In this document: piece by piece, positions 1 through 64,000 of the stretch | Numbering within the stretch: position 1 is the first letter of the stretch | Layout of the letters: every line of letters starts with the position of its first letter | Source: an uncultured Isosphaeraceae bacterium | Lineage (GTDB): Bacteria > Planctomycetota > GCA-002687715 | NCBI GenBank assembly: GCA_964507445.1 | Contig: CAZDQF010000005.1 | Location: 38,436 to 102,435, forward strand | Direction of reading: 5' to 3' | DNA: 64,000 nucleotides | The notes under the pieces: generated by a model | Told to the model about the DNA's origin: nothing | The model's database searches: none | Seen by the model: the letters and a program-made list of their open reading frames with translations, nothing else | Position numbers and translations under genes: made by a program

Positions 1-435
1 GACCAGGAGACGGGGGCTCTCTCGTGGGGACGAGATCACTCCAACAACGTCGGTGGGTCAGGGGGCGACCACGGCGAGCAGGTCCATCACCCCGTCCTCC
101 GCGACGGCCTCCTCTTCGTGGAGCCGATCGCCTATCACCTGAAGGACGGTGAGCGGTGGAAGCCTGACGGCAAGGCGGCCTGGTACATGCCCCCGCGCCG
201 CGGGTGCGGCGCGTTCTCCGCATCCGATCAGTGCCTGTACTTCCGCAACCACAATCCGATCGCTCTGCCCATCGCCAAGGAAGCACGCCAGAGCAAGATC
301 ACGGCCGTCACCCGCCCCGGATGCTGGATCAGCATCCTGCCCGTGGGCGGCATGGTGCTCTTGCCGGAGGCCAGCTCCGGGTGCGTCTGCTCGTTCCCGA
401 TCCAGACGTCCCTGGGGTTCGTACCCCGCAGGTGA
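1..435 (+). CDS. C-terminal fragment of an unidentified protein; the gene continues upstream of the window
   Basis: Frame-1 reading frame is open from nt 1 to a TGA stop at 433-435. Composition is balanced, unlike the Pro/Arg-rich spurious frames. No family recognised. Confidence 0.3.
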   Translation, partial: DQETGALSWGRDHSNNVGGSGGDHGEQVHHPVLRDGLLFVEPIAYHLKDGERWKPDGKAAWYMPPRRGCGAFSASDQCLYFRNHNPIALPIAKEARQSKITAVTRPGCWISILPVGGMVLLPEASSGCVCSFPIQTSLGFVPRR

Positions 436-437
436 CC

Positions 438-1235
438 TCAGTCGATCCGGAGCGAGAGGCAGGTAGGCCCGCCGTTCCCCTTGATGAACTCGCTGAGCGG
501 GACCGGCGTGACGTGAAAGCCGAGGCGCGTCAGGGCCCTGCAGGTCCCCGAAGCCTCCGCCGGAACGATGACCTGGCCGTTCACCGGCAGGACGTTCGCA
601 CCCTCAGCCTCCGGCGCCACCACCAGCTCCATGCCCGGGAAGGTGTCGGGCCTCACCATCCCCGCTGCGTGGAGCACCAGACCGCGACCCAGGTAGGTAC
701 AGCACGACTTGAGGTGCAGCGCTCCCTCGACGGGGACGGGTCTCACGGTCATCCCGACTTCGTGAGCGACGCTGGCGAGAAAATCCAGACCACCCCGTGA
801 AGATCGCTCGGACAACCCCACATAGAGATCGTCGCCAATACGGAGGACGTCGCCACCGTCCAAGGTCATCCCTGCAGGCATCCCGTGGACGACGCCGCAC
901 TCCTGAAGGTGCGACCGCACCCCCGCCGCCTCTCCGGAACGCGCGAACACCGCAGACCGCGCCAAGACGACCTGGCGGCGCGGGAGAATCACCGCCGTGT
1001 CTTCGATGAAGGGAGCGTCTGGCAACGGGTCGTCAGCCCTTAGCACGACGACCTGGGCATCGGCTTGGCGCAGCGCCCGCACGTACTGCTTGTGCTGGGC
1101 GCGGGCCAACGTCACGTCGATCCGCTCGTTGAACCCCGGCCGCTTGAGGCATCGGTGGTAGGAGTCGGGCACGTCCCTCACGAGCGCGAGTCGGACCCTG
1201 TGCTCGACGTCAACTGGTCCAGGAGTGGTGGGCAT
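438..1235 (-). CDS. amidinotransferase-superfamily enzyme, dimethylarginine dimethylaminohydrolase (DDAH)-like
   Basis: 265 aa with ATG at 1235 (plus-strand cat 1233-1235). The C-terminal segment HLKSCCTYL...GGPTCLSLRID, with a Cys close to the C-terminus, is typical of the DDAH / arginine-deiminase fold. Confidence 0.55.
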   Translation of the reverse strand: MPTTPGPVDVEHRVRLALVRDVPDSYHRCLKRPGFNERIDVTLARAQHKQYVRALRQADAQVVVLRADDPLPDAPFIEDTAVILPRRQVVLARSAVFARSGEAAGVRSHLQECGVVHGMPAGMTLDGGDVLRIGDDLYVGLSERSSRGGLDFLASVAHEVGMTVRPVPVEGALHLKSCCTYLGRGLVLHAAGMVRPDTFPGMELVVAPEAEGANVLPVNGQVIVPAEASGTCRALTRLGFHVTPVPLSEFIKGNGGPTCLSLRID

Positions 1236-1389
1236 GACTGATGGTGCTCTCTCGGCCTTCCCCTCGAAACCACCCGCCTCTGTATTGATCGGCCTCGCAG
1301 CCTCCCGATCGTGATCAAGTATGATCAGACGCTACCATTCCCGCGTCGCCGTACGCCTTTCCACGCATCAAGACTTCCCGGGAGCACTG

Positions 1390-2307
1390 GTGAGCCACCT
1401 CGGAGACCTCCCAAGCGAACAGATCAACCCGCGGTCCATGGGGCTCGACCTCCTCTCCTCCGAGGAGATCGTGGACGTCATCAACACCGAAGATCGTCGT
1501 GTGGCGGAAGCGGTCAACAAGGTCCGCGCCTCGCTCTCGACAGCGGTCGATCGAGCCGCCGAGAGCATCCGATCTGGAGGGCGGATTCACTCGTTCGGAG
1601 CTGGAACATCCGGTCGCCTGGCGGTCCTCGACGCCTCCGAAGCCCATCCGACCTTCGGGGTCTCCCCAGACCTCGTCCAAGGCCACATCGCAGGCGGAGA
1701 CAGGGCCCTCAGGTCTCCGGTGGAGGGCGCTGAAGATGACCCGGACGCGGGCGCCGCCGCCGTGGACGCCGCCGCCGTGACCGGCGGAGACGTGGTCATC
1801 GCCCTGTCCGCCAGCGGACGCACGCCCTGGTGCGTGGGGGTGCTACGCCGTGCTTCTGCTCTTGGCGCGTTCACCGTGGCCGTGACGTGCAACGAAGCGG
1901 CGCCCATGAAGTCGGAAGCAGACCTCTCCATCATCCCCTTGGTGGGCCCCGAGGTGATCACGGGCTCTACCCGCATGAAGGCCGGCACGGCGCAGAAGCT
2001 GGTCCTCAACACCATCACCACCGGGGCCATGGTCAGGGCCGGATTCACCTACGGGAACCTCATGGTCGGGCTGACGCCCACCAATGAGAAGTTGAGAGAA
2101 CGGGCTCGGCGCCTCGTCCGCAAGATTACGGGACACGACAACGTCGACGTCCCCCTCGAACAGTGTGGCTGGAGCGTCCGCGCCGCCTGCCTCATGCTGA
2201 TGCATCGTCTCAGTCCAGAGACAGCCCATCAACGCCTCGCGGCGTACCAGGGCTCGCTGCGCGAAGCGTTGCAACATACTGATGCCAAAGGGCGACGGGA
2301 CGAGTGA
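1390..2307 (+). CDS. murQ: N-acetylmuramic acid 6-phosphate etherase
   Basis: SIS-domain protein. GAGTSGRLAVLDASE and GSTRMKAGTAQKLVLN are hallmark MurQ motifs, and the N-terminus aligns with E. coli MurQ. The ORF track starts at 1321; I prefer GTG 1390, which has a GGGAG ribosome-binding site 6 nt upstream. Stop TGA 2305-2307. Confidence 0.85.
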   Translation: MSHLGDLPSEQINPRSMGLDLLSSEEIVDVINTEDRRVAEAVNKVRASLSTAVDRAAESIRSGGRIHSFGAGTSGRLAVLDASEAHPTFGVSPDLVQGHIAGGDRALRSPVEGAEDDPDAGAAAVDAAAVTGGDVVIALSASGRTPWCVGVLRRASALGAFTVAVTCNEAAPMKSEADLSIIPLVGPEVITGSTRMKAGTAQKLVLNTITTGAMVRAGFTYGNLMVGLTPTNEKLRERARRLVRKITGHDNVDVPLEQCGWSVRAACLMLMHRLSPETAHQRLAAYQGSLREALQHTDAKGRRDE

Positions 2308-2444
2308 CCGGGTCTGCTGCCGCGCAGAATCAACGGCCCTGTGGATTGGGTCCCGATGAGCGGCTCGACCGTGGTAGCCTTGATGTCGGTAGCCAATACC
2401 ACTTCACACTCCACACACTCTCTTGCCCTCAGTACCACTTCGCC

Positions 2445-4118
2445 ATGAAAGTCGCTGCCGTCGCCGCGGTCATGCTCGCGGCCTCCGTCTTTGCGCAACA
2501 ACCCAACGGCCCTGAGCCCAGGGACTTGCGCGGGACCAATTACACGCCGGGGATGCAGGCCCTCTTCAACAACGTCGTTGGCATGCTCCCCAGCCCCGCC
2601 GAACCAGGAGCCACTGCGGTCGGTCAATTCGACGCCGCCATGGTCGACGAAGAGCTCAAGAGGATGCGGCTGTCGGGCGTGAACAACGTCCGCCTGCTCC
2701 CCTCTTTCTGGGCCTGGGTCATTGACCGAAACGGCTATATGCAGTGCCTGAAGACGCTCTCACGGCTGTGCAGCCAGCACGGCATCACCATCACCTATCA
2801 GGTCTGGAGCTCCATCCCCAAGACCTCGGCCGTCATGTCCGTGAGCGGGGTCGTGAGCAAGGAGCTATGGACCGAGTTGAGCGGCAGTGACCCCAGCGCT
2901 CCGACGAACTACGGCGTCCTCAACGGCTGCTTGCTCCGGTCCATTCAACACCACCAGGATTTTGTGATCCAAGGCGGCTACATCCCCGCTGGGGAGCCGT
3001 GGCAATCCTCCATCTTCGATGAACCCGGCAACGAGCTGATCGCGCTCTCCGGTGACTACGGCGCCTGGCCGTACAACATGAAGACGCGGATCAACGCGTA
3101 CCTGGAGCAGATCGCCATCTTCTTTGCCACGGATCCGGACGGGGCAGCCGCGTTTCACGGCTACGACCTGTTCAACGAGCCCGACGCCATTGAGACGATC
3201 CCGATCACCAACTACCTGCAGTTCATCAAGACGACCTACGACAAGTTGAGCCTGCACCACTCTGACGCTCGCTTCACCATCGGCTGGGCCAACGACGACT
3301 GGCGCGCGGACACCTATGACGAGATGGCCGAGTCCATGGGGATCGGACGGACGTACTACTCGTTCCACTCCTACACACATCCAATCCCCTTCGCCGAGCG
3401 GTTGAAAGACCGCAAGGCCCACGCGGAAGCGGCAGGCGTCGACCTGGTCTGCTCGGAGTTCCATCGCACGGATTACACCGCCGGGACGCTCAAGTACCAG
3501 CTGGCCGCGTTGGACCGGGAAGACACCGGCGGGCAGATCTGGGGCTTCCTTCAGTCCAATCTATTCCTGAAGTGGCCGTCCGGGAGTCACCCCATCGACG
3601 GGCTCTACATCCCGTCGCTCCTGCCTGGGGACGTGCCGCACTTCGAGCCCAACAACGAGACCGATCTGGCGGCGTTCGAGGCCTGGACCAACGGCGACCT
3701 GTCCGCCCCTCCCTACACCACCATCGAGATCCTCAGTTCCGACTCGGGCCCGCTCACGAGCGTGGTCCCGGGGGGCAGCTACAACGTCGCCCTCAGCAGC
3801 TCCAAGACCGACTGTCCCGCCCAGCTGCACGCCTCCCTCCGGCCCATCGCTCCGCCAGCCTGCCTTGCCACCGTGGGACCAGGGTGCATGGTCTTCCCGG
3901 GTCTCGGCCCGGTGAGCGCGTCCACCAACTTGTGGAGCGTGCCCCTGGGAATCCTGACCTCCACCTACAAGCTGTTCCCCAACGCCCTCAACATTCCGGT
4001 CTCCGCCACCCCCGGGGAAGTGGTGACCGTCTACGCCTACGCCGGCACCTACCCGTGGCATGATTTCAATCTGAACACGGGGGAGATCACCGCACCGCTG
4101 GCACTGACTGTTCAGTAA
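2445..4118 (+). CDS. secreted glycoside hydrolase, GH5-like (cellulase superfamily)
   Basis: Internal ATG 2445 gives the signal peptide MKVAAVAAVMLAASVFAQQ. HGYDLFNEPD is an NEP-type catalytic acid/base motif of clan GH-A / GH5. The ORF-track start 2304 looks like a 5' over-extension. Confidence 0.5.
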   Translation: MKVAAVAAVMLAASVFAQQPNGPEPRDLRGTNYTPGMQALFNNVVGMLPSPAEPGATAVGQFDAAMVDEELKRMRLSGVNNVRLLPSFWAWVIDRNGYMQCLKTLSRLCSQHGITITYQVWSSIPKTSAVMSVSGVVSKELWTELSGSDPSAPTNYGVLNGCLLRSIQHHQDFVIQGGYIPAGEPWQSSIFDEPGNELIALSGDYGAWPYNMKTRINAYLEQIAIFFATDPDGAAAFHGYDLFNEPDAIETIPITNYLQFIKTTYDKLSLHHSDARFTIGWANDDWRADTYDEMAESMGIGRTYYSFHSYTHPIPFAERLKDRKAHAEAAGVDLVCSEFHRTDYTAGTLKYQLAALDREDTGGQIWGFLQSNLFLKWPSGSHPIDGLYIPSLLPGDVPHFEPNNETDLAAFEAWTNGDLSAPPYTTIEILSSDSGPLTSVVPGGSYNVALSSSKTDCPAQLHASLRPIAPPACLATVGPGCMVFPGLGPVSASTNLWSVPLGILTSTYKLFPNALNIPVSATPGEVVTVYAYAGTYPWHDFNLNTGEITAPLALTVQ

Positions 4119-4225
4119 GGCGTTTCAACCAAAGGGCTTAGATAAGAAGGAGCCTTCCCGACACGACCAACATCTCTCCTTTTTTCGAATTTCCCTATAA
4201 AACCGCAATATCTTACATATACTGC

Positions 4226-4450
4226 TGTGCATCGAGATCACACCGGGGCCCCGGCAACGGGAGCTCTGGCACGTGGCAAAGGGAACTACGGGGAAGGAGT
4301 CCGAGACAGGTTCTGGCGTGGCTCGCGAGCCGACGCGCACCACTGGGGGGTGGACGCAGCGACAGCCGCGAGCGCAGGAGACTTCGGTCACCCGCGTCAG
4401 GTCATGACTCGGTCCGAGCGCCGCGCCGAAAGGTGCGGCGCTTTTTTTTG
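4226..4450 (+). ncRNA. candidate small RNA or 3'-UTR element
   Basis: GC-rich segment of about 225 nt, bounded upstream by an AT-rich island with TATACT at 4218-4223 and downstream by the intrinsic terminator at 4417-4450. No convincing ORF; the 108-aa ORF at 4227-4553 reads through the terminator and is Gly/Arg/Ala-rich. No match to tmRNA, SRP RNA or RNase P motifs. Confidence 0.2.
4417..4450 (+). terminator. rho-independent terminator
   Basis: AGCGCCGCGCC-GAAA-GGTGCGGCGCT forms an 11-bp GC-rich stem with one G-U pair and a GAAA tetraloop, followed by TTTTTTTT. The T-run is on the plus strand only. Confidence 0.6.
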
Positions 4451-4549
4451 GGGGTGGTCTTTCTTGATCTGGGCCGAAACCAGCCGAGACAATCGAAGCA
4501 AGCGCAGGCCGTTGGCCCGCACGTACCGGCAGGAGCCGGCAGGAGAAGC

Positions 4550-7300
4550 ATGAGCAGCCAGGGTTTCACATCGCAGGACGCCAAGGTCGATCAGGTCGAT
4601 GGTCCGGCCTGGCACCCAACGCTGCCTGCCCGCCTCGGCCGCTACCGGATCCTCAAGAAGCTGGGCGGCGGCGGCATGGGGGTCGTCCTCCTCGCCCGCG
4701 ACGATCAGCTGGACAGGGACGTGGCCATCAAGGTGGTCCGCCCGGATCAGGCGCTCCTGGATGAACCTCATCCTCGATTTCAGCGAGAGATCGACGCCGT
4801 CGCCCGGCTCCATCACCACGGGATCGCACCCATCCACGACGCGGGGTTCGACGCCGGGCTCTCCTGGTACGCCATGGAGTGGATCCCGGGGTGCACCCTG
4901 TCGGAGCTCGTGAAGGAACTGGGGGCGAGTGACCCCAGGACACTGACCGGTCTCGACGCCCATCGAGCCGTGGCCCAGCTCTCCGCAACCAAGCACCCTC
5001 CCGTGGTCCCGCAGGCGGAGCCGAACGAGCTCTTCGACGGCACATGGGCCACGTTCGCGTTCCGCGTCACCGAGCGCATCGCCGGCACCCTCGATCACGC
5101 CCACGCTCAGGGCACGCTTCATCGGGACGTGAAGCCATCCAACGTCATGATCACGCCCGACGGACGGGTCTTCCTGATCGACTTCGGGCTCGCCATTCAC
5201 GAAGAGCAGGAGACCATCACTCACACCGGCGTAGCGGTCGGATCGCTGCCTTACATGGCGCCCGAACAACTCCAGGGTCTGACCTCAGCCCTGGACGGGA
5301 GGACGGATATCTACGCCCTCGGGGTGACCCTCTATGAGCTCGCCACCCTTCGACAACCGTTCCGTTCGTCCAATGACGAGGCGACCCGCCGACGCATCAT
5401 CCATCAGGACATCCCGCGAGCGCGTGTCCTGAACCCGGACCTCAGCTGGGATCAGGAGACGGTCATCAGCGTGGCCATGGACCCGGTTCCCAGCCGCCGC
5501 TACCGGTCGACCGCCGCAATGGCCTCGGATCTCGCCAACGTCTGCGCCGGCCGGGCCGTGAACGCGCGACGGGCGGCCGCTCACGTCCGGTTGTCCCGCT
5601 GGATACGGATGCACCCCACCGCCACGACGGGTGTAGGCCTGGGCCTCATGACCATCGCAGCCCTGACCTGGGGCCTCGTGCGTGCCAAGGAAGACGCTGA
5701 CAGGATCTCCCGTGCCCTGACCGCCGCAGACAGCGCCCGGGTCGCCGCAGACAGCAGCCGCCTGCAGATGACGGAGCTCATCTCGAGCGAGTTTGAGTTC
5801 CTCAACTCAGGCGACACGGACGGCCGCATCGTGGACCTCGAGGGGATCTACGAGAGCCGGCGCCGGCGACTGGCGAGCCTCGAGCTGTCCCCGGCCGAGA
5901 CCGCCTTCTATCGTTACAACCTGGCCCGCATCGCCAACAGGCTCTCCCGCCATCGGGACGCTCGTGACGACGACGCGACGGCGCTGGCGATCTACCGCGA
6001 GCTCTTCGACGGCGATCACGAGATGATCGCGACCTCCCTCGACAAGCTGGCCAACGACTATCAGTTCCTCGATGACATCGACGCGGCGGAGGCCCTGTGT
6101 GAGGAGTCCCTCGCCATGCGCGCCAGGATGCACGGGGAGGACTCTCTCCCCTACGCTCGGAGCCTCTCCACCCGAGCCGGGATTCAACGCCGGCGCGGCG
6201 ACATCGATCAGGCACATCGGACCTACCAGAGCGTCCTGAAGGTGTATGAACGAGAGCTGGAAGCGGCGTCGTCATCCCGCCATCCCTTGAGCGATGCGCT
6301 GCTCATGAGCCTCAGAGAATCCGCAGGTGAGATCCACCACGGACTTGGGATAACGCTGCTCAGGTCTTCTGATCCTCGGGGCGCCCGGGAGCACTTCGAA
6401 GCAGCTCTGGCGCACTTCGCCAGGTCCCGGGGTGTCCCGGTGGATCAGGCTTCCTGTCAGTATCATCTGGCTATCTGCGCCCGCGTCACGGGCGAACTCG
6501 ACGCGGCCCGCGAGCACCTCGAACAAGCGGCGGAGATCCAACAACGATACCTCGGACCGGATGACATCCTGGCCCACCAGATTTGCAGTGAACGCGGCCA
6601 CGTGGAGTGGGCTGCGGGACGACGCGAAGACTCCGTCACCTTCCTGATGGACGCGGTAGACGGGTTCTCCCGATCGGAGATCGAAGACCGGTCCAAGGCC
6701 CCCGCCACGCGCGTCGTCCTCGCGAGCTACCTCATGAAGATGAACCGTGACGCCGACGCCATCGCGCAGCTGGAGGCGGCGGAGACGGAGGCCGCAGCCG
6801 TCAACGACCCGCTCATCGCAGGCAGCGTCCAGTGGGCGCTCGCGGACATCGCCGAGAAGCTGGGACGGGCCGAGGAGGCGATCCCGAGGAGACGGACCTA
6901 CATCAAGGCTCACGAGCAGTCCCTCGGACGCGACCATGCCCGCGTCATCACCCTCAGGCTGGTTCAGTGCCGCACCCTCGCCCGGTCAGGAGCCACCCAG
7001 GACAGTCGCCGTTGCCTGGAGGGAATCCTGGAGTGGCTGGCAGATCGAGAAGGCGCGCAGGCCCGTCTCGTCACCCGCTCCCTGGGTCCCCTCTACCTGG
7101 CAGACCTCTTCGAAGCGCTGATCGAAGCTGACGACTCCGAGGGCGCCATCAAACTGGCGGTCGAGGTGGCGACCCAGCGCTTCCGCGTTGAACAGCCCAA
7201 TCCGGATGAGCGCCTCGCCTACCTCAGCCGGCTGACCGACATCTTCACCGAAATGGGCGAGGCGCTGATCGCCCGCGAGATCCGCAAGCGCATGCAATGA
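4550..7300 (+). CDS. Ser/Thr protein kinase with C-terminal TPR-like repeat region
   Basis: ATG 4550 with an AGGAGA ribosome-binding site. Kinase motifs GGGGMGVV, AIKVV, HRDVKPSNVM, IDFGLA and APE, then a single transmembrane helix around residue 380 and about 550 aa of helical repeats. The ORF-track start 4433 lies inside the terminator. Confidence 0.85.
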   Translation: MSSQGFTSQDAKVDQVDGPAWHPTLPARLGRYRILKKLGGGGMGVVLLARDDQLDRDVAIKVVRPDQALLDEPHPRFQREIDAVARLHHHGIAPIHDAGFDAGLSWYAMEWIPGCTLSELVKELGASDPRTLTGLDAHRAVAQLSATKHPPVVPQAEPNELFDGTWATFAFRVTERIAGTLDHAHAQGTLHRDVKPSNVMITPDGRVFLIDFGLAIHEEQETITHTGVAVGSLPYMAPEQLQGLTSALDGRTDIYALGVTLYELATLRQPFRSSNDEATRRRIIHQDIPRARVLNPDLSWDQETVISVAMDPVPSRRYRSTAAMASDLANVCAGRAVNARRAAAHVRLSRWIRMHPTATTGVGLGLMTIAALTWGLVRAKEDADRISRALTAADSARVAADSSRLQMTELISSEFEFLNSGDTDGRIVDLEGIYESRRRRLASLELSPAETAFYRYNLARIANRLSRHRDARDDDATALAIYRELFDGDHEMIATSLDKLANDYQFLDDIDAAEALCEESLAMRARMHGEDSLPYARSLSTRAGIQRRRGDIDQAHRTYQSVLKVYERELEAASSSRHPLSDALLMSLRESAGEIHHGLGITLLRSSDPRGAREHFEAALAHFARSRGVPVDQASCQYHLAICARVTGELDAAREHLEQAAEIQQRYLGPDDILAHQICSERGHVEWAAGRREDSVTFLMDAVDGFSRSEIEDRSKAPATRVVLASYLMKMNRDADAIAQLEAAETEAAAVNDPLIAGSVQWALADIAEKLGRAEEAIPRRRTYIKAHEQSLGRDHARVITLRLVQCRTLARSGATQDSRRCLEGILEWLADREGAQARLVTRSLGPLYLADLFEALIEADDSEGAIKLAVEVATQRFRVEQPNPDERLAYLSRLTDIFTEMGEALIAREIRKRMQ

Positions 7301-7319
7301 GCCCAGCCTCAGGGGCGCG

Positions 7320-8021
7320 TCACCGCAAGAGGAAGTCCATGCTCGCCCCCGGCTGGAACTCCTCCGGGTCCTGGCCGCGGCGGAACAGCCGCGCGCCACG
7401 CTCACCTTCCAGGCGGACCTCCTCCCCGACGACCCGCAACCACGCCCCCTCTCGCAACCCGACCACGGGGGATTCGTTCATCTCGTGGTACTCACGGATG
7501 CGGTCCTCCCTGGTCTCTCCCTTGTGCCTGGAGTCCGGATCCGGGTCCAGGTAGTGCGGGTTCAACTGAAAGGAGACCAGGCCCAGGGCGTCGAAGGTGG
7601 GGGGCTGCACGATGGGCATGTCGTTGGTGGTCATGATGGTCGTGCAGGCGACGTTCGAGCCGGCGCTGCTGCCCATGTAGGGCATACCCTCGGCGACCCG
7701 CCCCCGGATGGCCTCCACGACCCCCGTCTCATGGAGCCTGGTCAACAAGCGGAAGGTGTTCCCGCCGCCGATGAACATGGCCTCCGCCGTGCGCACCGCC
7801 TCCAGTGGTTCCTCGTGCTCATGGATACCCGAGACCCGCAGCTCCATGGCCTCCAGCCGCTCCCTGACGACCGTCGTGTAGCGATCCAGGTCGTGCAGCG
7901 CCCAGGGGACGAACAACACCGTGTCCACCCCGGCCATGGTCTCGCGGACGGCGTGTTCCACGTGGTCCATGTAGCCGTGACCATGAAAAGCCGAGCTGCT
8001 ATTGAGGAGAAGGTTGCGCAT
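7320..8021 (-). CDS. pepE: dipeptidase E (peptidase S51, alpha-aspartyl dipeptidase)
   Basis: 233 aa with FIGGGNTF and SAGS nucleophile-elbow motifs typical of PepE. ATG at 8021 (plus-strand cat 8019-8021). Confidence 0.8.
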   Translation of the reverse strand: MRNLLLNSSSAFHGHGYMDHVEHAVRETMAGVDTVLFVPWALHDLDRYTTVVRERLEAMELRVSGIHEHEEPLEAVRTAEAMFIGGGNTFRLLTRLHETGVVEAIRGRVAEGMPYMGSSAGSNVACTTIMTTNDMPIVQPPTFDALGLVSFQLNPHYLDPDPDSRHKGETREDRIREYHEMNESPVVGLREGAWLRVVGEEVRLEGERGARLFRRGQDPEEFQPGASMDFLLR

Positions 8022-9243
8022 GGCCCGGTATCATACGCCGGTGAACTCTGGAATATCACCGCCGCTGGCACAGCACTGGGGCCTCGATCCCGAGGTCATC
8101 TTCCTCAACCACGGCTCGTTCGGCGCCTGCCCCCGGCTCGTGCTCGACCGACAGTCCGAGCTGCGCGCGCAGCTCGAGCGCCAGCCGGTGGACTTCTTCG
8201 TCCGCCAGTACTACCCGCTGCTCGACGAAGCGCGGCATGGGTTGGCCACGTTCCTGTCCGCGGACCCCGAGGGGCTGGCCTTCGTCCCCAACGCGACGAC
8301 GGGCGTCAACAGCGTCCTGCGCTCTCTCCAGCTGGGGCCGGATGATTCCCTCCTCGTCTCGAACCACGCCTACAACGCGTGCCGCAACGCGCTGGAGTTC
8401 GTCGCCGGGACGGCCGGAGCCAGCGTCGATGTGGTCGACATCCCGTTCCCCTCCGGCGGCGCCGACGAGGTGGTGTCCGCCATCACCTCCCAGGTCACGG
8501 ACCGCACGAGGCTCCTGCTCATCGATCACGTGACCAGCGCGACGGGGCTCGTGCTGCCGATCCAGCGCATCGTCAGGGAGCTGGAGCCGAGAGGTGTCCA
8601 GGTGTTGGTGGACGGAGCGCACGCGCCGGGCATGATCCCGCTGAGCCTCGACGAGCTGGGCGCCACCTACTACACGGGTAACTGCCACAAGTGGATCTGC
8701 GCACCCAAGGGAGCCGCCTTCCTCTGGGTGTCGAGCCGGGCACGGGACGACGTCCGGCCGGCGACCATCAGCCACGGCGCCAACATGCCGACGGACTCGA
8801 GGACGCGATTCCGCCATGAGTTCGACTGGATGGGGACCGATGATCCCACGGCTTACCTGTGCGTACCGGACGCGCTTCGGGTGATGGAGGGGATGGTGGA
8901 CGGCGGATGGAGCGCCGTCATGGATCGCAACCGCGACCTGGCCCTGGCGGCGCGGCGGATGCTCTCAGAACGGCTGGGGCTGGAGCTCCCCTGCCCTGAC
9001 GACATGATCGGGTCCATCGCCGCCTTGTATCTGCCGGACGGCCCCCATCATCCACCCGCCCCCCTCTACGAGGACCCCCTCCAGAGAACCCTGTGGGACG
9101 AACACCGGATCGAGGTCCCCATCGGCCCCTTCCCGAGCGCGCCCCGGCGTCTCCTGCGGATCTCCGCCCAGCTGTACAACTGCATGGAGCACTACGAGCG
9201 ACTCGCGGACGCCGTTCAGCGCGAACTTCAGACCGGCGACTGA
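8020..9243 (+). CDS. class V aminotransferase-fold PLP enzyme (isopenicillin-N epimerase / cysteine desulfurase-like)
   Basis: FLNHGSFGACP N-terminus, a GNCHKW PLP-lysine motif, and family-level similarity over about 400 aa. Start is uncertain (ATG 8020 or GTG 8041); the 5' end overlaps the pepE start head-to-head. Confidence 0.7.
   Translation: MARYHTPVNSGISPPLAQHWGLDPEVIFLNHGSFGACPRLVLDRQSELRAQLERQPVDFFVRQYYPLLDEARHGLATFLSADPEGLAFVPNATTGVNSVLRSLQLGPDDSLLVSNHAYNACRNALEFVAGTAGASVDVVDIPFPSGGADEVVSAITSQVTDRTRLLLIDHVTSATGLVLPIQRIVRELEPRGVQVLVDGAHAPGMIPLSLDELGATYYTGNCHKWICAPKGAAFLWVSSRARDDVRPATISHGANMPTDSRTRFRHEFDWMGTDDPTAYLCVPDALRVMEGMVDGGWSAVMDRNRDLALAARRMLSERLGLELPCPDDMIGSIAALYLPDGPHHPPAPLYEDPLQRTLWDEHRIEVPIGPFPSAPRRLLRISAQLYNCMEHYERLADAVQRELQTGD
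8022..8036 (-). promoter_or_regulatory. -10-like TATGAT lying 8 nt upstream of the pepE ATG (leaderless-type promoter)
   Basis: Sense-strand sequence is GTATGATACCGGGCC followed by ATG. Part of the recurrent TAnnnT-N6-9-ATG pattern described in findings. Confidence 0.3.
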
Positions 9244-10736
9244 CCGTACGCCCGGGTAGCGCCGCGCAGGACTGACGCCAGCGCGGTCAGCTGCGACGGA
9301 CGGAACCCGTAGGAGAAGACCACCGTAGCGGCCACGTCGGCCACAGCCACGGCGTCGAAGGGACTGCGGATGGCCGCCACGACGGCGTTCGGGTGCTCCT
9401 CCAGGCAACGCCTCGCGTATCGGGCCTGGGACGGGATGAACCGTGCGTTGGTGGTCGCGACGACGAGGGCGCGCCCGGCGGCGGCGGCCAGCACTTCGTC
9501 GACCTCGGCCTCCGTCGGCTCCGTGGAGAGCTTCATCACCTCGGTCTCGCCGAGGGCTTCCGCCAGGACCTCGCCGTCCTCTTCACCGCGCAGGGGGTCT
9601 TCCACCTGGGTCTCGCGACGCAGGGTCGGCAGGGCCAGCACGCAGGGACCGGCCAGGGGCAACGCGGCGCCATCCGATCGCGCGATCGTGACCGCACGGC
9701 CTGCGATGGCCGACGCGACCGTGGCTCCGTGTTCGGGATCAGGAGGCGCAGCGCTGTCATGGACTGGCAGGGATGCGAGGCGCTCGTGCACGCGATCCGC
9801 GTCTCCATACCAGGATGCGCCCTCGCTCAATCCGCCCCTGAGCAGCTCCGCCGCCCGGAGGTGAAGCCGCGCGTCGTGGGCGATGCACAGCACGTCGTGG
9901 CCGGCGGCGCACGCCCCCCGGACCACGTCGTCGAATCCGAAGTGGCGCTCCATGGCGCCCATCTCCAGATCATCAGAGACCACGACGCCGTCGAAGCCGA
10001 GTTCGTCACGGAGCAGGCCCTCCACCACGGGACGGGAGAGGGTCGCAGGGCGGTCCCGGTCCAGCCCTCCGAACACGACGTGGGAGGTCATGACCAGCGG
10101 CGCTCCGGCCAGCAAGCAGGCTCGGAACGGCAGCAGGTGCGGCTCCTGATCCCCGGGAGGTATCACGGGGAGGTCCAGGTGAGCGTCGACGGTGGCGTCC
10201 CCCTTGCCGGGGAAGTGCTTCAACGTCGGCAACACGCCACCCCGCAGGGTGCCGCGCACCAGAGCCGCGCCCAACCGGGTGACCAGCTCCGGGGACGCTC
10301 CGAAGCTGCGGATCGTGACCCCCGGGTTGTCGTCTCGGGTGGCGAGATCCAGGACCGGCGCCAGGTTGACCCGGATTCCGAGGTCGAACAACTCCCGCGC
10401 GGAGGCCTCGCCCTGCTGCTCCGCCAGGTGCTCGCCCATGGACGGCTCCGGGAACGTCACCGCTCCGAGCGCCATGTTCCCCGGGAAGACCGTCAACTCA
10501 CGATGAAAGCGGGTGACGAGCCCCCCCTCGTGATCCACCGAGATCACCAGGTCCTCCCCGAGGAGCTCGTGGAGTCCGGCGATCAACGCTCGCACGCCTG
10601 CGAGAGACTGGACGTTGCGCCGAAAGAGCACGACCCCGCCGGGCCGCACGGCCCGCAGCAGATCGCACGTGGAGTCGTCCAGATCGGGACCCGGGATCCC
10701 GATCCAGAGGCGACGGGTCGCCGGATCAGAAGTCAC
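9228..10736 (-). CDS. nagZ: beta-N-acetylhexosaminidase (GH3) with C-terminal domain
   Basis: KHFPGKGDATVDAHLDLPVI matches the NagZ KHFPGHG...DSH region, and the GH3 N-terminal fold is present. GTG start 10736 has an AGGAGAA ribosome-binding site 6 nt upstream. The 3' end overlaps the aminotransferase 3' end by 16 nt. Confidence 0.8.
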   Translation of the reverse strand: MTSDPATRRLWIGIPGPDLDDSTCDLLRAVRPGGVVLFRRNVQSLAGVRALIAGLHELLGEDLVISVDHEGGLVTRFHRELTVFPGNMALGAVTFPEPSMGEHLAEQQGEASARELFDLGIRVNLAPVLDLATRDDNPGVTIRSFGASPELVTRLGAALVRGTLRGGVLPTLKHFPGKGDATVDAHLDLPVIPPGDQEPHLLPFRACLLAGAPLVMTSHVVFGGLDRDRPATLSRPVVEGLLRDELGFDGVVVSDDLEMGAMERHFGFDDVVRGACAAGHDVLCIAHDARLHLRAAELLRGGLSEGASWYGDADRVHERLASLPVHDSAAPPDPEHGATVASAIAGRAVTIARSDGAALPLAGPCVLALPTLRRETQVEDPLRGEEDGEVLAEALGETEVMKLSTEPTEAEVDEVLAAAAGRALVVATTNARFIPSQARYARRCLEEHPNAVVAAIRSPFDAVAVADVAATVVFSYGFRPSQLTALASVLRGATRAYGQSPV

Positions 10737-10887
10737 GCAGTTCTCCTGGTTGGACCGTGGTTTCTCGCATCTGCCGCTCCGCTCGGGTCACGGGACAGCA
10801 ATAGCACATGGAGCGCCCCAACGGGAGGCCACCTGAGCAGCGTCACAAGCACCTCTACGCCGGGATGAAGGCCCCCGTCTGCGCCGT

Positions 10888-10901
10888 TAGGATGACCCCC
10901 C
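10888..10901 (+). promoter_or_regulatory. -10-like TAGGAT lying 8 nt upstream of the ATG of the giant flavoprotein gene
   Basis: TAGGAT at 10888-10893, then GACCCCCC, then ATG 10902. No Shine-Dalgarno sequence. Same architecture as at pepE, the PhoD-family gene, the HAD gene and the symporter gene. Confidence 0.3.
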
Positions 10902-13900
10902 ATGCCGCGGTCGAACACCAAGGTCCTGATCGTTGGAGGCGGAGCTGCGGGGATCACCGCGGCCATCGGCCTCGCCAAGCGAGACATCCCTGTGGTGGTG
11001 CTCGAGGGCGGCCTCTACGCCGGCGCCGAGAATTGGTCCGGCGCCGTCTACTTCTGTGAGAACCTCGTGCGGCCGGAGATTCTCGGAGAGGACGGCCTCG
11101 CCCAGACGCCCGTAGAGCGCCGCGTCGTCCAACGAGGCCTCCTCGCCTCCGACGGCGAGCTGGCCGTCGGCGCGTCCGTCAGATCCCCCGCCGCCTTCAA
11201 CCACTGCTACACCGTGCTGCGCCCGGTGTTCGACCACGACCTGGCCGAGAAGGCGCGGATTCACGGAGCCGAGATCCTCACCGGCACCACCGCGTTGGCG
11301 CTCCTCAGGGATGGCGACCGGGTCCGCGGGGTGCTCACGGACCGGGGCCCCATCTACGCAGATGTGGTGTTCCTCGCGGAGGGAGACGCCTCCAATCTGG
11401 TGACGCGGGAGGGGCTCGAGACCAAGAACCCTGGGGAGTCCGGGATCGTACGTCCCGAGTTTCTCCAAGGCATCAAGGAGGTGCTGCAGCTACCGGAAGG
11501 AGAGATCGAGAGGCGCTTCGGGGTTCAAGAAGGAGAGGGGGCCTGCTTCGAGATCCTCCTGCGAAATGGCACCGTGAAGGGCGCCACCGCGCCTCTCAAC
11601 GCTGGCGCGTTCCTCTACACCAACCGCGACAGCCTGAGCATCGGTCTCGTCGCACCCCTGCACAACCTCAAGCAGGTGGGCGTACGCCACAACCAGTTGA
11701 TGGAGTGGCTCAAGGGGATGCCCGCGCTCGAGGGGCTGCTGGACGGAGCCCGCCCGGTCTCTTTCGGAGCCAAGCTGATCCGAGGCGGCGGCTTCAAGGA
11801 GATGCCCCGGCTGGCCCTGGACGGGTGCGCCGTAGGAGGAGCAGCCACGGGCATCGGCCTGGACTTCCCCTGCCCCAACTACACCGGCCCCGCCACCTTC
11901 ATGGGGTGGGCGTTCTCGGAAGCGGTGGCCGACATTCTCGATGACGGCGGCGCGTTCACCCGCGAGGCCCTGGAGGCACGCTACGTCGAGACCGTGCAGT
12001 CCAGCTCGTACCTCACCGACGTGCACAGCCTGAAGGACTGGCCCGCCTTCGTCTCCGAAACCCGACACTTCTTCGACACCCAGGTGGACGTCGCCACGGC
12101 CATGGCGGACGCCGCCACGAACCCCGAACGCTCCGGGCACCTGGCCGTCGCGCGCGCCGCCCTCGACGCGACGTCCGGTCATCGCAAGGCGCTCATGGCC
12201 GAGCTCAATCGAGCCGGCGCCGCCCTCGGTTTGACCCGGGGACTCGGCAAGGACATCCTCCTCGCGGTCCCGTGGTGGGTCATCAACTGCGTCATCGGCT
12301 GGTTCCCTCGCAGGACCTCCACGGACGCAACCCTCGTCCCCCACCTGCTCCACGGCGCGGGCGTGACCCGCGAGAGCGCACCCTGGCTGATCCGGTACGT
12401 CCGCTGGATCATGGCCCCGGGTCTGGCGGAAGCTCTCCACCACCTGTATCGCAACGACGGTGCCGCCCTCCCCGAGAAGCTCCGGGCCAGCCGTCGAGCC
12501 CTGCTCAACCGGATCTCCCTGGTTGATCTGGTGCTGGCACCGCTGCTCCTCCTGGTCCTGACGCTCCTCAACCTCGTGGCCAGGCGACGGGAGACGGACC
12601 GGCGGACGGCCCTCGATCAGGTCTCCCCGGAAGTGGATCACGACTCCAAGCTGGCGTGGCTCACCTACCGCAGCGACGAACACACTCACATCCGTTTCCA
12701 CGCCGCCTACGACGAGCATGGACTGCCGGACGACGCCAGCTCCTCCCTCTTCAACGTGTGCCCCGCGTGGGTGTACAAGCAAGAGGACAGCCCCGCGGGG
12801 GACGGGTCCGTAGCGGTGCTCCACGAGAACTGCATCCGCTGCGAGACCTGCTGGCGGGCCGATGATCGACGGGTGGACTGGGGACGCACGCGGGGTCAAC
12901 GCTTGGTCTTCGAGTCCTACACCAGCGCCGACGCCTGGCTCAGGGAGTCCCGGGAGGCAGCGAACCTGGCCCGCGCCGCGCGGGCAGGAACGGCTCAGCC
13001 CATCCCGCCCATCGTGGATCCGGATCCGGTCGCCCTCGACGCCGCCGATCGTGCGGACGCATCCGCAGCCGGCACGCGGATCAGCCGTCACCTTCGGAGC
13101 TTCCGCTCCCTGATGCGACACATGCCGTCGGTCCTCCTCGGGTCGGACCGCAAGCTCCTCGATGCTCTCGGCAGAGAGGTCATCCGAGGAGTGGAGGACC
13201 TCGGCGAAGCGCTGGGCCGACACGACGCCGCGGACCTGAAGTCCCGTCGCGACGCGCTGGCGGGCTGGGTGCGACTCGCCACCGACCACCTGGACACGGA
13301 GCGCTTCTTCCACTTCGAAGCGGATCTGGGCGTGCTGGAGAGCCACCACATGGTGGAGGTTCGTGCGCTCACGGGTGTAGGCCTGTCTCGGCCGCCGCGG
13401 CGCGCCAGCTTCGGCATGGGCGCTCGTCGCGCGGCGCTCCGCGCCCTCCTGGAGCAACGGTTGGATCGCGACACCGTGGCCGCCTGTGAGGCCAGCATGC
13501 AACCGACGGACGACGCTCGCCGAGCCTTGCTGGATGTGGTCGCGGCGCTCTGCGACCCCGATTCCGGTGAACCCGTCGCCCCCGGATCCGTCGCCCGAGA
13601 CGCCGCGTTGGAGGAGATGGCCCGTTTGTCACCCTCCCTGGCTGTGCTCACGGCCGGTCATCTTGCGGTCTGTGACCTGGTCCATCGAGCGGAGACCCCC
13701 GCCCGTCCCGTCCCCGCCCTGTCGGAGGTGCGCGACGATCTGCGCACCGGACGGGTCATCGGAGGCATCCTCCGCGGGGAGTTCTGGCTCAACGACGACG
13801 CCGTGTCCGGACAGAGCGAGGCCTGCCTCCTCGGGGGGCTGGGCGTGCTCGCCCTGCCCACGGGGGATGGCTTCTGCCTGCTCGTTCCGGGCGACGACGG

Positions 13901-16900
13901 CGTGACCACACGCATCGTCGGGGGCCTCGGACTGCGCGGAGCGGGCCCCGGGACCGTAACCCTGGACGCGGTCGTGCCGCGCGCGTTCTTCTCCGGAGAA
14001 CCAGCCGGTGACTGGCTCCGTGAGCGCGCCTGTTGGGACCTGGTCGCCGTCGCGCGGGGCATGAGCGCCTACCTCCTGGAACGAGCCCTCGATCACGCCG
14101 CCTCCCGCGTCCAGTTCCCCGGCATGTTCAAGGACCACCGCGGCCGAGACTCCATCGCCAAGTTCGGCGCCGTGCAGGAGATGCTCGGCGTCATGACCGA
14201 GAACCAGGAGGTCCTGGAAGCGCTTCGTGACCGCGCGGGCATGGGCCGTCCCGCCGCTGCCCTCGCCATCAACCTGCTGGGACCCTCGCCCCGATCCACC
14301 GCCTACCTGGCCGGACAGGTCCTGGGGGGGACCGCCTACTCGGAAGAGGACCCGGTGTGTCGCTTCTTCCGCGACGCCGCCACGCTCACCCGCCTGCCGA
14401 TCCACCTGGCCCAGATCTGGGGCGAGGTGGGAGACACGGCCCTCGGCATGGGGCCGGAGGGGCCGGACCTGCCTGACCTGGACATGGAGCCACGCCCCCT
14501 GGCAGCCCCGGACGAAGCCTCCCGTCTGGTGGCGACGCCGATTCGGGACGTGGACGACGCCGTGCGAGCGTTCACCGCCGCGGTGGGTGAGCTTGAGGAG
14601 GCCGATCGCGCCGCCTTGAGGCGGGAAGTGGGGCGCCTCACCCTCGACGTCGCCGCCGTACGGGCGCTGGCGTCCCGCGTCGAAGCCCGGCTGGAAGACG
14701 GCGCCCGAGGCGGCATCTCCAGCGCCGCTCTCGAAGGGCTCTGCGAACGGACCGCCGCACGCGCGCGGCGACTGACCCTACGCCTGGGTGACGTCCCGGC
14801 GCTCTGCGAGCTTGGCCGACAGCTCCTCGACAACCACACCGTCAGCACGCCGCCCAACGGAGACGGGGCCACCTACGGTGACTACCTGAGCAGCGACGGG
14901 TCGTTCACGTCCGGCGACCTGCTGATGAAGCCGTCGCAGAACGACCTCGTCCTCACGCCCGAGCTGATCCACGCGGACCCGGAGCTCGCCGCGTTGAAGC
15001 AGCAGATCGACGACACCTGGAAGTCGCGCTACCGCGACCGCCGTCCGGGGGAAGAGCCCTACACGCGCTACGTGGAGAGGCTCCATCACGTCCCCTTGAC
15101 CGACATCCGCACCCTCCTGGACGAGGGCTACTTCCGGCTCATCATCCCCACGGCCCACGGGGGCGAGGGCGCCAAGAAGGTCGCCTACTACCTCGCCACC
15201 ACCGCCATGATGCGCCACGGGGACCCGACCCAGGCCATCATCGTCATGGGGTCCACGTCCATCGGCACGACACCGCTCCTCCTCGGCCTGGAGCAGGACC
15301 TGCCGGAGGCCCGCCGCACGCTGACCTCACTCATGGAGAGACGGGACGAGGTGGAGGCGGCCGCCGCCGGCGACGGTCAGGCACGCAAGGCGTTGCGGTC
15401 CCTCCTCGGCAACAAGGCGGTGCGCGGCCTCCTCCCCCGCGACCTCCGGGGTTGGGAGGCCAAGGTGCAGGAGGAGCTGGACTCGCTCCCCGGCCGGGAG
15501 GCGGCCCACGCGTTCTTCCTGCGGCTCATCGCCTCGGGCAGCATCTCCGCCTTCGCCCTCACCGAACCAAGCGCGGGCTCCGACACCGCCCGCGTCCGCA
15601 CCAAGGCGGAGCTCTGCCATGTTCCCGTGGAGGCCGATCCCCGGGGCTTCTGGACCTTCCGACCTGAAGGCGCTCCGGAGGACACGGTCCGGAACCTCTT
15701 CACCTACGACAGCCTCGAGTTCGCCGACGACGGGATCACCTTCGTCGGCGCGGACGGCCAGCGCACGCCGCTCGACGTCCGCGACTTCGATCACCAAGGC
15801 GACGTCCGCAGCTCGGCGGAGAGCAAGCACCGATACGTGGTCCTGGACGGCGAGCGGATCGACGTGCACGACATCGGCAGGGTGACGGAGCAGGACGGAG
15901 CCACGGTCTACCCCTACTACCGGGTCAACGGCGCCAAGATGTGGATCACCAACGGTTCCACCGCCGGCGTCATGATCCTGTACGCCAGGACCGGACGCGG
16001 ACCCACAGGGTTCATGCTCGACGCCCACGCCGAGGGTCTCGTCATCGGCAAGGACGAAGAGAAGATGGGGCAGCGTGGCTCGGCCACCAACGAGCTGGCC
16101 CTGAGCGACGTGCGCATCCCACGGGATCAGGTCATCGGCATCGAAGGCCGCGGCCAGGAGAACGCCCTCGAGACGCTGAACGTGGGCAGGGCCGGACTGG
16201 CGGTGAGCTGCACCGGGCTGATCCAGGAGGTGGTGGAGGACCTGCGCGCGCACTTCTCCGATGACGACGCGGAGCCCACACCGGAGCAGCTCCTCGAACT
16301 CGGGAAGATCGCCCTGGACGCGGTGAACGCGGAGTCCCTCGGGTGGCAACTGGCGGGGCGCTTCGACCACGGCGGCACGGTCTCCGTGCGGATGGAGTCG
16401 GCCCTGGCCAAGGCCTCCAACACGGAGGCCTATCACCGGGTCCTCACCCGCGCCGAGCGCGTCCTCAGTCCACGATTCGTCCTCGACGACCACGAGTTGG
16501 AGAAGCGGCGCCGGGACGCGCGGGTCCTCACCATCTACGAGGGGACCAGCGAGATCCAGCGCTTCCTCATGCTGAGAGACCTGGTGGACGGCCTGAGGGA
16601 AGATCAGGGGCAAGGCGCTCCGGAGACGGAGCTGTGGGGTCCGTTCTCCGCAGCGCGAGGCGACCTCTTCAAGCATGTGGGCGCCGTTCAGCGAGGGCTC
16701 GGCCCCCGCGCCTGGCAGCAGGCGGGGCTTCAGCCGGTGGTCTTCCCGCTTGTGGAGGGGCTCATGGCGCTCGGTGGCTACACCGCCACCGTCCAGAGGC
16801 TGCAGGTCGCCGAACGGCTGCTGGACGAGAACGACCCGGCGGCGGCGGAGCTGCTCGGGTTCATTCGACGCGCCGCCCAGCTCAGCGGAGAGGACCTGGA

Positions 16901-18941
16901 GCGGCGCCGCGTCAGCGGCTACGCACGGCACCAGGTCTCCATGGAGCGCCTGCGTGAAGGCACCGACGTCCACGCTCGCACCCTCGCTGACCGAGCCCTC
17001 CTGCGCCACGCCGATCCACCTTCGCCGGTCGAGACCATGCCGACCTCCAGCATCACCAGGCCAGTCCGCGTGGCGCTGATCATCGACCCGAGGCCGGTGG
17101 TGGCGCCGACGCCAAGGCTCCATGGCGGGACGTTGCGAGAGCACGCGGCGGAGTTGAGCGACCTGGACCGCGGGATACTGAGCCAACTCCGACGCCTCCG
17201 GGCCACCGCGGACGCGGCTGTCGACGTCACCGTCGTCGGCGTCGGACGGATCGCCACCATGGACGTGCTCCGGGAGACCCTGGCCCTGGGAGCTGACCGG
17301 GCCTTCCTGTTGAACACGGGCACCCGCAACCTGTTCGCGACCGACGTGGCCGGCGCCATCGCAGAGTTGGTGAGAGCCAACGAGGAGCTCGGTGACGCCG
17401 CTTTCGATGTCGTCCTGGGAGCCGCGGATCGCGGGTCCCTGCTGCTCCCCCTGGCCCGAAGGCTGGAGCTGGTGCCCTTCGAAGGCAGCCGCTGCTTCGG
17501 CCTCACGGCGACGACCGATCAACTGGAGTTCCAGGTGAGACCATCCCGGGGTGAGGACATTCAACTCGCCGGGCCCTGTCTCCTGACCATCGAGGACCCC
17601 AGGACGGCGGCGGAGTTCACCTGGAGCATGGAGGGGTGGGGCGCCGCCCAGGCCGTGGACGTGACCGTCGTGGACTTCATCCCCGAGGACGCTCCGTCCA
17701 TCAGGCTCGAGGCCACCATCTCATCGGCGTCGTCGGAGGTCCCGGCGGAAGTCGGCCCCATGGACGTGACCGACGCCGCGGCGCACTTCGCGGAAGCCAC
17801 GGGACTGGACGGGGCACCGGAGACCCGAGGCTTCTACGAGGGGGAGATCACCCGGATGCCGCCGGGCATGTTCTTCCACGGGCTGGGCGCCGTGGCCGTG
17901 GCGGAGGCGGACCAGGAAGGCGGCGTGGCCACCAACATCGCCGGCCCCGCGAACGCGGCGTCCGCCGCCGCGGCGGGGGGTCCTCTCGGCGCGTTGCTCA
18001 TCGTCCCGTCCCAGGATCCGGATGTCGTGAGGAGGGCCGCCGGTGAGACCCTCGCCGTCGCGCCGGGCAGCCGGGTCGGTGTGGTCGCCTGGGAAGGGCT
18101 CATGACCCGTTCCGTCATCACGAGGGCGCAGATCATGGAAGGGCTGCTGCGCGAACACCCCACCCCGGCGTTCTTCGCCACCCGGCTGAGGTCCGCGGCC
18201 TTGCTCTCCGGCGAGGGGCGCGCCCTGGCCGGCGAGGACATCGCGCTGGTGGACGGGGTGGATCGCGTCGGGGCATCAGGCAAGCGCTGCACCCTCTCCG
18301 GGCTCCGCTACGACCGGAAGATCCGGTACCACGCCGACAGCGACGGAGCGTCACCGCACGTGGTGGTGGCCTCGACGGTGGAGACCTCTGAGGCCGAAGC
18401 CGACCCCGCACCAGGGGACGGCGCGGTCATCCTGCTGGATGAGCTACCGCTCCCCAACCAGGAGGACGTCCTCGGCAAGGCGGTGGTGGACGCCGAGCAG
18501 CAGCTCGGTGTCTCCCTCGAGGACGCAGAGTTCATCATCGATGTGGGCTACGGCGTCGGCAGCCGGGACGGCATCGAGGAGGTCATCGAACCGCTCCAGC
18601 AAGCCCTTATCGATCTCGGCGTGAAGGGCGTCACCATCGGGGCCACCCGCAAGGTGACCCAGGACCTCGGCATCCTCCCGGATTCTCATCAGATCGGGCA
18701 GACCGGGGTGTCCGTCGACCCCCGCGTGATGCTCTGTGTCGGCGTCTCCGGCGCTCCGCAACATCTGGAGTACATCGGCGACCGGGCGGTCATCTTCGCC
18801 TTCAACAAGGACGCGGACGCGCCGCTCATGACCCTGAACGGTAGCAGACCGAAGCCGGTGGTGTATCCCATCGTCGGCGACCTGTTCCAACAGGTCCCCC
18901 TGTTCGTCCGGGCGCTGGAAGAGCGGTCGCGGGGTCAGTAG
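10902..18941 (+). CDS. giant multi-domain flavoprotein: FixC/ETF-QO-like FAD oxidoreductase, 2 TM helices, FixX-like ferredoxin, partial ACAD-like module, complete acyl-CoA dehydrogenase, EtfB-like and EtfA-like domains in one polypeptide
   Basis: Single uninterrupted 2,679-aa reading frame. Domains in order:
- nt 10902-12220: GxGxxG VLIVGGGAAGITAA and FixC / ETF-ubiquinone-oxidoreductase-like FAD domain.
- nt 12255-12305 and 12516-12580: hydrophobic helices.
- nt 12751-12856: CPAW...ENCIRCETCW ferredoxin-like segment.
- nt about 13500-14400: ACAD C-terminal-like module (RVQFPGMF...FGAVQEM...GGTAYSEEDPVCRFFRDA).
- nt 14950-16600: full ACAD (FALTEPSAGSD, YRVNGAKMWITNG, IYEGTSEIQR).
- nt 17035-17800: EtfB-like.
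- nt 17800-18941: EtfA-like, with ILPDSHQIGQTGVSVDPRVMLCVGVSGAPQHLEYIGDRAVIFAFNKDADAPLM as the ETF-alpha FAD-domain signature. Confidence 0.8.
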   Translation: MPRSNTKVLIVGGGAAGITAAIGLAKRDIPVVVLEGGLYAGAENWSGAVYFCENLVRPEILGEDGLAQTPVERRVVQRGLLASDGELAVGASVRSPAAFNHCYTVLRPVFDHDLAEKARIHGAEILTGTTALALLRDGDRVRGVLTDRGPIYADVVFLAEGDASNLVTREGLETKNPGESGIVRPEFLQGIKEVLQLPEGEIERRFGVQEGEGACFEILLRNGTVKGATAPLNAGAFLYTNRDSLSIGLVAPLHNLKQVGVRHNQLMEWLKGMPALEGLLDGARPVSFGAKLIRGGGFKEMPRLALDGCAVGGAATGIGLDFPCPNYTGPATFMGWAFSEAVADILDDGGAFTREALEARYVETVQSSSYLTDVHSLKDWPAFVSETRHFFDTQVDVATAMADAATNPERSGHLAVARAALDATSGHRKALMAELNRAGAALGLTRGLGKDILLAVPWWVINCVIGWFPRRTSTDATLVPHLLHGAGVTRESAPWLIRYVRWIMAPGLAEALHHLYRNDGAALPEKLRASRRALLNRISLVDLVLAPLLLLVLTLLNLVARRRETDRRTALDQVSPEVDHDSKLAWLTYRSDEHTHIRFHAAYDEHGLPDDASSSLFNVCPAWVYKQEDSPAGDGSVAVLHENCIRCETCWRADDRRVDWGRTRGQRLVFESYTSADAWLRESREAANLARAARAGTAQPIPPIVDPDPVALDAADRADASAAGTRISRHLRSFRSLMRHMPSVLLGSDRKLLDALGREVIRGVEDLGEALGRHDAADLKSRRDALAGWVRLATDHLDTERFFHFEADLGVLESHHMVEVRALTGVGLSRPPRRASFGMGARRAALRALLEQRLDRDTVAACEASMQPTDDARRALLDVVAALCDPDSGEPVAPGSVARDAALEEMARLSPSLAVLTAGHLAVCDLVHRAETPARPVPALSEVRDDLRTGRVIGGILRGEFWLNDDAVSGQSEACLLGGLGVLALPTGDGFCLLVPGDDGVTTRIVGGLGLRGAGPGTVTLDAVVPRAFFSGEPAGDWLRERACWDLVAVARGMSAYLLERALDHAASRVQFPGMFKDHRGRDSIAKFGAVQEMLGVMTENQEVLEALRDRAGMGRPAAALAINLLGPSPRSTAYLAGQVLGGTAYSEEDPVCRFFRDAATLTRLPIHLAQIWGEVGDTALGMGPEGPDLPDLDMEPRPLAAPDEASRLVATPIRDVDDAVRAFTAAVGELEEADRAALRREVGRLTLDVAAVRALASRVEARLEDGARGGISSAALEGLCERTAARARRLTLRLGDVPALCELGRQLLDNHTVSTPPNGDGATYGDYLSSDGSFTSGDLLMKPSQNDLVLTPELIHADPELAALKQQIDDTWKSRYRDRRPGEEPYTRYVERLHHVPLTDIRTLLDEGYFRLIIPTAHGGEGAKKVAYYLATTAMMRHGDPTQAIIVMGSTSIGTTPLLLGLEQDLPEARRTLTSLMERRDEVEAAAAGDGQARKALRSLLGNKAVRGLLPRDLRGWEAKVQEELDSLPGREAAHAFFLRLIASGSISAFALTEPSAGSDTARVRTKAELCHVPVEADPRGFWTFRPEGAPEDTVRNLFTYDSLEFADDGITFVGADGQRTPLDVRDFDHQGDVRSSAESKHRYVVLDGERIDVHDIGRVTEQDGATVYPYYRVNGAKMWITNGSTAGVMILYARTGRGPTGFMLDAHAEGLVIGKDEEKMGQRGSATNELALSDVRIPRDQVIGIEGRGQENALETLNVGRAGLAVSCTGLIQEVVEDLRAHFSDDDAEPTPEQLLELGKIALDAVNAESLGWQLAGRFDHGGTVSVRMESALAKASNTEAYHRVLTRAERVLSPRFVLDDHELEKRRRDARVLTIYEGTSEIQRFLMLRDLVDGLREDQGQGAPETELWGPFSAARGDLFKHVGAVQRGLGPRAWQQAGLQPVVFPLVEGLMALGGYTATVQRLQVAERLLDENDPAAAELLGFIRRAAQLSGEDLERRRVSGYARHQVSMERLREGTDVHARTLADRALLRHADPPSPVETMPTSSITRPVRVALIIDPRPVVAPTPRLHGGTLREHAAELSDLDRGILSQLRRLRATADAAVDVTVVGVGRIATMDVLRETLALGADRAFLLNTGTRNLFATDVAGAIAELVRANEELGDAAFDVVLGAADRGSLLLPLARRLELVPFEGSRCFGLTATTDQLEFQVRPSRGEDIQLAGPCLLTIEDPRTAAEFTWSMEGWGAAQAVDVTVVDFIPEDAPSIRLEATISSASSEVPAEVGPMDVTDAAAHFAEATGLDGAPETRGFYEGEITRMPPGMFFHGLGAVAVAEADQEGGVATNIAGPANAASAAAAGGPLGALLIVPSQDPDVVRRAAGETLAVAPGSRVGVVAWEGLMTRSVITRAQIMEGLLREHPTPAFFATRLRSAALLSGEGRALAGEDIALVDGVDRVGASGKRCTLSGLRYDRKIRYHADSDGASPHVVVASTVETSEAEADPAPGDGAVILLDELPLPNQEDVLGKAVVDAEQQLGVSLEDAEFIIDVGYGVGSRDGIEEVIEPLQQALIDLGVKGVTIGATRKVTQDLGILPDSHQIGQTGVSVDPRVMLCVGVSGAPQHLEYIGDRAVIFAFNKDADAPLMTLNGSRPKPVVYPIVGDLFQQVPLFVRALEERSRGQ

Positions 18942-20473
18942 TTCAGCGCGCTCAGCGGCACACGGAGACGGTGGACACGATCTCCGGCGATGTTGATGAC
19001 CTCGTAGCTGACGCCGGGGTCTTCTCCGCCGGGCTCGAACCGCACGAATCCGAAAGAAGGCGTGGCGTTGTAGGAGAAGAGCGCCCTCTTCATCACCGCG
19101 TGCTTGTGGACGTTGGTCAGCCGGGAGGAGTTGAACTCGTAGATGGGGTATCCACCCGGGCGTTGGTTCAGCCAGGCGTCAGACCGGTGACGGTCAGCGG
19201 AGAGTTGCACCACGCCGGTGATCCTGTGCTCTGAGAGGAAGCGGTAGATCCCTGCCCGTTCCTGGGGATGCCCGTCCCACGTGTCCTTGCTCTTGCCCTT
19301 CGTCCCCGTCGCCCAGGGCACCGGGGAACAGATCACCTTGAACACCGCCTTCGAGTCCTTGAGTCCCTGCTTCAGCCAGCGCAGCTGATGGGGTCCGAGC
19401 ATGGAGCTGGAGCCGTCGCCCTTGGGCCTCTCACGGTACGCCCGTCCGTCGAGCATGAAGAAGTCCACGGCGCCCCAGGAGAAGCTGTACCAGCAACCCG
19501 GCCGCTCCACGCCGCCGCCGTACCCCGGGTTGGCCCAATTCTCGACGAACACATCCCAGACGTCCCGCTTCCACGGTGGGGTGTCCACCGCGGGGCCGCC
19601 CTTGCAGTCGTTGGTGCCGAAGTCGTGATCATCCCAGATGGAGAACGTCGGTACGCGGGCGGTGAGGGCGCGGTAAGGCGGGCTGGCCTGACGACGGTGA
19701 TAGCAGTACCGCTGAACGTCGGGGTGCTTGGGGTGATCGATGTAGACATTGTCCCCCAGGAGCAGCAGCAGGTCCGGGGAGGTCTTGGCGATGGTCGACC
19801 ACATGTGCTCATGCCGTGGCGTGAACCCGGCGCCGCCGCCGAAGGCGAGGGTGAACGCCCCCTTCGAACCGAGGGTCGGAGCCGTTCGGAACGCCAGCAC
19901 AGCAGCGGTCGGCTCTTCTCCGCTGTCAGGCCGCAGATCCACGGTCCCTTCGTAGGCCGTGTCCGACTCCAGGCCCGTCATGTGCAACACCGCGGTGCAA
20001 TCGGAGGCTGGCTCGGTGCGCGCCTCGACCCGGCGCCCCGCGACCGAGAGCACCACCGTGGCGGGGCTGGTGGTCCGGACCCACACCCGCGCATCGTGAG
20101 GACCCACGGCACCCACCATGGGGCCCATGGCGATGCGGGGCGTCTCGCAGAGCTCGGGGTAGCGATCTCGAAGCGGACGCAGCCAATGCTGGAAGGCCAC
20201 GGCCAGTCGCCCCTCGGGGAACCCGAGACGACGCACCCGTTCCACCGCCGCCGCGGCCGCGGCCGGATTCTGCTGCGCCGCCTCGGCGATGGCGACCATG
20301 AACCAGTCTTCAGGGTCATCATCGTTGGCCGCGATACGGCCGCGGAGGGTCTTGAGGGCCACCGCGGGCTTGCCGTCGACGATCTGACGCAACGCGTCAC
20401 GGTGGATCTTCTTGTACTGGCCCTGAGCCGCGAGGCACCCGACCATGGTCAGGAAGATGATGCAGGTTCGCAT
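18935..20473 (-). CDS. PhoD-family alkaline phosphatase / metallophosphatase, secreted
   Basis: IWDDHDFGTND and GDNVYIDH are PhoD-family motifs. Internal ATG 20473 gives the signal peptide MRTCIIFLTMVGCLAAQ; the ORF-track start 20728 is over-extended. The 3' end overlaps the giant gene by 7 nt. Confidence 0.8.
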   Translation of the reverse strand: MRTCIIFLTMVGCLAAQGQYKKIHRDALRQIVDGKPAVALKTLRGRIAANDDDPEDWFMVAIAEAAQQNPAAAAAAVERVRRLGFPEGRLAVAFQHWLRPLRDRYPELCETPRIAMGPMVGAVGPHDARVWVRTTSPATVVLSVAGRRVEARTEPASDCTAVLHMTGLESDTAYEGTVDLRPDSGEEPTAAVLAFRTAPTLGSKGAFTLAFGGGAGFTPRHEHMWSTIAKTSPDLLLLLGDNVYIDHPKHPDVQRYCYHRRQASPPYRALTARVPTFSIWDDHDFGTNDCKGGPAVDTPPWKRDVWDVFVENWANPGYGGGVERPGCWYSFSWGAVDFFMLDGRAYRERPKGDGSSSMLGPHQLRWLKQGLKDSKAVFKVICSPVPWATGTKGKSKDTWDGHPQERAGIYRFLSEHRITGVVQLSADRHRSDAWLNQRPGGYPIYEFNSSRLTNVHKHAVMKRALFSYNATPSFGFVRFEPGGEDPGVSYEVINIAGDRVHRLRVPLSALNY

Positions 20474-20488
20474 GGCCCGGTATCCTAC
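20474..20488 (-). promoter_or_regulatory. -10-like TAGGAT lying 8 nt upstream of the ATG of the PhoD-family gene
   Basis: Sense-strand sequence is GTAGGATACCGGGCC followed by ATG. It shares an identical 16-nt core with the pepE junction. Confidence 0.3.
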
Positions 20489-20492
20489 AGCC

Positions 20493-20843
20493 ATGAACGG
20501 ACTGAGCGCTGAGCAGGTAGCAGAGCTGCGGGCGGACCTGGCGACGCTGCACCAGGAGTTGGAGGCGCTCCTCACCATGGCCGACGACGGCGCCAGGCCC
20601 ATCGAGCTGGAGCAACCCATCGGCCGACTGTCTCGAATGGACGCCATGCAACAGCGAGAGATGGCCATGGCGAACCACGCCGCACACCAACGTCGCCTCA
20701 GTCTGGTGGACGAGGCCGTGGAGGCCATGGAGGACGGGAGCTACGGCCTCTGCGCCAACTGCGACCGGCCCATCGCGTTCAGCCGTCTCAAGGCGCTGCC
20801 GGAGACGATCTCCTGCCTGCCGTGCCAGGAGCGCCTCGAGTAG
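20493..20843 (+). CDS. DksA/TraR-family C4-type zinc-finger protein
   Basis: CANCDRPI...CLPCQE C4 zinc finger at the C-terminus after a coiled-coil region. Start ATG 20493 (MNGLSAEQ); the alternative ATG 20472 overlaps the start of the PhoD-family gene. Confidence 0.7.
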   Translation: MNGLSAEQVAELRADLATLHQELEALLTMADDGARPIELEQPIGRLSRMDAMQQREMAMANHAAHQRRLSLVDEAVEAMEDGSYGLCANCDRPIAFSRLKALPETISCLPCQERLE

Positions 20844-20859
20844 GCGATTCCCCCTGTCC

Positions 20860-21735
20860 TCACCGCCTGCCCGGCCGCAGCACCAGCCACATGCCGAGGA
20901 ACACTCCCGCCGCGGCGATGGAGTTGGCCACGGTCACCGGTTCTCCGTGGATCAGGACCCCCGTGAAGACCACCAACGCCGGCTGCGAGAACGTGTACAC
21001 CGCGGCCGTGGACGCGCTGAGCCGGGTGAGCGCGAAGAGATTCAGCAGGTAACCCAGGATGGTGGGAAAGAGAACGACAAAGCCGAGGGCCCACCACGAC
21101 GCGGCGCTCGCGGCCGCAGGGGCGAGGTCCGCGTCCCAGGACATGATCGGCAGCGACCACAGCGCGAAGAAGAACATCCACGCGGTGACCGCCATGGGGG
21201 GATGTTCTTTGAGCAGAGGCTTGGAGAGGACCAGGTAGACCGAGTACACCAGCATGTTGCTCAGCAGCAGCAGGTCTCCCAGCAGGTGAACGGCGCCCTC
21301 GTGGAAGAGGAGCTGGACGATGGCCACCAGCCCCACGACGATGCCCGCGATCCGCCGCCTGTCGGGCCGCTCCTGCCCCGCGATCAAAGCCACTCCGTAG
21401 GTGAGCGCCGGGATGAGCCCGACCATGAGTCCGGCGTTGGTGATGGGGGCCCGCTTCAGCCCTTCGAGGAAGCAGAACTGGTTCAGCGCGATCCCCATGA
21501 GGGCGGCCAGCTGGATCCGCACCAGGCTACGAAGCGGCGGGATCGCGGCCCCTCGGTGGAGCACGATGGCGATCATCCCCAGCACCAGGGCTCCGGTTCC
21601 GATACGCCAGACCGCCACGGCGGACGGCTCGAACCCCTCGAACGCCATCTTCCCGTAGAGCGGGAACAGGCCGAAGAAGAGCTGCGTGAAGCCGAGCGCC
21701 ACGTGGTGCGGGAGAGTGGAGCCAGCGCTGCCCAT
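20860..21735 (-). CDS. EamA-family (DMT superfamily) transporter
   Basis: 291 aa with about 10 hydrophobic helices and the duplicated EamA architecture. TAGTTT lies 8 nt upstream of the ATG. Confidence 0.7.
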   Translation of the reverse strand: MGSAGSTLPHHVALGFTQLFFGLFPLYGKMAFEGFEPSAVAVWRIGTGALVLGMIAIVLHRGAAIPPLRSLVRIQLAALMGIALNQFCFLEGLKRAPITNAGLMVGLIPALTYGVALIAGQERPDRRRIAGIVVGLVAIVQLLFHEGAVHLLGDLLLLSNMLVYSVYLVLSKPLLKEHPPMAVTAWMFFFALWSLPIMSWDADLAPAAASAASWWALGFVVLFPTILGYLLNLFALTRLSASTAAVYTFSQPALVVFTGVLIHGEPVTVANSIAAAGVFLGMWLVLRPGRR

Positions 21736-21758
21736 GGGCGGCTAAACTACGCCCTCTG

Positions 21759-22553
21759 ATGCCAAGGCACCATGTCGTCATCCTCGCCCTCGCCTTCGTG
21801 GCCGGGTCCTGCGGGCACCCTCCGGCCGTGAACCAGGGTCCATCCGCCGAACCCCGCGGCCTTCAGGTTCGCTCGGGTGTGGTCGGACACAGCGTTGAAG
21901 GTCGGCAGATCCGTTGGGAGGTCTACGGCGACGGGCCCGACGTCTGCATGATCATCGCCACCATTCATGGCAACGAGGCCGCCGGGACGCCGCTCCTCGC
22001 TTCCCTCAAGGCCCACCTGGACGATCACCCCGACCTGCTCGAAGGGCGGTCCCTCGTCCTGGTCCCTGTCGCCAACCCGGACGGCCTGGCCAAAGGGCGG
22101 AGGCACAACGTCAACGGCGTGGACCTCAACCGCAACTTCCCCGCCGACAACTTCCAGGCATCCCGCCGCCACGGCCCCCGCGCCCTCTCCGAGCCCGAAG
22201 CCAGAGCCCTCCGGGACCTCGTCTATCGTCACAACCCCGCTCGCGTGGTCAGCATCCACCAACCCATCGCCTGCATTGACTGGGACGGCCCCGGGGAGGG
22301 GCTGGCCCGGGCCATGTCGGAGCTCTCGGGCCTCGAAGCCAGGCGCATCGGCAGCCGCCCCGGCTCCTTCGGCTCATGGATCGGCGTGGACATGAACCGG
22401 CCCATCATCACCGTCGAGCTGCCCCGATCCGCCGACAGGCTGAGCGAGGAGGCCGCGTGGGATGCGTACGGCAGCATGCTCATCCAGAGCCTCATCTGGC
22501 CACGACGCCTGCAGGTCGTCCCTTACGCACAAGATCAGGAGACCGCACCGTGA
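21759..22553 (+). CDS. M14-family zinc carboxypeptidase / gamma-D-glutamyl-meso-DAP amidase (MpaA-like), lipoprotein
   Basis: HGNEAAG zinc-binding motif, NPDG, and the SIHQ motif of the succinylglutamate-desuccinylase / MpaA group. N-terminal lipoprotein-like signal LALAFVAGSCG. Confidence 0.65.
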   Translation: MPRHHVVILALAFVAGSCGHPPAVNQGPSAEPRGLQVRSGVVGHSVEGRQIRWEVYGDGPDVCMIIATIHGNEAAGTPLLASLKAHLDDHPDLLEGRSLVLVPVANPDGLAKGRRHNVNGVDLNRNFPADNFQASRRHGPRALSEPEARALRDLVYRHNPARVVSIHQPIACIDWDGPGEGLARAMSELSGLEARRIGSRPGSFGSWIGVDMNRPIITVELPRSADRLSEEAAWDAYGSMLIQSLIWPRRLQVVPYAQDQETAP

Positions 22554-22567
22554 ACGACTGGCGCGCC

Positions 22568-23398
22568 ATGCACGAGCAGAACAGGAGATCATGGAACGCT
22601 GTCACGGCGGCTCACAACAGCCACAAGCGCGACCAGGCGAAGTTCCTGAGCGCCGGAGGCAGCACCCTGTTCCCCGAAGAGCTGGAGCTTCTCGGAGACG
22701 TCTCAGGGAGAGACCTGGCACATCTGCAGTGCAACTGCGGTCAGGACTCCCTCTCCCTCTCGCAGATGGGGGCGCACGTCACGGGAGTGGACATCTCGGA
22801 TCGCGCCATCGATGTGGCGCAGGGGCTCGCCGACTCCACGGGCATCGCGTGCGCGTTCGTGCGCTCGGACCTGCTCGAGTGGCTTGAGTCCACGAGCGAG
22901 CGTTTTGATGTGGCGTTCGCCAGCTACGGGTGCGCGGGGTGGATATCGGATATCAACAGGTGGGCGCACGGCATCTCCCGCATCCTCAAGCCGAACGGGC
23001 AGCTGGTCTACATGGAGTTCCATCCGTTGGTGTGGAGCCTCGACGCCACGGGGCTCGCCGGCGACTCCTACTTCGTCCATGACCCGATCGTCGAGGAGGA
23101 AGGGGTCACCGACTATGTGGGTGAAGCCCTCGCGCCATCCGGATTCGAGCGCGGAGTGGAGGGCTTCACGAACCCCGAGCGCGCCTACAGCTTCCAGTGG
23201 CCCGCCGCCGCCATCATGCAGGCTCTCATCGACGCAGGCATGAGCTTGAACGTGGTGCGAGAGTACCCCTACGCCAACGGCTGCGAGCTGTTCGAGGGCA
23301 TGCAGAGGACCCCGGGCAACCGCTACACCCTCCCCGGTCACATGCCCTCCCTGCCGCTCATGCTCGGCCTGCGCGCTCAGCAACCAGCAGACAGCTGA
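22568..23398 (+). CDS. class I SAM-dependent methyltransferase
   Basis: GVDISDRAIDVA...FDVAFAS...LKPNGQLV are Rossmann-type methyltransferase motifs I-III. ATG 22568; the ORF-track start 22376 is an Arg/His-rich over-extension. Confidence 0.6.
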   Translation: MHEQNRRSWNAVTAAHNSHKRDQAKFLSAGGSTLFPEELELLGDVSGRDLAHLQCNCGQDSLSLSQMGAHVTGVDISDRAIDVAQGLADSTGIACAFVRSDLLEWLESTSERFDVAFASYGCAGWISDINRWAHGISRILKPNGQLVYMEFHPLVWSLDATGLAGDSYFVHDPIVEEEGVTDYVGEALAPSGFERGVEGFTNPERAYSFQWPAAAIMQALIDAGMSLNVVREYPYANGCELFEGMQRTPGNRYTLPGHMPSLPLMLGLRAQQPADS

Positions 23399-23425
23399 GA
23401 GAGCGGTAGACCGAGCCCGGACTGT

Positions 23426-23962
23426 TCAGAGCCCCATGGAGTCCAGGAGCCCTGCGGGGGTCGTCTCCACGGTCAGCAGTTGACGGGCCTCCGCGCTGAC
23501 AAAGCCCTCCGCCACCAGGTGATCGGCGAGGGACAGCCAGGGTTGGAAGAAGCCCTCCACGTCCAGCACGCCGATAGGGGCGCGCAGCTCGCCCAGCTGC
23601 TTCCAGGTGAGGACCTCGAGCATCTCGTCAAAGGTCCCGTATCCTCCGGGGAGCGCGATGAAGGCCTTGGACTCCGCGATCATCAGCTCTTTTCTCGGCA
23701 TCATCCCGGTGGTCACTTCCATCCGCTGCAGCCCCGGGTGCGCGATCTCCACCGTGTGAAGGAACCCTGGGATCACCCCGAGGACCTGTCCGCCGGCGTC
23801 GAGCACGGCGTCCGCACAGACCCCCATGAGACCGATGGACCCACCCCCGTAGACCAGGTCGTGGCCACGCTCGACGAGGACCCGGCCCAGCTCCACGGCG
23901 GCCGCCTCGAAGGCGGGGCGCGCCCCTTTCTGGGATCCACAGAAGACACAGACGGCTGACAT
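23426..23962 (-). CDS. LOG-family cytokinin riboside 5'-monophosphate phosphoribohydrolase / TIGR00730 protein
   Basis: VYGGGSIGLMG and PGGYGTFDE motifs are characteristic of the LOG family. 178 aa. TACAAT lies 9 nt upstream of the ATG. Confidence 0.75.
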   Translation of the reverse strand: MSAVCVFCGSQKGARPAFEAAAVELGRVLVERGHDLVYGGGSIGLMGVCADAVLDAGGQVLGVIPGFLHTVEIAHPGLQRMEVTTGMMPRKELMIAESKAFIALPGGYGTFDEMLEVLTWKQLGELRAPIGVLDVEGFFQPWLSLADHLVAEGFVSAEARQLLTVETTPAGLLDSMGL

Positions 23963-24020
23963 GGGCGCGGGATTGTAGCCCTGTGGAGCGAGCCCCGATA
24001 GGCTGCCGCTGTGCAGCTTC

Positions 24021-24034
24021 TAGACTGGGTTGTG
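24021..24034 (+). promoter_or_regulatory. -10-like TAGACT lying 8 nt upstream of ATG 24035 of the symporter gene
   Basis: TAGACT, then GGGTTGTG, then ATG. Same leaderless-type architecture. Confidence 0.3.
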
Positions 24035-26716
24035 ATGGCGGCATACGCCGCGTTGGTGCTCTGGATCGGATGGAGAACCGGACGCGGCCACCAGACCACG
24101 GACGAGCTCTTCCTCGGCGGTCGCCGCATACCCGCGTGGGCCGCGTTCCTGTCCATGGTCGCCACGGAGCTGTCCGCGGCCACCTACATCGCGGTGCCGG
24201 CCGCCGCCTACGGAGGAGACTGGGCGTACCTGCAGTTCGCGTTCGGCGCCCTGGCGGGCAAGGTCGTCCTGGGGGTGTGGTTCATCCGTCGCTACCACGC
24301 CATGGGCCTGGTGACGGTCTACGGGTTCCTCCAGCAGCGGTTCGGGCGCGGCGTGGAGCTGCTGGCGTCCTGGTTCTTCCTGGTCGGTCGCCTGTTCGCC
24401 TCCGGATCACGCCTCTTCATCGGCGCCCTGGCCTTCGCCACGGTCACGGGCCAACCCATGGTGCCTTCGATCCTCATGGCGGGGCTGGTGGCCGGGATCT
24501 ACACCCTGAGCGGCGGCATCAAGGCGGTCATCTGGACCGACACCCTGCAGGGAGCGGTGTTCATCTTCGCCGCCGTGACGGCGCTCGTCGTGGTGCTGGG
24601 AGAGACCGGCGGTCTCGGTGAGGTCTGGACCACGGCGGAATCCGCGGACAAGACTCAGGTGTTCCACTTCCCCGACCTTGGAGGACCCACGGCGGCCGAG
24701 ATCTGGGATGCGTTGCTCGGGAACTACATCACCGGAGCCAGCGCGTTCCTGGTGGCCTTGTTCGGGGGCTTCTTCCTGACCCTGGCGAGCCACGGCACCG
24801 ATCAGGATATGGTCCAGCGCCTGCTGACCACCCGCACGGGCAACAAGGGGGCCATGGCGCTGATCGGCTCGGCCATCACCAACTTCCCGCTGTCCGCCCT
24901 GTTCTTGTTCCTGGGCACATCCCTCTGGGTCTTCTATCGCCCCGACTCTCCCGACCCATGGACCGCTTACGACATCAGCGACTCGGGTCGGATCTTCCCT
25001 GTGTTCGTGCTCCACGAGATCCCCGCCGGTATCCGAGGGTTGATCTTCGCCGGGCTCTTCGCCGCCGCCATGTCCAGCATGGACTCCGCCCTCAACTCCC
25101 TGGCCACCACCTGGGTCGTGAACATCCGACGCAACGCTCAGGTGTCTCCCGAGGAGCGACTGCGGATGACCCGAAGGGCGACCGTCGTGCTCGGACTGCT
25201 CCTCATCGGCGCCGCCCTTGGGTGCGTGGCCTGGGCGCAGGCCATGAAGGCCAGCGGATTCGGGTTGCTGGACGTGGCCCTCGGGAGCATGACCATCCTC
25301 TACGGCGGCCTCCTGGGGGCGTTCCTGGTGGGCATGATGACCGAGCGGGGCAGCCAGGGGAGCGTCATGGCGGGCATGCTCGCCAGCGGCTGCCTCGGGC
25401 TCGTCCTCCTGTTCCAGCCGCTGTACACCGACGGGGCGAAGGTGGTGGTGGCGTGGCCCTGGTGGATCATCATCGGCACCGTCGTCTCCTTCGGCATCGG
25501 CGTCCTCGGGCGCAGCAAGCCGCGGCCTCCCGGGAAGCGGAGCCCACTGTGGTTCTTCCTCTACTGCGGCCTCGTGGTCTTGCTGCTGATGGAGGTAGGG
25601 GTGCGAGTCCTGAGCAAGGAGGCCCACGGTCACCTGCAGGTCGGCGACCTCAAGCTGGTGCCCTTTGCACGGGTCTCGGACGAGCACCGCCAGATCCTGA
25701 ACACGAAGCTGGATCAATTCACCTACAAGATCCCGGACCGGGAGCTGGGGTGGACCATCCGACCCAACGGCCGCAGCCGTGACGGCATGGGCGCCGCCAA
25801 CGCCATGGGCCTGCGCTCGGCGCCGTCTCCGGTCCGTCCCCCGTCCGACTCCGTGAGCCGGGTGCTGCTGCTGGGAGATTCCTACACCCACGGAGATGAG
25901 GTGCCCTGGAACGCCACCTGGGCGGCGCAGCTGCAACGCACCATGGGCGACAGCTACGAGATCCTCAACGGCGGCGTCGGCGGCTACGGCACGGACCAGG
26001 CGATCCTCCGCGGCCGGAGGCTTCGGGAGAAGCTGCGTCCTCAGTGGATCGTCCTCGGTATCCACACGGACGACATGCTCAGGAACGTCACCGTCATGCG
26101 GGCCATCCAGCACCCGTGGACCAACCTCCCCTGGCCCAAGCCCCGTTTCATCCTGGATGCGGACCAGGAGTCCGGCTTGAGGCTGGTCAATCACCCGGTG
26201 GAACCCTGGCCCCCGGAGAAGGTCATCGACGTGCTGGCGAACTACGACGACCACCCCGGGCTACGGGACTGGGATCGCCTGCGGTGGCCTGACCTCTACA
26301 CGGATCGTGCCTGGTACGGATCTCGCCTGCTGCGATGGGTGGCCTCCAGGAAGATCCACCGCGACCGTCACGAGGACCGGCAGGCCCTCATGCGGGACGA
26401 GAACGAGGCGGTGATGGTGACGGCTCTGCTCGCCCGCATGTTCTGTCGCGAGGTGACGGAGTCTGGCGCGCGACCCTTGGTGCTCTTGCTCCCCGCAGAC
26501 GACGAGATCCCCGGGTACGCGGAGGGCAAGAACCCGCGACTGCGGTACCTGCACGCGCAGCTGGAGCGGCTGGAGGTGCCCTTTGTGGATGCGGGGTCCG
26601 CCCTCTTCAAGGAACTCAAGCCTGGCGAAAGCCCCGCAGCCCTCTATCTCATGAGCCACATGAACCGGCGCGGCAACGGCGTCGTCGCGCGCACCCTCGC
26701 CCCCCTCCTCCGGTGA
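24035..26716 (+). CDS. sodium:solute symporter (SSS family) fused to a C-terminal SGNH/GDSL hydrolase domain
   Basis: The N-terminal 520 aa or so has 13 hydrophobic helices and SSS-family architecture. It is followed by an extra helix (WFFLYCGLVVLLLMEV), then GDSL block I LLLGDSYTHGDE, block II NGGVGGYGTDQ and an SHMN-type block V. The alternative start GTG 24011 adds 8 aa. Confidence 0.75.
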   Translation: MAAYAALVLWIGWRTGRGHQTTDELFLGGRRIPAWAAFLSMVATELSAATYIAVPAAAYGGDWAYLQFAFGALAGKVVLGVWFIRRYHAMGLVTVYGFLQQRFGRGVELLASWFFLVGRLFASGSRLFIGALAFATVTGQPMVPSILMAGLVAGIYTLSGGIKAVIWTDTLQGAVFIFAAVTALVVVLGETGGLGEVWTTAESADKTQVFHFPDLGGPTAAEIWDALLGNYITGASAFLVALFGGFFLTLASHGTDQDMVQRLLTTRTGNKGAMALIGSAITNFPLSALFLFLGTSLWVFYRPDSPDPWTAYDISDSGRIFPVFVLHEIPAGIRGLIFAGLFAAAMSSMDSALNSLATTWVVNIRRNAQVSPEERLRMTRRATVVLGLLLIGAALGCVAWAQAMKASGFGLLDVALGSMTILYGGLLGAFLVGMMTERGSQGSVMAGMLASGCLGLVLLFQPLYTDGAKVVVAWPWWIIIGTVVSFGIGVLGRSKPRPPGKRSPLWFFLYCGLVVLLLMEVGVRVLSKEAHGHLQVGDLKLVPFARVSDEHRQILNTKLDQFTYKIPDRELGWTIRPNGRSRDGMGAANAMGLRSAPSPVRPPSDSVSRVLLLGDSYTHGDEVPWNATWAAQLQRTMGDSYEILNGGVGGYGTDQAILRGRRLREKLRPQWIVLGIHTDDMLRNVTVMRAIQHPWTNLPWPKPRFILDADQESGLRLVNHPVEPWPPEKVIDVLANYDDHPGLRDWDRLRWPDLYTDRAWYGSRLLRWVASRKIHRDRHEDRQALMRDENEAVMVTALLARMFCREVTESGARPLVLLLPADDEIPGYAEGKNPRLRYLHAQLERLEVPFVDAGSALFKELKPGESPAALYLMSHMNRRGNGVVARTLAPLLR

Positions 26717-27891
26717 ACCGACCTGGATTCGATACCCGACCGGTGGTCCTGGCCTACGTGGGCTTCTTCGCCTACCTCGGCTCCGCGGGCCCGTGGCTGA
26801 CCACCTATCTGGCAGATCGCGGGTTCGGTCACGGCGTCGCCGGGACGCTCATGGCCACGTTGACCGCGTCCGCCATCACCGGCAGCCTGCTGGCGGCGCG
26901 GGTCGCGGACGCGCGACGAAACCGGCGTCAGCTGCAGCGCTTCCTCTCCCTGGGAGCCACCGCCGCGACCCTCTGCTGGCTGTGGGTCACCGAACCCTGG
27001 ATGGGATACGGGGTGGTCATCCTGCAAGGCCTGTGCATCGGGCCTCAGATCCCCATGCTCGACGCCACCACCATCGACGGCCTGGGCAAGGAGCGCCGAC
27101 GCTACGGCCGTATCCGCGTGTGGGGGTCCCTGTCCTGGGGCGTCGCGACCCTGGTGATCGGCGCCAGCAGGCAGTACGAAGCGGGAGCGGAGTGGATCAT
27201 CCCCGTGTCCATGTCCGGGTGGCTCCTCATCTACCACCTCTCCACCTGGACCATGGCGGACACGCAAGCACCGGCGGAGCACCAGCGGCCGCAACTCGAC
27301 CTGAAGGCGGCCTTCCGCTGCGCGCCCCTCATGCTGCTGCTGTTCACGTCCGCGCTTCACGGCGTCGCGTTCAGCAACTACGAGTATTTCTCCGCCCGGA
27401 CCTTTGAAGAGTTCGGTGTCTCCCCCTTCGGGATCTCCGGCATCCTGATGGTCGGGATCCTGTGCGAGTCGGTGGTGTTCTGGACGGCGCCTTTGCTGCT
27501 CGCCCGTTGGAACCCGCTGCACCTCGCAATCGTCGCCTTGCTGGCCACGGGCGTCCGCTGGTGGGTCATGCCGCAGATCGGCTCCGTCGCCGGGTTCGCC
27601 CTCCTGCAACCCACCCACGCGTTCAGCTTCGCCCTCTGGTACAGCGCCGCCCTCCACCTCATCTCCCGGTTCGTCCATGAAGAGGTGCGGACCAGCGGAC
27701 AGACCCTGCTGTTCATCTCCCTGTCGGGAGGCATGGCCGTCGGCGTCGCCGTCGGCGGCACGCTCCGTGAGCAGCTCGGGACGACGGCCACCTTCCAGGG
27801 GGCCGCGGTGGTCGAGCTGCTGGCGGCGGCGGTCCTGATCCTGTCCGCTGGCCTCTTCAGCCGCAGAGAAACGGTCGGCGCCAGGGACTGA
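26712..27891 (+). CDS. MFS transporter, MFS_1_like / PPP (HcaT-like) family
   Basis: 12 hydrophobic helices. YGRIRVWGSLSWGVAT resembles the HcaT YGKVRLWGSVAF motif. GTG start 26712 overlaps the upstream stop (GTGA), so the two genes are translationally coupled. Confidence 0.65.
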
Positions 27892-27904
27892 GCGCGAGGG
27901 CGGG

Positions 27905-29617
27905 CTACTTGTCTTCTACCAGCGCCGACTCGCGATCCAGCTCTGGCTCCTGCAACGGCGCTGGCTTGGAGCCGCTGTCCCGCAGGGTCTTCAGCAGATC
28001 CCGAGCGAAGCGGATCGGGGTCCCGTAGTTGGCGCCGGTGAAGTTACGGCTGATGGCCGTGTTGATCCCCACCACCATCTGATCCTCATTGAAGACCGGC
28101 CCGCCGCTGCCGCCGTTATAGGTCACCGCGTCGTACACCAACTGCGTGTCGCTCTTGCTGGAGAGCGCACCCTTGGTGAAGACCGGCTCGATGCCCTTCA
28201 TCTGGGTGAGGTTCTTGACCAGGCTGTGATTCGCGTCGTCCGAGCGATTGACCAGGTCCTTGAGGGTGCTGGTGGGCAACTTTTGCATGAGGCCCGAGAG
28301 ACCCTCCGGGTACCCGATGACATACACGTCCATCCCCGCCTCGAGGGAGTTCTTCGGGCCTGACAGCGGGAGCACCGGGAGGTCATCGGGTACCGAGACG
28401 AGCCGGACCACGGCGATGTCCTGGTCCTCATGAACGGTCATGCGCTGCAACGGCACGGGCTCGACGCGCCCCGGAAAACAGGCGATGAACACCTCTCTTA
28501 CGGCCCGGAAGCCGCGGTCCAGGAGCGGTGAGCCGAAGGAGTCGTCTTCGTACCAAGGATCGATGACGTGGCGGTTTGACAGCACCAGCCCCGACTTGTC
28601 GATCAGGAACCCTGAACCGGAGACCCAATCCATGTGCTTGGGCCCTTCGCCACCGAGGGTCACCGGGACCCGAACCTTGGGGTCGGGCTTGCCCGTCTTC
28701 GGATCAATGACCCAGCGGAGGAACTGCTTGCGCTCCGGGTGATAGAAGGAGATCCCGACGTAGATGAAGCAGACGCCGCGGTGATAGTCCTTGTGGATGC
28801 GCTTCGCCGCACCGGCCTGGAGTTCAGCGGCGCTCATGCGGGCGACTACGTCCTGGGTCTTGGTCGAGAGATCCTGCATCTCCGCCTCTCGCTTCTTCGA
28901 TCGAACCGTGAGGCGAGCCAGCTCGTCAGCAATCTCGTCGTCCAGCTTCCTCGCTTGATCGGTCAGGCGCCGCTCCATGTCCTCTCGCTCGACACGGCTC
29001 TGGGTCAGGAGCGCCAGCAACCGATCGCCCTCCTCCTGATCCGCCCGGTGACGCGCGTCCATGACCCGGACGGTCTCCTGGGAATCGAGCATCGTCTTCA
29101 CCAGCACGACCCCCAGTCCGATGATCACGGCCCCCATCACGGTCAGCGCCACCTGGAAACGACGGGTGCTGTTGGCAACGGCCTCCTTGACCAGTTGACG
29201 AGCGAACACGGTCATCCGCGTGGCGCGGGTCGCCCGGGGACGGTCCGCAGAGACCACATCTCGGGCATCCCCCACCATCTGGTGGAAGGTCTTGGTGGGT
29301 CTCCGAGCCTGGGAGAGGCGGAACCGGAACAACGGCCCCTCCTGTCCAAGCCGCACCAGGTCGTTCTGCTGAATGGCCGCTTCCATGACGGGCTCGTCGT
29401 TGAGGAGCACGGGAGCGTCCGTCAGGCTACGGATGAACCAACGGCCCTCCCGGTCCTCGAGCTCCAGGTGCCGCGGCGCCACGGGCCGACGAGCAGAGGG
29501 CGGGATGCGGACCACGCAGTCTCCGTCGGAACCGATGACGACAGGGTTCGCCTGGGGGGTGAGCGTCACTCCCTTGAGGCTCCCGGAGAGGCAGAACAAG
29601 ACCGGATGAACAGGCAT
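27905..29617 (-). CDS. FHA-domain protein with transmembrane helix, coiled-coil and C-terminal trypsin-like (S1) serine protease domain
   Basis: ATG 29617. N-terminal FHA domain (GSDGDCVVRIP...HLELE...RSLTD...GPLFRF), a helix VALTVMGAVIIGLGVVLV, a charged coiled-coil, then a protease domain with NRHV (His), a DIAVV-type Asp and GGSGGPVF (Ser). Confidence 0.7.
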   Translation of the reverse strand: MPVHPVLFCLSGSLKGVTLTPQANPVVIGSDGDCVVRIPPSARRPVAPRHLELEDREGRWFIRSLTDAPVLLNDEPVMEAAIQQNDLVRLGQEGPLFRFRLSQARRPTKTFHQMVGDARDVVSADRPRATRATRMTVFARQLVKEAVANSTRRFQVALTVMGAVIIGLGVVLVKTMLDSQETVRVMDARHRADQEEGDRLLALLTQSRVEREDMERRLTDQARKLDDEIADELARLTVRSKKREAEMQDLSTKTQDVVARMSAAELQAGAAKRIHKDYHRGVCFIYVGISFYHPERKQFLRWVIDPKTGKPDPKVRVPVTLGGEGPKHMDWVSGSGFLIDKSGLVLSNRHVIDPWYEDDSFGSPLLDRGFRAVREVFIACFPGRVEPVPLQRMTVHEDQDIAVVRLVSVPDDLPVLPLSGPKNSLEAGMDVYVIGYPEGLSGLMQKLPTSTLKDLVNRSDDANHSLVKNLTQMKGIEPVFTKGALSSKSDTQLVYDAVTYNGGSGGPVFNEDQMVVGINTAISRNFTGANYGTPIRFARDLLKTLRDSGSKPAPLQEPELDRESALVEDK

Positions 29618-29651
29618 CACCGTCGATGATAGCGAGTGTGGGCGAAAATCG

Positions 29652-31001
29652 TCAGGGCCGAGTTGGCGGCATCGTTCGCTGACGACGGAACCGGAACAGG
29701 TAGAACCACACCGCCGCGAGGATCCAGCACACTCCGATCCAGGCTGCATTGCGGTTCTCATCCACCTGGAACGCTCCGTAGATGATCGCCAGCTCCAGCA
29801 GCAGGAACCCGAGCGGGACCACGGGATAGAGGGGAACCCGGAACGGACGATGCGCGCCCGGTGACCTGGTTCGCAGGATCACCAGCGCCAGCGCCGTCAG
29901 GCAGAAGAACGGAGCCTCCACGAACACGACCCCCGTCAGGAGACGCCCGACGCCGTCCTTTCCGGCCCCCACGGCGAACACAAGACCGAGGACCCCCACC
30001 AGGAGGATCGCCGGCAAGGGGGTCTTGAAGCGAGAGTGTACGCGGGCGAACACCTGGAAGAACCGACCGTCCTGGGCCATGCCGCACAGGAGCCGGGGAC
30101 CCGAGAGGAGCTGGGCGTTGAGCACGCCGAGAGCGGAGAACGCCACCGCCGCGGCGATCAGCTTGCTCCCGGTCGATGGGAGCACCGTGGACACGGCGTC
30201 CGCGGCCAGGGTGTCGCTCGTGGAAACGCCCTCGTACCCCAGGAGCGCGAAGTACGCCCAGTTCGCGACCAGGTAGACCAGGATCACCAGGACCACGCCG
30301 GCGATGATGGACAGGGGGATGTTGCGCCTCGGGTTCTTGATCTCGCCGCCGATCCACAGAGCGTGCTGCCACCCTCCGAAGGAGAACAGGGCCGGGACCA
30401 GGGCCGCGAACAACAACCGCAGCCAGGGTTCGCCCGAGGAGTCGGCGGCGGGCGCCGTCACCCCTCCGCCTGCGCTCTGAGGAGTGAAGATGAGGGGCAG
30501 GGCGCCCACCATGACCAGGGTCCCGACCTTGGCGAACACGGTCACGTTCTGGATCGCCGCACCCTGCTTGACGCCGACCACGTTCGCCAACGCCAGACCG
30601 CCGATGAGGGTCGCTGCCATGGCGGTCACCGCCACGCCCCCCGGGACCTCACCCGTCACCAGCAGCCCGATATTCTCGGCGCAGATGATGGCGATGATGG
30701 CCGCGGCCCCCGGGAGAATGGCCGTTGAGTAACAGAAGACGAAGCAGAAGGCGACGAAGGGCCCGAACGCATCGCGCAGGACCTCATACTGGCCTCCCGT
30801 GCGCCCGTACATGCCGCCCAGCTCAGCGAACACCAGCGCACCCAGCAGCGCCACGAAGCCCCCCAAGGCCCAGGTCCACATGGCGAGCTGAGCGCTCCCG
30901 GCGACCTGCGCCACGGTGGTGGGTGTGAAGAAGATGCCGACGCCGACGATCGCGCCCACGACGATGCAGGTGGCGCTCAACGGGCCCAGGACCCGCTCCA
31001 T
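29652..31001 (-). CDS. amino acid permease (APC superfamily)
   Basis: 12 helices with a Gly-rich helix 1 (IVVGAIVGVGIFF). I prefer ATG 31001; the track's GTG 31031 has a GGGGAG directly abutting it, which is too close to serve as a ribosome-binding site. Confidence 0.75.
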   Translation of the reverse strand: MERVLGPLSATCIVVGAIVGVGIFFTPTTVAQVAGSAQLAMWTWALGGFVALLGALVFAELGGMYGRTGGQYEVLRDAFGPFVAFCFVFCYSTAILPGAAAIIAIICAENIGLLVTGEVPGGVAVTAMAATLIGGLALANVVGVKQGAAIQNVTVFAKVGTLVMVGALPLIFTPQSAGGGVTAPAADSSGEPWLRLLFAALVPALFSFGGWQHALWIGGEIKNPRRNIPLSIIAGVVLVILVYLVANWAYFALLGYEGVSTSDTLAADAVSTVLPSTGSKLIAAAVAFSALGVLNAQLLSGPRLLCGMAQDGRFFQVFARVHSRFKTPLPAILLVGVLGLVFAVGAGKDGVGRLLTGVVFVEAPFFCLTALALVILRTRSPGAHRPFRVPLYPVVPLGFLLLELAIIYGAFQVDENRNAAWIGVCWILAAVWFYLFRFRRQRTMPPTRP

Positions 31002-31018
31002 GGGGGCGCCCCCGTTGG

Positions 31019-31678
31019 TCACCGCAACCACCTCCCCGAGCGCAACGGATCGGCGTCTTCGTTGAAGCGGAGCGTCAGCACCGCCGGACCGGACGTCCCC
31101 GGGGGGAGACTGAACCGAACGGGGCTCTCCGCCGATCCCGGCAACCGAACCCCATCCAGCCCCACCTCGACGTGATCGCCACGCAGCCCTTCCAGCAGGA
31201 GGCAGGTGGAGCCTTCGGGGATGTCCACGTCACCGAAGCATGCTCCGAGCCCCAGTATTCTCGGAGCCACCAGGGAGACGCCCTCCGATTCCTCCGGGGG
31301 GTTCCAGGCATAAGACCACGTCAGCCGATGGTCGCCGGCGGCCAGGTCGTCGGGCAGGACATACCCCTCCCGGTCTTCCGCCATGGCTCGCTTCGACGGG
31401 ACACAGTAGGCGCCGTCCAGCTCCAGGGTCCGCAGCCCGGTGGCGTTCACCTCCACCTCCAACCGACTCAGCTTCACCGGGCATGAAAAGGACGCCTCCA
31501 GCTCGAGGATGGCGAAGTCCCCCTCCGCCACCAACCGCTCCTGGAGCGTGGCGATGGAGAGGGGTCCCACCTGCTCCCCATCAACGTCCGCCCGCACCTC
31601 ATCGAGGGTCCGGGCGACGGACTGTTCGTCCAGCAAGGGACGGAAGCCATCGATCGACAAAGCAACACCCGCGTCCAT
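31019..31678 (-). CDS. hypothetical protein
   Basis: 219 aa with balanced composition. Its ATG 31678 directly abuts the stop of the upstream epimerase, and it sits in a minus-strand operon. No family recognised. Confidence 0.45.
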   Translation of the reverse strand: MDAGVALSIDGFRPLLDEQSVARTLDEVRADVDGEQVGPLSIATLQERLVAEGDFAILELEASFSCPVKLSRLEVEVNATGLRTLELDGAYCVPSKRAMAEDREGYVLPDDLAAGDHRLTWSYAWNPPEESEGVSLVAPRILGLGACFGDVDIPEGSTCLLLEGLRGDHVEVGLDGVRLPGSAESPVRFSLPPGTSGPAVLTLRFNEDADPLRSGRWLR

Positions 31679-32569
31679 TTACCGCCCCTTCCCCATGAGA
31701 TCTGCGAGCGCCGCGTCGATGTCCTGGAAGCGGGACCGGAAACCAGACGCGTCCGCCCGCTCAGGCAACACCCGCTGGCTGCCCAGCAGGACCTCCGCCA
31801 CCTCTCCCAACATCAGTCGGATGGCAAACCCGGGCACCGGCAACCAGGAGGGGCGGCCGATGGACCTACCCAGGGCCTGACAGAATCGCTTCATGGTCAC
31901 GGGATTCGGCGAGGTCCCGTTGACGGCGCCCCGGACGTCGTCCTTGTCCATGGCGTGGAGGATCAAGTCCACCAGGTCATCGCCATGAATCCAGCTCATC
32001 CACTGCCTGCCGCTGCCAACCGGGCCCCCCGCGAAGAACCGGAACGGCGGCAACATGGCCTTGATAGCGCCCCCGTCGGGACCGAGGACGACGCCGATGC
32101 GCAACAGGACGGTCCTGACGCCGTGGGACTCCGCCTCCGCTCCGGCCGCCTCCCAGTCCTTGCAGGTGTCCACGAGGAACGCGCCGGAAGGCCCCGGGCC
32201 AGAAGACTCAACCAGCTCTTCGTCGCCACGGTCACCATAGAAGCCGATGGCAGAAGCCTGGATCAGGACCTTGGGACGCGGCTCGTGGGCGAACCGCGCG
32301 ACCAGGTCCCGGGTCAGGTCCACCCGACTGGATCTCATGATCTCCTTCTGGGCTGCGGACCACCTGCGGGCGAACAGGTTCTCGCCGGTCAGGTTGATGA
32401 CCGCATCGGCGTCCAGGGGACCGTCCGTGCAAGGCGCCCAGGTGATCCCGGGGTCCGCGGGGCGATCCGGATTCCTCGTCAGCACGACCACGTGGTCTCC
32501 TCGATCCGCCAACCGGCGGGCCAGGCGCCTGCCGATGAACCCGCTCCCCCCAGCGATGACGACTCTCAT
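31679..32569 (-). CDS. TIGR01777 / YfcH-family NAD-dependent epimerase (with DUF1731 C-terminus)
   Basis: MRVVIAGGSGFIGRRL Rossmann N-terminus. The length and C-terminal region match the SDR-family YfcH epimerases. Confidence 0.75.
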   Translation of the reverse strand: MRVVIAGGSGFIGRRLARRLADRGDHVVVLTRNPDRPADPGITWAPCTDGPLDADAVINLTGENLFARRWSAAQKEIMRSSRVDLTRDLVARFAHEPRPKVLIQASAIGFYGDRGDEELVESSGPGPSGAFLVDTCKDWEAAGAEAESHGVRTVLLRIGVVLGPDGGAIKAMLPPFRFFAGGPVGSGRQWMSWIHGDDLVDLILHAMDKDDVRGAVNGTSPNPVTMKRFCQALGRSIGRPSWLPVPGFAIRLMLGEVAEVLLGSQRVLPERADASGFRSRFQDIDAALADLMGKGR

Positions 32570-32606
32570 GATCGAGATGATAGCGATCCGAGGTCGGGGC
32601 GTTACC

Positions 32607-32996
32607 ATGCCGGGGATGAACCCGCTCCCTCCCATGCACGGCCTGCGCCACGTCGCCCTTTATGTGTCGGATGTGGAACGCTCCGTGGCGTTCTACCGGG
32701 ATGTGTTCGGGATGCACGAGGAATGGCGCCCGGACCCGGACAACGCCTACCTCACCGGCGGCTCCGACAACCTCGCTCTCCACAAGGGACGGGTGGAGGT
32801 GTCGACGAACCTCGATCACATCGGCTTCCTGGTCCCCAACGCAGAAGACGTGGATGCCTGGCAAGCGCGCCTGATAGACCACGGACACACACCCGAACAG
32901 CCAGCGAAGACCCACCGGGACGGCGCCCGGTCGTTCTATGTCAGGGACCCGGACGGGCACCTGGTCCAGGTCCTTCACCATCCTCCCATCTCCTGA
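32607..32996 (+). CDS. VOC-family (glyoxalase/bleomycin-resistance/dioxygenase) protein
   Basis: LRHVALYVSDVERSVAFYRDVFGM...LDHIGFLVPN...VRDPDGHLVQV is the paired beta-alpha-beta-beta-beta VOC fold signature. The track start 32247 is over-extended. Confidence 0.65.
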   Translation: MPGMNPLPPMHGLRHVALYVSDVERSVAFYRDVFGMHEEWRPDPDNAYLTGGSDNLALHKGRVEVSTNLDHIGFLVPNAEDVDAWQARLIDHGHTPEQPAKTHRDGARSFYVRDPDGHLVQVLHHPPIS

Positions 32997-33020
32997 ACAC
33001 CGCGAGCGGAGCCCAGCCCC

Positions 33021-33842
33021 ATGAAGCCGCTGTTGATGTCGCTCCTGTTGCTGCTGACCTCCTGTCAAACCGACCAGCGCGGCGACCTGGTGGTGGTCGC
33101 CCATCGCGGGGGCGCCATGGAGGTGCCCGAGAACACCATGGCGGCGTGCCGCTGGGCCATCGCTGAGGGCTTCGAAGCGGTGGAGATCGACGTCCGCCTG
33201 ACCGGAGACGGCCGCGCGGCCATGATCCACGACCGCACCGTGGACCGCACCGCCGGGCGCCCGGCCTCGGCGCCTGTGCGACAACTGGACCTGCAGACAC
33301 TCAACCGCTTCGACGTGGGCGCGCCCTTTGATCGGCGCTTCGAGGGTGAGCGCATCGTTCCCCTCGAGACGGTGCTTCAGCTGCCCTGGGGTGAGCGCAC
33401 CCGGTTGATGATCGAGGTGAAGAGGGAAGGGGACCACAAGGCCACGGAATCTGTACCAGACGATCGAGCCCTGGCAGACGCGGTGGCCCGAGCGATCGGG
33501 CAGGCCCCCAATCGCTCGGGGCTGCTGCTCGGGAGCTTCAGCGCCACCCTCCTCGGAGAACTCCGCACCCGGCTCCCGGATGTCCCCCTGATCGGCATCG
33601 CCAGCACCCGGGAAGACCTGGCCCCGCATCTGAAGCTCCCCCTGACAGCCGTGGCCCTGAACCGAAAGCACGTCACCCGCTCCTTCACCGAAGACATGTC
33701 TCGGCGTGGACTCGGCGTGTGGTGCTGGACCGTGAGAGATCCATCGGAGCTCGCCCCTCTGCTCGAAGCGGACGTGGACGGGGTCATCACCGATATCCCC
33801 ACCATGGTCCGGAAGCTGCTTCGCGGGCAGACGGGGGAGTGA
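33021..33842 (+). CDS. glycerophosphodiester phosphodiesterase family protein, lipoprotein
   Basis: VVAHRGG...PENT...EIDVRLTGDG...IHD are GDPD motifs. Lipoprotein signal MKPLLMSLLLLLTSC. Confidence 0.75.
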   Translation: MKPLLMSLLLLLTSCQTDQRGDLVVVAHRGGAMEVPENTMAACRWAIAEGFEAVEIDVRLTGDGRAAMIHDRTVDRTAGRPASAPVRQLDLQTLNRFDVGAPFDRRFEGERIVPLETVLQLPWGERTRLMIEVKREGDHKATESVPDDRALADAVARAIGQAPNRSGLLLGSFSATLLGELRTRLPDVPLIGIASTREDLAPHLKLPLTAVALNRKHVTRSFTEDMSRRGLGVWCWTVRDPSELAPLLEADVDGVITDIPTMVRKLLRGQTGE

Positions 33843-33973
33843 CCTCCCTGTCGGCGTCGCAAACCTGCTGAAGCCAACGGGTTCTCCCATGCCCTCTTTG
33901 CCCGGGAAGATATCCCCGGTGGCGCTCGTCTCAACCACCATGGCGCCAGGGTGCGCCTGAACGGAGACGACCC

Positions 33974-34054
33974 ATGTCACGGAATCAGTTGATCCTCGTC
34001 GCGCTGCTCGCGGTGCTGGCCCTGTTCACCCTCGCCCCCCTGGCCTTCACCTGA
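33974..34054 (+). CDS. possible 26-aa hydrophobic small membrane peptide
   Basis: MSRNQLILVALLAVLALFTLAPLAFT with a GGAGA motif 8 nt upstream. Below the ORF-track cutoff; support is weak. Confidence 0.25.
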   Translation: MSRNQLILVALLAVLALFTLAPLAFT

Positions 34055-34096
34055 CCCGCTTGCGGCACCGTCTCCGACCACGCAGGATCGGAGCAG

Positions 34097-34555
34097 ATGC
34101 TGCAACCTGATAGACCGCTCCCCCCTTATCCCTACACCCCCGGGACCCGCCCCCACCCGACCCGCCACCCGGACGGTCATTCGTTTCAACACACGAGACC
34201 CGAACCGGTCCTGCCCGATCCTGGCGCCTGGGGAGCTGATCCCGATCACCGGCACGCCTGCGACCTCTTCAACAACGGGTACTACTGGGAAGCCCACGAA
34301 GCCTGGGAGCACCTCTGGCATCTGACGGAGAAGGCCTCCCCTGAGTGGCACGCGCTACGCGGCCTCATCCAGGCCGCCGCCTACCGGCTCAAGCGCGCCA
34401 TGGGACACGAGCGCGCCGCCGACGTCCTCCACCGGAAAGCCGTGGCCAACCTCGAAGCGGCGACCCGCGACCGTCCCATGGTCCTGGCCTTGGACTGCGC
34501 GCGGTTCGCGCGAGCGCTCTCGTCGAGATCGGTTTCTGTGATTCCCGAGGAATAG
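34097..34555 (+). CDS. DUF309-domain protein
   Basis: CDLFNNGYYWEAHEAWEHLW matches the DUF309 signature. The N-terminus is Pro-rich and the true start is uncertain. Confidence 0.55.
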   Translation: MLQPDRPLPPYPYTPGTRPHPTRHPDGHSFQHTRPEPVLPDPGAWGADPDHRHACDLFNNGYYWEAHEAWEHLWHLTEKASPEWHALRGLIQAAAYRLKRAMGHERAADVLHRKAVANLEAATRDRPMVLALDCARFARALSSRSVSVIPEE

Positions 34556-34623
34556 GTCAGCGGACCTCCCCGTCGAAGCCCGCGAACGAACGACACCGGA
34601 GCGGACCTGCGGGAGTCACATCC

Positions 34624-35328
34624 ATGCGCAACCTGAACAACATCCTCGTCCTTGCCTTCCTGGCCTCCCTGGCGTGGGGACAGGAGCCCGCGACGAAGAG
34701 GAACCAGGGCTCAGCAGCCAGGCTCGTCTCCGTGGAGGGCGGCTATCGGCTCTTCCCGATCAAGGAGGACATTCACGCCGAGGAGATCCTCGTGCTGTGG
34801 AACAACGCCACCTCCACGCGACTGAGCTGGTCTCCGCTGACCTTCAAGGAGCACCATCGCGCTCGATTCTCGGGCATCGTGGAGATTGACAGCCAGGATC
34901 TGGACCGCTTCTTCGAGAGCATGCTCCAGGACCTGGGGTTCGGCCTGATCCCATCCGGATCTCCTCAGGCCAACGTCTACCAGGTCTACCCCATGGGGGG
35001 CGACAGATCTCCTTTCATCATGCGAGCGAAGCTGGTGGAGCCTGACGAGGCCGCTCGTTGCGCTCAACATCCCGCCCGGTTCTTCCTCACTCACGTCACG
35101 GCGAGGCACGCGGAAGCGAATGAGATCGCGTATTCCCTGAACGGCCTGCTGAGGATCAGGTGCCTGGAGATCGTGGCCGTCAACTCCAGCAACCGGATCA
35201 CCATCAGCGGCTTCGGGCCTACGGTCGCCAACGCAGTGGAGTTGGTTCGGAAGCTCGACCAACCACTGCCTGAAACCGTGGCCAAGAGCCGGAGCGCCCG
35301 GTTCGGCAAGCCCACCAAGTCCAAGTAG
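34624..35328 (+). CDS. secreted hypothetical protein, possible secretin-N-like domain
   Basis: ATG 34624 gives the signal peptide MRNLNNILVLAFLASLAWGQ. The C-terminal ITISGFGPTVANAVELVRKLD resembles STN / secretin-N modules. Stop at 35328 is followed by a terminator. Confidence 0.5.
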   Translation: MRNLNNILVLAFLASLAWGQEPATKRNQGSAARLVSVEGGYRLFPIKEDIHAEEILVLWNNATSTRLSWSPLTFKEHHRARFSGIVEIDSQDLDRFFESMLQDLGFGLIPSGSPQANVYQVYPMGGDRSPFIMRAKLVEPDEAARCAQHPARFFLTHVTARHAEANEIAYSLNGLLRIRCLEIVAVNSSNRITISGFGPTVANAVELVRKLDQPLPETVAKSRSARFGKPTKSK

Positions 35329-35396
35329 ACGAGATCGAATCAACCTGCTCCTGGGGAGCAGGGAGCTGACTGACACTGACGAGTGGGAGGACGTTG

Positions 35397-35443
35397 AAGG
35401 GGTGTGGCGTTTGTTGGGGAACGCGCCACGCCCCTTCTCTTTT
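35397..35443 (+). terminator. rho-independent terminator
   Basis: GGGGTGTGGCG-tttgttggggaa-CGCCACGCCCC forms an 11-bp stem with one G-U pair, followed by TTCTCTTTT. It lies 70 nt after the stop at 35328. Confidence 0.55.
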
Positions 35444-35474
35444 GTCGCGACGTCGCGCGACGCCGCCCACGCGA

Positions 35475-37841
35475 CTACGGCACGATGGCCATCACGGTCT
35501 GCCCCATGTAGGGGCCGTTGGGGTCGGTGATGGAACCTGCGCCCACCATGCCCACGGGGACCGCCGGCGCGGGGTGTCCGGAGAGCCACAGGTTGCGCAA
35601 GGTGATGGCGTCCGGGTGAGGGGTGGTGGAGACGATTCCGTCACCGCCGTTGGCGAGGAAGTCGATGTACTCAAAGGACGACGTCTGATAGAGCACGGTG
35701 GCCCGGACCTTGATGGGTCTGGTAACCCCGGCGGGTACCGGGATCTGATACAGGGTCGTGTCCCAGTGCTGGTTATCCGGGTAGAGCCCACCCTCAGGCC
35801 ACGGGGCGAGGTTCGGGTCGTAAGCACCCGTTCCACCAATCCCCTTGATCAGGGTCGCGCCCTTGGGCGGGATGCGGTTGTCCTTGACCGTGATGTTGTT
35901 CAGGGCGAAGTGGAAGGTCTCACCGTACAGGCCCAGGGCCGGGTAGTTCATCCCGTGCTTGGACTCGTAGATCTTGAGCTGCGGGTCCGCGATGAGCTCG
36001 CTGTTGGCATCCAGCGTGCCGGACTGCCAGAACGGCGTCCCGGCGGCGTCGAGGGCTTCGATCTGGATCCACATCTGGCGTCCCTCCACGTACCCGGTGG
36101 GGAGCTTGTGCCCGGTCAGGTTGGTGACCGTCACCGCCGCGGAGATGGTCCCAGGAGTCGGCTCCGAGGCGGTCAGGTCCACGTCGGCGGACTCCTTCAG
36201 CTTGTTGATGGCCCGGGTCGTCACCGTGTCGTACAGCTGGTTCCGTGAAGGCGGTCCGAAGTGGTAGCCCCCTTGGAAGTTGTTGCCGCTGGTCCAGGGC
36301 AGGTCCACCTGCGGGTACATCAGCTTGAGGATCTGCGGGATCCACGCGTTGCCACCGACGAACTCATGCTGCCTCAAGGCGCTGCGTACCTTGTTCCACG
36401 GACCGTAGAGCGGGTCCAGCCCTGCCAGGGTGCACCCCATGGCGTTCGACTGAGCCGGCATGTGACAGTCCTGGCAACTCTGGTGGTCCGGGCTGTTGGG
36501 GTCTGAGTAGGCGGAGTTGAGCCACTCCGTGTAGGTCCGCTCGATGGCGTGGCCCGACTCGGGCTGGGTGATGTTGTGGCAGGACCCGCAGAAGGTGGAC
36601 TCCCCCAGGTTGGCCCCGTGCTCCGTGTCGTGGGCCGGAGAGACCGCGCTGCCCGGCTGGGTCGGCGGCATGTGCGCCACCGGTGGCACGAACGTCCCCG
36701 TGACCGGGCCGACGTGGGCGCCGTAACCGGTGGTCCCACCCGCGTGACCGTAGGAGTAGGTGCCCGGGTAGGGACCGCGCTTGCCCGTGGCCTGAGAGAT
36801 CACCAGCTGGCTGTTGTCCGGCTGCCCCGGCGTCCTGAATCGACTCGGAGAGACATTGCCCACATAGTCCGTGGTGCGATGACAGGTGTCGCACATCACC
36901 CCTTCCATGTCGAAGGAGTGGTTGTGGTCGTAGACCCCGGGGGTGAAGGCGGAGGTCACGCCGTCTCCTTCGAAGCCGGAGCGACCGCCCTGCCAGGCGT
37001 TGGGAGAGTGGCAGCGGATGCAGAAGTCCGCGGCGAACTCGCCGCCATGGGACGACACCCCCTGAGCCTGCAGATAGTCATAACCGGCGACGGAGATGGC
37101 GAACTGCGCGTTGAACAGCGGGTCGCGCATGGAGTTCGCCATCATGGTGCCCATGTAGGACGGCCAGATGTCGTCAGCCGACCCGTGGCAGGTGTAGCAG
37201 TAGAAAGAGCTCTGGAACACGCCGTGGACCGGCTTGCCGTTATCGAAGACCTGGGTGGGCCCGGGGAATCCGTTGAGGTCCAGGGTGGGCAGGTCACCGG
37301 GGAGGGTCCCGGCCGGGGGCAGGATGCTCTCCACGCCCTTGGCGGCGAGGATCGGGTCGAAGTGGAGGTGGGCAGGGGTCAGCGGATTGGCGGTGACCGT
37401 GACCACCGACGGGGCGGTGAGGGTCACTCCCGCCGCCGAGTTGGCGTCACCGACAGCGCCCTGCGCGCCCATGGTCACCCCCGGGGGCACGGCCCAGGGC
37501 ACGGGCCATTCGCCCCAGAACTCCCCGTTCCCGTCCGTCTTGTGGGCCGGGTTGTTGAAGCCGTCCAGCAACCACGCGTCGAAGGAGGACAGGTTGATGA
37601 ACCCCGCCACGCCCGTGTCGGGGCCGGGGATCAATGCCTGTCCGAGCACCAGAGCGACCAGGGAGTTGGGCGCTCCGGACAAGTACCCGTGGACCACGTC
37701 CCCCTGCAGCACGGTCTGGCTTCCGGTCTGACCCTGCACCAGCAAGGACGCGGCGGGAGAGTTGGTCTGGGTTCCCTGCTGCGCGGCAGTGGGGATGACG
37801 AGCAACAGCACCGCGAGCGGCGCGAGACAGCGTTGATTCAT
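35475..37841 (-). CDS. secreted pentaheme c-type cytochrome
   Basis: 788 aa with signal peptide MNQRCLAPLAVLLLVIPTAAQQ. Five CxxCH motifs: CYTCH, CIRCH, CDTCH, CGSCH and CQDCH. Confidence 0.8.
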   Translation of the reverse strand: MNQRCLAPLAVLLLVIPTAAQQGTQTNSPAASLLVQGQTGSQTVLQGDVVHGYLSGAPNSLVALVLGQALIPGPDTGVAGFINLSSFDAWLLDGFNNPAHKTDGNGEFWGEWPVPWAVPPGVTMGAQGAVGDANSAAGVTLTAPSVVTVTANPLTPAHLHFDPILAAKGVESILPPAGTLPGDLPTLDLNGFPGPTQVFDNGKPVHGVFQSSFYCYTCHGSADDIWPSYMGTMMANSMRDPLFNAQFAISVAGYDYLQAQGVSSHGGEFAADFCIRCHSPNAWQGGRSGFEGDGVTSAFTPGVYDHNHSFDMEGVMCDTCHRTTDYVGNVSPSRFRTPGQPDNSQLVISQATGKRGPYPGTYSYGHAGGTTGYGAHVGPVTGTFVPPVAHMPPTQPGSAVSPAHDTEHGANLGESTFCGSCHNITQPESGHAIERTYTEWLNSAYSDPNSPDHQSCQDCHMPAQSNAMGCTLAGLDPLYGPWNKVRSALRQHEFVGGNAWIPQILKLMYPQVDLPWTSGNNFQGGYHFGPPSRNQLYDTVTTRAINKLKESADVDLTASEPTPGTISAAVTVTNLTGHKLPTGYVEGRQMWIQIEALDAAGTPFWQSGTLDANSELIADPQLKIYESKHGMNYPALGLYGETFHFALNNITVKDNRIPPKGATLIKGIGGTGAYDPNLAPWPEGGLYPDNQHWDTTLYQIPVPAGVTRPIKVRATVLYQTSSFEYIDFLANGGDGIVSTTPHPDAITLRNLWLSGHPAPAVPVGMVGAGSITDPNGPYMGQTVMAIVP

Positions 37842-37971
37842 GGCTCTGACAAGTAGGGAGGAACAGGTGGCGATGTGCGAAGCGAGGGCGCGGCCATGTT
37901 AGCAATGTACCCCCATCGGAACCGATGCCGATTCAGGAACTAATGAGCATTGGCACGCGGGTTTGTTGAGC

Positions 37972-38847
37972 TCAACCGCCCTTCACCGCCATGCTCACCG
38001 AGTACAGGGAGGTCCGGGCCGTGATGAAGAGCGTCTTGCGCTCCTTACCTCCGAAACAGACGTTCGCCGGTCCCTCTGGCAGGTCGATGGTCTCGATGTG
38101 GGCGCCCTTCTTGTCGTGGATGAACACCTTCCCGCGGGTGGTCAGGTAGAGGTTCCCCCGTTCATCCAGGGTCATGCCATCGGAGCCGGAACCCGGGATG
38201 AACACGGTCCGGTCGTTGAGGCGCCCACCGGACCCGATGCTGTACCGCATGATGTTCTTCCCCCCGGCGTCCGCCACGTAGAGGGTCTTGCCGTCACGGG
38301 TCCCCACGATGCCGTTGGGCTTCACCAGGTCATCGATGACCCGGCGCAGGGAAGAACGGTCCGGCGGCAACCAGTAGACATGGAAGCCGCCTTGTTGAAG
38401 GTCCGACTGCTTGCCGTACCGGGGGTCCGTGAACCAGATCCCCTGGTCCGGGTCGATCCAGAGATCGTTGGGGCTGTTGAGCGGCTTGTTGTCATGGGCC
38501 GCCACGAGCACCGTGCGCTCGCCGTCCCCGGCGAGACGACTGAGGCGGCGGGCTCCCCCCTCGCAGGCGTGGAGGCGCCAGCGAGCGTCGAAGTACAGGC
38601 CGTTGGCGGCGCCCGAGTTCTCGAGGAAGGTGGAGAGCTTCCCGTCCACGGACCACCGGTGGATACGGTTGTTGGGGATGTCCGTGAAGTAGACGTTGCC
38701 GCGCTGGTCCGCCGCGGGACCTTCCGTGAAACGGAACCCGGTGGCCAGGCGCCGCACCTTGGCTCCTTCGGCGACGAGGGAATCCTGACCCCATAACGGA
38801 CCGATCAGGGACAGGAGAACGACCAGAGCGGGGATGTTGTGCCACAT
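37972..38847 (-). CDS. SMP-30 / gluconolactonase / LRE-family beta-propeller protein, secreted
   Basis: Signal peptide MWHNIPALVVLLSLIGPLWGQ. EGPAADQRGNVYFTD, NGLYFDA, PNDL and PNGI repeats are typical of SMP-30/regucalcin lactonases. TATACT lies 8 nt upstream of the ATG. Confidence 0.75.
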   Translation of the reverse strand: MWHNIPALVVLLSLIGPLWGQDSLVAEGAKVRRLATGFRFTEGPAADQRGNVYFTDIPNNRIHRWSVDGKLSTFLENSGAANGLYFDARWRLHACEGGARRLSRLAGDGERTVLVAAHDNKPLNSPNDLWIDPDQGIWFTDPRYGKQSDLQQGGFHVYWLPPDRSSLRRVIDDLVKPNGIVGTRDGKTLYVADAGGKNIMRYSIGSGGRLNDRTVFIPGSGSDGMTLDERGNLYLTTRGKVFIHDKKGAHIETIDLPEGPANVCFGGKERKTLFITARTSLYSVSMAVKGG

Positions 38848-38896
38848 GGGGCACGAGTATAGGCCCGTCTTCGCCGAGACGCCTTACAATGCCGCC

Positions 38897-40939
38897 ATGA
38901 TCCGTTTCGCCCTCCCCGTGCTCATCGCCTGCCTCCTCTCACCCCAGGTCCCGGCCCAACGCAAGCGTCGCCCCAAGCCCACTCCCCAGACCCTGGCCTG
39001 CGGATCAGAGATCCCGTGGCGCGCCACGGTGGAGGAGGCCCTCTCCGACGCCCGAGCGAGCGGTCGACCGGTGTTCTGGTATGTGCCGACGGTGCGGGGC
39101 AGCCGCATGGACCGGAAGCCGGAGATCGATCTCTACATGATGACGGGCCCCTTCGCCGACCCCGACGTCGCCTCCGTCATCAGCCGCAAGTTCATCCCCG
39201 TGAGGTGGGCGCCCAAGGACGCGCTGCAGGAGAAGTACCGCCTGCTGCACGGCAGGTTCATCGAACCGGGGTTCCTGATCCTGGAACCGAACGGCGACGA
39301 GGTGTTCCGCGTCGACGAGATCACGACCCTCTCCGCAGAGTGGTGGGTCTGGCAGCTCCGCAACGCCCTGTCCATGCGACCCAACCTGAACCACCCGTCA
39401 GCAGAGGCAGCCGCCGCGGCCAAGGCCAACGACTCCATGGCCCTCGCTGAAGCGTTGCTTGCGGAGGGCGACCTGGAGGGCGCTGGCAAGGTCGCCGCCA
39501 CCCTCGAGAGAGCGGGGCGGCTCGCCCCCGAAGCAGGCATCACCATCGCCCGGGTGGCCCGGCGCCTGCACGACGGAGACAAGGCGAGGCGGTGGCTCGA
39601 CGGGCTGCAGGACTACGACCGCTGGCCCGCGGCCCTGGTGGAGTCCATGAGGCTCGCCCTGGGACAGGACGACGCCTCCGGATGTCTGGCCATCTTCGCC
39701 AAGGCCGGCAAGCCGTCTCCGGAGGCCCGGTTCCTGCAAGGTGTGGCCCTGCACCTCCTCAACCGGGACGGCGAAGGGAGGAAGGCCTGGGAAGCCCTGG
39801 TGGCGGACGGCGGTGACAATCGGTGGGTCAACAAGGCCTCCGCCGAGCTGCAACGCCTCGGGCCGTTCGTCCGGGCGTTCGAGCGCTTCGACTGGATGCC
39901 GGACGACGCCATGGTGAAGCAGCCGGACGGCACCCGCGTGCCTCGCGCCGCGGATCGGGCGCCGTGGCTGTCTGAACGCAGCGTTCATCTCCTGCTGCGC
40001 ACCCAGCGCTCCCACGGTGGCTGGGACGACAGCAACTACGACTTCGGCGGTACGGACAGCCTGCCCAACGTCTACGCCGCGGGGACCGCCCTGGCGGGCA
40101 TCGCCCTCATGGAGTGGCGTCACGTGGATGAGGAGCGGATCGACGACGCCGTGGAGAAGGCGCTCACCTACCTGCTGAACGAGGGCAACATCGCCGGTGA
40201 CGATCGCAACGAGATCGTCTGGGCACATGCCTACCGGCTGATCTTCCTGGAGCACTACCTCCGCCACCCCGGCGCCCGCCGCAAGCCCGCCGCGCGCGCC
40301 AAGGCCATCGAGCTGGTCAAGGCCCTGTCAGCGAGCCAGCTCAAGTCCGGCGCCTGGCGCCACGAGTACCCGAACCCCATGGCCACCGCCAGCGTGGTCC
40401 ACGCCCTGTTCCGCATCAAGGACGCGAAGGTCCCCACCGGCAAGGAGGTGACCAAGCGCGCCGCGGACGCCCTGGAGCTGTGCCGGAGCGAAGATGGCAC
40501 GTTCAGCTACGGCATCCCCCGGTCCGGTCGCCGCAAGGGGCGCCCTTCTCCCCCGGAGTTCGCCGCCGGTCGCATGCCAGCCTGCGAGATGGCCCTGCTC
40601 ATGGCGGGTCGTTCCGATCAGCAGAGGCTGACGGCTGCTCTGGACACGAGCTTTGAACACCACGGCTTGCTGGAGGCCATCCGCAAGTACGACGACCACT
40701 CGGACCGCTACGGCAACGGCGGGTTCTTCTTCTGGTACGACATGTACGGTCGCACGGAGGCCATCAAGAAGGTGGAGGCGGTGGACGCCCGGGAGTCCTA
40801 CCGGAAGCGCATGCTGAAGCTCGTGCTCGACCTGCCGGAGATGGACGGCGGGTTCGTGGATTCTCACGAGCTCGGCAAGACCTACGGCACCGCCATGGGG
40901 TTGATCTGCCTCAAGGCGGCGCTGCCCACCCGACAATAG
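38897..40939 (+). CDS. secreted thioredoxin-like domain protein with prenyltransferase/squalene-oxidase (PSQ) type repeats
   Basis: Signal peptide MIRFALPVLIACLLSPQVPAQ. N-terminal thioredoxin-like module (GRPVFWYVPTV...FLILEPNGDEVF). The C-terminal region has RSHGGWDDS, SQLKSGAWRHE and RSEDGTFSYG repeats resembling QxxDGGW terpenoid-cyclase/PSQ repeats. TACAAT lies 6 nt upstream of the ATG. Confidence 0.6.
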   Translation: MIRFALPVLIACLLSPQVPAQRKRRPKPTPQTLACGSEIPWRATVEEALSDARASGRPVFWYVPTVRGSRMDRKPEIDLYMMTGPFADPDVASVISRKFIPVRWAPKDALQEKYRLLHGRFIEPGFLILEPNGDEVFRVDEITTLSAEWWVWQLRNALSMRPNLNHPSAEAAAAAKANDSMALAEALLAEGDLEGAGKVAATLERAGRLAPEAGITIARVARRLHDGDKARRWLDGLQDYDRWPAALVESMRLALGQDDASGCLAIFAKAGKPSPEARFLQGVALHLLNRDGEGRKAWEALVADGGDNRWVNKASAELQRLGPFVRAFERFDWMPDDAMVKQPDGTRVPRAADRAPWLSERSVHLLLRTQRSHGGWDDSNYDFGGTDSLPNVYAAGTALAGIALMEWRHVDEERIDDAVEKALTYLLNEGNIAGDDRNEIVWAHAYRLIFLEHYLRHPGARRKPAARAKAIELVKALSASQLKSGAWRHEYPNPMATASVVHALFRIKDAKVPTGKEVTKRAADALELCRSEDGTFSYGIPRSGRRKGRPSPPEFAAGRMPACEMALLMAGRSDQQRLTAALDTSFEHHGLLEAIRKYDDHSDRYGNGGFFFWYDMYGRTEAIKKVEAVDARESYRKRMLKLVLDLPEMDGGFVDSHELGKTYGTAMGLICLKAALPTRQ

Positions 40940-40995
40940 GGAGACCCCGGCGCTCCGCGAGGACGGGGCACGTCCCCTGCGCTATCCTCTGGCCC

Positions 40996-42522
40996 ATGTG
41001 GTCGGACATCGGCATCGGAATCGGCGTCGTCCTGGCGATCGTGGCCATCCGCGATCTCCTCCAGAAGAAGCACGCCATCATCCGGAACTTCCCGGTGATC
41101 GGTCACTTCCGCTACATGATCGAGGCCATCGGGCCCGAGTTGCGGCAGTACATCGTCGCCAAGAACGACGAAGAGCGCCCCTTCTCCCGGGATCAGCGCC
41201 GCTGGGTCTACACCTCATCCAAGAAGCAGAACAACTACTTCGGGTTCGGCACGGACAACGACCTCGAGACGGCTCCGGGGCACATCATCCTGAGGCACAG
41301 CGCCTTCCCCGTCGCACCGGCGGCCCCCGACGATCAGCTCCACCTGATCCCTTGCGCCAAGGTCATGGGCGGCGCCCGTGGTCGGGCCAAGGCGTTCAGG
41401 CCAGACAGCGTCTTCTCCGTCTCGGCCATGAGCTTCGGCAGCCTCTCCGCCAACGCGGTGCAGGCCCTCAACCGCGGCTGCGCCGAGTCCCGCTCCCTGC
41501 ACAACACCGGCGAGGGCGGCATCAGCGAGCATCACCGCAAGGGCGCCGGGCTCATCTACCAGCTCGGCACCGGGTACTTCGGCGCCCGGGCTCCCGACGG
41601 GACCTTCTCCATGGATCGGTTCCTGGAGACCGTCGCCTCCGCGGACGTCCGCGCCGTGGAGGTGAAGCTGAGCCAGGGGGCCAAGCCAGGCAAGGGCGGC
41701 GTCCTTCCGGCGGCCAAGGTCACCCCGGAGATCGCTCGCACCCGCGGCATCCCCGTGGGCGAGGCATGCCTGAGCCCCGCCCATCACACGGCGTTCCAGG
41801 ACTCCTCCGGCCTCCTGGACTTCGTTGAAGAGCTCGCGGAGCGCACGGGCATCCCCGTGGGCATCAAGTCCGCGGTCGGCGACATCGGCTTCTTCGAGGA
41901 GCTGGCCCACCAGATGGAGACCACGGGCCGCGGCGTGGACTTCATCCAGATCGACGGCAGCGAAGGCGGCACCGGGGCCGCCCCCCTCGCGTTCACGGAC
42001 CACGTCTCCATGCCGTTCAAGCTGGGATTCACCCAGGTCTGGCGGACGTTCGCGGAGCGCGGCATCCAGGACGACGTGGTGTGGATCGGATCAGGGAAGC
42101 TGGGCTTCCCCGCCCCCGCCTGCCTCGCCTTCTCCCTCGGTTGCGACATGATCGGCATGGCACGGGAACCCATGCTCGCCATCGGCTGCATCCAGGCTCA
42201 GCAGTGCCACACGGGGCACTGCCCCACCGGAGTCGCGACACAGGGCAAGTGGCTCATGCGCGGCCTCGACCCCACCCACAAGGCCTACCGCATGGCCAAC
42301 TTCATGGTCACGCTGCGCAAGGAGACCCTGGAGTTGTGCCACGCCATGGGAGCGGAGCACCCGGGGCTCCTGAGCCCCGATCAGTTTGCCATCCTGGACG
42401 ACCGCTTCGGATCCAACTCCGCCGACACGATGTTCTCCTATGAACCAGGGTGGGGCCATCCAGCGGAGGGCCTTCGAGACGAGCTGGTGACCCTCATGAA
42501 ACGAGACGCTGATGTCGCCTGA
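40996..42522 (+). CDS. FMN-binding glutamate synthase-family protein (GltB domain-2-like, COG0069)
   Basis: N-terminal membrane helix, then the FMN/Fe-S glutamate-synthase central-domain fold: SAMSFGSLS, NTGEGG, KLSQGAKPGKGGVLP, GIKSAVGD, IDGSEGGTGAAP. Confidence 0.75.
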   Translation: MWSDIGIGIGVVLAIVAIRDLLQKKHAIIRNFPVIGHFRYMIEAIGPELRQYIVAKNDEERPFSRDQRRWVYTSSKKQNNYFGFGTDNDLETAPGHIILRHSAFPVAPAAPDDQLHLIPCAKVMGGARGRAKAFRPDSVFSVSAMSFGSLSANAVQALNRGCAESRSLHNTGEGGISEHHRKGAGLIYQLGTGYFGARAPDGTFSMDRFLETVASADVRAVEVKLSQGAKPGKGGVLPAAKVTPEIARTRGIPVGEACLSPAHHTAFQDSSGLLDFVEELAERTGIPVGIKSAVGDIGFFEELAHQMETTGRGVDFIQIDGSEGGTGAAPLAFTDHVSMPFKLGFTQVWRTFAERGIQDDVVWIGSGKLGFPAPACLAFSLGCDMIGMAREPMLAIGCIQAQQCHTGHCPTGVATQGKWLMRGLDPTHKAYRMANFMVTLRKETLELCHAMGAEHPGLLSPDQFAILDDRFGSNSADTMFSYEPGWGHPAEGLRDELVTLMKRDADVA

Positions 42523-44680
42523 CGAGACCGCGACCACGGGTGAGGTGAGGTCGCTCTGCGCTGGAGGTTCCGCCCCGCCCCGCCCGCCCGAGTCCTTCGA
42601 CCCTGAACCGGTCAAACGGGGTGAGGTCCGTCAGTCCCGGATGGGCCGTCGACGCGCCGTGGTTCTGTTGCTCGTGCACGTCGCGATCTTCGCCCACATC
42701 CTCCAGTGGCTGCTCCAGGGTCGCACCCTCTCCCCGGTGGAACCCTCGGAGGCCATGTACACCATCGCCACCGGGGTCGTGAACGCAGGGGCGATCCTGC
42801 TGATCCTCTCCCTGCTCTCCACCATGATCCTGGGGCGCTGGTTCTGTGGCTGGACCTGTCACCTGGTGGCGCTGCAGGACCTGTGCGCGTGGTTGCTGAA
42901 GAAGGTCGGGATCCGGCCTCGTCCCCTGAGGTCCCGGCTGCTGGTGTGGGTGCCGCTGCTCGCCGGCATCCACCTCTTCTTCTTCCCGCTCTTCGCGAGG
43001 TGGTGGCAAGGCACGCCCGCACCAGATTTCTCCAACGGCCTCATGCGCGACGATTTCTGGGAGACGTTCCCGGGGCCCTGGGTGGCCGTCGGCACCGTCG
43101 CCGTCTGCGGGTTCGTCATCGTTTACCTGCTCGGAGCCAAGGGATTCTGCACCTACGCCTGCCCCTATGGCGGCCTGTTCGGCGTGGTGGACCGGGTCGC
43201 TCCGGGGAGGATACGGGTCACCGACGCCTGCAAGGGCTGCGGTCACTGCTCCGCGGTGTGCACGTCCAACGTCATGGTGGCCAAGGAGGTCCACGAGTTC
43301 GGCATGGTGGTGGATCCGGGCTGCATGAAGTGCATGGACTGCGTCAGCGTGTGTCCGGAGGACGCCCTCTACTTCGGCTTCGGCAAGCCGGCGCTGAAGG
43401 CCGCGCCCCGGGTCAAACATCGAAAGCCCCGGCCCGCGCAATTCCGCGTCGGAGAAGAGGTCGCTCTGGTCCTCTCGTTCTCACTGAGCATGCTGATCCT
43501 GCGCGGGGTCCCGCCGCTGTTCTCGGAGAAAGCCAGCGGCATCCTCTACGGCGAGATGCCGCAGCTCTTCGCCCTCGGTGTGTCCGCCATCGTCGCGTTC
43601 ACCAGCGTGCTTCTCTGGAGAACCCTCACGGGGACGGACGTCACCTTCCAGAAGTGGACCCTCAAGGCAGGGGGACGGGTGACACGCCCTGGCCGGGTGT
43701 GGTTGACCTTCGCCGTCCTCCTCCACCTCTGGGTGCTGCACTCCGGCGTGGTCCAGCTGCTGATGCTGAACTCACGCGGCCACTGGAGCGACACCGCTCC
43801 TCTGTCCGCAGATGTCTGGACCCAATCAGCCAACCTCGCTTCCCTGCCCGAGGACATGAGGGAGACCATCGACGCGGGAGAGCGGATCCTGAAGCGAGCC
43901 GATTCCATCGGCCTGTTCCCCGATCACCGTATCCACCGTGACCTCACCTGGTTCGCCATGTGCCGAGGAGACCTTGACGCCGCCGCGGAACACATCGACG
44001 TGGCCGTCCGCTATGCACCTCGGCTGCCTAATCTGCGCTACTTCCGCGCCTATGTCAGCGCCCTGCGAGAGCGGTTCGAGGACACCTGGGACTTCCTCGA
44101 AGACACGCGCCTCAAGAGCTCCGAGCACGGCCCCTACACCGCACCGGCGCAAGGGCTCCTCAGCGAGCTGGCGCAACGGGGCATGTTCGGGACCATCAAG
44201 GGCCTGCTCGCCGCGGCGCCAGAGGACATCGCCGCGCTCCCCGAGAACATGATGCTGGACGCAGAGGCCAGCATGGCCATGGGGTCCGCCGACGAGTGCT
44301 TTGACACGGTCACCCGGGTGCTGGCGGATCCCCGCAGCATCCAGAGGGTCTCGAACCTGGGAGCGCGGGTCGTCAACCTCGCGCAGCTGGACCCGAAGCG
44401 GGCCCTGGCCATGATCGAAGCGGCGAGGGCGACCCAGCCCGGCGCCTACCATCTCCACGTCCTCGGGGTCGAAGCCGCGGCCCTGGCCAGGGACATCAAG
44501 CAGGCGGAGCAGGTGGCCAGAGATGCGGTGAAGCGTTGGGGCGATCGTAAGCCGCAGGGGTTCCCCAGGGGCCACCCCTACATGCTGCTGGCCGATGTCC
44601 TCCAAGAGCGCGGCGAGCCCCAGGAGGCGGCGCGCATGCGAGCCCGCGCCCGCGCCGTCAATCCGCAGCGGGGGTGGTAG
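42512..44680 (+). CDS. membrane polyferredoxin (NapH/MauN-like 4Fe-4S binding protein) with C-terminal TPR-like domain
   Basis: WFCGWTCH, GFCTYACPYG, CKGCGHCSAVC and CMKCMDCVSVCP motifs within a 4-6 helix membrane domain. The C-terminal 330 aa is helical-repeat. ATG 42512 overlaps the upstream stop by 11 nt; ATG 42641 is an alternative start. Confidence 0.7.
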   Translation: MSPDETATTGEVRSLCAGGSAPPRPPESFDPEPVKRGEVRQSRMGRRRAVVLLLVHVAIFAHILQWLLQGRTLSPVEPSEAMYTIATGVVNAGAILLILSLLSTMILGRWFCGWTCHLVALQDLCAWLLKKVGIRPRPLRSRLLVWVPLLAGIHLFFFPLFARWWQGTPAPDFSNGLMRDDFWETFPGPWVAVGTVAVCGFVIVYLLGAKGFCTYACPYGGLFGVVDRVAPGRIRVTDACKGCGHCSAVCTSNVMVAKEVHEFGMVVDPGCMKCMDCVSVCPEDALYFGFGKPALKAAPRVKHRKPRPAQFRVGEEVALVLSFSLSMLILRGVPPLFSEKASGILYGEMPQLFALGVSAIVAFTSVLLWRTLTGTDVTFQKWTLKAGGRVTRPGRVWLTFAVLLHLWVLHSGVVQLLMLNSRGHWSDTAPLSADVWTQSANLASLPEDMRETIDAGERILKRADSIGLFPDHRIHRDLTWFAMCRGDLDAAAEHIDVAVRYAPRLPNLRYFRAYVSALRERFEDTWDFLEDTRLKSSEHGPYTAPAQGLLSELAQRGMFGTIKGLLAAAPEDIAALPENMMLDAEASMAMGSADECFDTVTRVLADPRSIQRVSNLGARVVNLAQLDPKRALAMIEAARATQPGAYHLHVLGVEAAALARDIKQAEQVARDAVKRWGDRKPQGFPRGHPYMLLADVLQERGEPQEAARMRARARAVNPQRGW

Positions 44681-45848
44681 TGAGCGACGGCCCCAGGGCC
44701 GTCAGGTCCAGGCCCGCGTCCGCCAGAACCACCACCGTCCCGCCGCAACCGCCGCCGGAGATGCGCGCCCCGTAGGCCCCCATGTCCCGCGCCGCGGTCG
44801 CGATGCGATCCGTCTCCTCGCATCCCAAGCCCATGGCTCCGTAGGACTCGTGGCTCTCATCGAGGCAACGTCCCGCCTCCGGGTAGTCCCCGCCGCGCAG
44901 GGCCTTCAGGAATCGACTCACCCGAACCCGCTCCTCCGGCGCGTGAGTGGCCGCCGCCCGCACCGGGTAGCTTTGCCCGGGACGGACCTCGGTCAGGTCA
45001 TCTCCGTGGTGACCCAACCGTTCCAGGAACTGATCGCCGGTCCGGGACTCGGGCAGGTCCGCCAGGGCTACTTGACGCGCGTTCATGATCGCGCGCCCCA
45101 TGAACGCCGCGGCGCGGGCCGCGGCATAGGCATCGCCGGCCACCGTGTGCCGGACACCGGAGACCACGCCCACCAGGCGCACGTCATCCGGAACCCTGAG
45201 AGGCGACGGCCGCGTCATGTCCGCGCAGTCCAGCGGGAACAACCGTCCTGGCTCGCCGAAGGCCACCGCCATCTGGTCCATGAGGCCGCAAGGAGCGCCC
45301 GCCACCTCGTGCTCCGCACGCTGCGCCACCAACGGCGTCACCGCCGGGTCCAGGTCCGCGCCAAGGGCCGCACACGCGACCCGCAACGAAGCCACCTCCA
45401 CCGCCGCGGACGAGGCGGCCCCCGCCCCGGGCGGGAGGTCACCGTGGATCAACAACCGCAGACCGCGCGGAGGGACCGCGTGATCACGGGCGAGGACCGC
45501 CAGGGGACCGAGGGCATAGGCGGCCCACCCGCTCGCCTCCTGACGGGTCAGCGCGCGCCTCAGTCCGTCCACGTCGCGAAGCGTGGCCGCCGGCAACGCG
45601 ACGTCTGCGCCGCAGGATCGATCCGTGGTCCGCGCCACCACCTCGTCATCGTCGCAGCCGCTGGCCAGCGCCAGGACCCCCTGGTCCGTGGGCAGCTGGA
45701 GCACCAGCCCCCCGCAGTAGTCCGCCACCCCGCCGAGGACATCCAGGCGCCCCGGAGCCCAGGCCTCGTGGACCTGGCAACCAGGTGGAAAGAACGCGGC
45801 GCCCGCCTCCCGGGCGGCGACCAGCAAGGCGAGACGGCCCATCGCCAC
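44658..45848 (-). CDS. galK: galactokinase (GHMP kinase family)
   Basis: APGRLDVLGGVADY, PPGAGAASSAAVEVAS (GHMP motif II), GLMDQ and GGGCGGTVV align with E. coli GalK. galT lies upstream on the same strand. The 3' end overlaps the polyferredoxin gene by 23 nt. Confidence 0.65.
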   Translation of the reverse strand: MAMGRLALLVAAREAGAAFFPPGCQVHEAWAPGRLDVLGGVADYCGGLVLQLPTDQGVLALASGCDDDEVVARTTDRSCGADVALPAATLRDVDGLRRALTRQEASGWAAYALGPLAVLARDHAVPPRGLRLLIHGDLPPGAGAASSAAVEVASLRVACAALGADLDPAVTPLVAQRAEHEVAGAPCGLMDQMAVAFGEPGRLFPLDCADMTRPSPLRVPDDVRLVGVVSGVRHTVAGDAYAAARAAAFMGRAIMNARQVALADLPESRTGDQFLERLGHHGDDLTEVRPGQSYPVRAAATHAPEERVRVSRFLKALRGGDYPEAGRCLDESHESYGAMGLGCEETDRIATAARDMGAYGARISGGGCGGTVVVLADAGLDLTALGPSLTTTPAAD

Positions 45849-45857
45849 GGACTGTCC

Positions 45858-46394
45858 CTATTGCCGGCGGAACACGATCGGGAGGGTGGCCCCGGGGGAA
45901 ACCGGGAGATCGCCTTCGAGGACGTCGGCTTTCAGGATGAAGGTCAACTGCGGATCCGACTCCTCCGCCGAGACCAGGGTCACCTTCTGCCCGCTCACGG
46001 AGTAGGTGGCCCGGGTCTCCTTGCCCATACCGGTCATCTGGCAGACCCCGTCGGAGCCGAATCGGAGGGCCATCTTCCCGACCACCGCGAGCATCGGGGC
46101 CGCCTTCTTCTCTGCCGCCGCGCGGGCCGCGTCAAACTCCGGGGTCCCTGGTTTCGCCCCCGTGTCCTTCATGCTGTGGTCGAGGATCGACCCCTTCAGC
46201 AGCTCGAAGTCCACGACCCATTCGCCGGACAGGTCCGGCTGTTCGGATTCCCCGGCCGTGCTCTCCGGGATCTGCTCCCCAGCCCCTTGCGCGCCCCCCT
46301 CAACGGAGCCCGCCTCTTCCTTCTCAGCCGCATCCCCACACCCGACAAGCAGGATCGCCAACCCTATCACCAAGACCATCGTCATCGATTTCAT
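45858..46394 (-). CDS. lipoprotein of unknown function
   Basis: ATG 46394 gives MKSMTMVLVIGLAILLVGCG, a lipobox. Then a Glu/Gly-rich linker and a beta-rich domain of about 110 aa. Confidence 0.5.
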   Translation of the reverse strand: MKSMTMVLVIGLAILLVGCGDAAEKEEAGSVEGGAQGAGEQIPESTAGESEQPDLSGEWVVDFELLKGSILDHSMKDTGAKPGTPEFDAARAAAEKKAAPMLAVVGKMALRFGSDGVCQMTGMGKETRATYSVSGQKVTLVSAEESDPQLTFILKADVLEGDLPVSPGATLPIVFRRQ

Positions 46395-46465
46395 GTCAGG
46401 TCCCTCACTGCCATCTCGGAGTTCCCTGGGAACATAAGCACGCGCTCTGCTGCGAACAAGCGCCC

Positions 46466-47440
46466 TCATGAACCCACCCCCCGCAGCTCCTCGGCGGTGG
46501 ACTCGGGAGCGGTGTCCGCCAGGAACACATCACCACCCAGCTCGGGACCCGCCAGGTGCTTCATCAGATGAGGCTTCCGAAGAGGCGGCTGGAGCTCGAT
46601 GTGGAAGTGGAAGCCGGGCGCGGGGGCGCGCAGAGGAGCGTTGTGGAAGGTCATGACGTAGGGGAACGGCTGGGACCACAGGCCATCGTAGCGGCACAGG
46701 ATGTCGTGGAGCCCCCCCGCGAGGTCCGCCAACAGACCGTCCGAGGCGTCCTTGATGCCGGGGATGGGCATCCGCGGCACCACCAGCACCTCGTAGGCCC
46801 AACGGGCGAAGTGAGGCACGAGCACCACCACATCCCCGTGCACCGCGACGACCCGCTCACCCTCCTCCAGCTCGCGCTGGACCACGTCTTGCAGGAGGCT
46901 CCGGCCTGTCTGTCGATGATGATCGGCGGCGACACGGACGTGACGGGCGGCGGCGCCCATGACGAAGTCCGTCCCGTAGAGCTGCCCGTGGGGGTGGGGG
47001 TTGCTCACCCCCACGACCTCCCCCCGATTCTCGAAGATCAGCACATGCTCGATGACCGGATCGGCGGCGCAGCGACGTTCCTCTTCCCGGAACGTCTCCA
47101 GGACCCGGGTAACGCCGGAGACGCCCAGGGACCGCAGGCTCAGGTCGTGGCGAGGGTCGAAGCAAATCACCCGTGCCGTCCCCCTGGCGGAAGCCGCCCG
47201 CAGGGGCTCGGTGGCTTCGCTGGCCGGCGGCGCGGCGCCACCAACGCAGGGGCGGTCGTTATCGAAGGCGTAGGTCGCCTCGTAGGCAGGGTTCGCGACG
47301 CCGGAGACCCGAACGTTGCCAGGGCAGAAGGTGCAGGTCTCATCGTACGGGGCCTCCGATGTCGGCAGGATCTCCGCGCGATGCCCCTCCCACGGTCGGT
47401 CCTGCCGATGAGCCGCCACCACCACCCACTGCTCCCGCAA
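46466..47440 (-). CDS. galT: galactose-1-phosphate uridylyltransferase
   Basis: CTFCPGNVRVSG zinc motif and SNPHPHGQ active-site HPH motif; aligns with E. coli GalT. Confidence 0.8.
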   Translation of the reverse strand: MREQWVVVAAHRQDRPWEGHRAEILPTSEAPYDETCTFCPGNVRVSGVANPAYEATYAFDNDRPCVGGAAPPASEATEPLRAASARGTARVICFDPRHDLSLRSLGVSGVTRVLETFREEERRCAADPVIEHVLIFENRGEVVGVSNPHPHGQLYGTDFVMGAAARHVRVAADHHRQTGRSLLQDVVQRELEEGERVVAVHGDVVVLVPHFARWAYEVLVVPRMPIPGIKDASDGLLADLAGGLHDILCRYDGLWSQPFPYVMTFHNAPLRAPAPGFHFHIELQPPLRKPHLMKHLAGPELGGDVFLADTAPESTAEELRGVGS

Positions 47441-47469
47441 CGGGTGCCAACGCCGCTCCCAGGTCCGGC

Positions 47470-48123
47470 TCAGGGCTCCAGCTCCGCGAACACGGAATCC
47501 GGCAACTGCTTGCGCAGGCGTTCCAGGGCCCGCTTGTAACGGACCGCCACCGTATTGGGCTGCTCTCCGAGGATGGTGGCCACGTCCTTGTTGGAGTTCT
47601 GTTCGACGCCCCGTAGAACCACGACCTCCCGATCCTTCTCCGCCAGGCCCTCCAGCGCCTTCAGGATCTCACCGCCGAGCTCGCCACGAATGGCCGCGGA
47701 GACCACGCTGGTCTGGGCGGCGGAGAGCCGCGCCACCGCTTCCTCGCCCTCCGAACCGTCGCCGGCGGGCTCCTCCTTCAGGGGCTTGCCGGTGATGTGC
47801 TTCTGGACGAGGTTGTTGAACCGGTACAACAGAGTGGTGCTGAGGAAACGAACCAGGACCGGGGTGTGCCGGCCGTCGCGATCTCCCAGCCGGCCCAACC
47901 GGGGCAGGGCCACCGCCCACACATCCGCCACCAGGTCCTCGGGGTCGAAGACGCTCGCCAGGCGGCCGGAGAGCCTGTAGCGCGCCTGGGTCAGCAGCAA
48001 CGGGCTGAGGCGCCGCACCACCCAACCCAGGCTCTCCATGTCGCCGGCCATGGCCTGACGAACGTGGAGGGTCGTCTGGGGGACCTCCTCCGAAGGTAAG
48101 CCGTTATGGGGTCCGGGTTTCAT
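47470..48123 (-). CDS. ECF-type RNA polymerase sigma factor (sigma-70 family)
   Basis: Region 2 (DLVADVWAVALPRL) and region 4 helix-turn-helix (NSNKDVATILGEQPNTVAVRYKRALERLR). Confidence 0.75.
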   Translation of the reverse strand: MKPGPHNGLPSEEVPQTTLHVRQAMAGDMESLGWVVRRLSPLLLTQARYRLSGRLASVFDPEDLVADVWAVALPRLGRLGDRDGRHTPVLVRFLSTTLLYRFNNLVQKHITGKPLKEEPAGDGSEGEEAVARLSAAQTSVVSAAIRGELGGEILKALEGLAEKDREVVVLRGVEQNSNKDVATILGEQPNTVAVRYKRALERLRKQLPDSVFAELEP

Positions 48124-48290
48124 GACATGGCGCCCTCCGTCGGCGGGCTCCAGGCTACACTAAGAAATCCTGACGTTCCCCGTCCGGAAACAAGAGCGCC
48201 CGTTACATCCGCTGAACGCCCTCGCTCCAGGGGGCGGGCGAAGGACCTTCGCCCGGTGCCCGTTCTCTGTTTCCAACCGCGAGCAATCAG

Positions 48291-49625
48291 ATGACAAACA
48301 AACTCCTGTGGACCATCAGTGGATGCCTGATCCTCACCGCCCTTGCCGCTGCCCAGCCCACGGCTCCGCAGACCTACCTCACCAGACCCGTGGCCACGGG
48401 CATCGGCGCATCCGGCGACTCCATGGCCGTCAACGCGTGGGGCACGACCTACGTTCTGAACCTGAGCCCAGCGGGCGTATCGGACAGCATCACCGCCGTA
48501 TCCCGGGCCGGCGTGGTGGACTCCGCCTACGCGACGGGGCTCGGCCGCGCCAGTCAGATCGCCTTCAACCCGCAGGACGGGCACTGCTACGTCGCGTTTC
48601 ACAGCCCGGTGCTCCCCGTGGTGCTGAGCAGGATCTACAAGCTCGATTCCTCGGGCCCGGTACAGGTCGGCTCGACCCCGCTGATCGCTGAGGGGTTCGC
48701 CATCGACGACGACGGTCGGTGGATCTTCGGCACCAACGTGTCCGTGGGCGGTCCCGGCATCTACAAGCAGCTCCCGGGTTCATCCCTCATGTTCTTCGGT
48801 CTGGGTTTCGGCAGTAACAGCACCATCATGTCCATGGCCGGGAATGACGACGTGCTCATCGCCGACGGGCTGGAGGTCCGACGGCAGATCCCGGCCGCCC
48901 TGGTGGCGATCCCGTACTGGTCCACCCCCTTCATCCCCAACAACGTGACCAGGGTGAAGTCCGTCGCTCGCTCACCTTTCGATCAGGTGGGCCAGGGCGC
49001 CATGGTTGGCGTCAACACCTTCACGACCCTGTGCAATTGCGGCTTCGGAAACGCCTACCCGGGGTCCGCGACCGCGGGCTCATCGACGCCCCTGGCGACG
49101 GAGGCCTTCACGGGCTTCGGAGCCGGCATGGTCGCCATCGCTCCAGGTCCCGACGACAACCTGTACTGGCTCACGAGAGACTCCGCCCCTGGAACCGGGA
49201 TCAGCAAGACCCTCTATCGCATCGAGGAGCAGACCGGCGCCGGTATCCCGGGCTCCCTCAAGGTCACCGTCCTCGCCTCCCCCGTGGGGAGCGTGGTGGA
49301 CGTCCAGATCTGGGGCGAGGGCGGAGCCCCGGTCCTGTTCGGAGCGTTGGCCGCCCCCATGACCACTCCGTCGTTTGAGATCTACACGCCGTACGGCTGG
49401 ATCATGAACCTGTTCCACCCCAACTACATCCCGGTGTTGGACGGCGTGGGCATGTTCGGACCGGCCAACCCGCTGGCGGTGCTTCCCGCGAACGGCAACG
49501 GGCAGTGGACGTTCCCGGTCCCGGCCCTGGGCATCAGCCTCGGAGCGCAGGCCCTGATCTCGGACACGAAGGCGCCCAACGGGTCCTTCAACATCACCAA
49601 CATCGAGGTGCGCTACCTTCCGTGA
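48291..49625 (+). CDS. secreted hypothetical protein
   Basis: Signal peptide MTNKLLWTISGCLILTALAAAQP. 444 aa, Gly/Ser/Thr/Pro-rich and beta-rich. Divergent from the ECF sigma factor gene. Confidence 0.5.
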   Translation: MTNKLLWTISGCLILTALAAAQPTAPQTYLTRPVATGIGASGDSMAVNAWGTTYVLNLSPAGVSDSITAVSRAGVVDSAYATGLGRASQIAFNPQDGHCYVAFHSPVLPVVLSRIYKLDSSGPVQVGSTPLIAEGFAIDDDGRWIFGTNVSVGGPGIYKQLPGSSLMFFGLGFGSNSTIMSMAGNDDVLIADGLEVRRQIPAALVAIPYWSTPFIPNNVTRVKSVARSPFDQVGQGAMVGVNTFTTLCNCGFGNAYPGSATAGSSTPLATEAFTGFGAGMVAIAPGPDDNLYWLTRDSAPGTGISKTLYRIEEQTGAGIPGSLKVTVLASPVGSVVDVQIWGEGGAPVLFGALAAPMTTPSFEIYTPYGWIMNLFHPNYIPVLDGVGMFGPANPLAVLPANGNGQWTFPVPALGISLGAQALISDTKAPNGSFNITNIEVRYLP

Positions 49626-49746
49626 TCCGTGACCGCACGACCGTGCGGGTCTCTTGACCTCGTCTGTAAACGGGGGGGGATGCGCGACGGGCGTCAGCCT
49701 CGCCGCTCACCCCCCGGTACCATGCTGGCTCAACGGAGCCCGCATC

Positions 49747-51762
49747 ATGAAGGTCACCACAACCGCTGCCCTCGCCGTCCTCCTCTGCCTCCTCCTGAAC
49801 GACGGCGCCACCGGTCAGCAGCGGCCCAACATCCTCTTCGTCTTCACCGACGATCACGCACCCCACGCCATCTCCGCCTACGGATCGAAGATCAACCAGA
49901 CACCGAACATCGACCGCATCGCCCGTGAAGGCATGACCTTCGACCGGTGTTACTGCGGCAACTCCATCTGCGCCCCCAGCCGCGCCACCATCCTCACGGG
50001 GAAGCACAGCCACCAGAACGGCGTCGTGGACAACCGGGCCACCTTCGACGGCGCCCAGGTCACCTTCCCGAAGCTCCTCAGGAGCGTCGGCTACGAGACC
50101 GCGGTGATCGGCAAGTGGCACCTGAAGTCCGACCCCACGGGCTTCGATCACTGGGAGGTGCTGCGCGGCCAGGGCCCCTACTGGAACCCTCCCCTCAAGA
50201 CCGCGTCGGGCACGGTCAACCACGTGGGCTACACCACGGACGTGATCACGGACCGGGCGCTCCGCTGGCTCGAGACCGGCCGCGACGAGGCGAAGCCGTT
50301 CATGCTCATGTACCAGCACAAGGCGCCGCACCGGGAGTGGCAGCCCAACATCAAGCACCTCAACCTCTACGACGACGTCACCATCCCGGAGCCAGCGACC
50401 CTGTTTGACGACTGGGAGAACCGGACCTCCGCCGCCGGGACCCAGACCATGACCATCGCCAACCACATGAGCAGGCGAGACCTCAAGTTCACCCCGCCGG
50501 GCAACCTCACCCCTGATCAGCTCCAGGCATGGCGTGAGGCCTACGGCCCCAAGAACGCCGCGTTCGAGCAGGCCGGCCTGGAAGGCGAGGAGCTCATCCG
50601 CTGGCGTTATCAGCGCTACGTCAAGGACTACCTCCGGTGCATCGCCTCCGTGGATGAGAACCTGGGGAGGGTGCTGCGCTACCTGGACGAGAACGGCCTC
50701 GCCGAGAACACCGTGGTCATCTACAGCTCGGACCAGGGCTTCTACCTGGGAGATCACGGCTGGTACGACAAGCGCTGGATGTACGAGGAGTCCTACCGCA
50801 TGCCGTTGGTGGTTCGCTGGCCCGGGACCATCAAGGCCGGGAGCCGCTCGTCCCACCTGGTGCAGAACATCGACTTCGCCCAGACCTTCCTGGAGATGGC
50901 CGGCCTCGAAGCTCCCGACGACATGCAGGGACGGAGCCTGGTCCCGGTCATGAAGGGAGAGGCCCGGGAGTGGCGCAAGTCCCTGTACTACCACTACTGG
51001 GAGTTCCCCGGCGCCCACAGCGTTCGGCGCCACTACGGCGTCAGCACCGATCGCTACAAGCTCATCCACTACTACCGCCTCGGGGAGTGGGAGCTGTTCG
51101 ATCTCCAACGGGACCCGGACGAATTGAAGAGCGTGCACGGCGACGAGGGGTACGCCGAGATTCGCGAGACCCTCGAAGCGGAGCTCCGACGGCTTCGGGA
51201 GCACTACGGCGACGTGGACCCGGACCTGCAGGACCCACCGACTCCGGGGGCCCGCGACCCACGAAGGGTCAAGCTCAAGAAGGTCCTGGACCTGCCGAAG
51301 ACGGGGACCTCACACCCGCAGCGGCTGCCGTGCGCCAGGATGCCCCTGTCCGTGGGAGCCCGTTGCGTCCCCGAGACCGGCGGCGGAACCCTGCTGGCCC
51401 AGGGAGGGAACGCCTACGGCTGGGCCCTGGCCATGACCGACGGCATCCCCCGTTTCTGCGTCCGAAGCGGCAGCGCCCTCAAGGAGGTGGTTGCGCCACA
51501 ACCGGTCTCCCTGAACGAACCCCACGTGATCTGCGGGGTCATCGGCAAGGACGGCGGGCTCGCCCTCTGGGTCGATGGCAAGAAGGTGGCCTCCGCCCCA
51601 GGGCACTTCATCGCGCGAGAGCCCTCGGACGGGCTGAGCATCGGCCAGGACTCGGGGTCGCGGGTGGACGGACGATCCGATGACACGAAGTTCAACGGAT
51701 CGCTGACGGACATCCGCGTATTCGAAGGCGCCCTCGCCCGGCGAGGCATCCGACGCTGGTGA
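49747..51762 (+). CDS. sulfatase (arylsulfatase family) with C-terminal LamG/concanavalin-like extension
   Basis: Signal peptide [25 protein letters not shown] metal site, [11 protein letters not shown] Cys-type formylglycine motif and GKWH. An extension of about 220 aa ([22 protein letters not shown]...[15 protein letters not shown]) follows. GGAG ribosome-binding site 9 nt upstream. Confidence 0.8.
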
Positions 51763-51780
51763 TGGCAGCCGCGACGCGGC

Positions 51781-52452
51781 TCACTTCACCGCGGGGAACG
51801 GCCTCACCTTTGCGCGCTTGGCGTCATCGCTCCAGATCTTGATGCGCCGGACGCGGCCCTCGTCATCGAATGAACCGAAGCCGATCCAGCCGCGACCGTG
51901 GGTAGCGTCCTCGGCGAGCATGATGGGCTCGGTCATGTTGTCGAACCACACCCTGATGCGAGCCCCCTTGCGCTCCAGGCGCACCTTGTGCCACTTGTCC
52001 TTGCCCCAGTCGATCCCCTTGGTCGTCTTCTTGGCGAACGAGCGGCGAGGTTTGCGGTCCACCAGGAACACGTTGTGGGCGTTCTTGTCCGCCTTGGTGG
52101 CCATGTGCACGTAGTAGAAGCGCGTGGGATCCTGGAAGCCGAAGAACAGGCACTGGTCCCGGTGCCCGTACTCCTTGCCGGTCTGCAACATCTCGCACTC
52201 GAGGACGAAGTCCCCGAAAGTCCAGTCGGCGATGAGGGCGATGTTGTGAGGCGAACGCTGCGGGGTCTTGTACTTCTGACCGGGGACATGCTGCAGCCAA
52301 CCACCGTCGGCGTGAGGCTTGACGGACCACACCCGAGGATCGCTGAAGACGAAGCCCCTGGCCGCGTCCGCGGACGTGAATGCCTGGGTGTATGCCGGCG
52401 CCTCTTGCAGAGAGAGCGGCGCGAGGGAAGCGAGGATCAACGTGAGGGCCAT
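51781..52452 (-). CDS. DUF1080 / 3-keto-disaccharide hydrolase-like (LamG-type jelly-roll) protein, secreted
   Basis: Signal peptide MALTLILASLAPLSLQEAPA. DFVLECEM, WHKVRLERKGARIRVWFDN and GWIGFGSFDD follow the PF06439 pattern. Confidence 0.6.
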   Translation of the reverse strand: MALTLILASLAPLSLQEAPAYTQAFTSADAARGFVFSDPRVWSVKPHADGGWLQHVPGQKYKTPQRSPHNIALIADWTFGDFVLECEMLQTGKEYGHRDQCLFFGFQDPTRFYYVHMATKADKNAHNVFLVDRKPRRSFAKKTTKGIDWGKDKWHKVRLERKGARIRVWFDNMTEPIMLAEDATHGRGWIGFGSFDDEGRVRRIKIWSDDAKRAKVRPFPAVK

Positions 52453-52502
52453 GAGAAGTCTCCGCCCGCATCATAGTGGGCGCGGACCGGCCCTGCCCCC
52501 CG

Positions 52503-55133
52503 TCACTCGTGGGGGTAGGTCAGCGAGAGGCGCACCCCAAGGGAACGCACCCGTTCCTCGGGCGCGGCGTAATGACGCGCGGCCGAGGTGCAGAAAGGCG
52601 CGGCCAGAGCGAAGGAGCCGCCCCGATGCACCCGCACGGGGCTCTGACCGGACGCTCGCAGGCCGTCCCGCGGACGGACCGAGCAGGTGTATCCGGCCAT
52701 GCCGTCCCGGCACCACTCCGAGACGTTGCCGATGACGTCGTGGAGCCCGAACCCGTTGGGAGCGTAGGACCCGACCACGGCAAGGTCCGCGCGGCCGTCG
52801 TCCAGCCCTGCCGTGGGGATGGAGGTGAGCCTCCTCCCGGAAAAGGACCCCTCATCCAGGATGTTGGCGAACCCCCGCAACGAAGTCACGCTGCTCCCGG
52901 TCGGGAACACGGCCCGTGAACCGCCTCGGGCCGCATGCTCCCACTGCGCCTCCGTCGGCACCTCGAGACCGAGGGCCCGGGCCACCCTCGACACCTCCTC
53001 CCAGGAGACGTATCCCGCCGGGATGTTCTCGGCCAACTCTCCCGCCTCGGACCCGTCACGCTCGCGCGCGAGGAACCTCCGCCACTGGTTCTCCGTCAAC
53101 TCGTACTTGGAGATGAAGAAGGCGGACAGCCGTACCTGGTGGACCGGTCCCACGTCCACCTCCGCGAACCGGTCGACGTTGTGCTCTTCATCCGCTCCCT
53201 CAGCAGGAGGGGACGCCCCCATGTGAAAGCTCGCCGGAGGCAGGAGCACCAGGATGATGCCTCCGGCCAGGCCCGGGCGCCAACGCCTCTGGCCCTCATC
53301 CCACCTCGGGGCGGCGCCGGACTCCACGTGCCAGAAGTTCCAGAGCCCCGAACGCTCGTCCCTGCCCAGCGGCACCAGACCAGGAACGGGCCTCAGCGAG
53401 ACTTCCGTGAACGCCCCACCACGACTCAGGTCTCTCAGGCACCGATCCCACGCCTCACGAGCGTTCAACAAGGAGCGCGTCCGATAGGTCCTGGATCGCC
53501 TCAGGCGATCCGTGACGGAAGCCATGGCGTCATCCAGTTGCACGTACAGATCGATGAGCTCTTCCAGCTGCTCCTCGAAGAACTGGTCCCTCTCGTCCGC
53601 GTAGGACCAGTGCAGGCGGAGGTCCGTCACCAGAGCCAGGCGCTCCCGCTCCTCGCTCCAGGAAGCACGTCGCTCGTCGCTGACGTCACTTGTCCGGAGC
53701 GACGCCTCCAGCTCTTCCATGCGACGAACCTCGTTCGGATAACCGAGTCGCCGCTCGGCAGAAGAGTAGGGCAACGCACGGATCCTGAGGCGTCTCAAGG
53801 ACCGGGCGTGCACGCCCTCGTTTCTCGCCAGGGACCGAGCGTCTCGCAACCACTCCCGACATGAGTCGACCAACCTCGGACCCACGGGCCAGAGCCCCTG
53901 GTGGCTGGCGAGCAGCCGGCGCAGCTTGACCGTGTCCGACAGCTGCAGCACGTCGTCCAGCGCCTGGGTCAACTCTCGCTCGGCCCGTTGTGCCCGGTCC
54001 GCCTCCTGCTGTTCCTGGCGCCAGAAGCTCCACGACACGGTGGCGGCGATGGTGAGCACCGTGAGAATGAGGGCGATCATCCCCACCGCCCACCGGTGCC
54101 GTGTCAGGGTCTTCCTGAGCAGGTACCACCGGCCGTCTCCTCGCGCCTCCACCGCCACCCCCGCGAGCCAGCGGTCCAGGTCACGGCCGAGGGCCTCCGC
54201 GGATTGAAACCTCCGGTCCGGTTCCTTCTGCAACGCACACATGATGATGGCGTCCAGATCCCGGCCTACTTGTGGATTGATCCGGACGACCGGCTCCGGG
54301 TCGGTGTGGGTGATGGCCCTCACCAGCCCTGCGATCGACGCCGCGCCCTGCCACGCGCGCTGGCCCGCGAACGACTCGTACAACAACAAGCCGAGAGCGT
54401 GCACGTCGGTCCGCACGTCCACGAGGGAAGGGTCGTCAGCCAGCTGCTCGGGGGACGCGTAGGGCAGGGTCCCGGCGAACTCTCCGGTCTGGGTCAGCTC
54501 CCGGGAGCGGGTGGCGTGGAACGCCGGCTTGGCGACGCCGAAGTCGAGGATGTGTGGATCTCCGGCTCCATCGATGAGGATGTTCGACGGCTTGAGGTCA
54601 CGGTGAATGACACCACGCTGATGGGCGAAGTGGACGGCGCGACAGAGCTTGCGGAACAGCTCCACCCGGCGCCGCAGGGGTGGCTCTTCATCTTCCATCC
54701 AGACGTCCAGGTGGCGGCCGTCGATGAACTCCATGGCGAGGAACCGCGCCCCCGCGACCTGACCGCTGTCGTAGAGCCGGACGATGTTGGGGTGCTCGAG
54801 CATGCGGATGATCTCGAACTCCAGCTCCATCCGCTTGACCGCCTGGGGAGAAGCGCCCTGCTCCGTGATGATCTTGAGCGCCACGGGGCGCTGGGTGCTC
54901 TGCTGCAGGGCCTTGACCACCAGTCCCTGGCCACCCCGGCGGATCACCTCCTGGAAGACGTAGCCCTCCGGCATGGGAGGCAGTGGCTGCGCCACGGAGT
55001 CCGTGTCCTCGACCGGGAGGTCGTGGCGGTGGTGCTGCAACAGGCCCACCAGGGAGTCGTGGACGTTCATCCCCGCCAGGAACTCCAACTCCCGGTCATC
55101 ACTCTGTTCGCGGCGACGCCACGGCACCCTCAC
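52503..55133 (-). CDS. Ser/Thr protein kinase fused to C-terminal formylglycine-generating-enzyme (FGE/SUMF1) domain
   Basis: Kinase motifs VALKII, HRDLKPSNILID, DFGVAKP and SPEQ. A membrane helix GMIALILTVLTIAATVSW and a long helical region follow. The C-terminal 300 aa carries FGE-sulfatase motifs (YVSWEE...EAQWEHAARGG...GNVSEWCRD...RVHRGGSF). GTG 55133 lies 1 nt after the sigma-factor stop; alternative ATG 55070. Confidence 0.8.
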   Translation of the reverse strand: MRVPWRRREQSDDRELEFLAGMNVHDSLVGLLQHHRHDLPVEDTDSVAQPLPPMPEGYVFQEVIRRGGQGLVVKALQQSTQRPVALKIITEQGASPQAVKRMELEFEIIRMLEHPNIVRLYDSGQVAGARFLAMEFIDGRHLDVWMEDEEPPLRRRVELFRKLCRAVHFAHQRGVIHRDLKPSNILIDGAGDPHILDFGVAKPAFHATRSRELTQTGEFAGTLPYASPEQLADDPSLVDVRTDVHALGLLLYESFAGQRAWQGAASIAGLVRAITHTDPEPVVRINPQVGRDLDAIIMCALQKEPDRRFQSAEALGRDLDRWLAGVAVEARGDGRWYLLRKTLTRHRWAVGMIALILTVLTIAATVSWSFWRQEQQEADRAQRAERELTQALDDVLQLSDTVKLRRLLASHQGLWPVGPRLVDSCREWLRDARSLARNEGVHARSLRRLRIRALPYSSAERRLGYPNEVRRMEELEASLRTSDVSDERRASWSEERERLALVTDLRLHWSYADERDQFFEEQLEELIDLYVQLDDAMASVTDRLRRSRTYRTRSLLNAREAWDRCLRDLSRGGAFTEVSLRPVPGLVPLGRDERSGLWNFWHVESGAAPRWDEGQRRWRPGLAGGIILVLLPPASFHMGASPPAEGADEEHNVDRFAEVDVGPVHQVRLSAFFISKYELTENQWRRFLARERDGSEAGELAENIPAGYVSWEEVSRVARALGLEVPTEAQWEHAARGGSRAVFPTGSSVTSLRGFANILDEGSFSGRRLTSIPTAGLDDGRADLAVVGSYAPNGFGLHDVIGNVSEWCRDGMAGYTCSVRPRDGLRASGQSPVRVHRGGSFALAAPFCTSAARHYAAPEERVRSLGVRLSLTYPHE

Positions 55134-55134
55134 G

Positions 55135-55731
55135 TCAGTCCAGGCTCTCGAACGCTGCCTGCAACTCCGACATGCGACGCAGGACCCGGTACTTCGACAG
55201 ATAGACCGAGCGCCGCGATATCCCCAGCTCCTCCGCCACTTGCGCGGCGGGGAGGCCGTGAAGAGATGTCAGCAGGAAGGCGCGATACGGCGCGTAGGAG
55301 AACTCCATCCGGACCCGCTGCAGGCATCGGGCCAACACCTCCCGATCCCAGGCCTCCTCGAATCGAGCAGCGGCGCTGGGGTCTTCGATGTCGAGGCCAC
55401 GATCCTCGGAGTCGGCGTCGCAAGACACGGTGCGCCGGGCGGCCAGGGTGCCGCGGGAACGGAAGTGATCAACCATCAAGCGGTGGGTGATGGTGAACAA
55501 CCAGGAACGAAGCCCACCCTTGGCTCGCTCGTAGCGCCCCTCCTGATACGCCGAAGCAAATCGCATGAGGGCGGCCTGGGCCAGGTCCTCCGCATCGGCG
55601 TCCTGCATGCCGGACTTGCGGGTGTGGGCCACCAGGATGGGCAGGACGCGGTCAACGAAGCCACCCCACGCTTCGGCATTGCTGAAGTCACGCAGGTCTG
55701 CCAGCAAAGCTGACGTCGTGCTCCACTCCAT
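55135..55731 (-). CDS. ECF-type RNA polymerase sigma factor
   Basis: Internal ATG 55731 (MEWSTTS...). Region 2 (ADAEDLAQAALMRF) and region 4 (LPAAQVAEELGISRRSVYLSKYRVLRRM). Translationally coupled to the downstream kinase-FGE gene. Confidence 0.75.
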   Translation of the reverse strand: MEWSTTSALLADLRDFSNAEAWGGFVDRVLPILVAHTRKSGMQDADAEDLAQAALMRFASAYQEGRYERAKGGLRSWLFTITHRLMVDHFRSRGTLAARRTVSCDADSEDRGLDIEDPSAAARFEEAWDREVLARCLQRVRMEFSYAPYRAFLLTSLHGLPAAQVAEELGISRRSVYLSKYRVLRRMSELQAAFESLD

Positions 55732-56060
55732 GACGCTCTCTTCTCCCGGGGGCGCAAGATCCCCCGCGTCCGTCTTGGACGTCGGCCCAGATCGCAGCGG
55801 GGCACGGAACTCCTGGAGGTACGAAGTCGGGTTCCGGTTTTTGAGAGAAAAAAACCGCGGCGTTGGGGAGAGGCAACGCAAAGGCGACTCCGTTCCGGTC
55901 AGTAACCCTGGTGGGCAGAGGACGGGCCGAAACGGAGTCGCCGTAGCCATCGTGACCCGAGGTCACCGCCGTCGGCCAGCGCGAAATCCCCTAATCTGGC
56001 CGCAGGATTACCGGAAACTCCGTCTATGGAGCCGTTGCACGCCACCCCCATCCGAGCCCC

Positions 56061-57269
56061 TCAAGGCTGGAGAAGTTGGCTCCAGACCCGCTCCACGCGC
56101 CCGAACACCGCCGCCCAGGTGAATCGGCGGAGGTCCAGAGGCTCCGCGTCAGCCTCTCTCAGGGATCTCTGGATGGCCTCCCCCAACCGGACCGAGAAGT
56201 CCCTACGACCCCCCTCGGAGGGCCGGTCGATGCCCGCCATGGCCGGAAGGTTCACGGGGCGCAGGCAATCTCCGAGCCCACTGGCCAGTTCGTTCATGAC
56301 CCCCGGAAGGGCCGTGGCCACCAGCCGGCAACCGCTGGCGGCGGCCTCCACCAAGACCAGCGGCAGGCCTTCGAAGTAGGACGGCAGGACGAACACCCGG
56401 GTCTGGCGCAGCAACCGCGCCAGCTGTTCCTGATCGAGACGGCCGTGCCAGGTCACGTTGGGGAGCGCAGCCATCCGGTCCCGAGCGGACTCCGCTTCCG
56501 GCCCCGCGCCGTCCCCTGCCACGTGGAGCGGGAACCCGTGTCGCTCCGCCGCATCCAGGAGCTCCGGCAGGCCTTTCGCCGCGCTCAACTTGCCGGCGTA
56601 GGCCACCCCATCACGCGCAACACCGTCGCCTCGGTCAAACAGGTCCTCGCGGTAACCAGCCCCCACCACCTGCACGCGCTCCGGGAACAACCCATAGGCC
56701 TCCGTGTAGGCCTCCCGATGCTGACCGTGGAGGGTCAACCAGGCGTCCGCGTCGCGACACGCGCTGGTGACCCGTGCCCGCAGATGGTCGCAGGTGGCCA
56801 GCTGACGGAGCGCCGTGCCGTGGGTGTGGATCACCACGGGGACGGAGGCGGCCACCTCCCGGACGACGCCCGCGACGACCCAGCCATGATGAGCGTGAAT
56901 CACCTGGGGCCTCACGCGCTGCACCACCGCCTTGAGGTGCCGACGCCAGGCCCCTCCGTAGACCTCGAGCTGCTCCTCGTCCATCTCGGACCAGACGGTG
57001 CTGACGTAGGGCATCACGTCCGACATGCCGGGGACCGGAAACGGCACCGCGGCCTCGCTCTCCGCAGGGGTGGTCGCGAAGGTGAGGGGGTGCACGCGGT
57101 CAGGGTCCAGCCCTCCGACCTCCGGTCTCGGATCTGAAGCCGGGACTCCGCAGACAACGTGCTGGTCCCAGCCGCAGCGCGTCGCCTCCCGCACCAACGC
57201 GTCGAGGGTGACGCCGCTGCCGGTGAGGAAAGGTCGCTGAGACAGCACATGCAGCACGCGGCCGCTCAT
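56061..57269 (-). CDS. glycosyltransferase family 4 (GT-B fold)
   Basis: IHAHHGW in the N-terminal domain and E-x7-E-type GLPLVLVEAAASG in the C-terminal domain. Confidence 0.7.
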   Translation of the reverse strand: MSGRVLHVLSQRPFLTGSGVTLDALVREATRCGWDQHVVCGVPASDPRPEVGGLDPDRVHPLTFATTPAESEAAVPFPVPGMSDVMPYVSTVWSEMDEEQLEVYGGAWRRHLKAVVQRVRPQVIHAHHGWVVAGVVREVAASVPVVIHTHGTALRQLATCDHLRARVTSACRDADAWLTLHGQHREAYTEAYGLFPERVQVVGAGYREDLFDRGDGVARDGVAYAGKLSAAKGLPELLDAAERHGFPLHVAGDGAGPEAESARDRMAALPNVTWHGRLDQEQLARLLRQTRVFVLPSYFEGLPLVLVEAAASGCRLVATALPGVMNELASGLGDCLRPVNLPAMAGIDRPSEGGRRDFSVRLGEAIQRSLREADAEPLDLRRFTWAAVFGRVERVWSQLLQP

Positions 57270-57297
57270 GGCCTCCTCCTCGGTGAGCCCCGGATCA

Positions 57298-59733
57298 TCA
57301 ACACCGGACCCGAGCGCTCTTGGGGTCGTAGGCAGGCCGCAAGGAGGCCCGGGCAGACACGGGATGACCGTTCACGACCACGTCGTAACGACCGGCCACG
57401 AGCCAGTCCTTGGTGACCCGCTCCGGACCCCGGACGTAGCCGAGCCCCACGGCGCCTCCCAACGTGTGACCGTAGGCGCCCGACGTCGTGTGACCCACCA
57501 CCGCTCCGTCGCGGAGGATCGGTTCCTGACCCCACAAGACCGGCTCCGGGTCTTCCAGGACGAGCTGGACGAGCCGACGGGTGACCCCGGACTCCCGCTG
57601 CCGCACCACCACCTCCCGGCCCAGGAAGTCCTTGGACAGGTCACAGAACATGGAGAGCCCGGCCTGGACAGGGGTATCGTCGGGGCTGAGCTCCGCGCCC
57701 CACGCCCGGTAGGCCTTCTCGAGCCTGCAGGCGTTCACCGCGTAGTGACCCGCGTCCCGGAGCCCCAGGTCTTCCCCTGCCTCATGCAGCGCCGTGTGCA
57801 CGCGCACCATGTCCGACGGGTCCACATGGACCTCGTAGCCCAGCTCCCCCACGTAGGTGATGCGCAGCGCGCTCACCGTGGCCCCGGCCAGCTGGAAGCG
57901 CTGCGCCGTGCCGAAGGGGAAGCTCTCGTTGCCGAGGTCGTGATCCGTCAGCCGGCTCATCAACGCCCTCGTGTGGGGGCCCATGATCCCGATGACGCCC
58001 ACCGCCTGCGTCACGTCCTCCACCTCCACACCCATACCCCGGGCGTTGGCTCGGACCCACGCCAGGTCGTGCCAGCGTTGGCCGCTGGAGGTCACCAGGA
58101 TGAAGCAATCCGGGAGACGCAACACCGTCAGGTCACTCTCGAAGGTCCCCCGCTGGTTGAGCATGGCCGTGTACACCAGCTTGCCGGGGTCCACGTCCAC
58201 GTTGTTGGCGCACAGGCGCTGCAGGAGGTCGCGGCTCTCCGGGCCCGACACCCGGATCTTGCCGAAGGAGGACTGGTCGAACAGAGCCACCCCCTCGCGA
58301 ACAGCCCGGACCTCCTCCGCCACCGCGCCATGCCAGTTCTGACGGCCCCAGGCGTACTCGTTCACAGGGTCCTCGCCAGGTCGAGCGAACCAGTTGGGCC
58401 GCTCCCAGCCCGCCCGCTGACCGAAGCACGCGCCTCGCGCCGCCAGGGAGTCGTGCAACGGTGACTCGAGCAGCCCCCGCCCGGTCTCCATCTCCCGGTT
58501 GGGCCAGGCCATCTGGTAGTGGAGCCCGAGCACCTCGCCGACCCGCGATTGAAGAAAGGACGGGTCGTTGTGCATCGCGCCGAAGCGGGTCGGGTCCACG
58601 CTCCACAGATCCATGGTCGCGGAGCCTTCCGTCATCCACTCAGCGAGCACGCGGCCGGCGCCTCCGGCGGTGGCGATGCCGACGCTGTTGAAGCCGGCGG
58701 CGATCCAGAGACCGTCAACGCCGGGTCCGGGACCCAGGATGAAGCTGTTGTCGGGGGTGAAGCTCTCGGGTCCGTTGATGAAGTCCGGGAACTCCGCGTC
58801 ACGCAGGGCGGGGATGAGCTTGCGGCCAGCGGCCAGGGGGTCGGCGAATCCCGGCCAGTCGGGTTCGAAGAGACCGAAGCTGAAGTCCCCGGGCACCGGG
58901 TCCACATCCCAGGGCTTGCTGCGGTCCTGGAACGCCCCCAGCATCATGCGATCCCCTTCCGGGCGCACGTAGATCTTGAGGTCCGGGTCCCGGAGCATGG
59001 GCAGGTCATCGTGGGTGCCGGCGATGGGCTCGCTCACCACGTAATGGTGCTCCACGGGCCAGAGCGGCACGGTCAATCCGCACCGGGCCGCCAGGTCCCG
59101 TGTCCACATCCCTCCACACAGGGCCACGTGTTCGGCGGAGACATCACCTTGATCGGTTCGCACGCCGACCACCCTGTCACCTTCCCGCAACACCTCCGTG
59201 ACGCGGACACCCTCCTGAAGAACGGCGCCTCGTGAGCGCGCCCCTGCGGCGAGAGACGCCACCAGGTCCTGGGGCACCACGCGGCCGTCGTGAGGCAGCC
59301 ACGCGCCACCGAGCACCTGCGCCGCGTCCATGTGAGGCCAGAGCTCGGCGCAGCGGTCCCGGTCGATGATCTCGGCCTCCACTCCGAAGACCTCGGCCAT
59401 GGCGACGGTGCGGCGCAGCTGCACCATGCGCTCCTCGCTGCGGCCGACGATCAGGCTGCCGGTCTGACGCCACGAGCAGGAGACCCCGGTCTCGGCTTCG
59501 AGCCGGGAGTACAGCTCCACGCTCTCCTTGTTGATCCTGGTCAGGGAATTGGAGGTCCGCAACCGACCCACCATGCCCGCCGCGTGCCAGGTGGAGCCGC
59601 CGGCCAGCTCTCCCTGCTCGAGCAGCAGGACCTCGTCGTGTCCGTGACGGACCAGGTGGTAGGCGAGGCTCGTCCCCATGGCACCGCCCCCCACGATCAC
59701 GATCCGGGAAGCTGCGGGGAGCGCCTGGGCCAT
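57298..59733 (-). CDS. FAD-dependent oxidoreductase fused to aminomethyltransferase (GcvT) folate-binding domain; dimethylglycine/sarcosine dehydrogenase family
   Basis: IVIVGGGAMGTSLAYHL FAD motif and a DAO domain of about 420 aa, then a GcvT-like domain (GHTTSGAYGHTLGGAVGLGYV). 811 aa. Confidence 0.75.
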   Translation of the reverse strand: MAQALPAASRIVIVGGGAMGTSLAYHLVRHGHDEVLLLEQGELAGGSTWHAAGMVGRLRTSNSLTRINKESVELYSRLEAETGVSCSWRQTGSLIVGRSEERMVQLRRTVAMAEVFGVEAEIIDRDRCAELWPHMDAAQVLGGAWLPHDGRVVPQDLVASLAAGARSRGAVLQEGVRVTEVLREGDRVVGVRTDQGDVSAEHVALCGGMWTRDLAARCGLTVPLWPVEHHYVVSEPIAGTHDDLPMLRDPDLKIYVRPEGDRMMLGAFQDRSKPWDVDPVPGDFSFGLFEPDWPGFADPLAAGRKLIPALRDAEFPDFINGPESFTPDNSFILGPGPGVDGLWIAAGFNSVGIATAGGAGRVLAEWMTEGSATMDLWSVDPTRFGAMHNDPSFLQSRVGEVLGLHYQMAWPNREMETGRGLLESPLHDSLAARGACFGQRAGWERPNWFARPGEDPVNEYAWGRQNWHGAVAEEVRAVREGVALFDQSSFGKIRVSGPESRDLLQRLCANNVDVDPGKLVYTAMLNQRGTFESDLTVLRLPDCFILVTSSGQRWHDLAWVRANARGMGVEVEDVTQAVGVIGIMGPHTRALMSRLTDHDLGNESFPFGTAQRFQLAGATVSALRITYVGELGYEVHVDPSDMVRVHTALHEAGEDLGLRDAGHYAVNACRLEKAYRAWGAELSPDDTPVQAGLSMFCDLSKDFLGREVVVRQRESGVTRRLVQLVLEDPEPVLWGQEPILRDGAVVGHTTSGAYGHTLGGAVGLGYVRGPERVTKDWLVAGRYDVVVNGHPVSARASLRPAYDPKSARVRC

Positions 59734-60840
59734 TCAACGAATCTCCATGTCTGACAACGTCCTGCCCACGGCGTCCAACAAGGCGCGCACGTCATCCGGA
59801 GAGAGGTGCCCGATGGTCCCGATGCGGAAGCACCGAGCCTGCGTCAGCTTGCCGGGGTAGATCACGAACCCCCGTTCGTTGAGCCGCTCGTAGAACCCCT
59901 CGAACGTGAAACTCGGATCGTCCGGGTAGTGAAAGGCGGTGATGATCGGGCCCTGGACCTGCTCTGATAGGTAGGGGGTGAAGCCCAGCTCCTTCATGCC
60001 GCGGACGAGCAGTCGGTGGTTCTCCGCGTAGCGACGTCCGCGGGCCACGGGCCCTCCCTCCGCCTCCAGCTCCCGCAGGGCTTGCCGGAACGCCAGCAGG
60101 GCGTGGGTGGGAGGGGTGAAGCGGAACTGCCCATTGTCCTCCAGGCCACGCCACTGAGCGAGGAGGTCCAGGCTGACGGTGCGGGCGCGACCCGCGCTGG
60201 CGAGCAGAGCGTCGCGCCGACAGATGACGAAGCAGAACCCCGGCACGCCCTGGATGCACTTGTTGGCGCTGGAGACGAGGTAATCCACGCCCCAGTCGTC
60301 GAGGTCCACCTCCACGGCGCCGAAGGCGCTCATGGAATCGACGATGAAGACCTTGTCGTGTCCGGCCACGAGCCGTCCCATGGAGCTCACCGGGTTCATG
60401 ATCCCGGTGGTGGTCTCGCAATGAACCGTGGCCACCGCCGCGATCCCCGGGTCCTCGGTCAGCGAGCGCTCGAGCGCGCCCAGGTCCGGCGTCTCGTCCT
60501 CCGGGCAACGCAGCTCAAGGGTCTCGACGCCGTGCACCCGGGCGATGGCCGCCATGCGATCCCCGTACGCCCCGTTGATGACCACCAGCAACTTGCCCTG
60601 CGGCGGCAGGACCGAAGACACCACCGCCTCCAGGCCGGAGGTGCCGCTACCTTGCATGGGGATGGCCTCGTATCCAGCCTCCTGGGAGGTGGACGCGAGC
60701 TTGAGGAGGTCACGTCGGATCTCACCCACCGCGTCGATGAACGACCGGTCCCGCGAACCGAGGTCGTGCAACATCGCTTCCTTGACGCCGGGACTGGTGG
60801 TGAGAGGGCCAGGAGTGAAGAGTGGTTTGTCCTGCGACAC
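59734..60840 (-). CDS. phnW: 2-aminoethylphosphonate--pyruvate transaminase
   Basis: LFTPGPLTTSPGVKEAML, SSANKCIQGVPGF, FVIYPGK and CFRIGTIG align closely with Salmonella PhnW. GTG 60840 with a GGAG motif 9 nt upstream. The ORF track over-extends to 61509. Confidence 0.8.
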   Translation of the reverse strand: MSQDKPLFTPGPLTTSPGVKEAMLHDLGSRDRSFIDAVGEIRRDLLKLASTSQEAGYEAIPMQGSGTSGLEAVVSSVLPPQGKLLVVINGAYGDRMAAIARVHGVETLELRCPEDETPDLGALERSLTEDPGIAAVATVHCETTTGIMNPVSSMGRLVAGHDKVFIVDSMSAFGAVEVDLDDWGVDYLVSSANKCIQGVPGFCFVICRRDALLASAGRARTVSLDLLAQWRGLEDNGQFRFTPPTHALLAFRQALRELEAEGGPVARGRRYAENHRLLVRGMKELGFTPYLSEQVQGPIITAFHYPDDPSFTFEGFYERLNERGFVIYPGKLTQARCFRIGTIGHLSPDDVRALLDAVGRTLSDMEIR

Positions 60841-60891
60841 GGGGTCGGACTCCGTGGGAAGGCTATCGGATCCCGTGGACAGCAGCAACGG

Positions 60892-60903
60892 TAGGATGCC
60901 GCC
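60892..60903 (+). promoter_or_regulatory. -10-like TAGGAT lying 6 nt upstream of the HAD-hydrolase ATG
   Basis: TAGGAT at 60892-60897, then GCCGCC, then ATG 60904. Confidence 0.3.
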
Positions 60904-61650
60904 ATGCCGAGCGGAATCACCCTGGACCTGTGGGACACCGTCATTCATGACGACTCGGACGAACCGAAGCGCTCGAGACAGGGGCTGCGATGCAAGGCGG
61001 ACGCCCGGATCGACATCGTCGAGCGCGCCGTTGCCACGGCGGACGCGGGGGTCTTGAGAGAGGATGTGGTGCGTGCATCCCAACTGGCAGCGGAGACGTT
61101 TCGTTCCACCTGGCGTGACCAGCACGTCACCCTCGGGGTGCCGGAGCGGATGGGGTTGATCCTGAGCGCCCTGCGAGTCGAGTTGATCCCGGAGGTCCGC
61201 ACGCGCGCCATCACCGAGCTGGAGGAGCTGGAGTTGGACCCGCCCCCCGATCCGGTGCCGGGGGCGGTCGAAGGGGTCGCTACCCTCGCATCCAGGTGGC
61301 CCCTGGCCATCGTCTCCGACACCGTGTTCTCCCCGGCCCGCTGCCTGCGGGAGATCCTCCGGCTCCACGGCCTCCTGGATCACTTCAACGCCCTGGTGTT
61401 CAGCGACGAAGCGGGCTGTTCCAAGCCGGATCGACGAGTGTTCGAACGCGCCGTGAGCGAGCTGGGCGTGGACAGGGAGAAGACGGTCCACGTGGGTGAC
61501 CGTGAACACAACGACGTGAAGGGCGCCCGGCGGGCCGGAATGAAGACCGTGCTGTTCATCGGCACCCGGGACACGGACCTTGCCGGCACCACCGCTGACG
61601 CCGTTTGCAGGAGCTGGGATGAGCTCCCGGATATCATCAGCGCCCTATGA
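60904..61650 (+). CDS. HAD-superfamily hydrolase (subfamily IA-like)
   Basis: N-terminal LDLWDTVIHDD (HAD motif I variant), then SDT..., K..., GDREHNDV motif IV. A PhnX-like phosphonatase role is possible but not demonstrated. Confidence 0.6.
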   Translation: MPSGITLDLWDTVIHDDSDEPKRSRQGLRCKADARIDIVERAVATADAGVLREDVVRASQLAAETFRSTWRDQHVTLGVPERMGLILSALRVELIPEVRTRAITELEELELDPPPDPVPGAVEGVATLASRWPLAIVSDTVFSPARCLREILRLHGLLDHFNALVFSDEAGCSKPDRRVFERAVSELGVDREKTVHVGDREHNDVKGARRAGMKTVLFIGTRDTDLAGTTADAVCRSWDELPDIISAL

Positions 61651-63656
61651 GATTCCTCGTCATCGACGGATACACCAAGGCGGCCCGAGACGAGCTGGAA
61701 GCCGGAGGCGCGTCGACCGCGGCGACCCTCTATGAACGCATGCTCCTGCGCTGGGCCCCGGAGGGATCCTCCGTGGACCTGCTGTTCCCGTCGGATACTG
61801 GCATCGCGGACGACTTCGCGGTGGACCGATACGACGGCATCGCCTGGACCGGATGCAGTCTCTGCGTCAACGACACGGACAAGCCCGAGGTGACCTGTCA
61901 GGTGGACCTGCAGCGCCGAGCATACCTGGCAGGAGTCCCCGGGTTCGGCTCATGCTGGGCGGCCCAGGTCGCGGTCGTGGCGGCGGGAGGAGCGGTGGCT
62001 CCGAACCCCAACGGCCGGGAGATGGGCGTGGCGCGGAAGATCGCGTTGACCGGCGAAGGGCGGGCGCACCCCATGTTCGAAGGCAAGCCCCACGTGTTCG
62101 ACGGCTTCACCAGCCACGACGACGAGGTGACCCGGCTGCCGGAAGGTGCGACCCTCCTCGCGTCCAATCCATGGACCCGCGTCCAGGCGGTGGAGGTGGT
62201 CTACGAAGGGACGCCCTTCTGGGGACTGCAGTACCACCCGGAGTACGACCTCCACGAGATGGCTCGGCTCATGCACACCCGCGCGGACAAGTTGGTGGCC
62301 CTCGGGTTCTTCAAGGACCGGGACGCGGCTCAACGCCACGTCGACGACCTGGAGACCGTACACGCCGACCCGTCGCGAACGGACCTCGCCTGGTCGCTCG
62401 GCATCGACGCGGACCTCCTCGACCCGGAGATCCGACAGGCGGAGACACGGAACTGGATCCGGTCCCTCCTGGTGCTCCTGTTGATGACCGGCCTCGTCGC
62501 CGCGCAGCGGACCAACTACGACGAGTCCAAGGTCCCCGCCTACACGCTCCCCGACCCGCTCGAAGGTGTCGCCACGCCGGCGGAGTGGACGGAGCGCCGG
62601 GCCCACCTGATGAAGCTCTTGGAAGGCCACGTCTACGGGCGCATGCCAAGAGCGCCCGTGCGCACGTTCGTCAAGGAGACCGAGCCCGACCCCAAGGCGC
62701 TCGACGGGCTGGCGACGCGGCGTGAGATCACCATCCGGTTCAAGGACGAGGGGTCCGGTCCGGCCATGACCGTGCTCCTCTACCAGCCGAACAAGCGCGA
62801 GGGGCCGGCCCCGGCGTTCCTGGGCCTGAACTTCTGGGGCAACCACGCGGTCGACGAGGACCCGGGGATCACCATCAACCCCGCCACCCGCGGTCGGGCC
62901 CGCGGCTCCCGGGCCCACCGATGGGCCATCCCCACCATCATCGACCGCGGCTACGCCCTGGCCACCATCTACTACGGTGACATCGACCCGGACCGCTTCG
63001 ACGGCTACAAGGACGGGGTCCACCCCCTCTTCCCCATGAACCAGGGCTCCGCCAGGGAGAAGGACGCGTGGGGCTCCATCTGCGCGTGGGCCTGGGGGCT
63101 CTCCCGCGCCCTGGACTGGATGGTGCAGGATGAGGCCATCGACGGCGGCAAGGTGGCGGTCATGGGGCACTCCAGGCTCGGCAAGACCGCCCTGTGGGCA
63201 GGCGCCTGCGACGAGCGCTTCAAGCTGGTCATCTCCAACAACTCGGGGTGCGGCGGCGCGGCGCTGTCCCGCCGTCGATACGGAGAGACCGTCAAGCGCA
63301 TCAATGACGTCATGCCCCACTGGTTCTGCGACCGGTTCAAGGAGTACAACGGCAACGAGGACGCGCTCCCCGTGGATCAGCACACCCTGATCGCGTGCAT
63401 CGCTCCCAGGGCGTGCCTCGTGAGCAGCGCCGAGGAGGATCGCTGGGCCGATCCTAAGGGCGAGTTCCTCGCCGCCCGCGGCGCGGACCCGGTCTATCGG
63501 TTGCTCGGCACGTCCGGGCTCCCGGTCAGCTCCATGCCGACGCCGGGCAATGCCTCTCTCGGACGATTGGGATACCACATACGACCGGGCAAGCACGACG
63601 TGACCGACGCGGACTGGGACGTCTTCCTCCGCTTCGCCGATCGCTTCCTCCGTTGA
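61647..63656 (+). CDS. class I glutamine amidotransferase-like domain fused via a hydrophobic segment to a CE15-like (glucuronoyl esterase-type) alpha/beta hydrolase
   Basis: The N-terminal 270 aa has GFGSCWAAQ (Cys nucleophile context) and GLQYHPE (His). A hydrophobic stretch IRSLLVLLLMTGLVAAQ spans nt 62457-62510. The C-terminal 385 aa has a GHSRLGK nucleophile motif (compare CE15 GCSRxG) and a downstream His. The 5' end overlaps the HAD gene stop (ATGA). Confidence 0.6.
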   Translation: MRFLVIDGYTKAARDELEAGGASTAATLYERMLLRWAPEGSSVDLLFPSDTGIADDFAVDRYDGIAWTGCSLCVNDTDKPEVTCQVDLQRRAYLAGVPGFGSCWAAQVAVVAAGGAVAPNPNGREMGVARKIALTGEGRAHPMFEGKPHVFDGFTSHDDEVTRLPEGATLLASNPWTRVQAVEVVYEGTPFWGLQYHPEYDLHEMARLMHTRADKLVALGFFKDRDAAQRHVDDLETVHADPSRTDLAWSLGIDADLLDPEIRQAETRNWIRSLLVLLLMTGLVAAQRTNYDESKVPAYTLPDPLEGVATPAEWTERRAHLMKLLEGHVYGRMPRAPVRTFVKETEPDPKALDGLATRREITIRFKDEGSGPAMTVLLYQPNKREGPAPAFLGLNFWGNHAVDEDPGITINPATRGRARGSRAHRWAIPTIIDRGYALATIYYGDIDPDRFDGYKDGVHPLFPMNQGSAREKDAWGSICAWAWGLSRALDWMVQDEAIDGGKVAVMGHSRLGKTALWAGACDERFKLVISNNSGCGGAALSRRRYGETVKRINDVMPHWFCDRFKEYNGNEDALPVDQHTLIACIAPRACLVSSAEEDRWADPKGEFLAARGADPVYRLLGTSGLPVSSMPTPGNASLGRLGYHIRPGKHDVTDADWDVFLRFADRFLR

Positions 63657-63738
63657 TCGATGCCCCCTCGAGCTCCGGGGATCTTCCCGACACAGGGCCA
63701 CGGGATTAACCTAACGACGCTCCGCTACCAGCCGAGAT

Positions 63739-64000
63739 GTGCCGTTGGCAGTTAAAATCACCAATCCGTACGACGGGTCCGAAGTCTGCGCCCTGACGCA
63801 CACGGAGGACGATGCCCTGGATCGCGTGGTCGCGTTCGCCCACGCGGCTCAGGAGGCATGGGCCCGGGTCCCGCTCCCAGAACGGGTGGACCGGGTGCGG
63901 GCTGCCATGGGCTATTTCCGAGACCACGGCGACGAGGTGGCGAGGGATGTCTCCCTGCAGATGGGCAAGCCCATCTCGCAGGCCCTGGGAGAGGTCGAGA
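63739..64000 (+). CDS. aldehyde dehydrogenase family protein, N-terminal fragment (possible phosphonoacetaldehyde dehydrogenase)
   Basis: GTG 63739. ITNPYDGSEV...ALDRVVAFAHAAQEAW matches the NAD-dependent ALDH N-terminal pattern. The gene runs off the window. Confidence 0.5.
   Translation, partial: MPLAVKITNPYDGSEVCALTHTEDDALDRVVAFAHAAQEAWARVPLPERVDRVRAAMGYFRDHGDEVARDVSLQMGKPISQALGEVE

Follow-up and report, generated by a model that had tools for sequence, protein, structure and literature searches.

The 811 amino acid long oxidoreductase encoded directly downstream of phnW in the DNA described here is a member of a distinct, widespread clade of dimethylglycine-dehydrogenase-like (DMGDH-like) enzymes, and is probably an undescribed enzyme that removes N-methyl groups from methylated 2-aminoethylphosphonate (AEP). 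Judged from its sequences, the clade combines a covalent-FAD amine-oxidising domain with a tetrahydrofolate (THF)-binding GcvT domain, and a description of a two-domain (flavin plus GcvT) type of N-methyl-AEP enzyme was not found in the searchable literature. The pairing with PhnW recurs across phyla, and this gene context gives an even chance that the substrates of the clade are N-methylated AEPs.

Sequence and coupling of the oxidoreductase and PhnW

The window is the whole stretch of 64,000 nucleotides that was analysed. The features discussed are the following:

56061–57269, minus strand: GT4 glycosyltransferase (Pfam)
57298–59733, minus strand: DAO/GcvT oxidoreductase, 811 aa, a DMGDH-like flavoenzyme (Pfam)
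59734–60840, minus strand: phnW, 2-aminoethylphosphonate:pyruvate transaminase, 368 aa (three NCBIfam equivalogs)
60841–60903: intergenic region of 63 bp separating the divergent phnW and HAD genes
60904–61650, plus strand: HAD-IA hydrolase, REG-2-like (Pfam, NCBIfam)
61647–63656, plus strand: GATase1 and CE15 glucuronyl-esterase fusion, 669 aa
61647–62450, plus strand: class-I glutamine-amidotransferase-like domain (GATase1), with Cys in 'GSCWAAQ' and with 'HPE'
62451–62507, plus strand: signal-peptide-like hydrophobic linker NWIRSLLVLLLMTGLVAAQ between GATase1 and esterase
62508–63656, plus strand: CE15 glucuronyl-esterase-like domain (PF22244, 113.6 bits)
63739–64000, plus strand: N-terminus of an aldehyde dehydrogenase (ALDH), which runs off the window

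The layout given in an earlier note, in which PhnW and the FAD/GcvT protein face a divergent HAD hydrolase, a GATase–esterase fusion and an ALDH, was borne out. PhnW exceeded the cut-offs of three NCBIfam equivalogs (NF010006, 479.6 > 296; TIGR02326, 457.5 > 400.8; TIGR03301, 447 > 360.8) and matched Salmonella PhnW (1M32) with 379 bits; the catalytic residues of 1M32 are kept, namely the Schiff-base lysine of 'SSANK', the aspartate of 'IVDxMS' and the arginine of 'CFRIG'. The gene starts with GTG, with GGAG about 10 nt upstream, and its stop codon is followed at once by the oxidoreductase ATG, a zero-spacer coupling that was found in 24 contigs of the window lineage. The divergent intergenic region is conserved in part with the related locus L007, and a consensus scan of 55900–64000 found no sigma-70-type promoter or intrinsic terminator. 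The glycosyltransferase gene lies on the same strand as the oxidoreductase gene, 28 nt downstream, and is possibly co-transcribed with it; it is absent from this position in L007 and all other related loci examined, and probably stands outside the phnW–oxidoreductase system.

The oxidoreductase itself matched the Pfam families DAO (246 bits), FAO_M (61), GCV_T (252) and GCV_T_C (74), and its top PDB matches were rat and human DMGDH at 515 bits (E ~1e-153), with dimethylglycine oxidase (DMGO) at 412 bits. The covalent-FAD histidine, His50 in 'STWHAAG', is kept, as are the motifs 'VEHHY' and 'IYVRPE' and the folate-domain motif 'YVGELGYE'. Arg108, by contrast, is invariant across the oxidoreductase family and is a tyrosine in both DMGDH and a MabO-like plasmid protein. 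The identity to rat DMGDH is 35% and that to the MabO-like protein ~42%, and the cut-off of no family was reached in the NCBIfam search.

In the proposed pathway, N-methyl-AEP, and probably also N,N-dimethyl-AEP, would be taken up, one candidate importer being the SSF symporter whose gene closes the divergent operon. The flavin domain would then oxidise the N-methyl C–N bond, the one-carbon unit would travel through an internal cavity to THF to give 5,10-methylene-THF, and AEP, now a primary amine, would be released and converted with pyruvate to phosphonoacetaldehyde and alanine by the translationally coupled PhnW. Since oxidation on the methyl side would yield AEP, PhnW or another AEP transaminase would be required, which matches the gene pairing; the predicted products, AEP and methylene-THF, would thus explain the link between oxidoreductase and PhnW. 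The electron acceptor is presumably ETF-like, because the covalent-FAD histidine is present.

Divergent genes and phosphonate genes sought in the window

A gap of 63 bp separates the HAD gene from the start of phnW, and the final 4 nt of the HAD gene overlap the GATase1 gene. Its motif I, 'FDLWDT', has a tryptophan at Asp+2, and among orthologues of 40–49% identity W10, D11 and T12 are invariant and D8 nearly so, with S138, K174, D199 and D204 also conserved. The earlier note had suggested PhnX-like and PhnY-like roles for the HAD and ALDH proteins, and neither held: the HAD protein had no NCBIfam PhnX match and no phosphonatase among its best 60 PDB matches, and a real PhnX coexists with it in L155, while the ALDH family scored 194 bits against a cut-off of 636 for the PhnY model TIGR03250 and occurs together with a genuine PhnY in L052. 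In identical metagenome contigs the ALDH has a full length of 453–455 aa (orthologues, 41–64% identity) and is followed by genes for an SDR, the SSF symporter, an NTP_transf_3 protein and PPDK.

GATase1 is a standalone protein of ~286 aa in nearly all relatives, and its orthologues (56–69% identity) always follow the HAD gene. The CE15 domain is missing from those at other loci, and the in-frame junction to it is shared with L007; the fusion is restricted to the window lineage and probably has nothing to do with the phosphonate genes. HAD, GATase1, ALDH and SDR form a conserved four-gene module in Planctomycetota and Verrucomicrobiota that is separate from the phnW pair and that, together with the SSF symporter, may process phosphonoacetaldehyde or a companion head-group compound.

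Verified query proteins were used in a tblastn screen of the window and 10 kb beyond, in which PhnX, PhnA, PhnY, PhnZ-like and TmpA sequences were not found, bar a generic ALDH match, and nor were PepM, Ppd, PbfA, PhnS2/U2, PhnC or PhnD. The window holds no known C–P-cleaving gene and no recognised gene for the fate of phosphonoacetaldehyde, and the available sequence does not complete the pathway, since it lacks PhnX, PhnA and PhnY.

Neighbourhoods of relatives and the choice of substrate

Relatives of 44–60% identity recur among or beside aminophosphonate genes, and at least seven distinct arrangements were seen (scores are given against family cut-offs), the first being that of the window and L007, both Planctomycetota. 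In L052 (Verrucomicrobiia) the neighbours are PhnW, PbfA (662 > 525) and PhnY (592 bits; its ORF is truncated where the locus ends). PhnW adjoins DAO/GcvT–DUF5690 in Planctomycetota L013 and L054 and, divergently, in Opitutales loci, and L013 additionally carries a PbfF-like–PbfA fusion (619 > 525). DAO/GcvT stands beside PhnW–PbfA in L119, L120 and L123, whereas the soil metagenome loci L144, L146 and L147 have an AEP-type LysR gene (345 > 341) beside PhnW–PhnX–DAO/GcvT–TmpA (427 > 400)–HD oxygenase. L155 reads PhnS2 (521 > 393)–ATPase–PhnU2 (814 > 593)–PhnX (288 > 220)–class-III aminotransferase–DAO/GcvT, and megaplasmids of Ensifer, 'Roseateles' and S. meliloti carry phnW-phnA-phnY-phnS2T2U2 with DeoR–DAO/GcvT alongside, in two different orders. 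Transporter genes adjoining the relatives also keep company with PhnW at other loci: of 80 loci, 13 have an OPA-type MFS gene upstream of PhnW, and the DUF5690 gene is an internal member of PbfA–PhnW–DUF5690–PhnX.

Across 63 genome loci PhnW was the most recurrent real neighbour of the oxidoreductase. The 28 loci with at least 5 kb on either side of the relative were treated as informative, and PhnW lay within 10 kb in seven of them, which is far above the chance expectation of ~0.1 in 28, our own estimate assuming a single phnW copy and a genome of ~5 Mb, in locus samples that were collected by pattern scans and lack phylogenetic independence. A phosph(on)ate marker of some kind was seen in 13/28; the other 15, mostly from freshwater Verrucomicrobiota at ~50% identity, had no phosphonate gene within 10 kb. 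In a rough NJ tree, the phosphonate contexts are scattered throughout the 44–60% identity family. The suggestion that a DMGDH-type N-demethylase next to PhnW points to catabolism of N-methylated AEP gains support from a neighbourhood conserved in several phyla, the evidence being gene context: canonical phnWX, phnWAY, PbfA and TmpA clusters carry relatives of the oxidoreductase.

Other contexts, with a kinase and DeoR, a kinase and an OpuAC-type transporter, or a GbcA-like Rieske oxygenase, are equally what one would expect for substrates of the betaine, choline or phosphoethanolamine type. It is unlikely, if still credible, that the substrate is an N-methylated head group derived from a phospho-alcohol or an amino alcohol (phospho-N-methylethanolamine, N-methyl- or dimethylethanolamine, or a choline-derived compound). 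The enzyme would then work alongside the HAD–GATase1–SDR–ALDH module, which would oxidise alcohol to aldehyde to acid, dephosphorylate and hydrolyse amides, and PhnW would be a neighbour dealing with AEP released from a pool of lipid or glycan head groups that both share. The module does accompany N-demethylating enzymes where PhnW is missing, as in L071 and in L070, where it occurs with a Rieske protein and a single-domain DAO, and a whole clade is paired with an APH/choline-kinase-like kinase (L160, L162, L071 and L156). L160 and L162 have the kinase and a DeoR regulator, and L071, headed by DeoR, has an OpuAC-type transporter, the kinase, DAO/GcvT, ALDH and Fe-ADH, all three without PhnW. 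The GS-like ligase, GATase1, Fe-ADH and ALDH of Opitutales-type clusters make up a gamma-glutamylation set for amines and amino alcohols, and OPA-family transporters move organophosphates. Nevertheless, three different operons (the window, L144/L146 and L155) tie the enzyme to PhnW or PhnX by their gene order, both kinase and module are missing from the phn-linked Ensifer/Sinorhizobium orthologues, the module occurs in L154 with PhnW and PbfA and without the oxidoreductase, and the window has no kinase or GS-like gene.

The possibility of an ordinary dimethylglycine or sarcosine dehydrogenase, fed from choline or glycine betaine or by oxidative C–P cleavage of methylated AEP (TmpA/TmpB- or PhnY*/PhnZ-type), is doubtful. 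The DMGDH structures are indeed the best matches, with the FAD histidine and catalytic-dyad-like motifs kept, and verrucomicrobial and Opitutales relatives form a trio with a single-domain, sarcosine-oxidase-like DAO and a Rieske oxygenase resembling GbcA; DUF5690 or an OPA-type organophosphate transporter accompanies this trio, and in many cases PhnW does too. The L146 operon is counter-evidence to the AEP reading, in that TmpA and the HD oxygenase directly after the oxidoreductase could supply it with dimethylglycine or sarcosine. Yet the low identity to rat DMGDH and the unreached NCBIfam cut-offs speak against an ordinary dimethylglycine or sarcosine dehydrogenase, the GbcA-like and BADH-like neighbours of the relatives fall far below their equivalog cut-offs (415 < 670 and 297 < 669), and no betaine transporter, GbcA, BHMT or sarcosine-oxidase gene is among the annotated genes of the window and 10 kb beyond. 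As for AEP degradation, the window, L007, L155 and the clusters of Ensifer are limited to PhnW or to the hydrolytic route, which produces neither sarcosine nor dimethylglycine. A grouping with betaine-pathway enzymes, named beforehand as a finding that would count against an AEP role, did not emerge; the closer relatives co-occur with phosphonate genes and not always with betaine genes. Very improbable is another 2-aminoethyl-X analogue, such as N-methyltaurine, or a phnW adjacency that is functionally meaningless in the window. About half of the informative relatives do lack a phosphonate neighbour, and in S. meliloti the oxidoreductase gene sits between taurine and AEP clusters, the DeoR–oxidoreductase pair directly following tauABC...xsc-pta; in Ensifer canadensis, however, the same pair lies beside phn genes with no tau gene within 10 kb, and both the phosphonate link, kept in at least seven arrangements over several phyla, and the zero-spacer coupling in the 24 contigs of the lineage argue against this reading.

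Comparison with known systems

Among known enzymes close to the window protein, mitochondrial DMGDH, sarcosine dehydrogenase and Arthrobacter dimethylglycine oxidase have the same four-domain architecture, share the covalent 8-alpha-histidyl-FAD site and catalytic His/Tyr-like motifs, and carry out THF-coupled N-demethylation in which the one-carbon unit is channelled. Family-specific residues differ from DMGDH, for example Arg108 and, just past the site of flavinylation, 'GQLR(T/S)S', and the context is one of phosphonate genes, not of betaine or choline catabolism. MabO, the gamma-N-methylaminobutyrate demethylating oxidase of nicotine plasmid pAO1, is likewise a DAO–GcvT enzyme with the same pathway logic, in which an omega-amino acid is N-demethylated and the primary amine passes to a transaminase or dehydrogenase. 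The MabO-like protein, the purU-X-folD homologue from a tobacco-root plasmid of Arthrobacter, may be MabO itself, as the gene order of pAO1 suggests. MabO differs in its carboxylate substrate and its folate-recycling neighbours (purU, folD) in place of phosphonate genes, and the characterised carboxylate-substrate enzymes are more distant from the window protein than is its own 44–60% family.

The TmpA/TmpB pathway also handles N-methylated AEP, in the form of N-trimethyl-AEP, which according to Rajakovich et al. 2019 is reportedly converted to glycine betaine. This 2-oxoglutarate dioxygenase and HD-domain oxygenase cleave the C–P bond and keep the methyl groups, and neither is in the window. 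Glycine betaine is in turn demethylated by the GbcAB Rieske oxygenase, a dimethylglycine demethylase and sarcosine oxidase, to which the Rieske, DAO and DAO/GcvT trio of the relatives looks like a parallel three-step chain; the window has the DAO/GcvT member only, and the Rieske protein of the relatives is the one below the GbcA cut-off.

PbfB, PbfC and PbfD are FAD-dependent N-methyl-AEP oxidoreductases that oxidise the ethyl-side C–N bond and convert N-methyl-AEP to phosphonoacetaldehyde and methylamine without formaldehyde (Zangelmi et al. 2023, PMC10590968). Because they make phosphonoacetaldehyde directly, they can replace or bypass PhnW (PMC10590968). Like them, the window protein is a PF01266 flavoenzyme of AEP-degradation clusters and would feed N-methylated AEP, which PhnW cannot use, to the hydrolytic pathway. 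PbfC, PbfD1 and PbfD2 are single-domain proteins of 43–46 kDa, whereas the window protein has 811 aa and a folate-binding GcvT domain, and is predicted to oxidise the methyl side instead, giving AEP and methylene-THF in a PhnW-dependent route.

The phnW gene pair

The gene layout described in the earlier note is correct in every particular in the window and in six loci of the identical lineage, as follows from the gene calls, their coordinates and the same order in all six.

Genes around phnW (window coordinates, strand, product)
56061-57269, minus: GT4 glycosyltransferase, 28 nt beyond the 811-aa gene
57298-59733, minus: oxidoreductase, 811 aa, its ATG directly after the phnW stop codon
59734-60840, minus: phnW, 368 aa, GTG start with GGAG about 10 nt upstream
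60904-61650, plus: HAD-IA hydrolase, 63 bp from the phnW start
61647-63656, plus: 669-aa ORF, class-I glutamine-amidotransferase-like (GATase1) and CE15 glucuronyl-esterase-like, overlapping the HAD stop by 4 nt
from 63739, plus: aldehyde dehydrogenase (ALDH), start only, running past the window end

Several metagenomes contain the 811-aa protein unchanged, on at least 24 contigs altogether, with the same gene order in all six of those contig loci listed, where the divergent operon continues past the window with the ALDH (453-455 aa), an SDR on the opposite strand, an SSF sodium:solute symporter, an NTP_transf_3 protein and PPDK. The G+C content of the region is even at 66-70%, with no compositional break. 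A promoter and terminator scan of 55900-64000 found none, and the divergent intergenic region aligns with those of L007 (Planctomycetota) and L154, a locus sharing the divergent genes, with conservation only in patches. Homologues of PhnX, PhnA, PhnY, PhnZ, TmpA, PbfA, PepM, Ppd, PhnS2/U2, PhnC and PhnD were looked for in the window and the following 10 kb and not found, which for PhnA, PhnC and PhnD agrees with the earlier statement that phnA and phnCDE are missing here.

PhnW scores above all three NCBIfam equivalog cut-offs (NF010006, 479.6 against 296 bits; TIGR02326, 457.5 against 400.8; TIGR03301, 447 against 360.8) and can be aligned from end to end with Salmonella PhnW (1M32, 379 bits). 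In that alignment it keeps 'SSANKCIQG', 'IVDSMSAFG' and 'CFRIGTIG', which we take to hold the PLP-binding (Schiff-base) lysine, the cofactor aspartate and the phosphonate-binding C-terminal arginine of the Salmonella enzyme (Chen et al. 2002). The context of phnW is catabolic, its relatives sitting with PbfA, PhnX and PhnY; a biosynthetic role was ruled out, as PepM and Ppd are absent from the window, L001 (of the same lineage) and L007. Another class-V aminotransferase, at 8002-9243 in the window, is not PhnW-like.

The neighbouring 811-aa protein has full-length Pfam matches to DAO, FAO_M, GCV_T and GCV_T_C, and reaches no curated family cut-off in NCBIfam. The closest solved structures are rat and human dimethylglycine dehydrogenase (DMGDH; about 515 bits) and Arthrobacter dimethylglycine oxidase (DMGO; 412 bits). 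Its 'STWH50AAG', 'VEHHY' and 'IYVRPE' have counterparts in the alignment with rat DMGDH, so that the flavinylation histidine and motifs resembling the His/Tyr dyad of DMGDH and DMGO are kept. The dyad assignment in DMGDH is published (PMC5082570). When the active sites were compared by family-specific conserved columns, Arg108 proved invariant in 60 of 60 family members, with Tyr in its place in rat DMGDH and in a MabO-like protein, making this arginine a candidate phosph(on)ate ligand. The earlier note had looked to betaine genes as companions that would speak for another pathway; no choline or glycine-betaine catabolic genes are annotated in the window or its 10-kb extension, and relatives keep company with phosphonate genes.

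Several other genes of the window deserve mention. An unusual 2679-aa ORF (10902-18941, plus) is a giant redox fusion with an N-terminal FAD-binding domain, the middle and C-terminal domains of acyl-CoA dehydrogenases, and an ETF-alpha FAD-binding domain. A PhoD-like phosphatase (18935-20728, minus) and a glycerophosphodiester phosphodiesterase (about 33021-33842, plus) point to organic-phosphorus scavenging by the host organism. An SSF symporter is fused to a GDSL lipase domain (24011-26716, plus). At 52503-55133 and 55135-55950, both minus, a Ser/Thr protein kinase fused to a formylglycine-generating-enzyme-like (FGE-sulfatase) domain directly follows the gene of an ECF-type sigma factor, and a sulfatase gene is near. 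The NTP_transf_3 protein beside the SSF symporter ('Sden_1164 family'; L001:1106-1930, minus, about 7 kb past the window end) finds no support as a PntC-type phosphonate cytidylyltransferase, having only weak similarity to MurU and to LicC, a CTP:phosphocholine cytidylyltransferase.

Neighbourhoods of the oxidoreductase and of PhnW

Relatives of the oxidoreductase (47-60% identity) were collected with one genome per species, giving at least 63 loci, almost all from Planctomycetota and Verrucomicrobiota; at least 80 metagenomic PhnW relatives (47-62% identity) formed the other sample. Both sets come from pattern-based scans, are phylogenetically non-independent and include some MAG contigs with doubtful taxonomic labels. 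When all flanking ORFs of the oxidoreductase loci were clustered, PhnW was the commonest genuine neighbour; in loci flanked by 5 kb or more on each side it was present in 7 of 28, and some phosph(on)ate marker in 13 of 28. In roughly half of the informative loci, chiefly loci from freshwater Verrucomicrobiota, nothing phosphonate-related is present. The neighbourhood comparison proposed in the earlier note thus finds the pairing with PhnW recurring in differing arrangements: the association is real and conserved, and apparently undescribed.

Gene arrangements around relatives of the oxidoreductase (scores in bits, followed by the equivalog cut-off)
L007, Planctomycetota: as in the window; SSF, SDR, ALDH, GATase-CE15, HAD / PhnW, oxidoreductase
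L052, Verrucomicrobiia: oxidoreductase, SDR-GATase1-HAD-ALDH, PbfA equivalog (662 over 525), second class-III aminotransferase, PhnW, PhnY (592 bits, ORF truncated where the locus stops)
Opitutales and two Planctomycetota loci: PhnW beside oxidoreductase, then DUF5690, GbcA-like Rieske oxygenase, single-domain DAO
Other Verrucomicrobiota: OPA-type MFS, Rieske oxygenase, single-domain DAO, oxidoreductase; no PhnW near
L155, marine contig: DeoR, Na/Pi cotransporter, HAD, GATase1, PhnS2 (521 over 393), ATPase, PhnU2 (814 over 593), PhnX (288 over 220), class-III aminotransferase, oxidoreductase (49% identity), ALDH
Ensifer canadensis and 'Roseateles' XES5: phnW-phnA-phnY-phnS2-T2-U2, GlxA-family regulator, DeoR, oxidoreductase
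Sinorhizobium meliloti RCAM1750 p_2 (L163), 1415-18742: DeoR, oxidoreductase, LysR, Na/Pi cotransporter, phnW, phnA
Shinella and Alisedimentitalea plasmids (40-44% identity): DeoR, APH/choline-kinase-like kinase, oxidoreductase
Arthrobacter tobacco-root plasmid (41.5% identity): purU-X-folD arrangement, the relative taken by us as MabO-like

Seen from the PhnW side, the partners in the 80 loci were PhnX (34), PbfA (21), an OPA-type MFS directly upstream (13), the oxidoreductase (6), PepM/Ppd (5) and a directly adjacent DUF5690 protein (5; for example PbfA-PhnW-DUF5690-PhnX in L118). The six loci with the oxidoreductase fall into two sets of three. In one set (55-56% identity) the order is oxidoreductase / PhnW-PbfA. 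Those of the second set (44-45% identity) have an AEP-catabolism LysR (345 bits, cut-off 341) divergent from PhnW, PhnX (TIGR01422), the oxidoreductase, TmpA and an HD-domain phosphonate oxygenase, and are the clearest case of the pairing; since TmpA here is a 2-trimethylaminoethylphosphonate dioxygenase equivalog (427 bits, cut-off 400) in the same operon, it ties the family specifically to N-methylated 2-aminoethylphosphonate (AEP). The OPA-type MFS, DUF5690 and PhnS2T2U2 found beside relatives are each independently tied to PhnW/PhnX operons. Regulators of the DeoR family, met beside several relatives, typically sense phosphorylated ligands.

The DUF5690 membrane proteins (L118:11120-12556; L104:8697-9953; L154:4597-5892; L018:12433-13746) lie inside operons of the PbfA-PhnW-DUF5690-PhnX type and, in Opitutales, directly after the DAO/GcvT gene, as the oxidoreductase may be called from its domains; they are candidate aminophosphonate transporters, and no literature on the family was found. 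In the Opitutales loci PhnW is divergent from the oxidoreductase, often with a HisJ-like PHP phosphatase, and clusters of this type, including the two from Planctomycetota, also contain GATase1, Fe-ADH, GS-like ligase and ALDH genes as a convergent block. The Fe-ADH of related loci was unsupported as a PhpC-type HEP dehydrogenase (TIGR03405, 169 bits against a cut-off of 424) and reaches 350 bits with a 4-hydroxybutyrate dehydrogenase model. A 797-aa fusion in L013 (17958-20351, minus) combines a PbfA equivalog domain (619 bits, cut-off 525) with a D-2-hydroxyacid-dehydrogenase domain from the family of the racemase PbfF, and would be a one-protein converter of S-HAEP to phosphonoacetaldehyde. 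The verrucomicrobial operon of L008, L009 and L019 (about 7300-13600) comprises OPA-type MFS, GbcA-like Rieske, single-domain DAO and DAO/GcvT; an APH/choline-kinase-like kinase lies near it in L008 and L019. The operon resembles a chain that would demethylate a trimethylammonium organophosph(on)ate in three steps.

The top plasmid matches (48.5-50% identity), labelled 'FAD-dependent oxidoreductases', are on megaplasmids of Ensifer, Sinorhizobium, Shinella, Phyllobacterium and Aminobacter; the orthologue of Ensifer canadensis is WP_057225814.1. A DeoR regulator, an APH/choline-kinase-like kinase and DAO/GcvT occur together in Alphaproteobacteria (L160:6025-10385; L162:7030-11309) and a MAG (L071:1-7570). 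The pairing of DAO/GcvT with DeoR and this kinase suggests a phosphorylated N-methyl amino alcohol as the substrate there. In a rough distance-based neighbour-joining tree, built without bootstrap, the kinase-linked loci form one clade, phosphonate contexts are spread over the whole family, and the MabO-like protein and the pair L144/L146, from the PhnW-side loci, are outermost.

The divergent HAD-GATase1-SDR-ALDH module

HAD, GATase1, SDR and ALDH form a strongly conserved module in Planctomycetota and Verrucomicrobiota. They are orthologous in ten loci (window 60904-64000 and beyond, L007, L052, L070, L071, L072 and L153-L156), at identities of 69-81% for the SDR, 56-69% for GATase1, 41-64% for ALDH and 40-49% for HAD. 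HAD and GATase1 are always neighbours and usually overlap. The module is often found beside PhnW, PbfA, PhnY, PhnX, AEP transporters or N-demethylating enzymes: six of the ten loci have phosphonate markers, seven a demethylase and two neither.

The suggestion that the HAD hydrolase and the ALDH might be PhnX-like and PhnY-like was not upheld. At E≤1e-3, NCBIfam gave no match of the HAD protein to TIGR01422, on which true PhnX proteins of related loci score 288-334 bits, and the best 60 PDB matches listed include no phosphonatase; as L155 also carries a true PhnX together with this HAD, the protein was ruled out as a PhnX substitute. Its motif I, 'D-x-x-D-T', within an invariant 'FDLWDT' that has Trp instead of the usual Asp+2, presumably resembles that of REG-2-like HADs and therefore does not mark a phosphonatase in particular. 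The best 25 families listed for the full-length ALDH do not include TIGR03250, on which an ALDH orthologue scores 194 bits against a cut-off of 635.65, and L052 carries a separate PhnY besides its ALDH orthologue; the protein, now ruled out as PhnY, resembles succinate-semialdehyde and aminobutyraldehyde dehydrogenases. The SDR was ruled out as the PbfF racemase, which is a PF02826 enzyme and not an SDR.

GATase1 is usually standalone, at about 286 aa, and of the cytoplasmic type; it is fused to CE15 only in the window lineage and L007 (L007:4166-6232). The junction, at window 62451-62507 of 61647-63656, retains a former signal peptide in frame, NWIRSLLVLLLMTGLVAAQ followed by RTNYDESKVPAYTLPDPL. 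Because it is kept in two diverged genomes, the fusion is probably a real, membrane-anchored, two-sided protein. The module stands in the window where a phosphonoacetaldehyde-consuming PhnX/PhnA step is expected, and is therefore the most interesting loose end. A joint reading, which we regard as doubtful, would combine it with a stepwise demethylation of phosphonocholine. The oxidoreductase clade, with the Rieske oxygenase (GbcA-like) and single-domain DAO that lie beside it in Verrucomicrobiota and Opitutales, would take trimethyl- through dimethyl- and monomethyl-AEP to AEP, paralleling glycine-betaine catabolism, and the kinase-linked relatives would act likewise on phosphate-ester head groups; the module may be a new, undescribed route for phosphonoacetaldehyde or another aminophosphonate, possibly breaking or bypassing the C-P bond.

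A possible folate-coupled demethylase and the known N-methyl-AEP oxidases

Phosphonolipids and glycans of marine invertebrates and protists commonly bear N-methylated AEP as the head group, a form of AEP on which PhnW does not act. Flavin amine dehydrogenases fused to GcvT, such as DMGDH, SARDH, DMGO and MabO, oxidise an N-methyl group and trap the one-carbon unit on tetrahydrofolate. With functional assignments based throughout on homology and gene context, we put at about even the chance that the oxidoreductase is a folate-coupled demethylase of N-methyl- or N,N-dimethyl-AEP; it would then be best filed as an ancillary enzyme in AEP catabolism. It would release AEP, a primary amine and only then a PhnW substrate. 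AEP as the product would explain both the company with PhnW or another AEP transaminase, unlike PbfB/C/D, and the translational coupling of the oxidoreductase to phnW in the window.

The kinase-linked clade suggests another substrate class, phospho- or amino-alcohol head groups such as phospho-N-methylethanolamine, demethylated together with the module, and in L070 and L071 the module does travel with demethylases in the absence of PhnW; we consider this unlikely. It is improbable that the protein is an ordinary dimethylglycine or sarcosine dehydrogenase, fed by choline oxidation or by TmpA/HD-type C-P cleavage, since the clusters that are hydrolytic only (L155, Ensifer and the window) make no sarcosine and the window context argues against either compound as substrate. 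In S. meliloti RCAM1750 a taurine cluster (tauABC...xsc-pta) lies on the other side of the DeoR-DAO/GcvT pair from the AEP cluster, which makes N-methyltaurine an alternative in rhizobia; as the substrate it is very improbable, and the same holds for a meaningless adjacency to phnW.

PbfB/C/D, which discard methylamine, are to our knowledge the only enzymatic solution for N-methylated AEP. If the favoured reading as a folate-coupled demethylase is true, there would be a second, mechanistically different solution, in which the methyl carbon is saved as methylene-THF and AEP is handed to the standard pathway; methylated-phosphonate turnover would extend to Planctomycetota, Verrucomicrobiota and rhizobia, and thousands of proteins labelled merely 'FAD-dependent oxidoreductase' would gain a better annotation. 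Orthologues beside phnWAY on Sinorhizobium/Ensifer megaplasmids make the idea testable at once in cultured, genetically tractable bacteria, and aminophosphonate metabolism has further parts awaiting assignment in the module and in the DUF5690 membrane protein.

PbfB/C/D are recurrent single-domain PF01266 enzymes of AEP clusters, of 43-46 kDa for PbfC, PbfD1 and PbfD2; from N-methyl-AEP, PbfC and PbfD form phosphonoacetaldehyde and methylamine, evidence points to the same reaction for PbfB, formaldehyde was tested for and not found, and some of them replace PhnW (Zangelmi et al. 2023, PMC10590968). The same group described PbfF, a PF02826 HAEP racemase (PMC12366243), and the PhpC-type and PbfG HEP dehydrogenases (PMC13576164). 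No GcvT-fused or folate-dependent enzyme of phosphonate catabolism was found in the literature searched, including these three papers, a 2023 review and an AEP-transporter paper; these skip the name 'PbfE', so that an unpublished or subscription-only description may exist. Compared with PbfB/C/D, which have a single PF01266 domain (43.3-45.6 kDa for PbfC, PbfD1 and PbfD2), the oxidoreductase is instead of 811 aa with a GcvT domain. PbfB/C/D sit in phnWX or phnWYA clusters, as do relatives of the oxidoreductase (L144/L146, L155 and Ensifer), whereas the window has phnW only. Finally, where PbfB/C/D yield phosphonoacetaldehyde and methylamine, the fused folate domain of the oxidoreductase predicts AEP and methylene-THF.

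What the first reader, a model, noticed from the sequence alone, without database searches (positions are those of the whole stretch)
61647..63656. GATase1-like domain joined through a signal-peptide-like hydrophobic segment to a CE15-type esterase
A 669-aa ORF has a class I glutamine-amidotransferase-like N-terminal domain (GSCWAAQ, GLQYHPE), then IRSLLVLLLMTGLVAAQ (nt 62457-62510), then an alpha/beta hydrolase with GHSRLGK resembling the CE15 glucuronoyl-esterase GCSRxG nucleophile motif. The hydrophobic stretch looks like a secretion signal in the middle of a protein. Two readings fit. It may be a real fusion with a transmembrane anchor, cytoplasmic GATase and extracytoplasmic esterase. Or it may be an internal initiation site producing a separately secreted esterase: GTG 62472, TTG 62481 and ATG 62484 are all in frame. 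Either way the context, with a HAD hydrolase upstream (coupled by ATGA) and an aldehyde dehydrogenase downstream, is not a typical glucuronoyl-esterase setting.
Basis: partly seen in the sequence, partly recalled or inferred. Interest (0 to 1): 0.6.

Follow-up and report, generated by a model that had tools for sequence, protein, structure and literature searches.

The report
Conserved amidase–esterase fusion across a membrane
A marine planctomycete gene has permanently joined a cytoplasmic glutamine-amidotransferase-like hydrolase to a normally secreted CE15 esterase, keeping the core of the esterase's export signal as the linker, so one protein probably has an enzyme on each side of the cell membrane; it is real and conserved but confined to a narrow lineage.

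Summary
The 669-aa ORF (61647-63656, +) is real. It is not an assembly artefact: the identical protein is encoded on at least 24 independently assembled metagenome contigs, and full-length fusions exist at 73-75% and 60% identity in marine Planctomycetota MAGs. Residues 1-274 are a class-I GATase-like hydrolase with an intact Cys-His-Glu triad. Its best structural match is a gamma-glutamyl peptidase. Residues 289-669 are a CE15 esterase with about 50% identity to OtCE15A and MZ0003, carrying S509/H650/D598. Stand-alone GATases end at "NWIxSL*". A relative (L010) has the two genes separate, 11 nt apart, and there CE15 has its own signal peptide. So the hydrophobic stretch is the h- and c-region of the CE15 signal peptide; the stop codon, spacer, start codon and n-region were lost. 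The segment stays hydrophobic, non-amphipathic and ends in a (-3,-1) cleavage motif in all fusions. This favours a cytoplasmic GATase and an exported, possibly cleaved, CE15. Internal initiation lacks support: no start codon is conserved in position. The fusion sits in a conserved cluster with PhnW, and it extends a HAD-GATase module that is widespread and linked to aminoethylphosphonate genes. It is a new domain architecture of moderate interest. Topology and substrate remain untested.

The parts
61647..63656 (+). Fusion gene, 669 aa: GATase-like domain, signal-peptide-derived hydrophobic segment, CE15 esterase
   Evidence: identical protein on at least 24 contigs; full-length homologues P0002-P0005
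61647..62468 (+). Class-I glutamine-amidotransferase-like hydrolase domain (res 1-274). Triad C103 (nt 61953-61955), H197 (62235-62237), E199 (62241-62243). The native C-terminus is '...RNWIRSL'
   Evidence: Pfam PF00117/PF07722. Stand-alone homologues of 279-291 aa end at NWIxSL[E/G/R]*. Triad columns are invariant. Foldseek best N-domain match is GGP1
62463..62510 (+). Hydrophobic segment SLLVLLLMTGLVAAQ (res 273-288): h- and c-region of the former CE15 signal peptide, with a putative signal-peptidase site V-A-A|Q
   Evidence: Aligns with the native signal peptide of OtCE15A and of stand-alone CE15s. 14 uncharged residues, mean KD 2.5. <H> 0.76, muH 0.07. Part of one helix 265-288 in AF2, with pLDDT 58-67 over res 281-300
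62511..63653 (+). CE15 glucuronoyl-esterase-type domain (res 289-669). S509 (nt 63171-63173) in GHSRLGK, D598 (63438-63440), H650 (63594-63596). N532 sits at the canonical Glu position. R510, K513 and E547 are substrate-binding residues
   Evidence: PDB hits E 1e-121. Residue mapping onto MZ0003 Ser243/Asp332/His384/Cys266. Motifs intact in 7 fusion genes. Foldseek TM 0.85-0.92
60904..61650 (+). HAD-IA hydrolase, translationally coupled (ATGA) to the fusion gene; conserved partner of the GATase family
   Evidence: Pfam/NCBIfam. Adjacent to the GATase in 73/80 species-representative loci
59734..60840 (-). PhnW, 2-aminoethylphosphonate--pyruvate transaminase, divergently transcribed
   Evidence: NF010006 480 bits (cutoff 296); TIGR02326 457.7 bits (cutoff 400.8). 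Conserved next to all fusion loci
57298..59733 (-). 811-aa FAD oxidoreductase with folate-binding GcvT domain (dimethylglycine-dehydrogenase-like)
   Evidence: conserved in L006, L009, L011
63739..64000 (+). Start of the aldehyde dehydrogenase gene (runs off the window; 453-455 aa in L001-L005)

Best explanation
This is a genuine, selectively maintained gene fusion in a marine Planctomycetota lineage. An upstream cytoplasmic class-I GATase-like amidohydrolase gene and a downstream, separately translated and Sec-exported CE15 esterase gene were merged. The merger removed the GATase stop codon, a short spacer carrying the ribosome-binding site, the CE15 start codon and the charged n-region of its signal peptide (shown by comparison with the unfused pair in L010). 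What remains between the domains is the hydrophobic h-region and the c-region of that signal peptide. Inferred mechanism: the segment now acts as an internal, N-in/C-out export signal. The GATase domain stays in the cytoplasm and the CE15 domain is threaded through SecYEG into the periplasm. Because the core is short and a (-3,-1) Ala site before a conserved Gln is retained, signal peptidase I may cut there. That would release the CE15 and leave the GATase tethered to the membrane by a C-terminal hydrophobic tail. Both active sites are intact, so both halves are expected to be active hydrolases. The gene belongs to a conserved cluster (PhnW, HAD, ALDH, SDR, Na+/solute symporter), so the two activities probably serve one nutrient-scavenging pathway rather than lignocellulose breakdown. 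The substrate is unknown.
For: The fusion is real. The identical protein is on at least 24 contigs from different assemblies. Full-length fusions exist at 99, 73-75 and 60% identity, including GTDB MAGs DT_84 and CPC9 and GCA_002687715.1. Origin of the segment: stand-alone GATases end at NWIxSL*. L010 has GATase, then stop, then an 11-nt AGGAG spacer, then GTG-MHRCLVLVVVLSAAAWSQP-CE15. OtCE15A's own signal peptide aligns to res 268-288. Maintained export features: in 5 distinct fusions the segment has only 38-56% identity against 60-79% in the flanking domains, yet it has no charged residue, <H> 0.66-0.77, muH no more than 0.14, and ends in V-A-A|Q, A-L-A|Q, G-N-A|Q or L-G-A|Q. Fusions of CE15 to other cytoplasmic-type domains (GntR-UTRA, sulfotransferase) carry no such segment. 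Stand-alone CE15s with signal peptides (P0006, P0007) nest among the fused CE15 domains in the tree, which suggests the signal stayed usable. Both catalytic sets are intact in all 7 fusion genes. AF2 gives two confident domains, one helix over 265-288, low confidence over 281-300 and pTM 0.64, so there is no confident interdomain packing. Synteny is conserved. Established knowledge: bitopic proteins with large N-terminal cytoplasmic domains, such as PknB-type kinases, anti-sigma factors and KdpD (PMC2440551), insert normally.
Against: No topology predictor (SignalP, DeepTMHMM) or experiment was available. The hydrophobic core is short at 14 residues. The 19-residue Kyte-Doolittle mean is 1.42, which is below the usual 1.6 cutoff and no better than a buried GATase segment. 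A simple Hessa-scale sum is +5 kcal/mol. Stable membrane insertion is therefore not assured. The window sequence has Arg at +2 after the putative cleavage site, which is unfavourable for Sec export; the other fusions lack it. Export of a domain placed behind a 270-aa folded domain by a moderately hydrophobic signal is unproven. AF2 models the segment as a continuation of the GATase C-terminal helix. The coordinates could not be inspected for packing.
Confidence: 0.6

Rival explanations
1. The fusion protein is entirely cytoplasmic. The hydrophobic stretch is an evolutionary relic that now serves only as a helical linker or a peripheral membrane tether, and the CE15 domain works inside the cell on an imported ester.
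For: The hydrophobic core is short and the TM scores are marginal. AF2 draws it as a continuation of the GATase terminal helix. Other CE15 fusions to cytoplasmic-type domains exist (P0248 GntR-UTRA, P0316 sulfotransferase), so cytoplasmic CE15s are plausible. A Na+/solute symporter is conserved in the cluster, so substrate import is plausible.
Against: Those other cytoplasmic fusions lost the hydrophobic segment, whereas this lineage kept it. It remains charge-free and non-amphipathic and retains a (-3,-1) cleavage motif despite 38-56% sequence identity. A solvent-exposed run of 14 Leu/Val residues would be costly in a soluble protein.
Confidence: 0.25
2. Internal translation initiation near the junction produces a separate, secreted CE15, so the read-through fusion is a minor by-product.
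For: In-frame GTG 62472, TTG 62481 and ATG 62484 exist in the window. L006 has an ATG 4 codons before NW that would give a complete signal peptide, with a GGAG upstream. Shine-Dalgarno use appears weak at other gene starts in this locus, so the absence of such a motif is not decisive.
Against: Candidate starts are not conserved in position. The window's starts lie inside the h-region and would give an 8-12-residue signal with no charged n-region. L007, L008, L014 and L015 have no start codon from -6 to +20 around NW, only a Val GTG at -7. No Shine-Dalgarno-like motif is present in 6 of 7 genes. Ribosomes translating the GATase must in any case read through into CE15, because no stop codon exists in any homologue.
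Confidence: 0.1
3. The fusion is an artefact (assembly or sequencing indel) or a recent pseudogene-type read-through without function.
For: Adjacent, separate GATase and CE15 genes exist in L010, so a single indel could in principle merge them.
Against: The identical protein occurs in at least 24 contigs from independent ENA and JGI assemblies. The fusion is conserved with the same junction at 60-75% identity. All catalytic residues are retained in both halves.
Confidence: 0.02

Closest known systems
Bacterial CE15 glucuronoyl esterases of the OtCE15A / MZ0003 / SuCE15C clade (PDB 6syr, 6ehn, 6gry)
   Same: About 50% identity over the whole catalytic domain (E 1e-119 to 1e-121). Same fold (TM 0.85-0.92). 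GHSRLGK nucleophile elbow. Ser-His plus the non-canonical Asp (MZ0003 Asp332 = D598). The uronate-binding Arg/Lys/Glu residues are kept.
   Different: Those enzymes are stand-alone secreted proteins with an N-terminal signal peptide. Here the signal core is internal, behind a 274-aa cytoplasmic-type enzyme. The genomic context is not a polysaccharide-utilisation or lignocellulose locus.
Stand-alone 'type 1 glutamine amidotransferase' family of 279-291 aa (motifs FGSCWAAQ, FWGLQYHPE), usually annotated as GMP synthase (glutamine-hydrolysing)
   Same: 59-74% identity over res 1-274. Same triad. Same upstream HAD partner with overlapping ATGA. Same PhnW / DMGDH-like / ALDH / SDR neighbourhood.
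   Different: The family members stop at NWIxSL* or NWVxxLVLPxMxx*. Only this Planctomycetota clade continues into CE15. The family has no curated NCBIfam equivalog: the best hit is 93 bits against a cutoff of 205.
Gamma-glutamyl peptidase GGP1 (Arabidopsis, PDB 9k7i-l) and Peptidase C26 / PuuD-type gamma-glutamyl hydrolases
   Same: GGP1 is the best structural match of the N-domain (TM 0.72-0.80, E 1e-14). Pfam Peptidase_C26 hits at E 1e-5 to 1e-6. Like these, it is a stand-alone GATase fold with no synthase partner.
   Different: Only about 20% identity. Substrate unknown. No activity data.
Multicatalytic CE15 enzymes (CkXyn10C-GE15A, BeCE15A-Rex8A; PMC8280721, PMC8417218)
   Same: CE15 is fused to a second catalytic domain.
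   Different: In those enzymes both modules are extracellular carbohydrate-active domains behind one N-terminal signal peptide. Here the partner is a cytoplasmic-type amidohydrolase and the signal lies between the domains.
Bitopic type-II membrane proteins with a large cytoplasmic N-terminal enzyme or regulator domain (PknB-type kinases, RseA/RsiW anti-sigma factors)
   Same: The proposed N-in/C-out topology, with one hydrophobic span between a cytoplasmic and an extracytoplasmic domain.
   Different: Those have 18-23-residue anchors that are not cleaved by signal peptidase. Here the span is 11-17 residues and retains a signal-peptidase motif.

Membership tests
CE15 carbohydrate esterase (glucuronoyl esterase) | Sequence or profile membership above the curated threshold | tested here: met
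   PF22244 113.6 bits against cutoff 27; E 6e-121 to MZ0003 and 4e-119 to OtCE15A
CE15 carbohydrate esterase (glucuronoyl esterase) | Nucleophile Ser in G-[C/H]-S-R-x-G, with the oxyanion/uronate-binding Arg | tested here: met
   GHSRLGK, S509/R510, invariant in the alignment
CE15 carbohydrate esterase (glucuronoyl esterase) | Catalytic His and acidic residue (canonical Glu, or the alternative Asp as in MZ0003) | tested here: met
   H650. The canonical position is N532, but the alternative D598 (= MZ0003 Asp332) is present and invariant
CE15 carbohydrate esterase (glucuronoyl esterase) | alpha/beta-hydrolase fold with the bacterial-clade inserts | tested here: met
   Foldseek TM 0.85-0.92 to OtCE15A, PvCE15 and MZ0003
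CE15 carbohydrate esterase (glucuronoyl esterase) | Hydrolysis of glucuronoyl esters | not testable with these tools
   Needs an enzyme assay (benzyl or methyl glucuronate esters)
Class I glutamine amidotransferase fold (GATase1) | Pfam membership above threshold and the matching fold | tested here: met
   PF00117 51.7-54.2 bits against cutoff 22.8; Foldseek hits to GGP1 and DnfC
Class I glutamine amidotransferase fold (GATase1) | Cys-His-Glu catalytic triad | tested here: met
   C103, H197 and E199 are invariant in 13 family members and in all fusions
Class I glutamine amidotransferase fold (GATase1) | A partner synthase domain or subunit that receives ammonia (a true amidotransferase) | tested here: not met
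   No synthase domain in the protein and none conserved in 80 neighbourhoods. It is therefore better described as a GATase-like amidohydrolase. All NCBIfam equivalogs score below cutoff
Sec-type cleavable signal peptide | h-region of 7-15 hydrophobic residues followed by a c-region obeying the (-3,-1) rule | tested here: met
   SLLVLLLMTGLVAA then V-A-A|Q. The equivalent is present in all five fusions
Sec-type cleavable signal peptide | Location at the N-terminus of the translated protein, with a short charged n-region after the initiator Met | tested here: not met
   The segment starts at residue 273. No conserved internal start codon exists. It is therefore signal-peptide-derived, not a canonical signal peptide
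Signal-anchor (uncleaved transmembrane helix) | Hydrophobic span of about 18-23 residues that passes TM thresholds | tested here: inconclusive
   The uncharged run is 11-17 residues. The 19-residue KD mean is 1.42-1.89 across homologues. The Hessa sum is +2.4 to +6.5. The AF2 helix is 24 residues if NWIR is included

The most novel reading that the evidence does not exclude
The fusion works like a bacterial 'polyprotein across the membrane'. One translation product is split by signal peptidase into a membrane-tethered cytoplasmic gamma-glutamyl-type amidase and a free periplasmic CE15 esterase. The two act in sequence, outside and then inside the cell, on an ester- and amide-linked marine conjugate connected to 2-aminoethylphosphonate metabolism. 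This would give CE15 a physiological role unrelated to lignin-carbohydrate complexes. It would also mark the widespread HAD-GATase module as an undescribed accessory step of phosphonate catabolism.
Probability: 0.15. Interest if true: 0.7.

Novelty: new variant of a known kind. Interest (0 to 1): 0.42.

Why it matters
Both domains belong to well-known families, so nothing here is categorically new. Three points give it value. First, the architecture is unusual: a cytoplasmic-type enzyme, then a retained signal-peptide core, then a secreted enzyme. It is conserved across species, and an unfused intermediate survives. This makes it a clean natural example of how fusing neighbouring genes can turn an N-terminal signal peptide into an internal export or anchor element. 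Second, the fusion functionally ties a CE15 esterase to a GATase-like amidase inside a conserved cluster with PhnW, in open-ocean planctomycetes. This argues that at least some bacterial CE15s act on something other than lignin-carbohydrate esters. Third, the partner HAD-GATase module is present in 481 species-representative genomes. It frequently sits beside the PhnW, PhnY and PhnA genes, yet it is absent from the phosphonate-catabolism papers I could read, so it is a candidate new accessory step.

Tried and rejected
- Assembly error: rejected (at least 24 contigs; homologous fusions).
- Wrong fold for either domain: rejected.
- Internal start site: positional conservation and Shine-Dalgarno-like motifs were examined in 7 genes and none was consistent.
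- Tat signal or lipoprotein signal: no twin-arginine motif and no lipobox Cys in the junction sequences (read directly).
- Amphipathic surface helix: rejected by a hydrophobic moment of 0.04-0.14.
- Window ALDH as PhnY: not supported. Its best NCBIfam hits are SSADH, ABALDH and BADH types far below cutoff. The true PhnY-like ALDH of L043 is only about 30% identical.
- Single versus multiple fusion events: the GATase NJ tree and the CE15 NJ tree with 100 bootstraps were built but do not resolve this. L010 (unfused) groups with L006 (fused) in only 55/100 replicates, and stand-alone P0006 and P0007 nest with the window group.
- AF2 coordinates, to measure exposure of the helix: not available in the sandbox.
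- First CE15 tree attempt: timed out.
- Literature searches for a named GATase or HAD accessory gene in phosphonate clusters: nothing found.
- Literature search for bacterial internal signal peptides created by gene fusion: only general precedents such as KdpD.
Full report
OBSERVATION. The window contains an uninterrupted 669-codon ORF at 61647-63656 on the + strand. Its ATG overlaps the stop codon of the upstream 248-aa HAD hydrolase gene as ATGA. Pfam places a class-I GATase domain at residues 80-205 (PF00117, E 1e-13, above the gathering score, with a weaker Peptidase_C26 hit). It places a CE15 'GCE_fung' domain at 473-621 (E 1.6e-32). Against PDB sequences, residues 290-669 align end to end with the bacterial CE15 enzymes MZ0003 (E 6e-121) and OtCE15A (E 4e-119). 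Residues 93-201 align with GMP-synthase GATase subunits (E 6e-10). An AlphaFold2 model built on a 53-sequence alignment has mean pLDDT 89. Foldseek superposes its C-terminal half on OtCE15A (TM 0.87, E 7e-39). The best match for its N-terminal half is Arabidopsis gamma-glutamyl peptidase GGP1 (TM 0.72-0.80).

NOT AN ARTEFACT. The exact 669-aa protein is indexed in 31 blocks of the assembly collection. It was read on 24 contigs, up to 211 kb long, from independent ENA and JGI metagenome assemblies, all with the same neighbours. A search of 5.8 billion proteins found full-length fusions at 99%, 74%, 75%, 73% and 60% identity. The last is from the NCBI MAG 'Planctomycetes bacterium' GCA_002687715.1. 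Two further fusion genes lie in GTDB species representatives, the Planctomycetota MAGs DT_84 and CPC9. An exhaustive HMMER scan of 1.84 billion 50%-identity representatives found only one representative that matches both halves. The architecture is therefore real but confined to one narrow lineage.

WHAT THE HYDROPHOBIC SEGMENT IS. There are thousands of stand-alone relatives of the N-terminal domain, 279-291 aa long and 59-74% identical over residues 1-270. They end at '...E-V-[KR]-N-W-I-x-S-L-[E/G/R]-stop', or in more distant members at '...NWVxxLVLPxMxx-stop'. N269 and W270 are invariant. So 'RNWIRSL' is the native C-terminus of the GATase.

Stand-alone CE15 relatives begin with a classical signal peptide that ends just before a conserved 'Q-x-N-Y-D-E-[SA]-K-V-P'. 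This is exactly where the window's hydrophobic stretch ends. HMMER aligns OtCE15A's own signal peptide (residues 2-22) to window residues 268-288.

One short contig (L010) preserves the unfused state. It reads GATase '...NWIQSLR-TGA', then an 11-nt spacer containing AGGAG, then GTG-'MHRCLVLVVVLSAAAWSQP...' for CE15. The fusion therefore arose when the stop codon, the spacer, the start codon and the charged n-region were lost. That loss joined the GATase tail directly to the h-region of the CE15 signal peptide. All seven fusion genes share the same junction, NW[IV][RS]S-L-hydrophobic.

IS THE SEGMENT STILL A TARGETING ELEMENT? No signal-peptide or topology predictor was available, so this rests on sequence properties and comparison.

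Evidence for:
- Across five distinct fusions the segment is only 38-56% identical, against 60-79% in the flanking domains. Even so, it never acquires a charged residue.
- Its mean Eisenberg hydrophobicity is 0.66-0.77 with a hydrophobic moment of 0.14 or less. It is uniformly hydrophobic, not an amphipathic surface helix, and is indistinguishable from the L010 signal peptide.
- All five end in a sequence that satisfies the (-3,-1) rule immediately before the conserved Gln: VAA|Q, ALA|Q, GNA|Q or LGA|Q.
- Two other CE15 fusions to cytoplasmic-type domains (GntR-UTRA-CE15 and sulfotransferase-CE15) have no hydrophobic segment at their junction. Relic signals can evidently be lost when they are not needed.
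- In a CE15-domain tree, stand-alone CE15s that carry signal peptides (P0006, P0007; unrelated contexts) group with the window-group fusion domains in 98/100 bootstraps. The fused and free states have therefore interconverted while the signal remained serviceable.

Evidence against:
- The uncharged core is only 14 residues (11-17 in homologues).
- The best 19-residue Kyte-Doolittle mean is 1.42, no higher than a buried GATase segment.
- A simple Hessa-scale sum is about +5 kcal/mol. The scale values were recalled from the 2005 paper, so this number is rough.
- AF2 models residues 265-288 as one 24-residue helix continuous with the GATase terminal helix. pLDDT falls to 58-67 over 281-300 and pTM is 0.64. 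This is compatible with a protruding membrane helix plus a flexible linker, but it does not prove it.

The segment therefore looks like a signal-peptide core rather than a long anchor. That is why cleavage by signal peptidase I is a serious possibility.

INTERNAL INITIATION. The window's in-frame GTG 62472, TTG 62481 and ATG 62484 all lie inside the h-region. Using them would give a signal with no n-region and only 8-12 residues. In L007, L008, L014 and L015 there is no ATG, GTG or TTG from 6 codons before to 20 codons after the NW motif; the only candidate is a valine GTG at -7. L009 and L006 have candidates at other positions. Only L006 has a GGAG upstream. The lack of positional conservation, together with the universal absence of a stop codon, makes the fusion polypeptide the conserved product. 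Internal starts cannot be formally excluded, because Shine-Dalgarno motifs are weak at other genes in this locus.

CATALYTIC COMPETENCE. The GATase triad C103/H197/E199 is invariant. For CE15, the MZ0003 paper (PMC5722869) defines Ser243, His384 and the non-canonical Asp332, with Cys266 at the position of the fungal Glu. Through the alignment these map to S509, H650, D598 and N532. The substrate-contacting Arg244, Lys247 and Glu281 map to R510, K513 and E547. All are conserved in the seven fusion genes. The GATase domain has no synthase partner in the protein or in 80 neighbourhoods, and its best structural match is a gamma-glutamyl peptidase. It is therefore better regarded as a Cys-amidohydrolase than as an ammonia-donating amidotransferase.

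CONTEXT. The gene order is conserved around all fusion genes, including the 60%-identity MAG: PhnW(-), [DMGDH-like(-)], HAD(+), GATase-CE15(+), ALDH(+), SDR(-), Na+/solute symporter(+), NTP_transf_3(+). The aminotransferase is a bona fide 2-aminoethylphosphonate-pyruvate transaminase (NF010006 480 bits against cutoff 296). L007, L014 and L015 add a true phosphonoacetaldehyde hydrolase PhnX.

The GATase family itself occurs in 481 GTDB species representatives across Planctomycetota, Verrucomicrobiota, and Alpha- and Gammaproteobacteria. In the best 80 loci:
- HAD is directly adjacent in 73.
- PhnW is present in 21, and adjacent in 15.
- A DMGDH-like gene is present in 13.
- CE15 is present in only 2, both fused.

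In a Verrucomicrobiae MAG the order is PhnA (above cutoff), a PhnY-like ALDH (just below cutoff), PhnW, then the GATase. A close relative of the window's cluster lacks CE15 altogether. It carries a PEP-mutase/NTP-transferase fusion and a TPP enzyme nearby.

CE15 is therefore a lineage-specific addition to an older HAD-GATase module that is linked to aminoethylphosphonate metabolism. I found no mention of this module in the phosphonate-catabolism papers available. What the CE15 esterase hydrolyses in this setting is unknown. The retained uronate-binding residues suggest a uronic-acid ester, but that is inference.

HISTORY. In an NJ tree of the GATase domain, all CE15-associated GATases form one clade within the family. 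These are fused (window, L006-L009, L014, L015), adjacent (L010) and secondarily CE15-less (L011). In the CE15 tree the same loci, plus the stand-alone P0006 and P0007, form one clade of 8 out of 47 leaves. The identical junction argues for a single fusion followed by fission or escape. Two independent fusions from an adjacent-gene ancestor are not excluded, because the trees are too weak to decide.

VERDICT. The finding is real, and the 'true fusion' reading is right. The most likely mechanism is an internal, signal-peptide-derived export element that places the GATase-like amidase in the cytoplasm and the CE15 esterase in the periplasm, possibly with cleavage. My confidence is about 0.6 for the topology and above 0.95 for the fusion itself. 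It is a new domain architecture of two known families (new variant of a known kind). It is taxonomically narrow and of moderate interest. The more general lead is the uncharacterised HAD-GATase module next to phosphonate genes.

Noticed in passing
window 60904-62468; loci L014-L093: The HAD hydrolase and the GATase-like gene form a two-gene module that is conserved across phyla. HAD is directly adjacent in 73/80 species-representative loci, often with an overlapping ATGA. The family is present in 481 GTDB species. The module frequently sits next to PhnW (21/80). In Verrucomicrobiae it is the last gene of a PhnA, PhnY-like, PhnW, GATase run (L043 6177-10849). The phosphonate-catabolism papers I read do not mention it.
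   Followed up: partly
window 57298-59733 (-) and 59734-60840 (-): An 811-aa FAD oxidoreductase with a folate-binding GcvT domain (dimethylglycine-dehydrogenase-like) lies directly downstream of a bona fide PhnW. This pairing suggests folate-dependent demethylation of N-methylated aminoethylphosphonates. That would differ from the known PbfC/PbfD oxidases, which release methylamine. This is inference only.
   Followed up: no
L012 6709-9121 (and L011): The closest CE15-less version of the cluster has a DUF5690 gene on the opposite strand where CE15 would be. Downstream it has a PEP_mutase-NTP_transf_3 fusion protein followed by a TPP enzyme (phosphonopyruvate-decarboxylase-like). Phosphonate biosynthesis genes therefore lie beside the same HAD-GATase-ALDH-SDR-SSF set.
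   Followed up: no
proteins P0248, P0316, P0323, P0274, P0249, P0285, P0375: Other N-terminal fusions of CE15 exist: GntR-UTRA-CE15, sulfotransferase-CE15, DUF4886-CE15 (recurrent), GDSL-lipase-CE15 and GH20-CE15. The GntR and sulfotransferase fusions have no hydrophobic junction and may represent cytoplasmic CE15s or accidental read-throughs.
   Followed up: partly
L006 7896-9986 (GCA_002687715.1, NZBC01000058.1): The deposited NCBI protein (661 aa, locus CMJ83_05180) starts about 35 codons too far downstream. The ORF extends to 696 aa and then begins MTRPLHLLVIDGY like its relatives. In this MAG a 538-aa FG-GAP protein is inserted between the HAD gene and the fusion gene.
   Followed up: partly
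window 61950-63701 (-): A 583-aa ORF runs antisense across almost the whole fusion gene. It is very probably a shadow ORF of the kind common in high-GC DNA. No homology check was made.
   Followed up: no
L001 1-1487 (= window about 53647-55133, -): An 876-aa protein combines a Ser/Thr kinase domain with an FGE-sulfatase domain, followed by an ECF-type sigma factor and a GT4 glycosyltransferase upstream of the cluster. This is consistent with a planctomycete origin of the window.
   Followed up: no
L094 157-1383; L095 637-1953: The stand-alone CE15 genes P0006 (70% identical) and P0007 (65%) are as close to the window's CE15 domain as the other fusions are. They carry normal N-terminal signal peptides and have no GATase upstream. 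This implies fission or escape from the fusion, or a second fusion event.
   Followed up: partly
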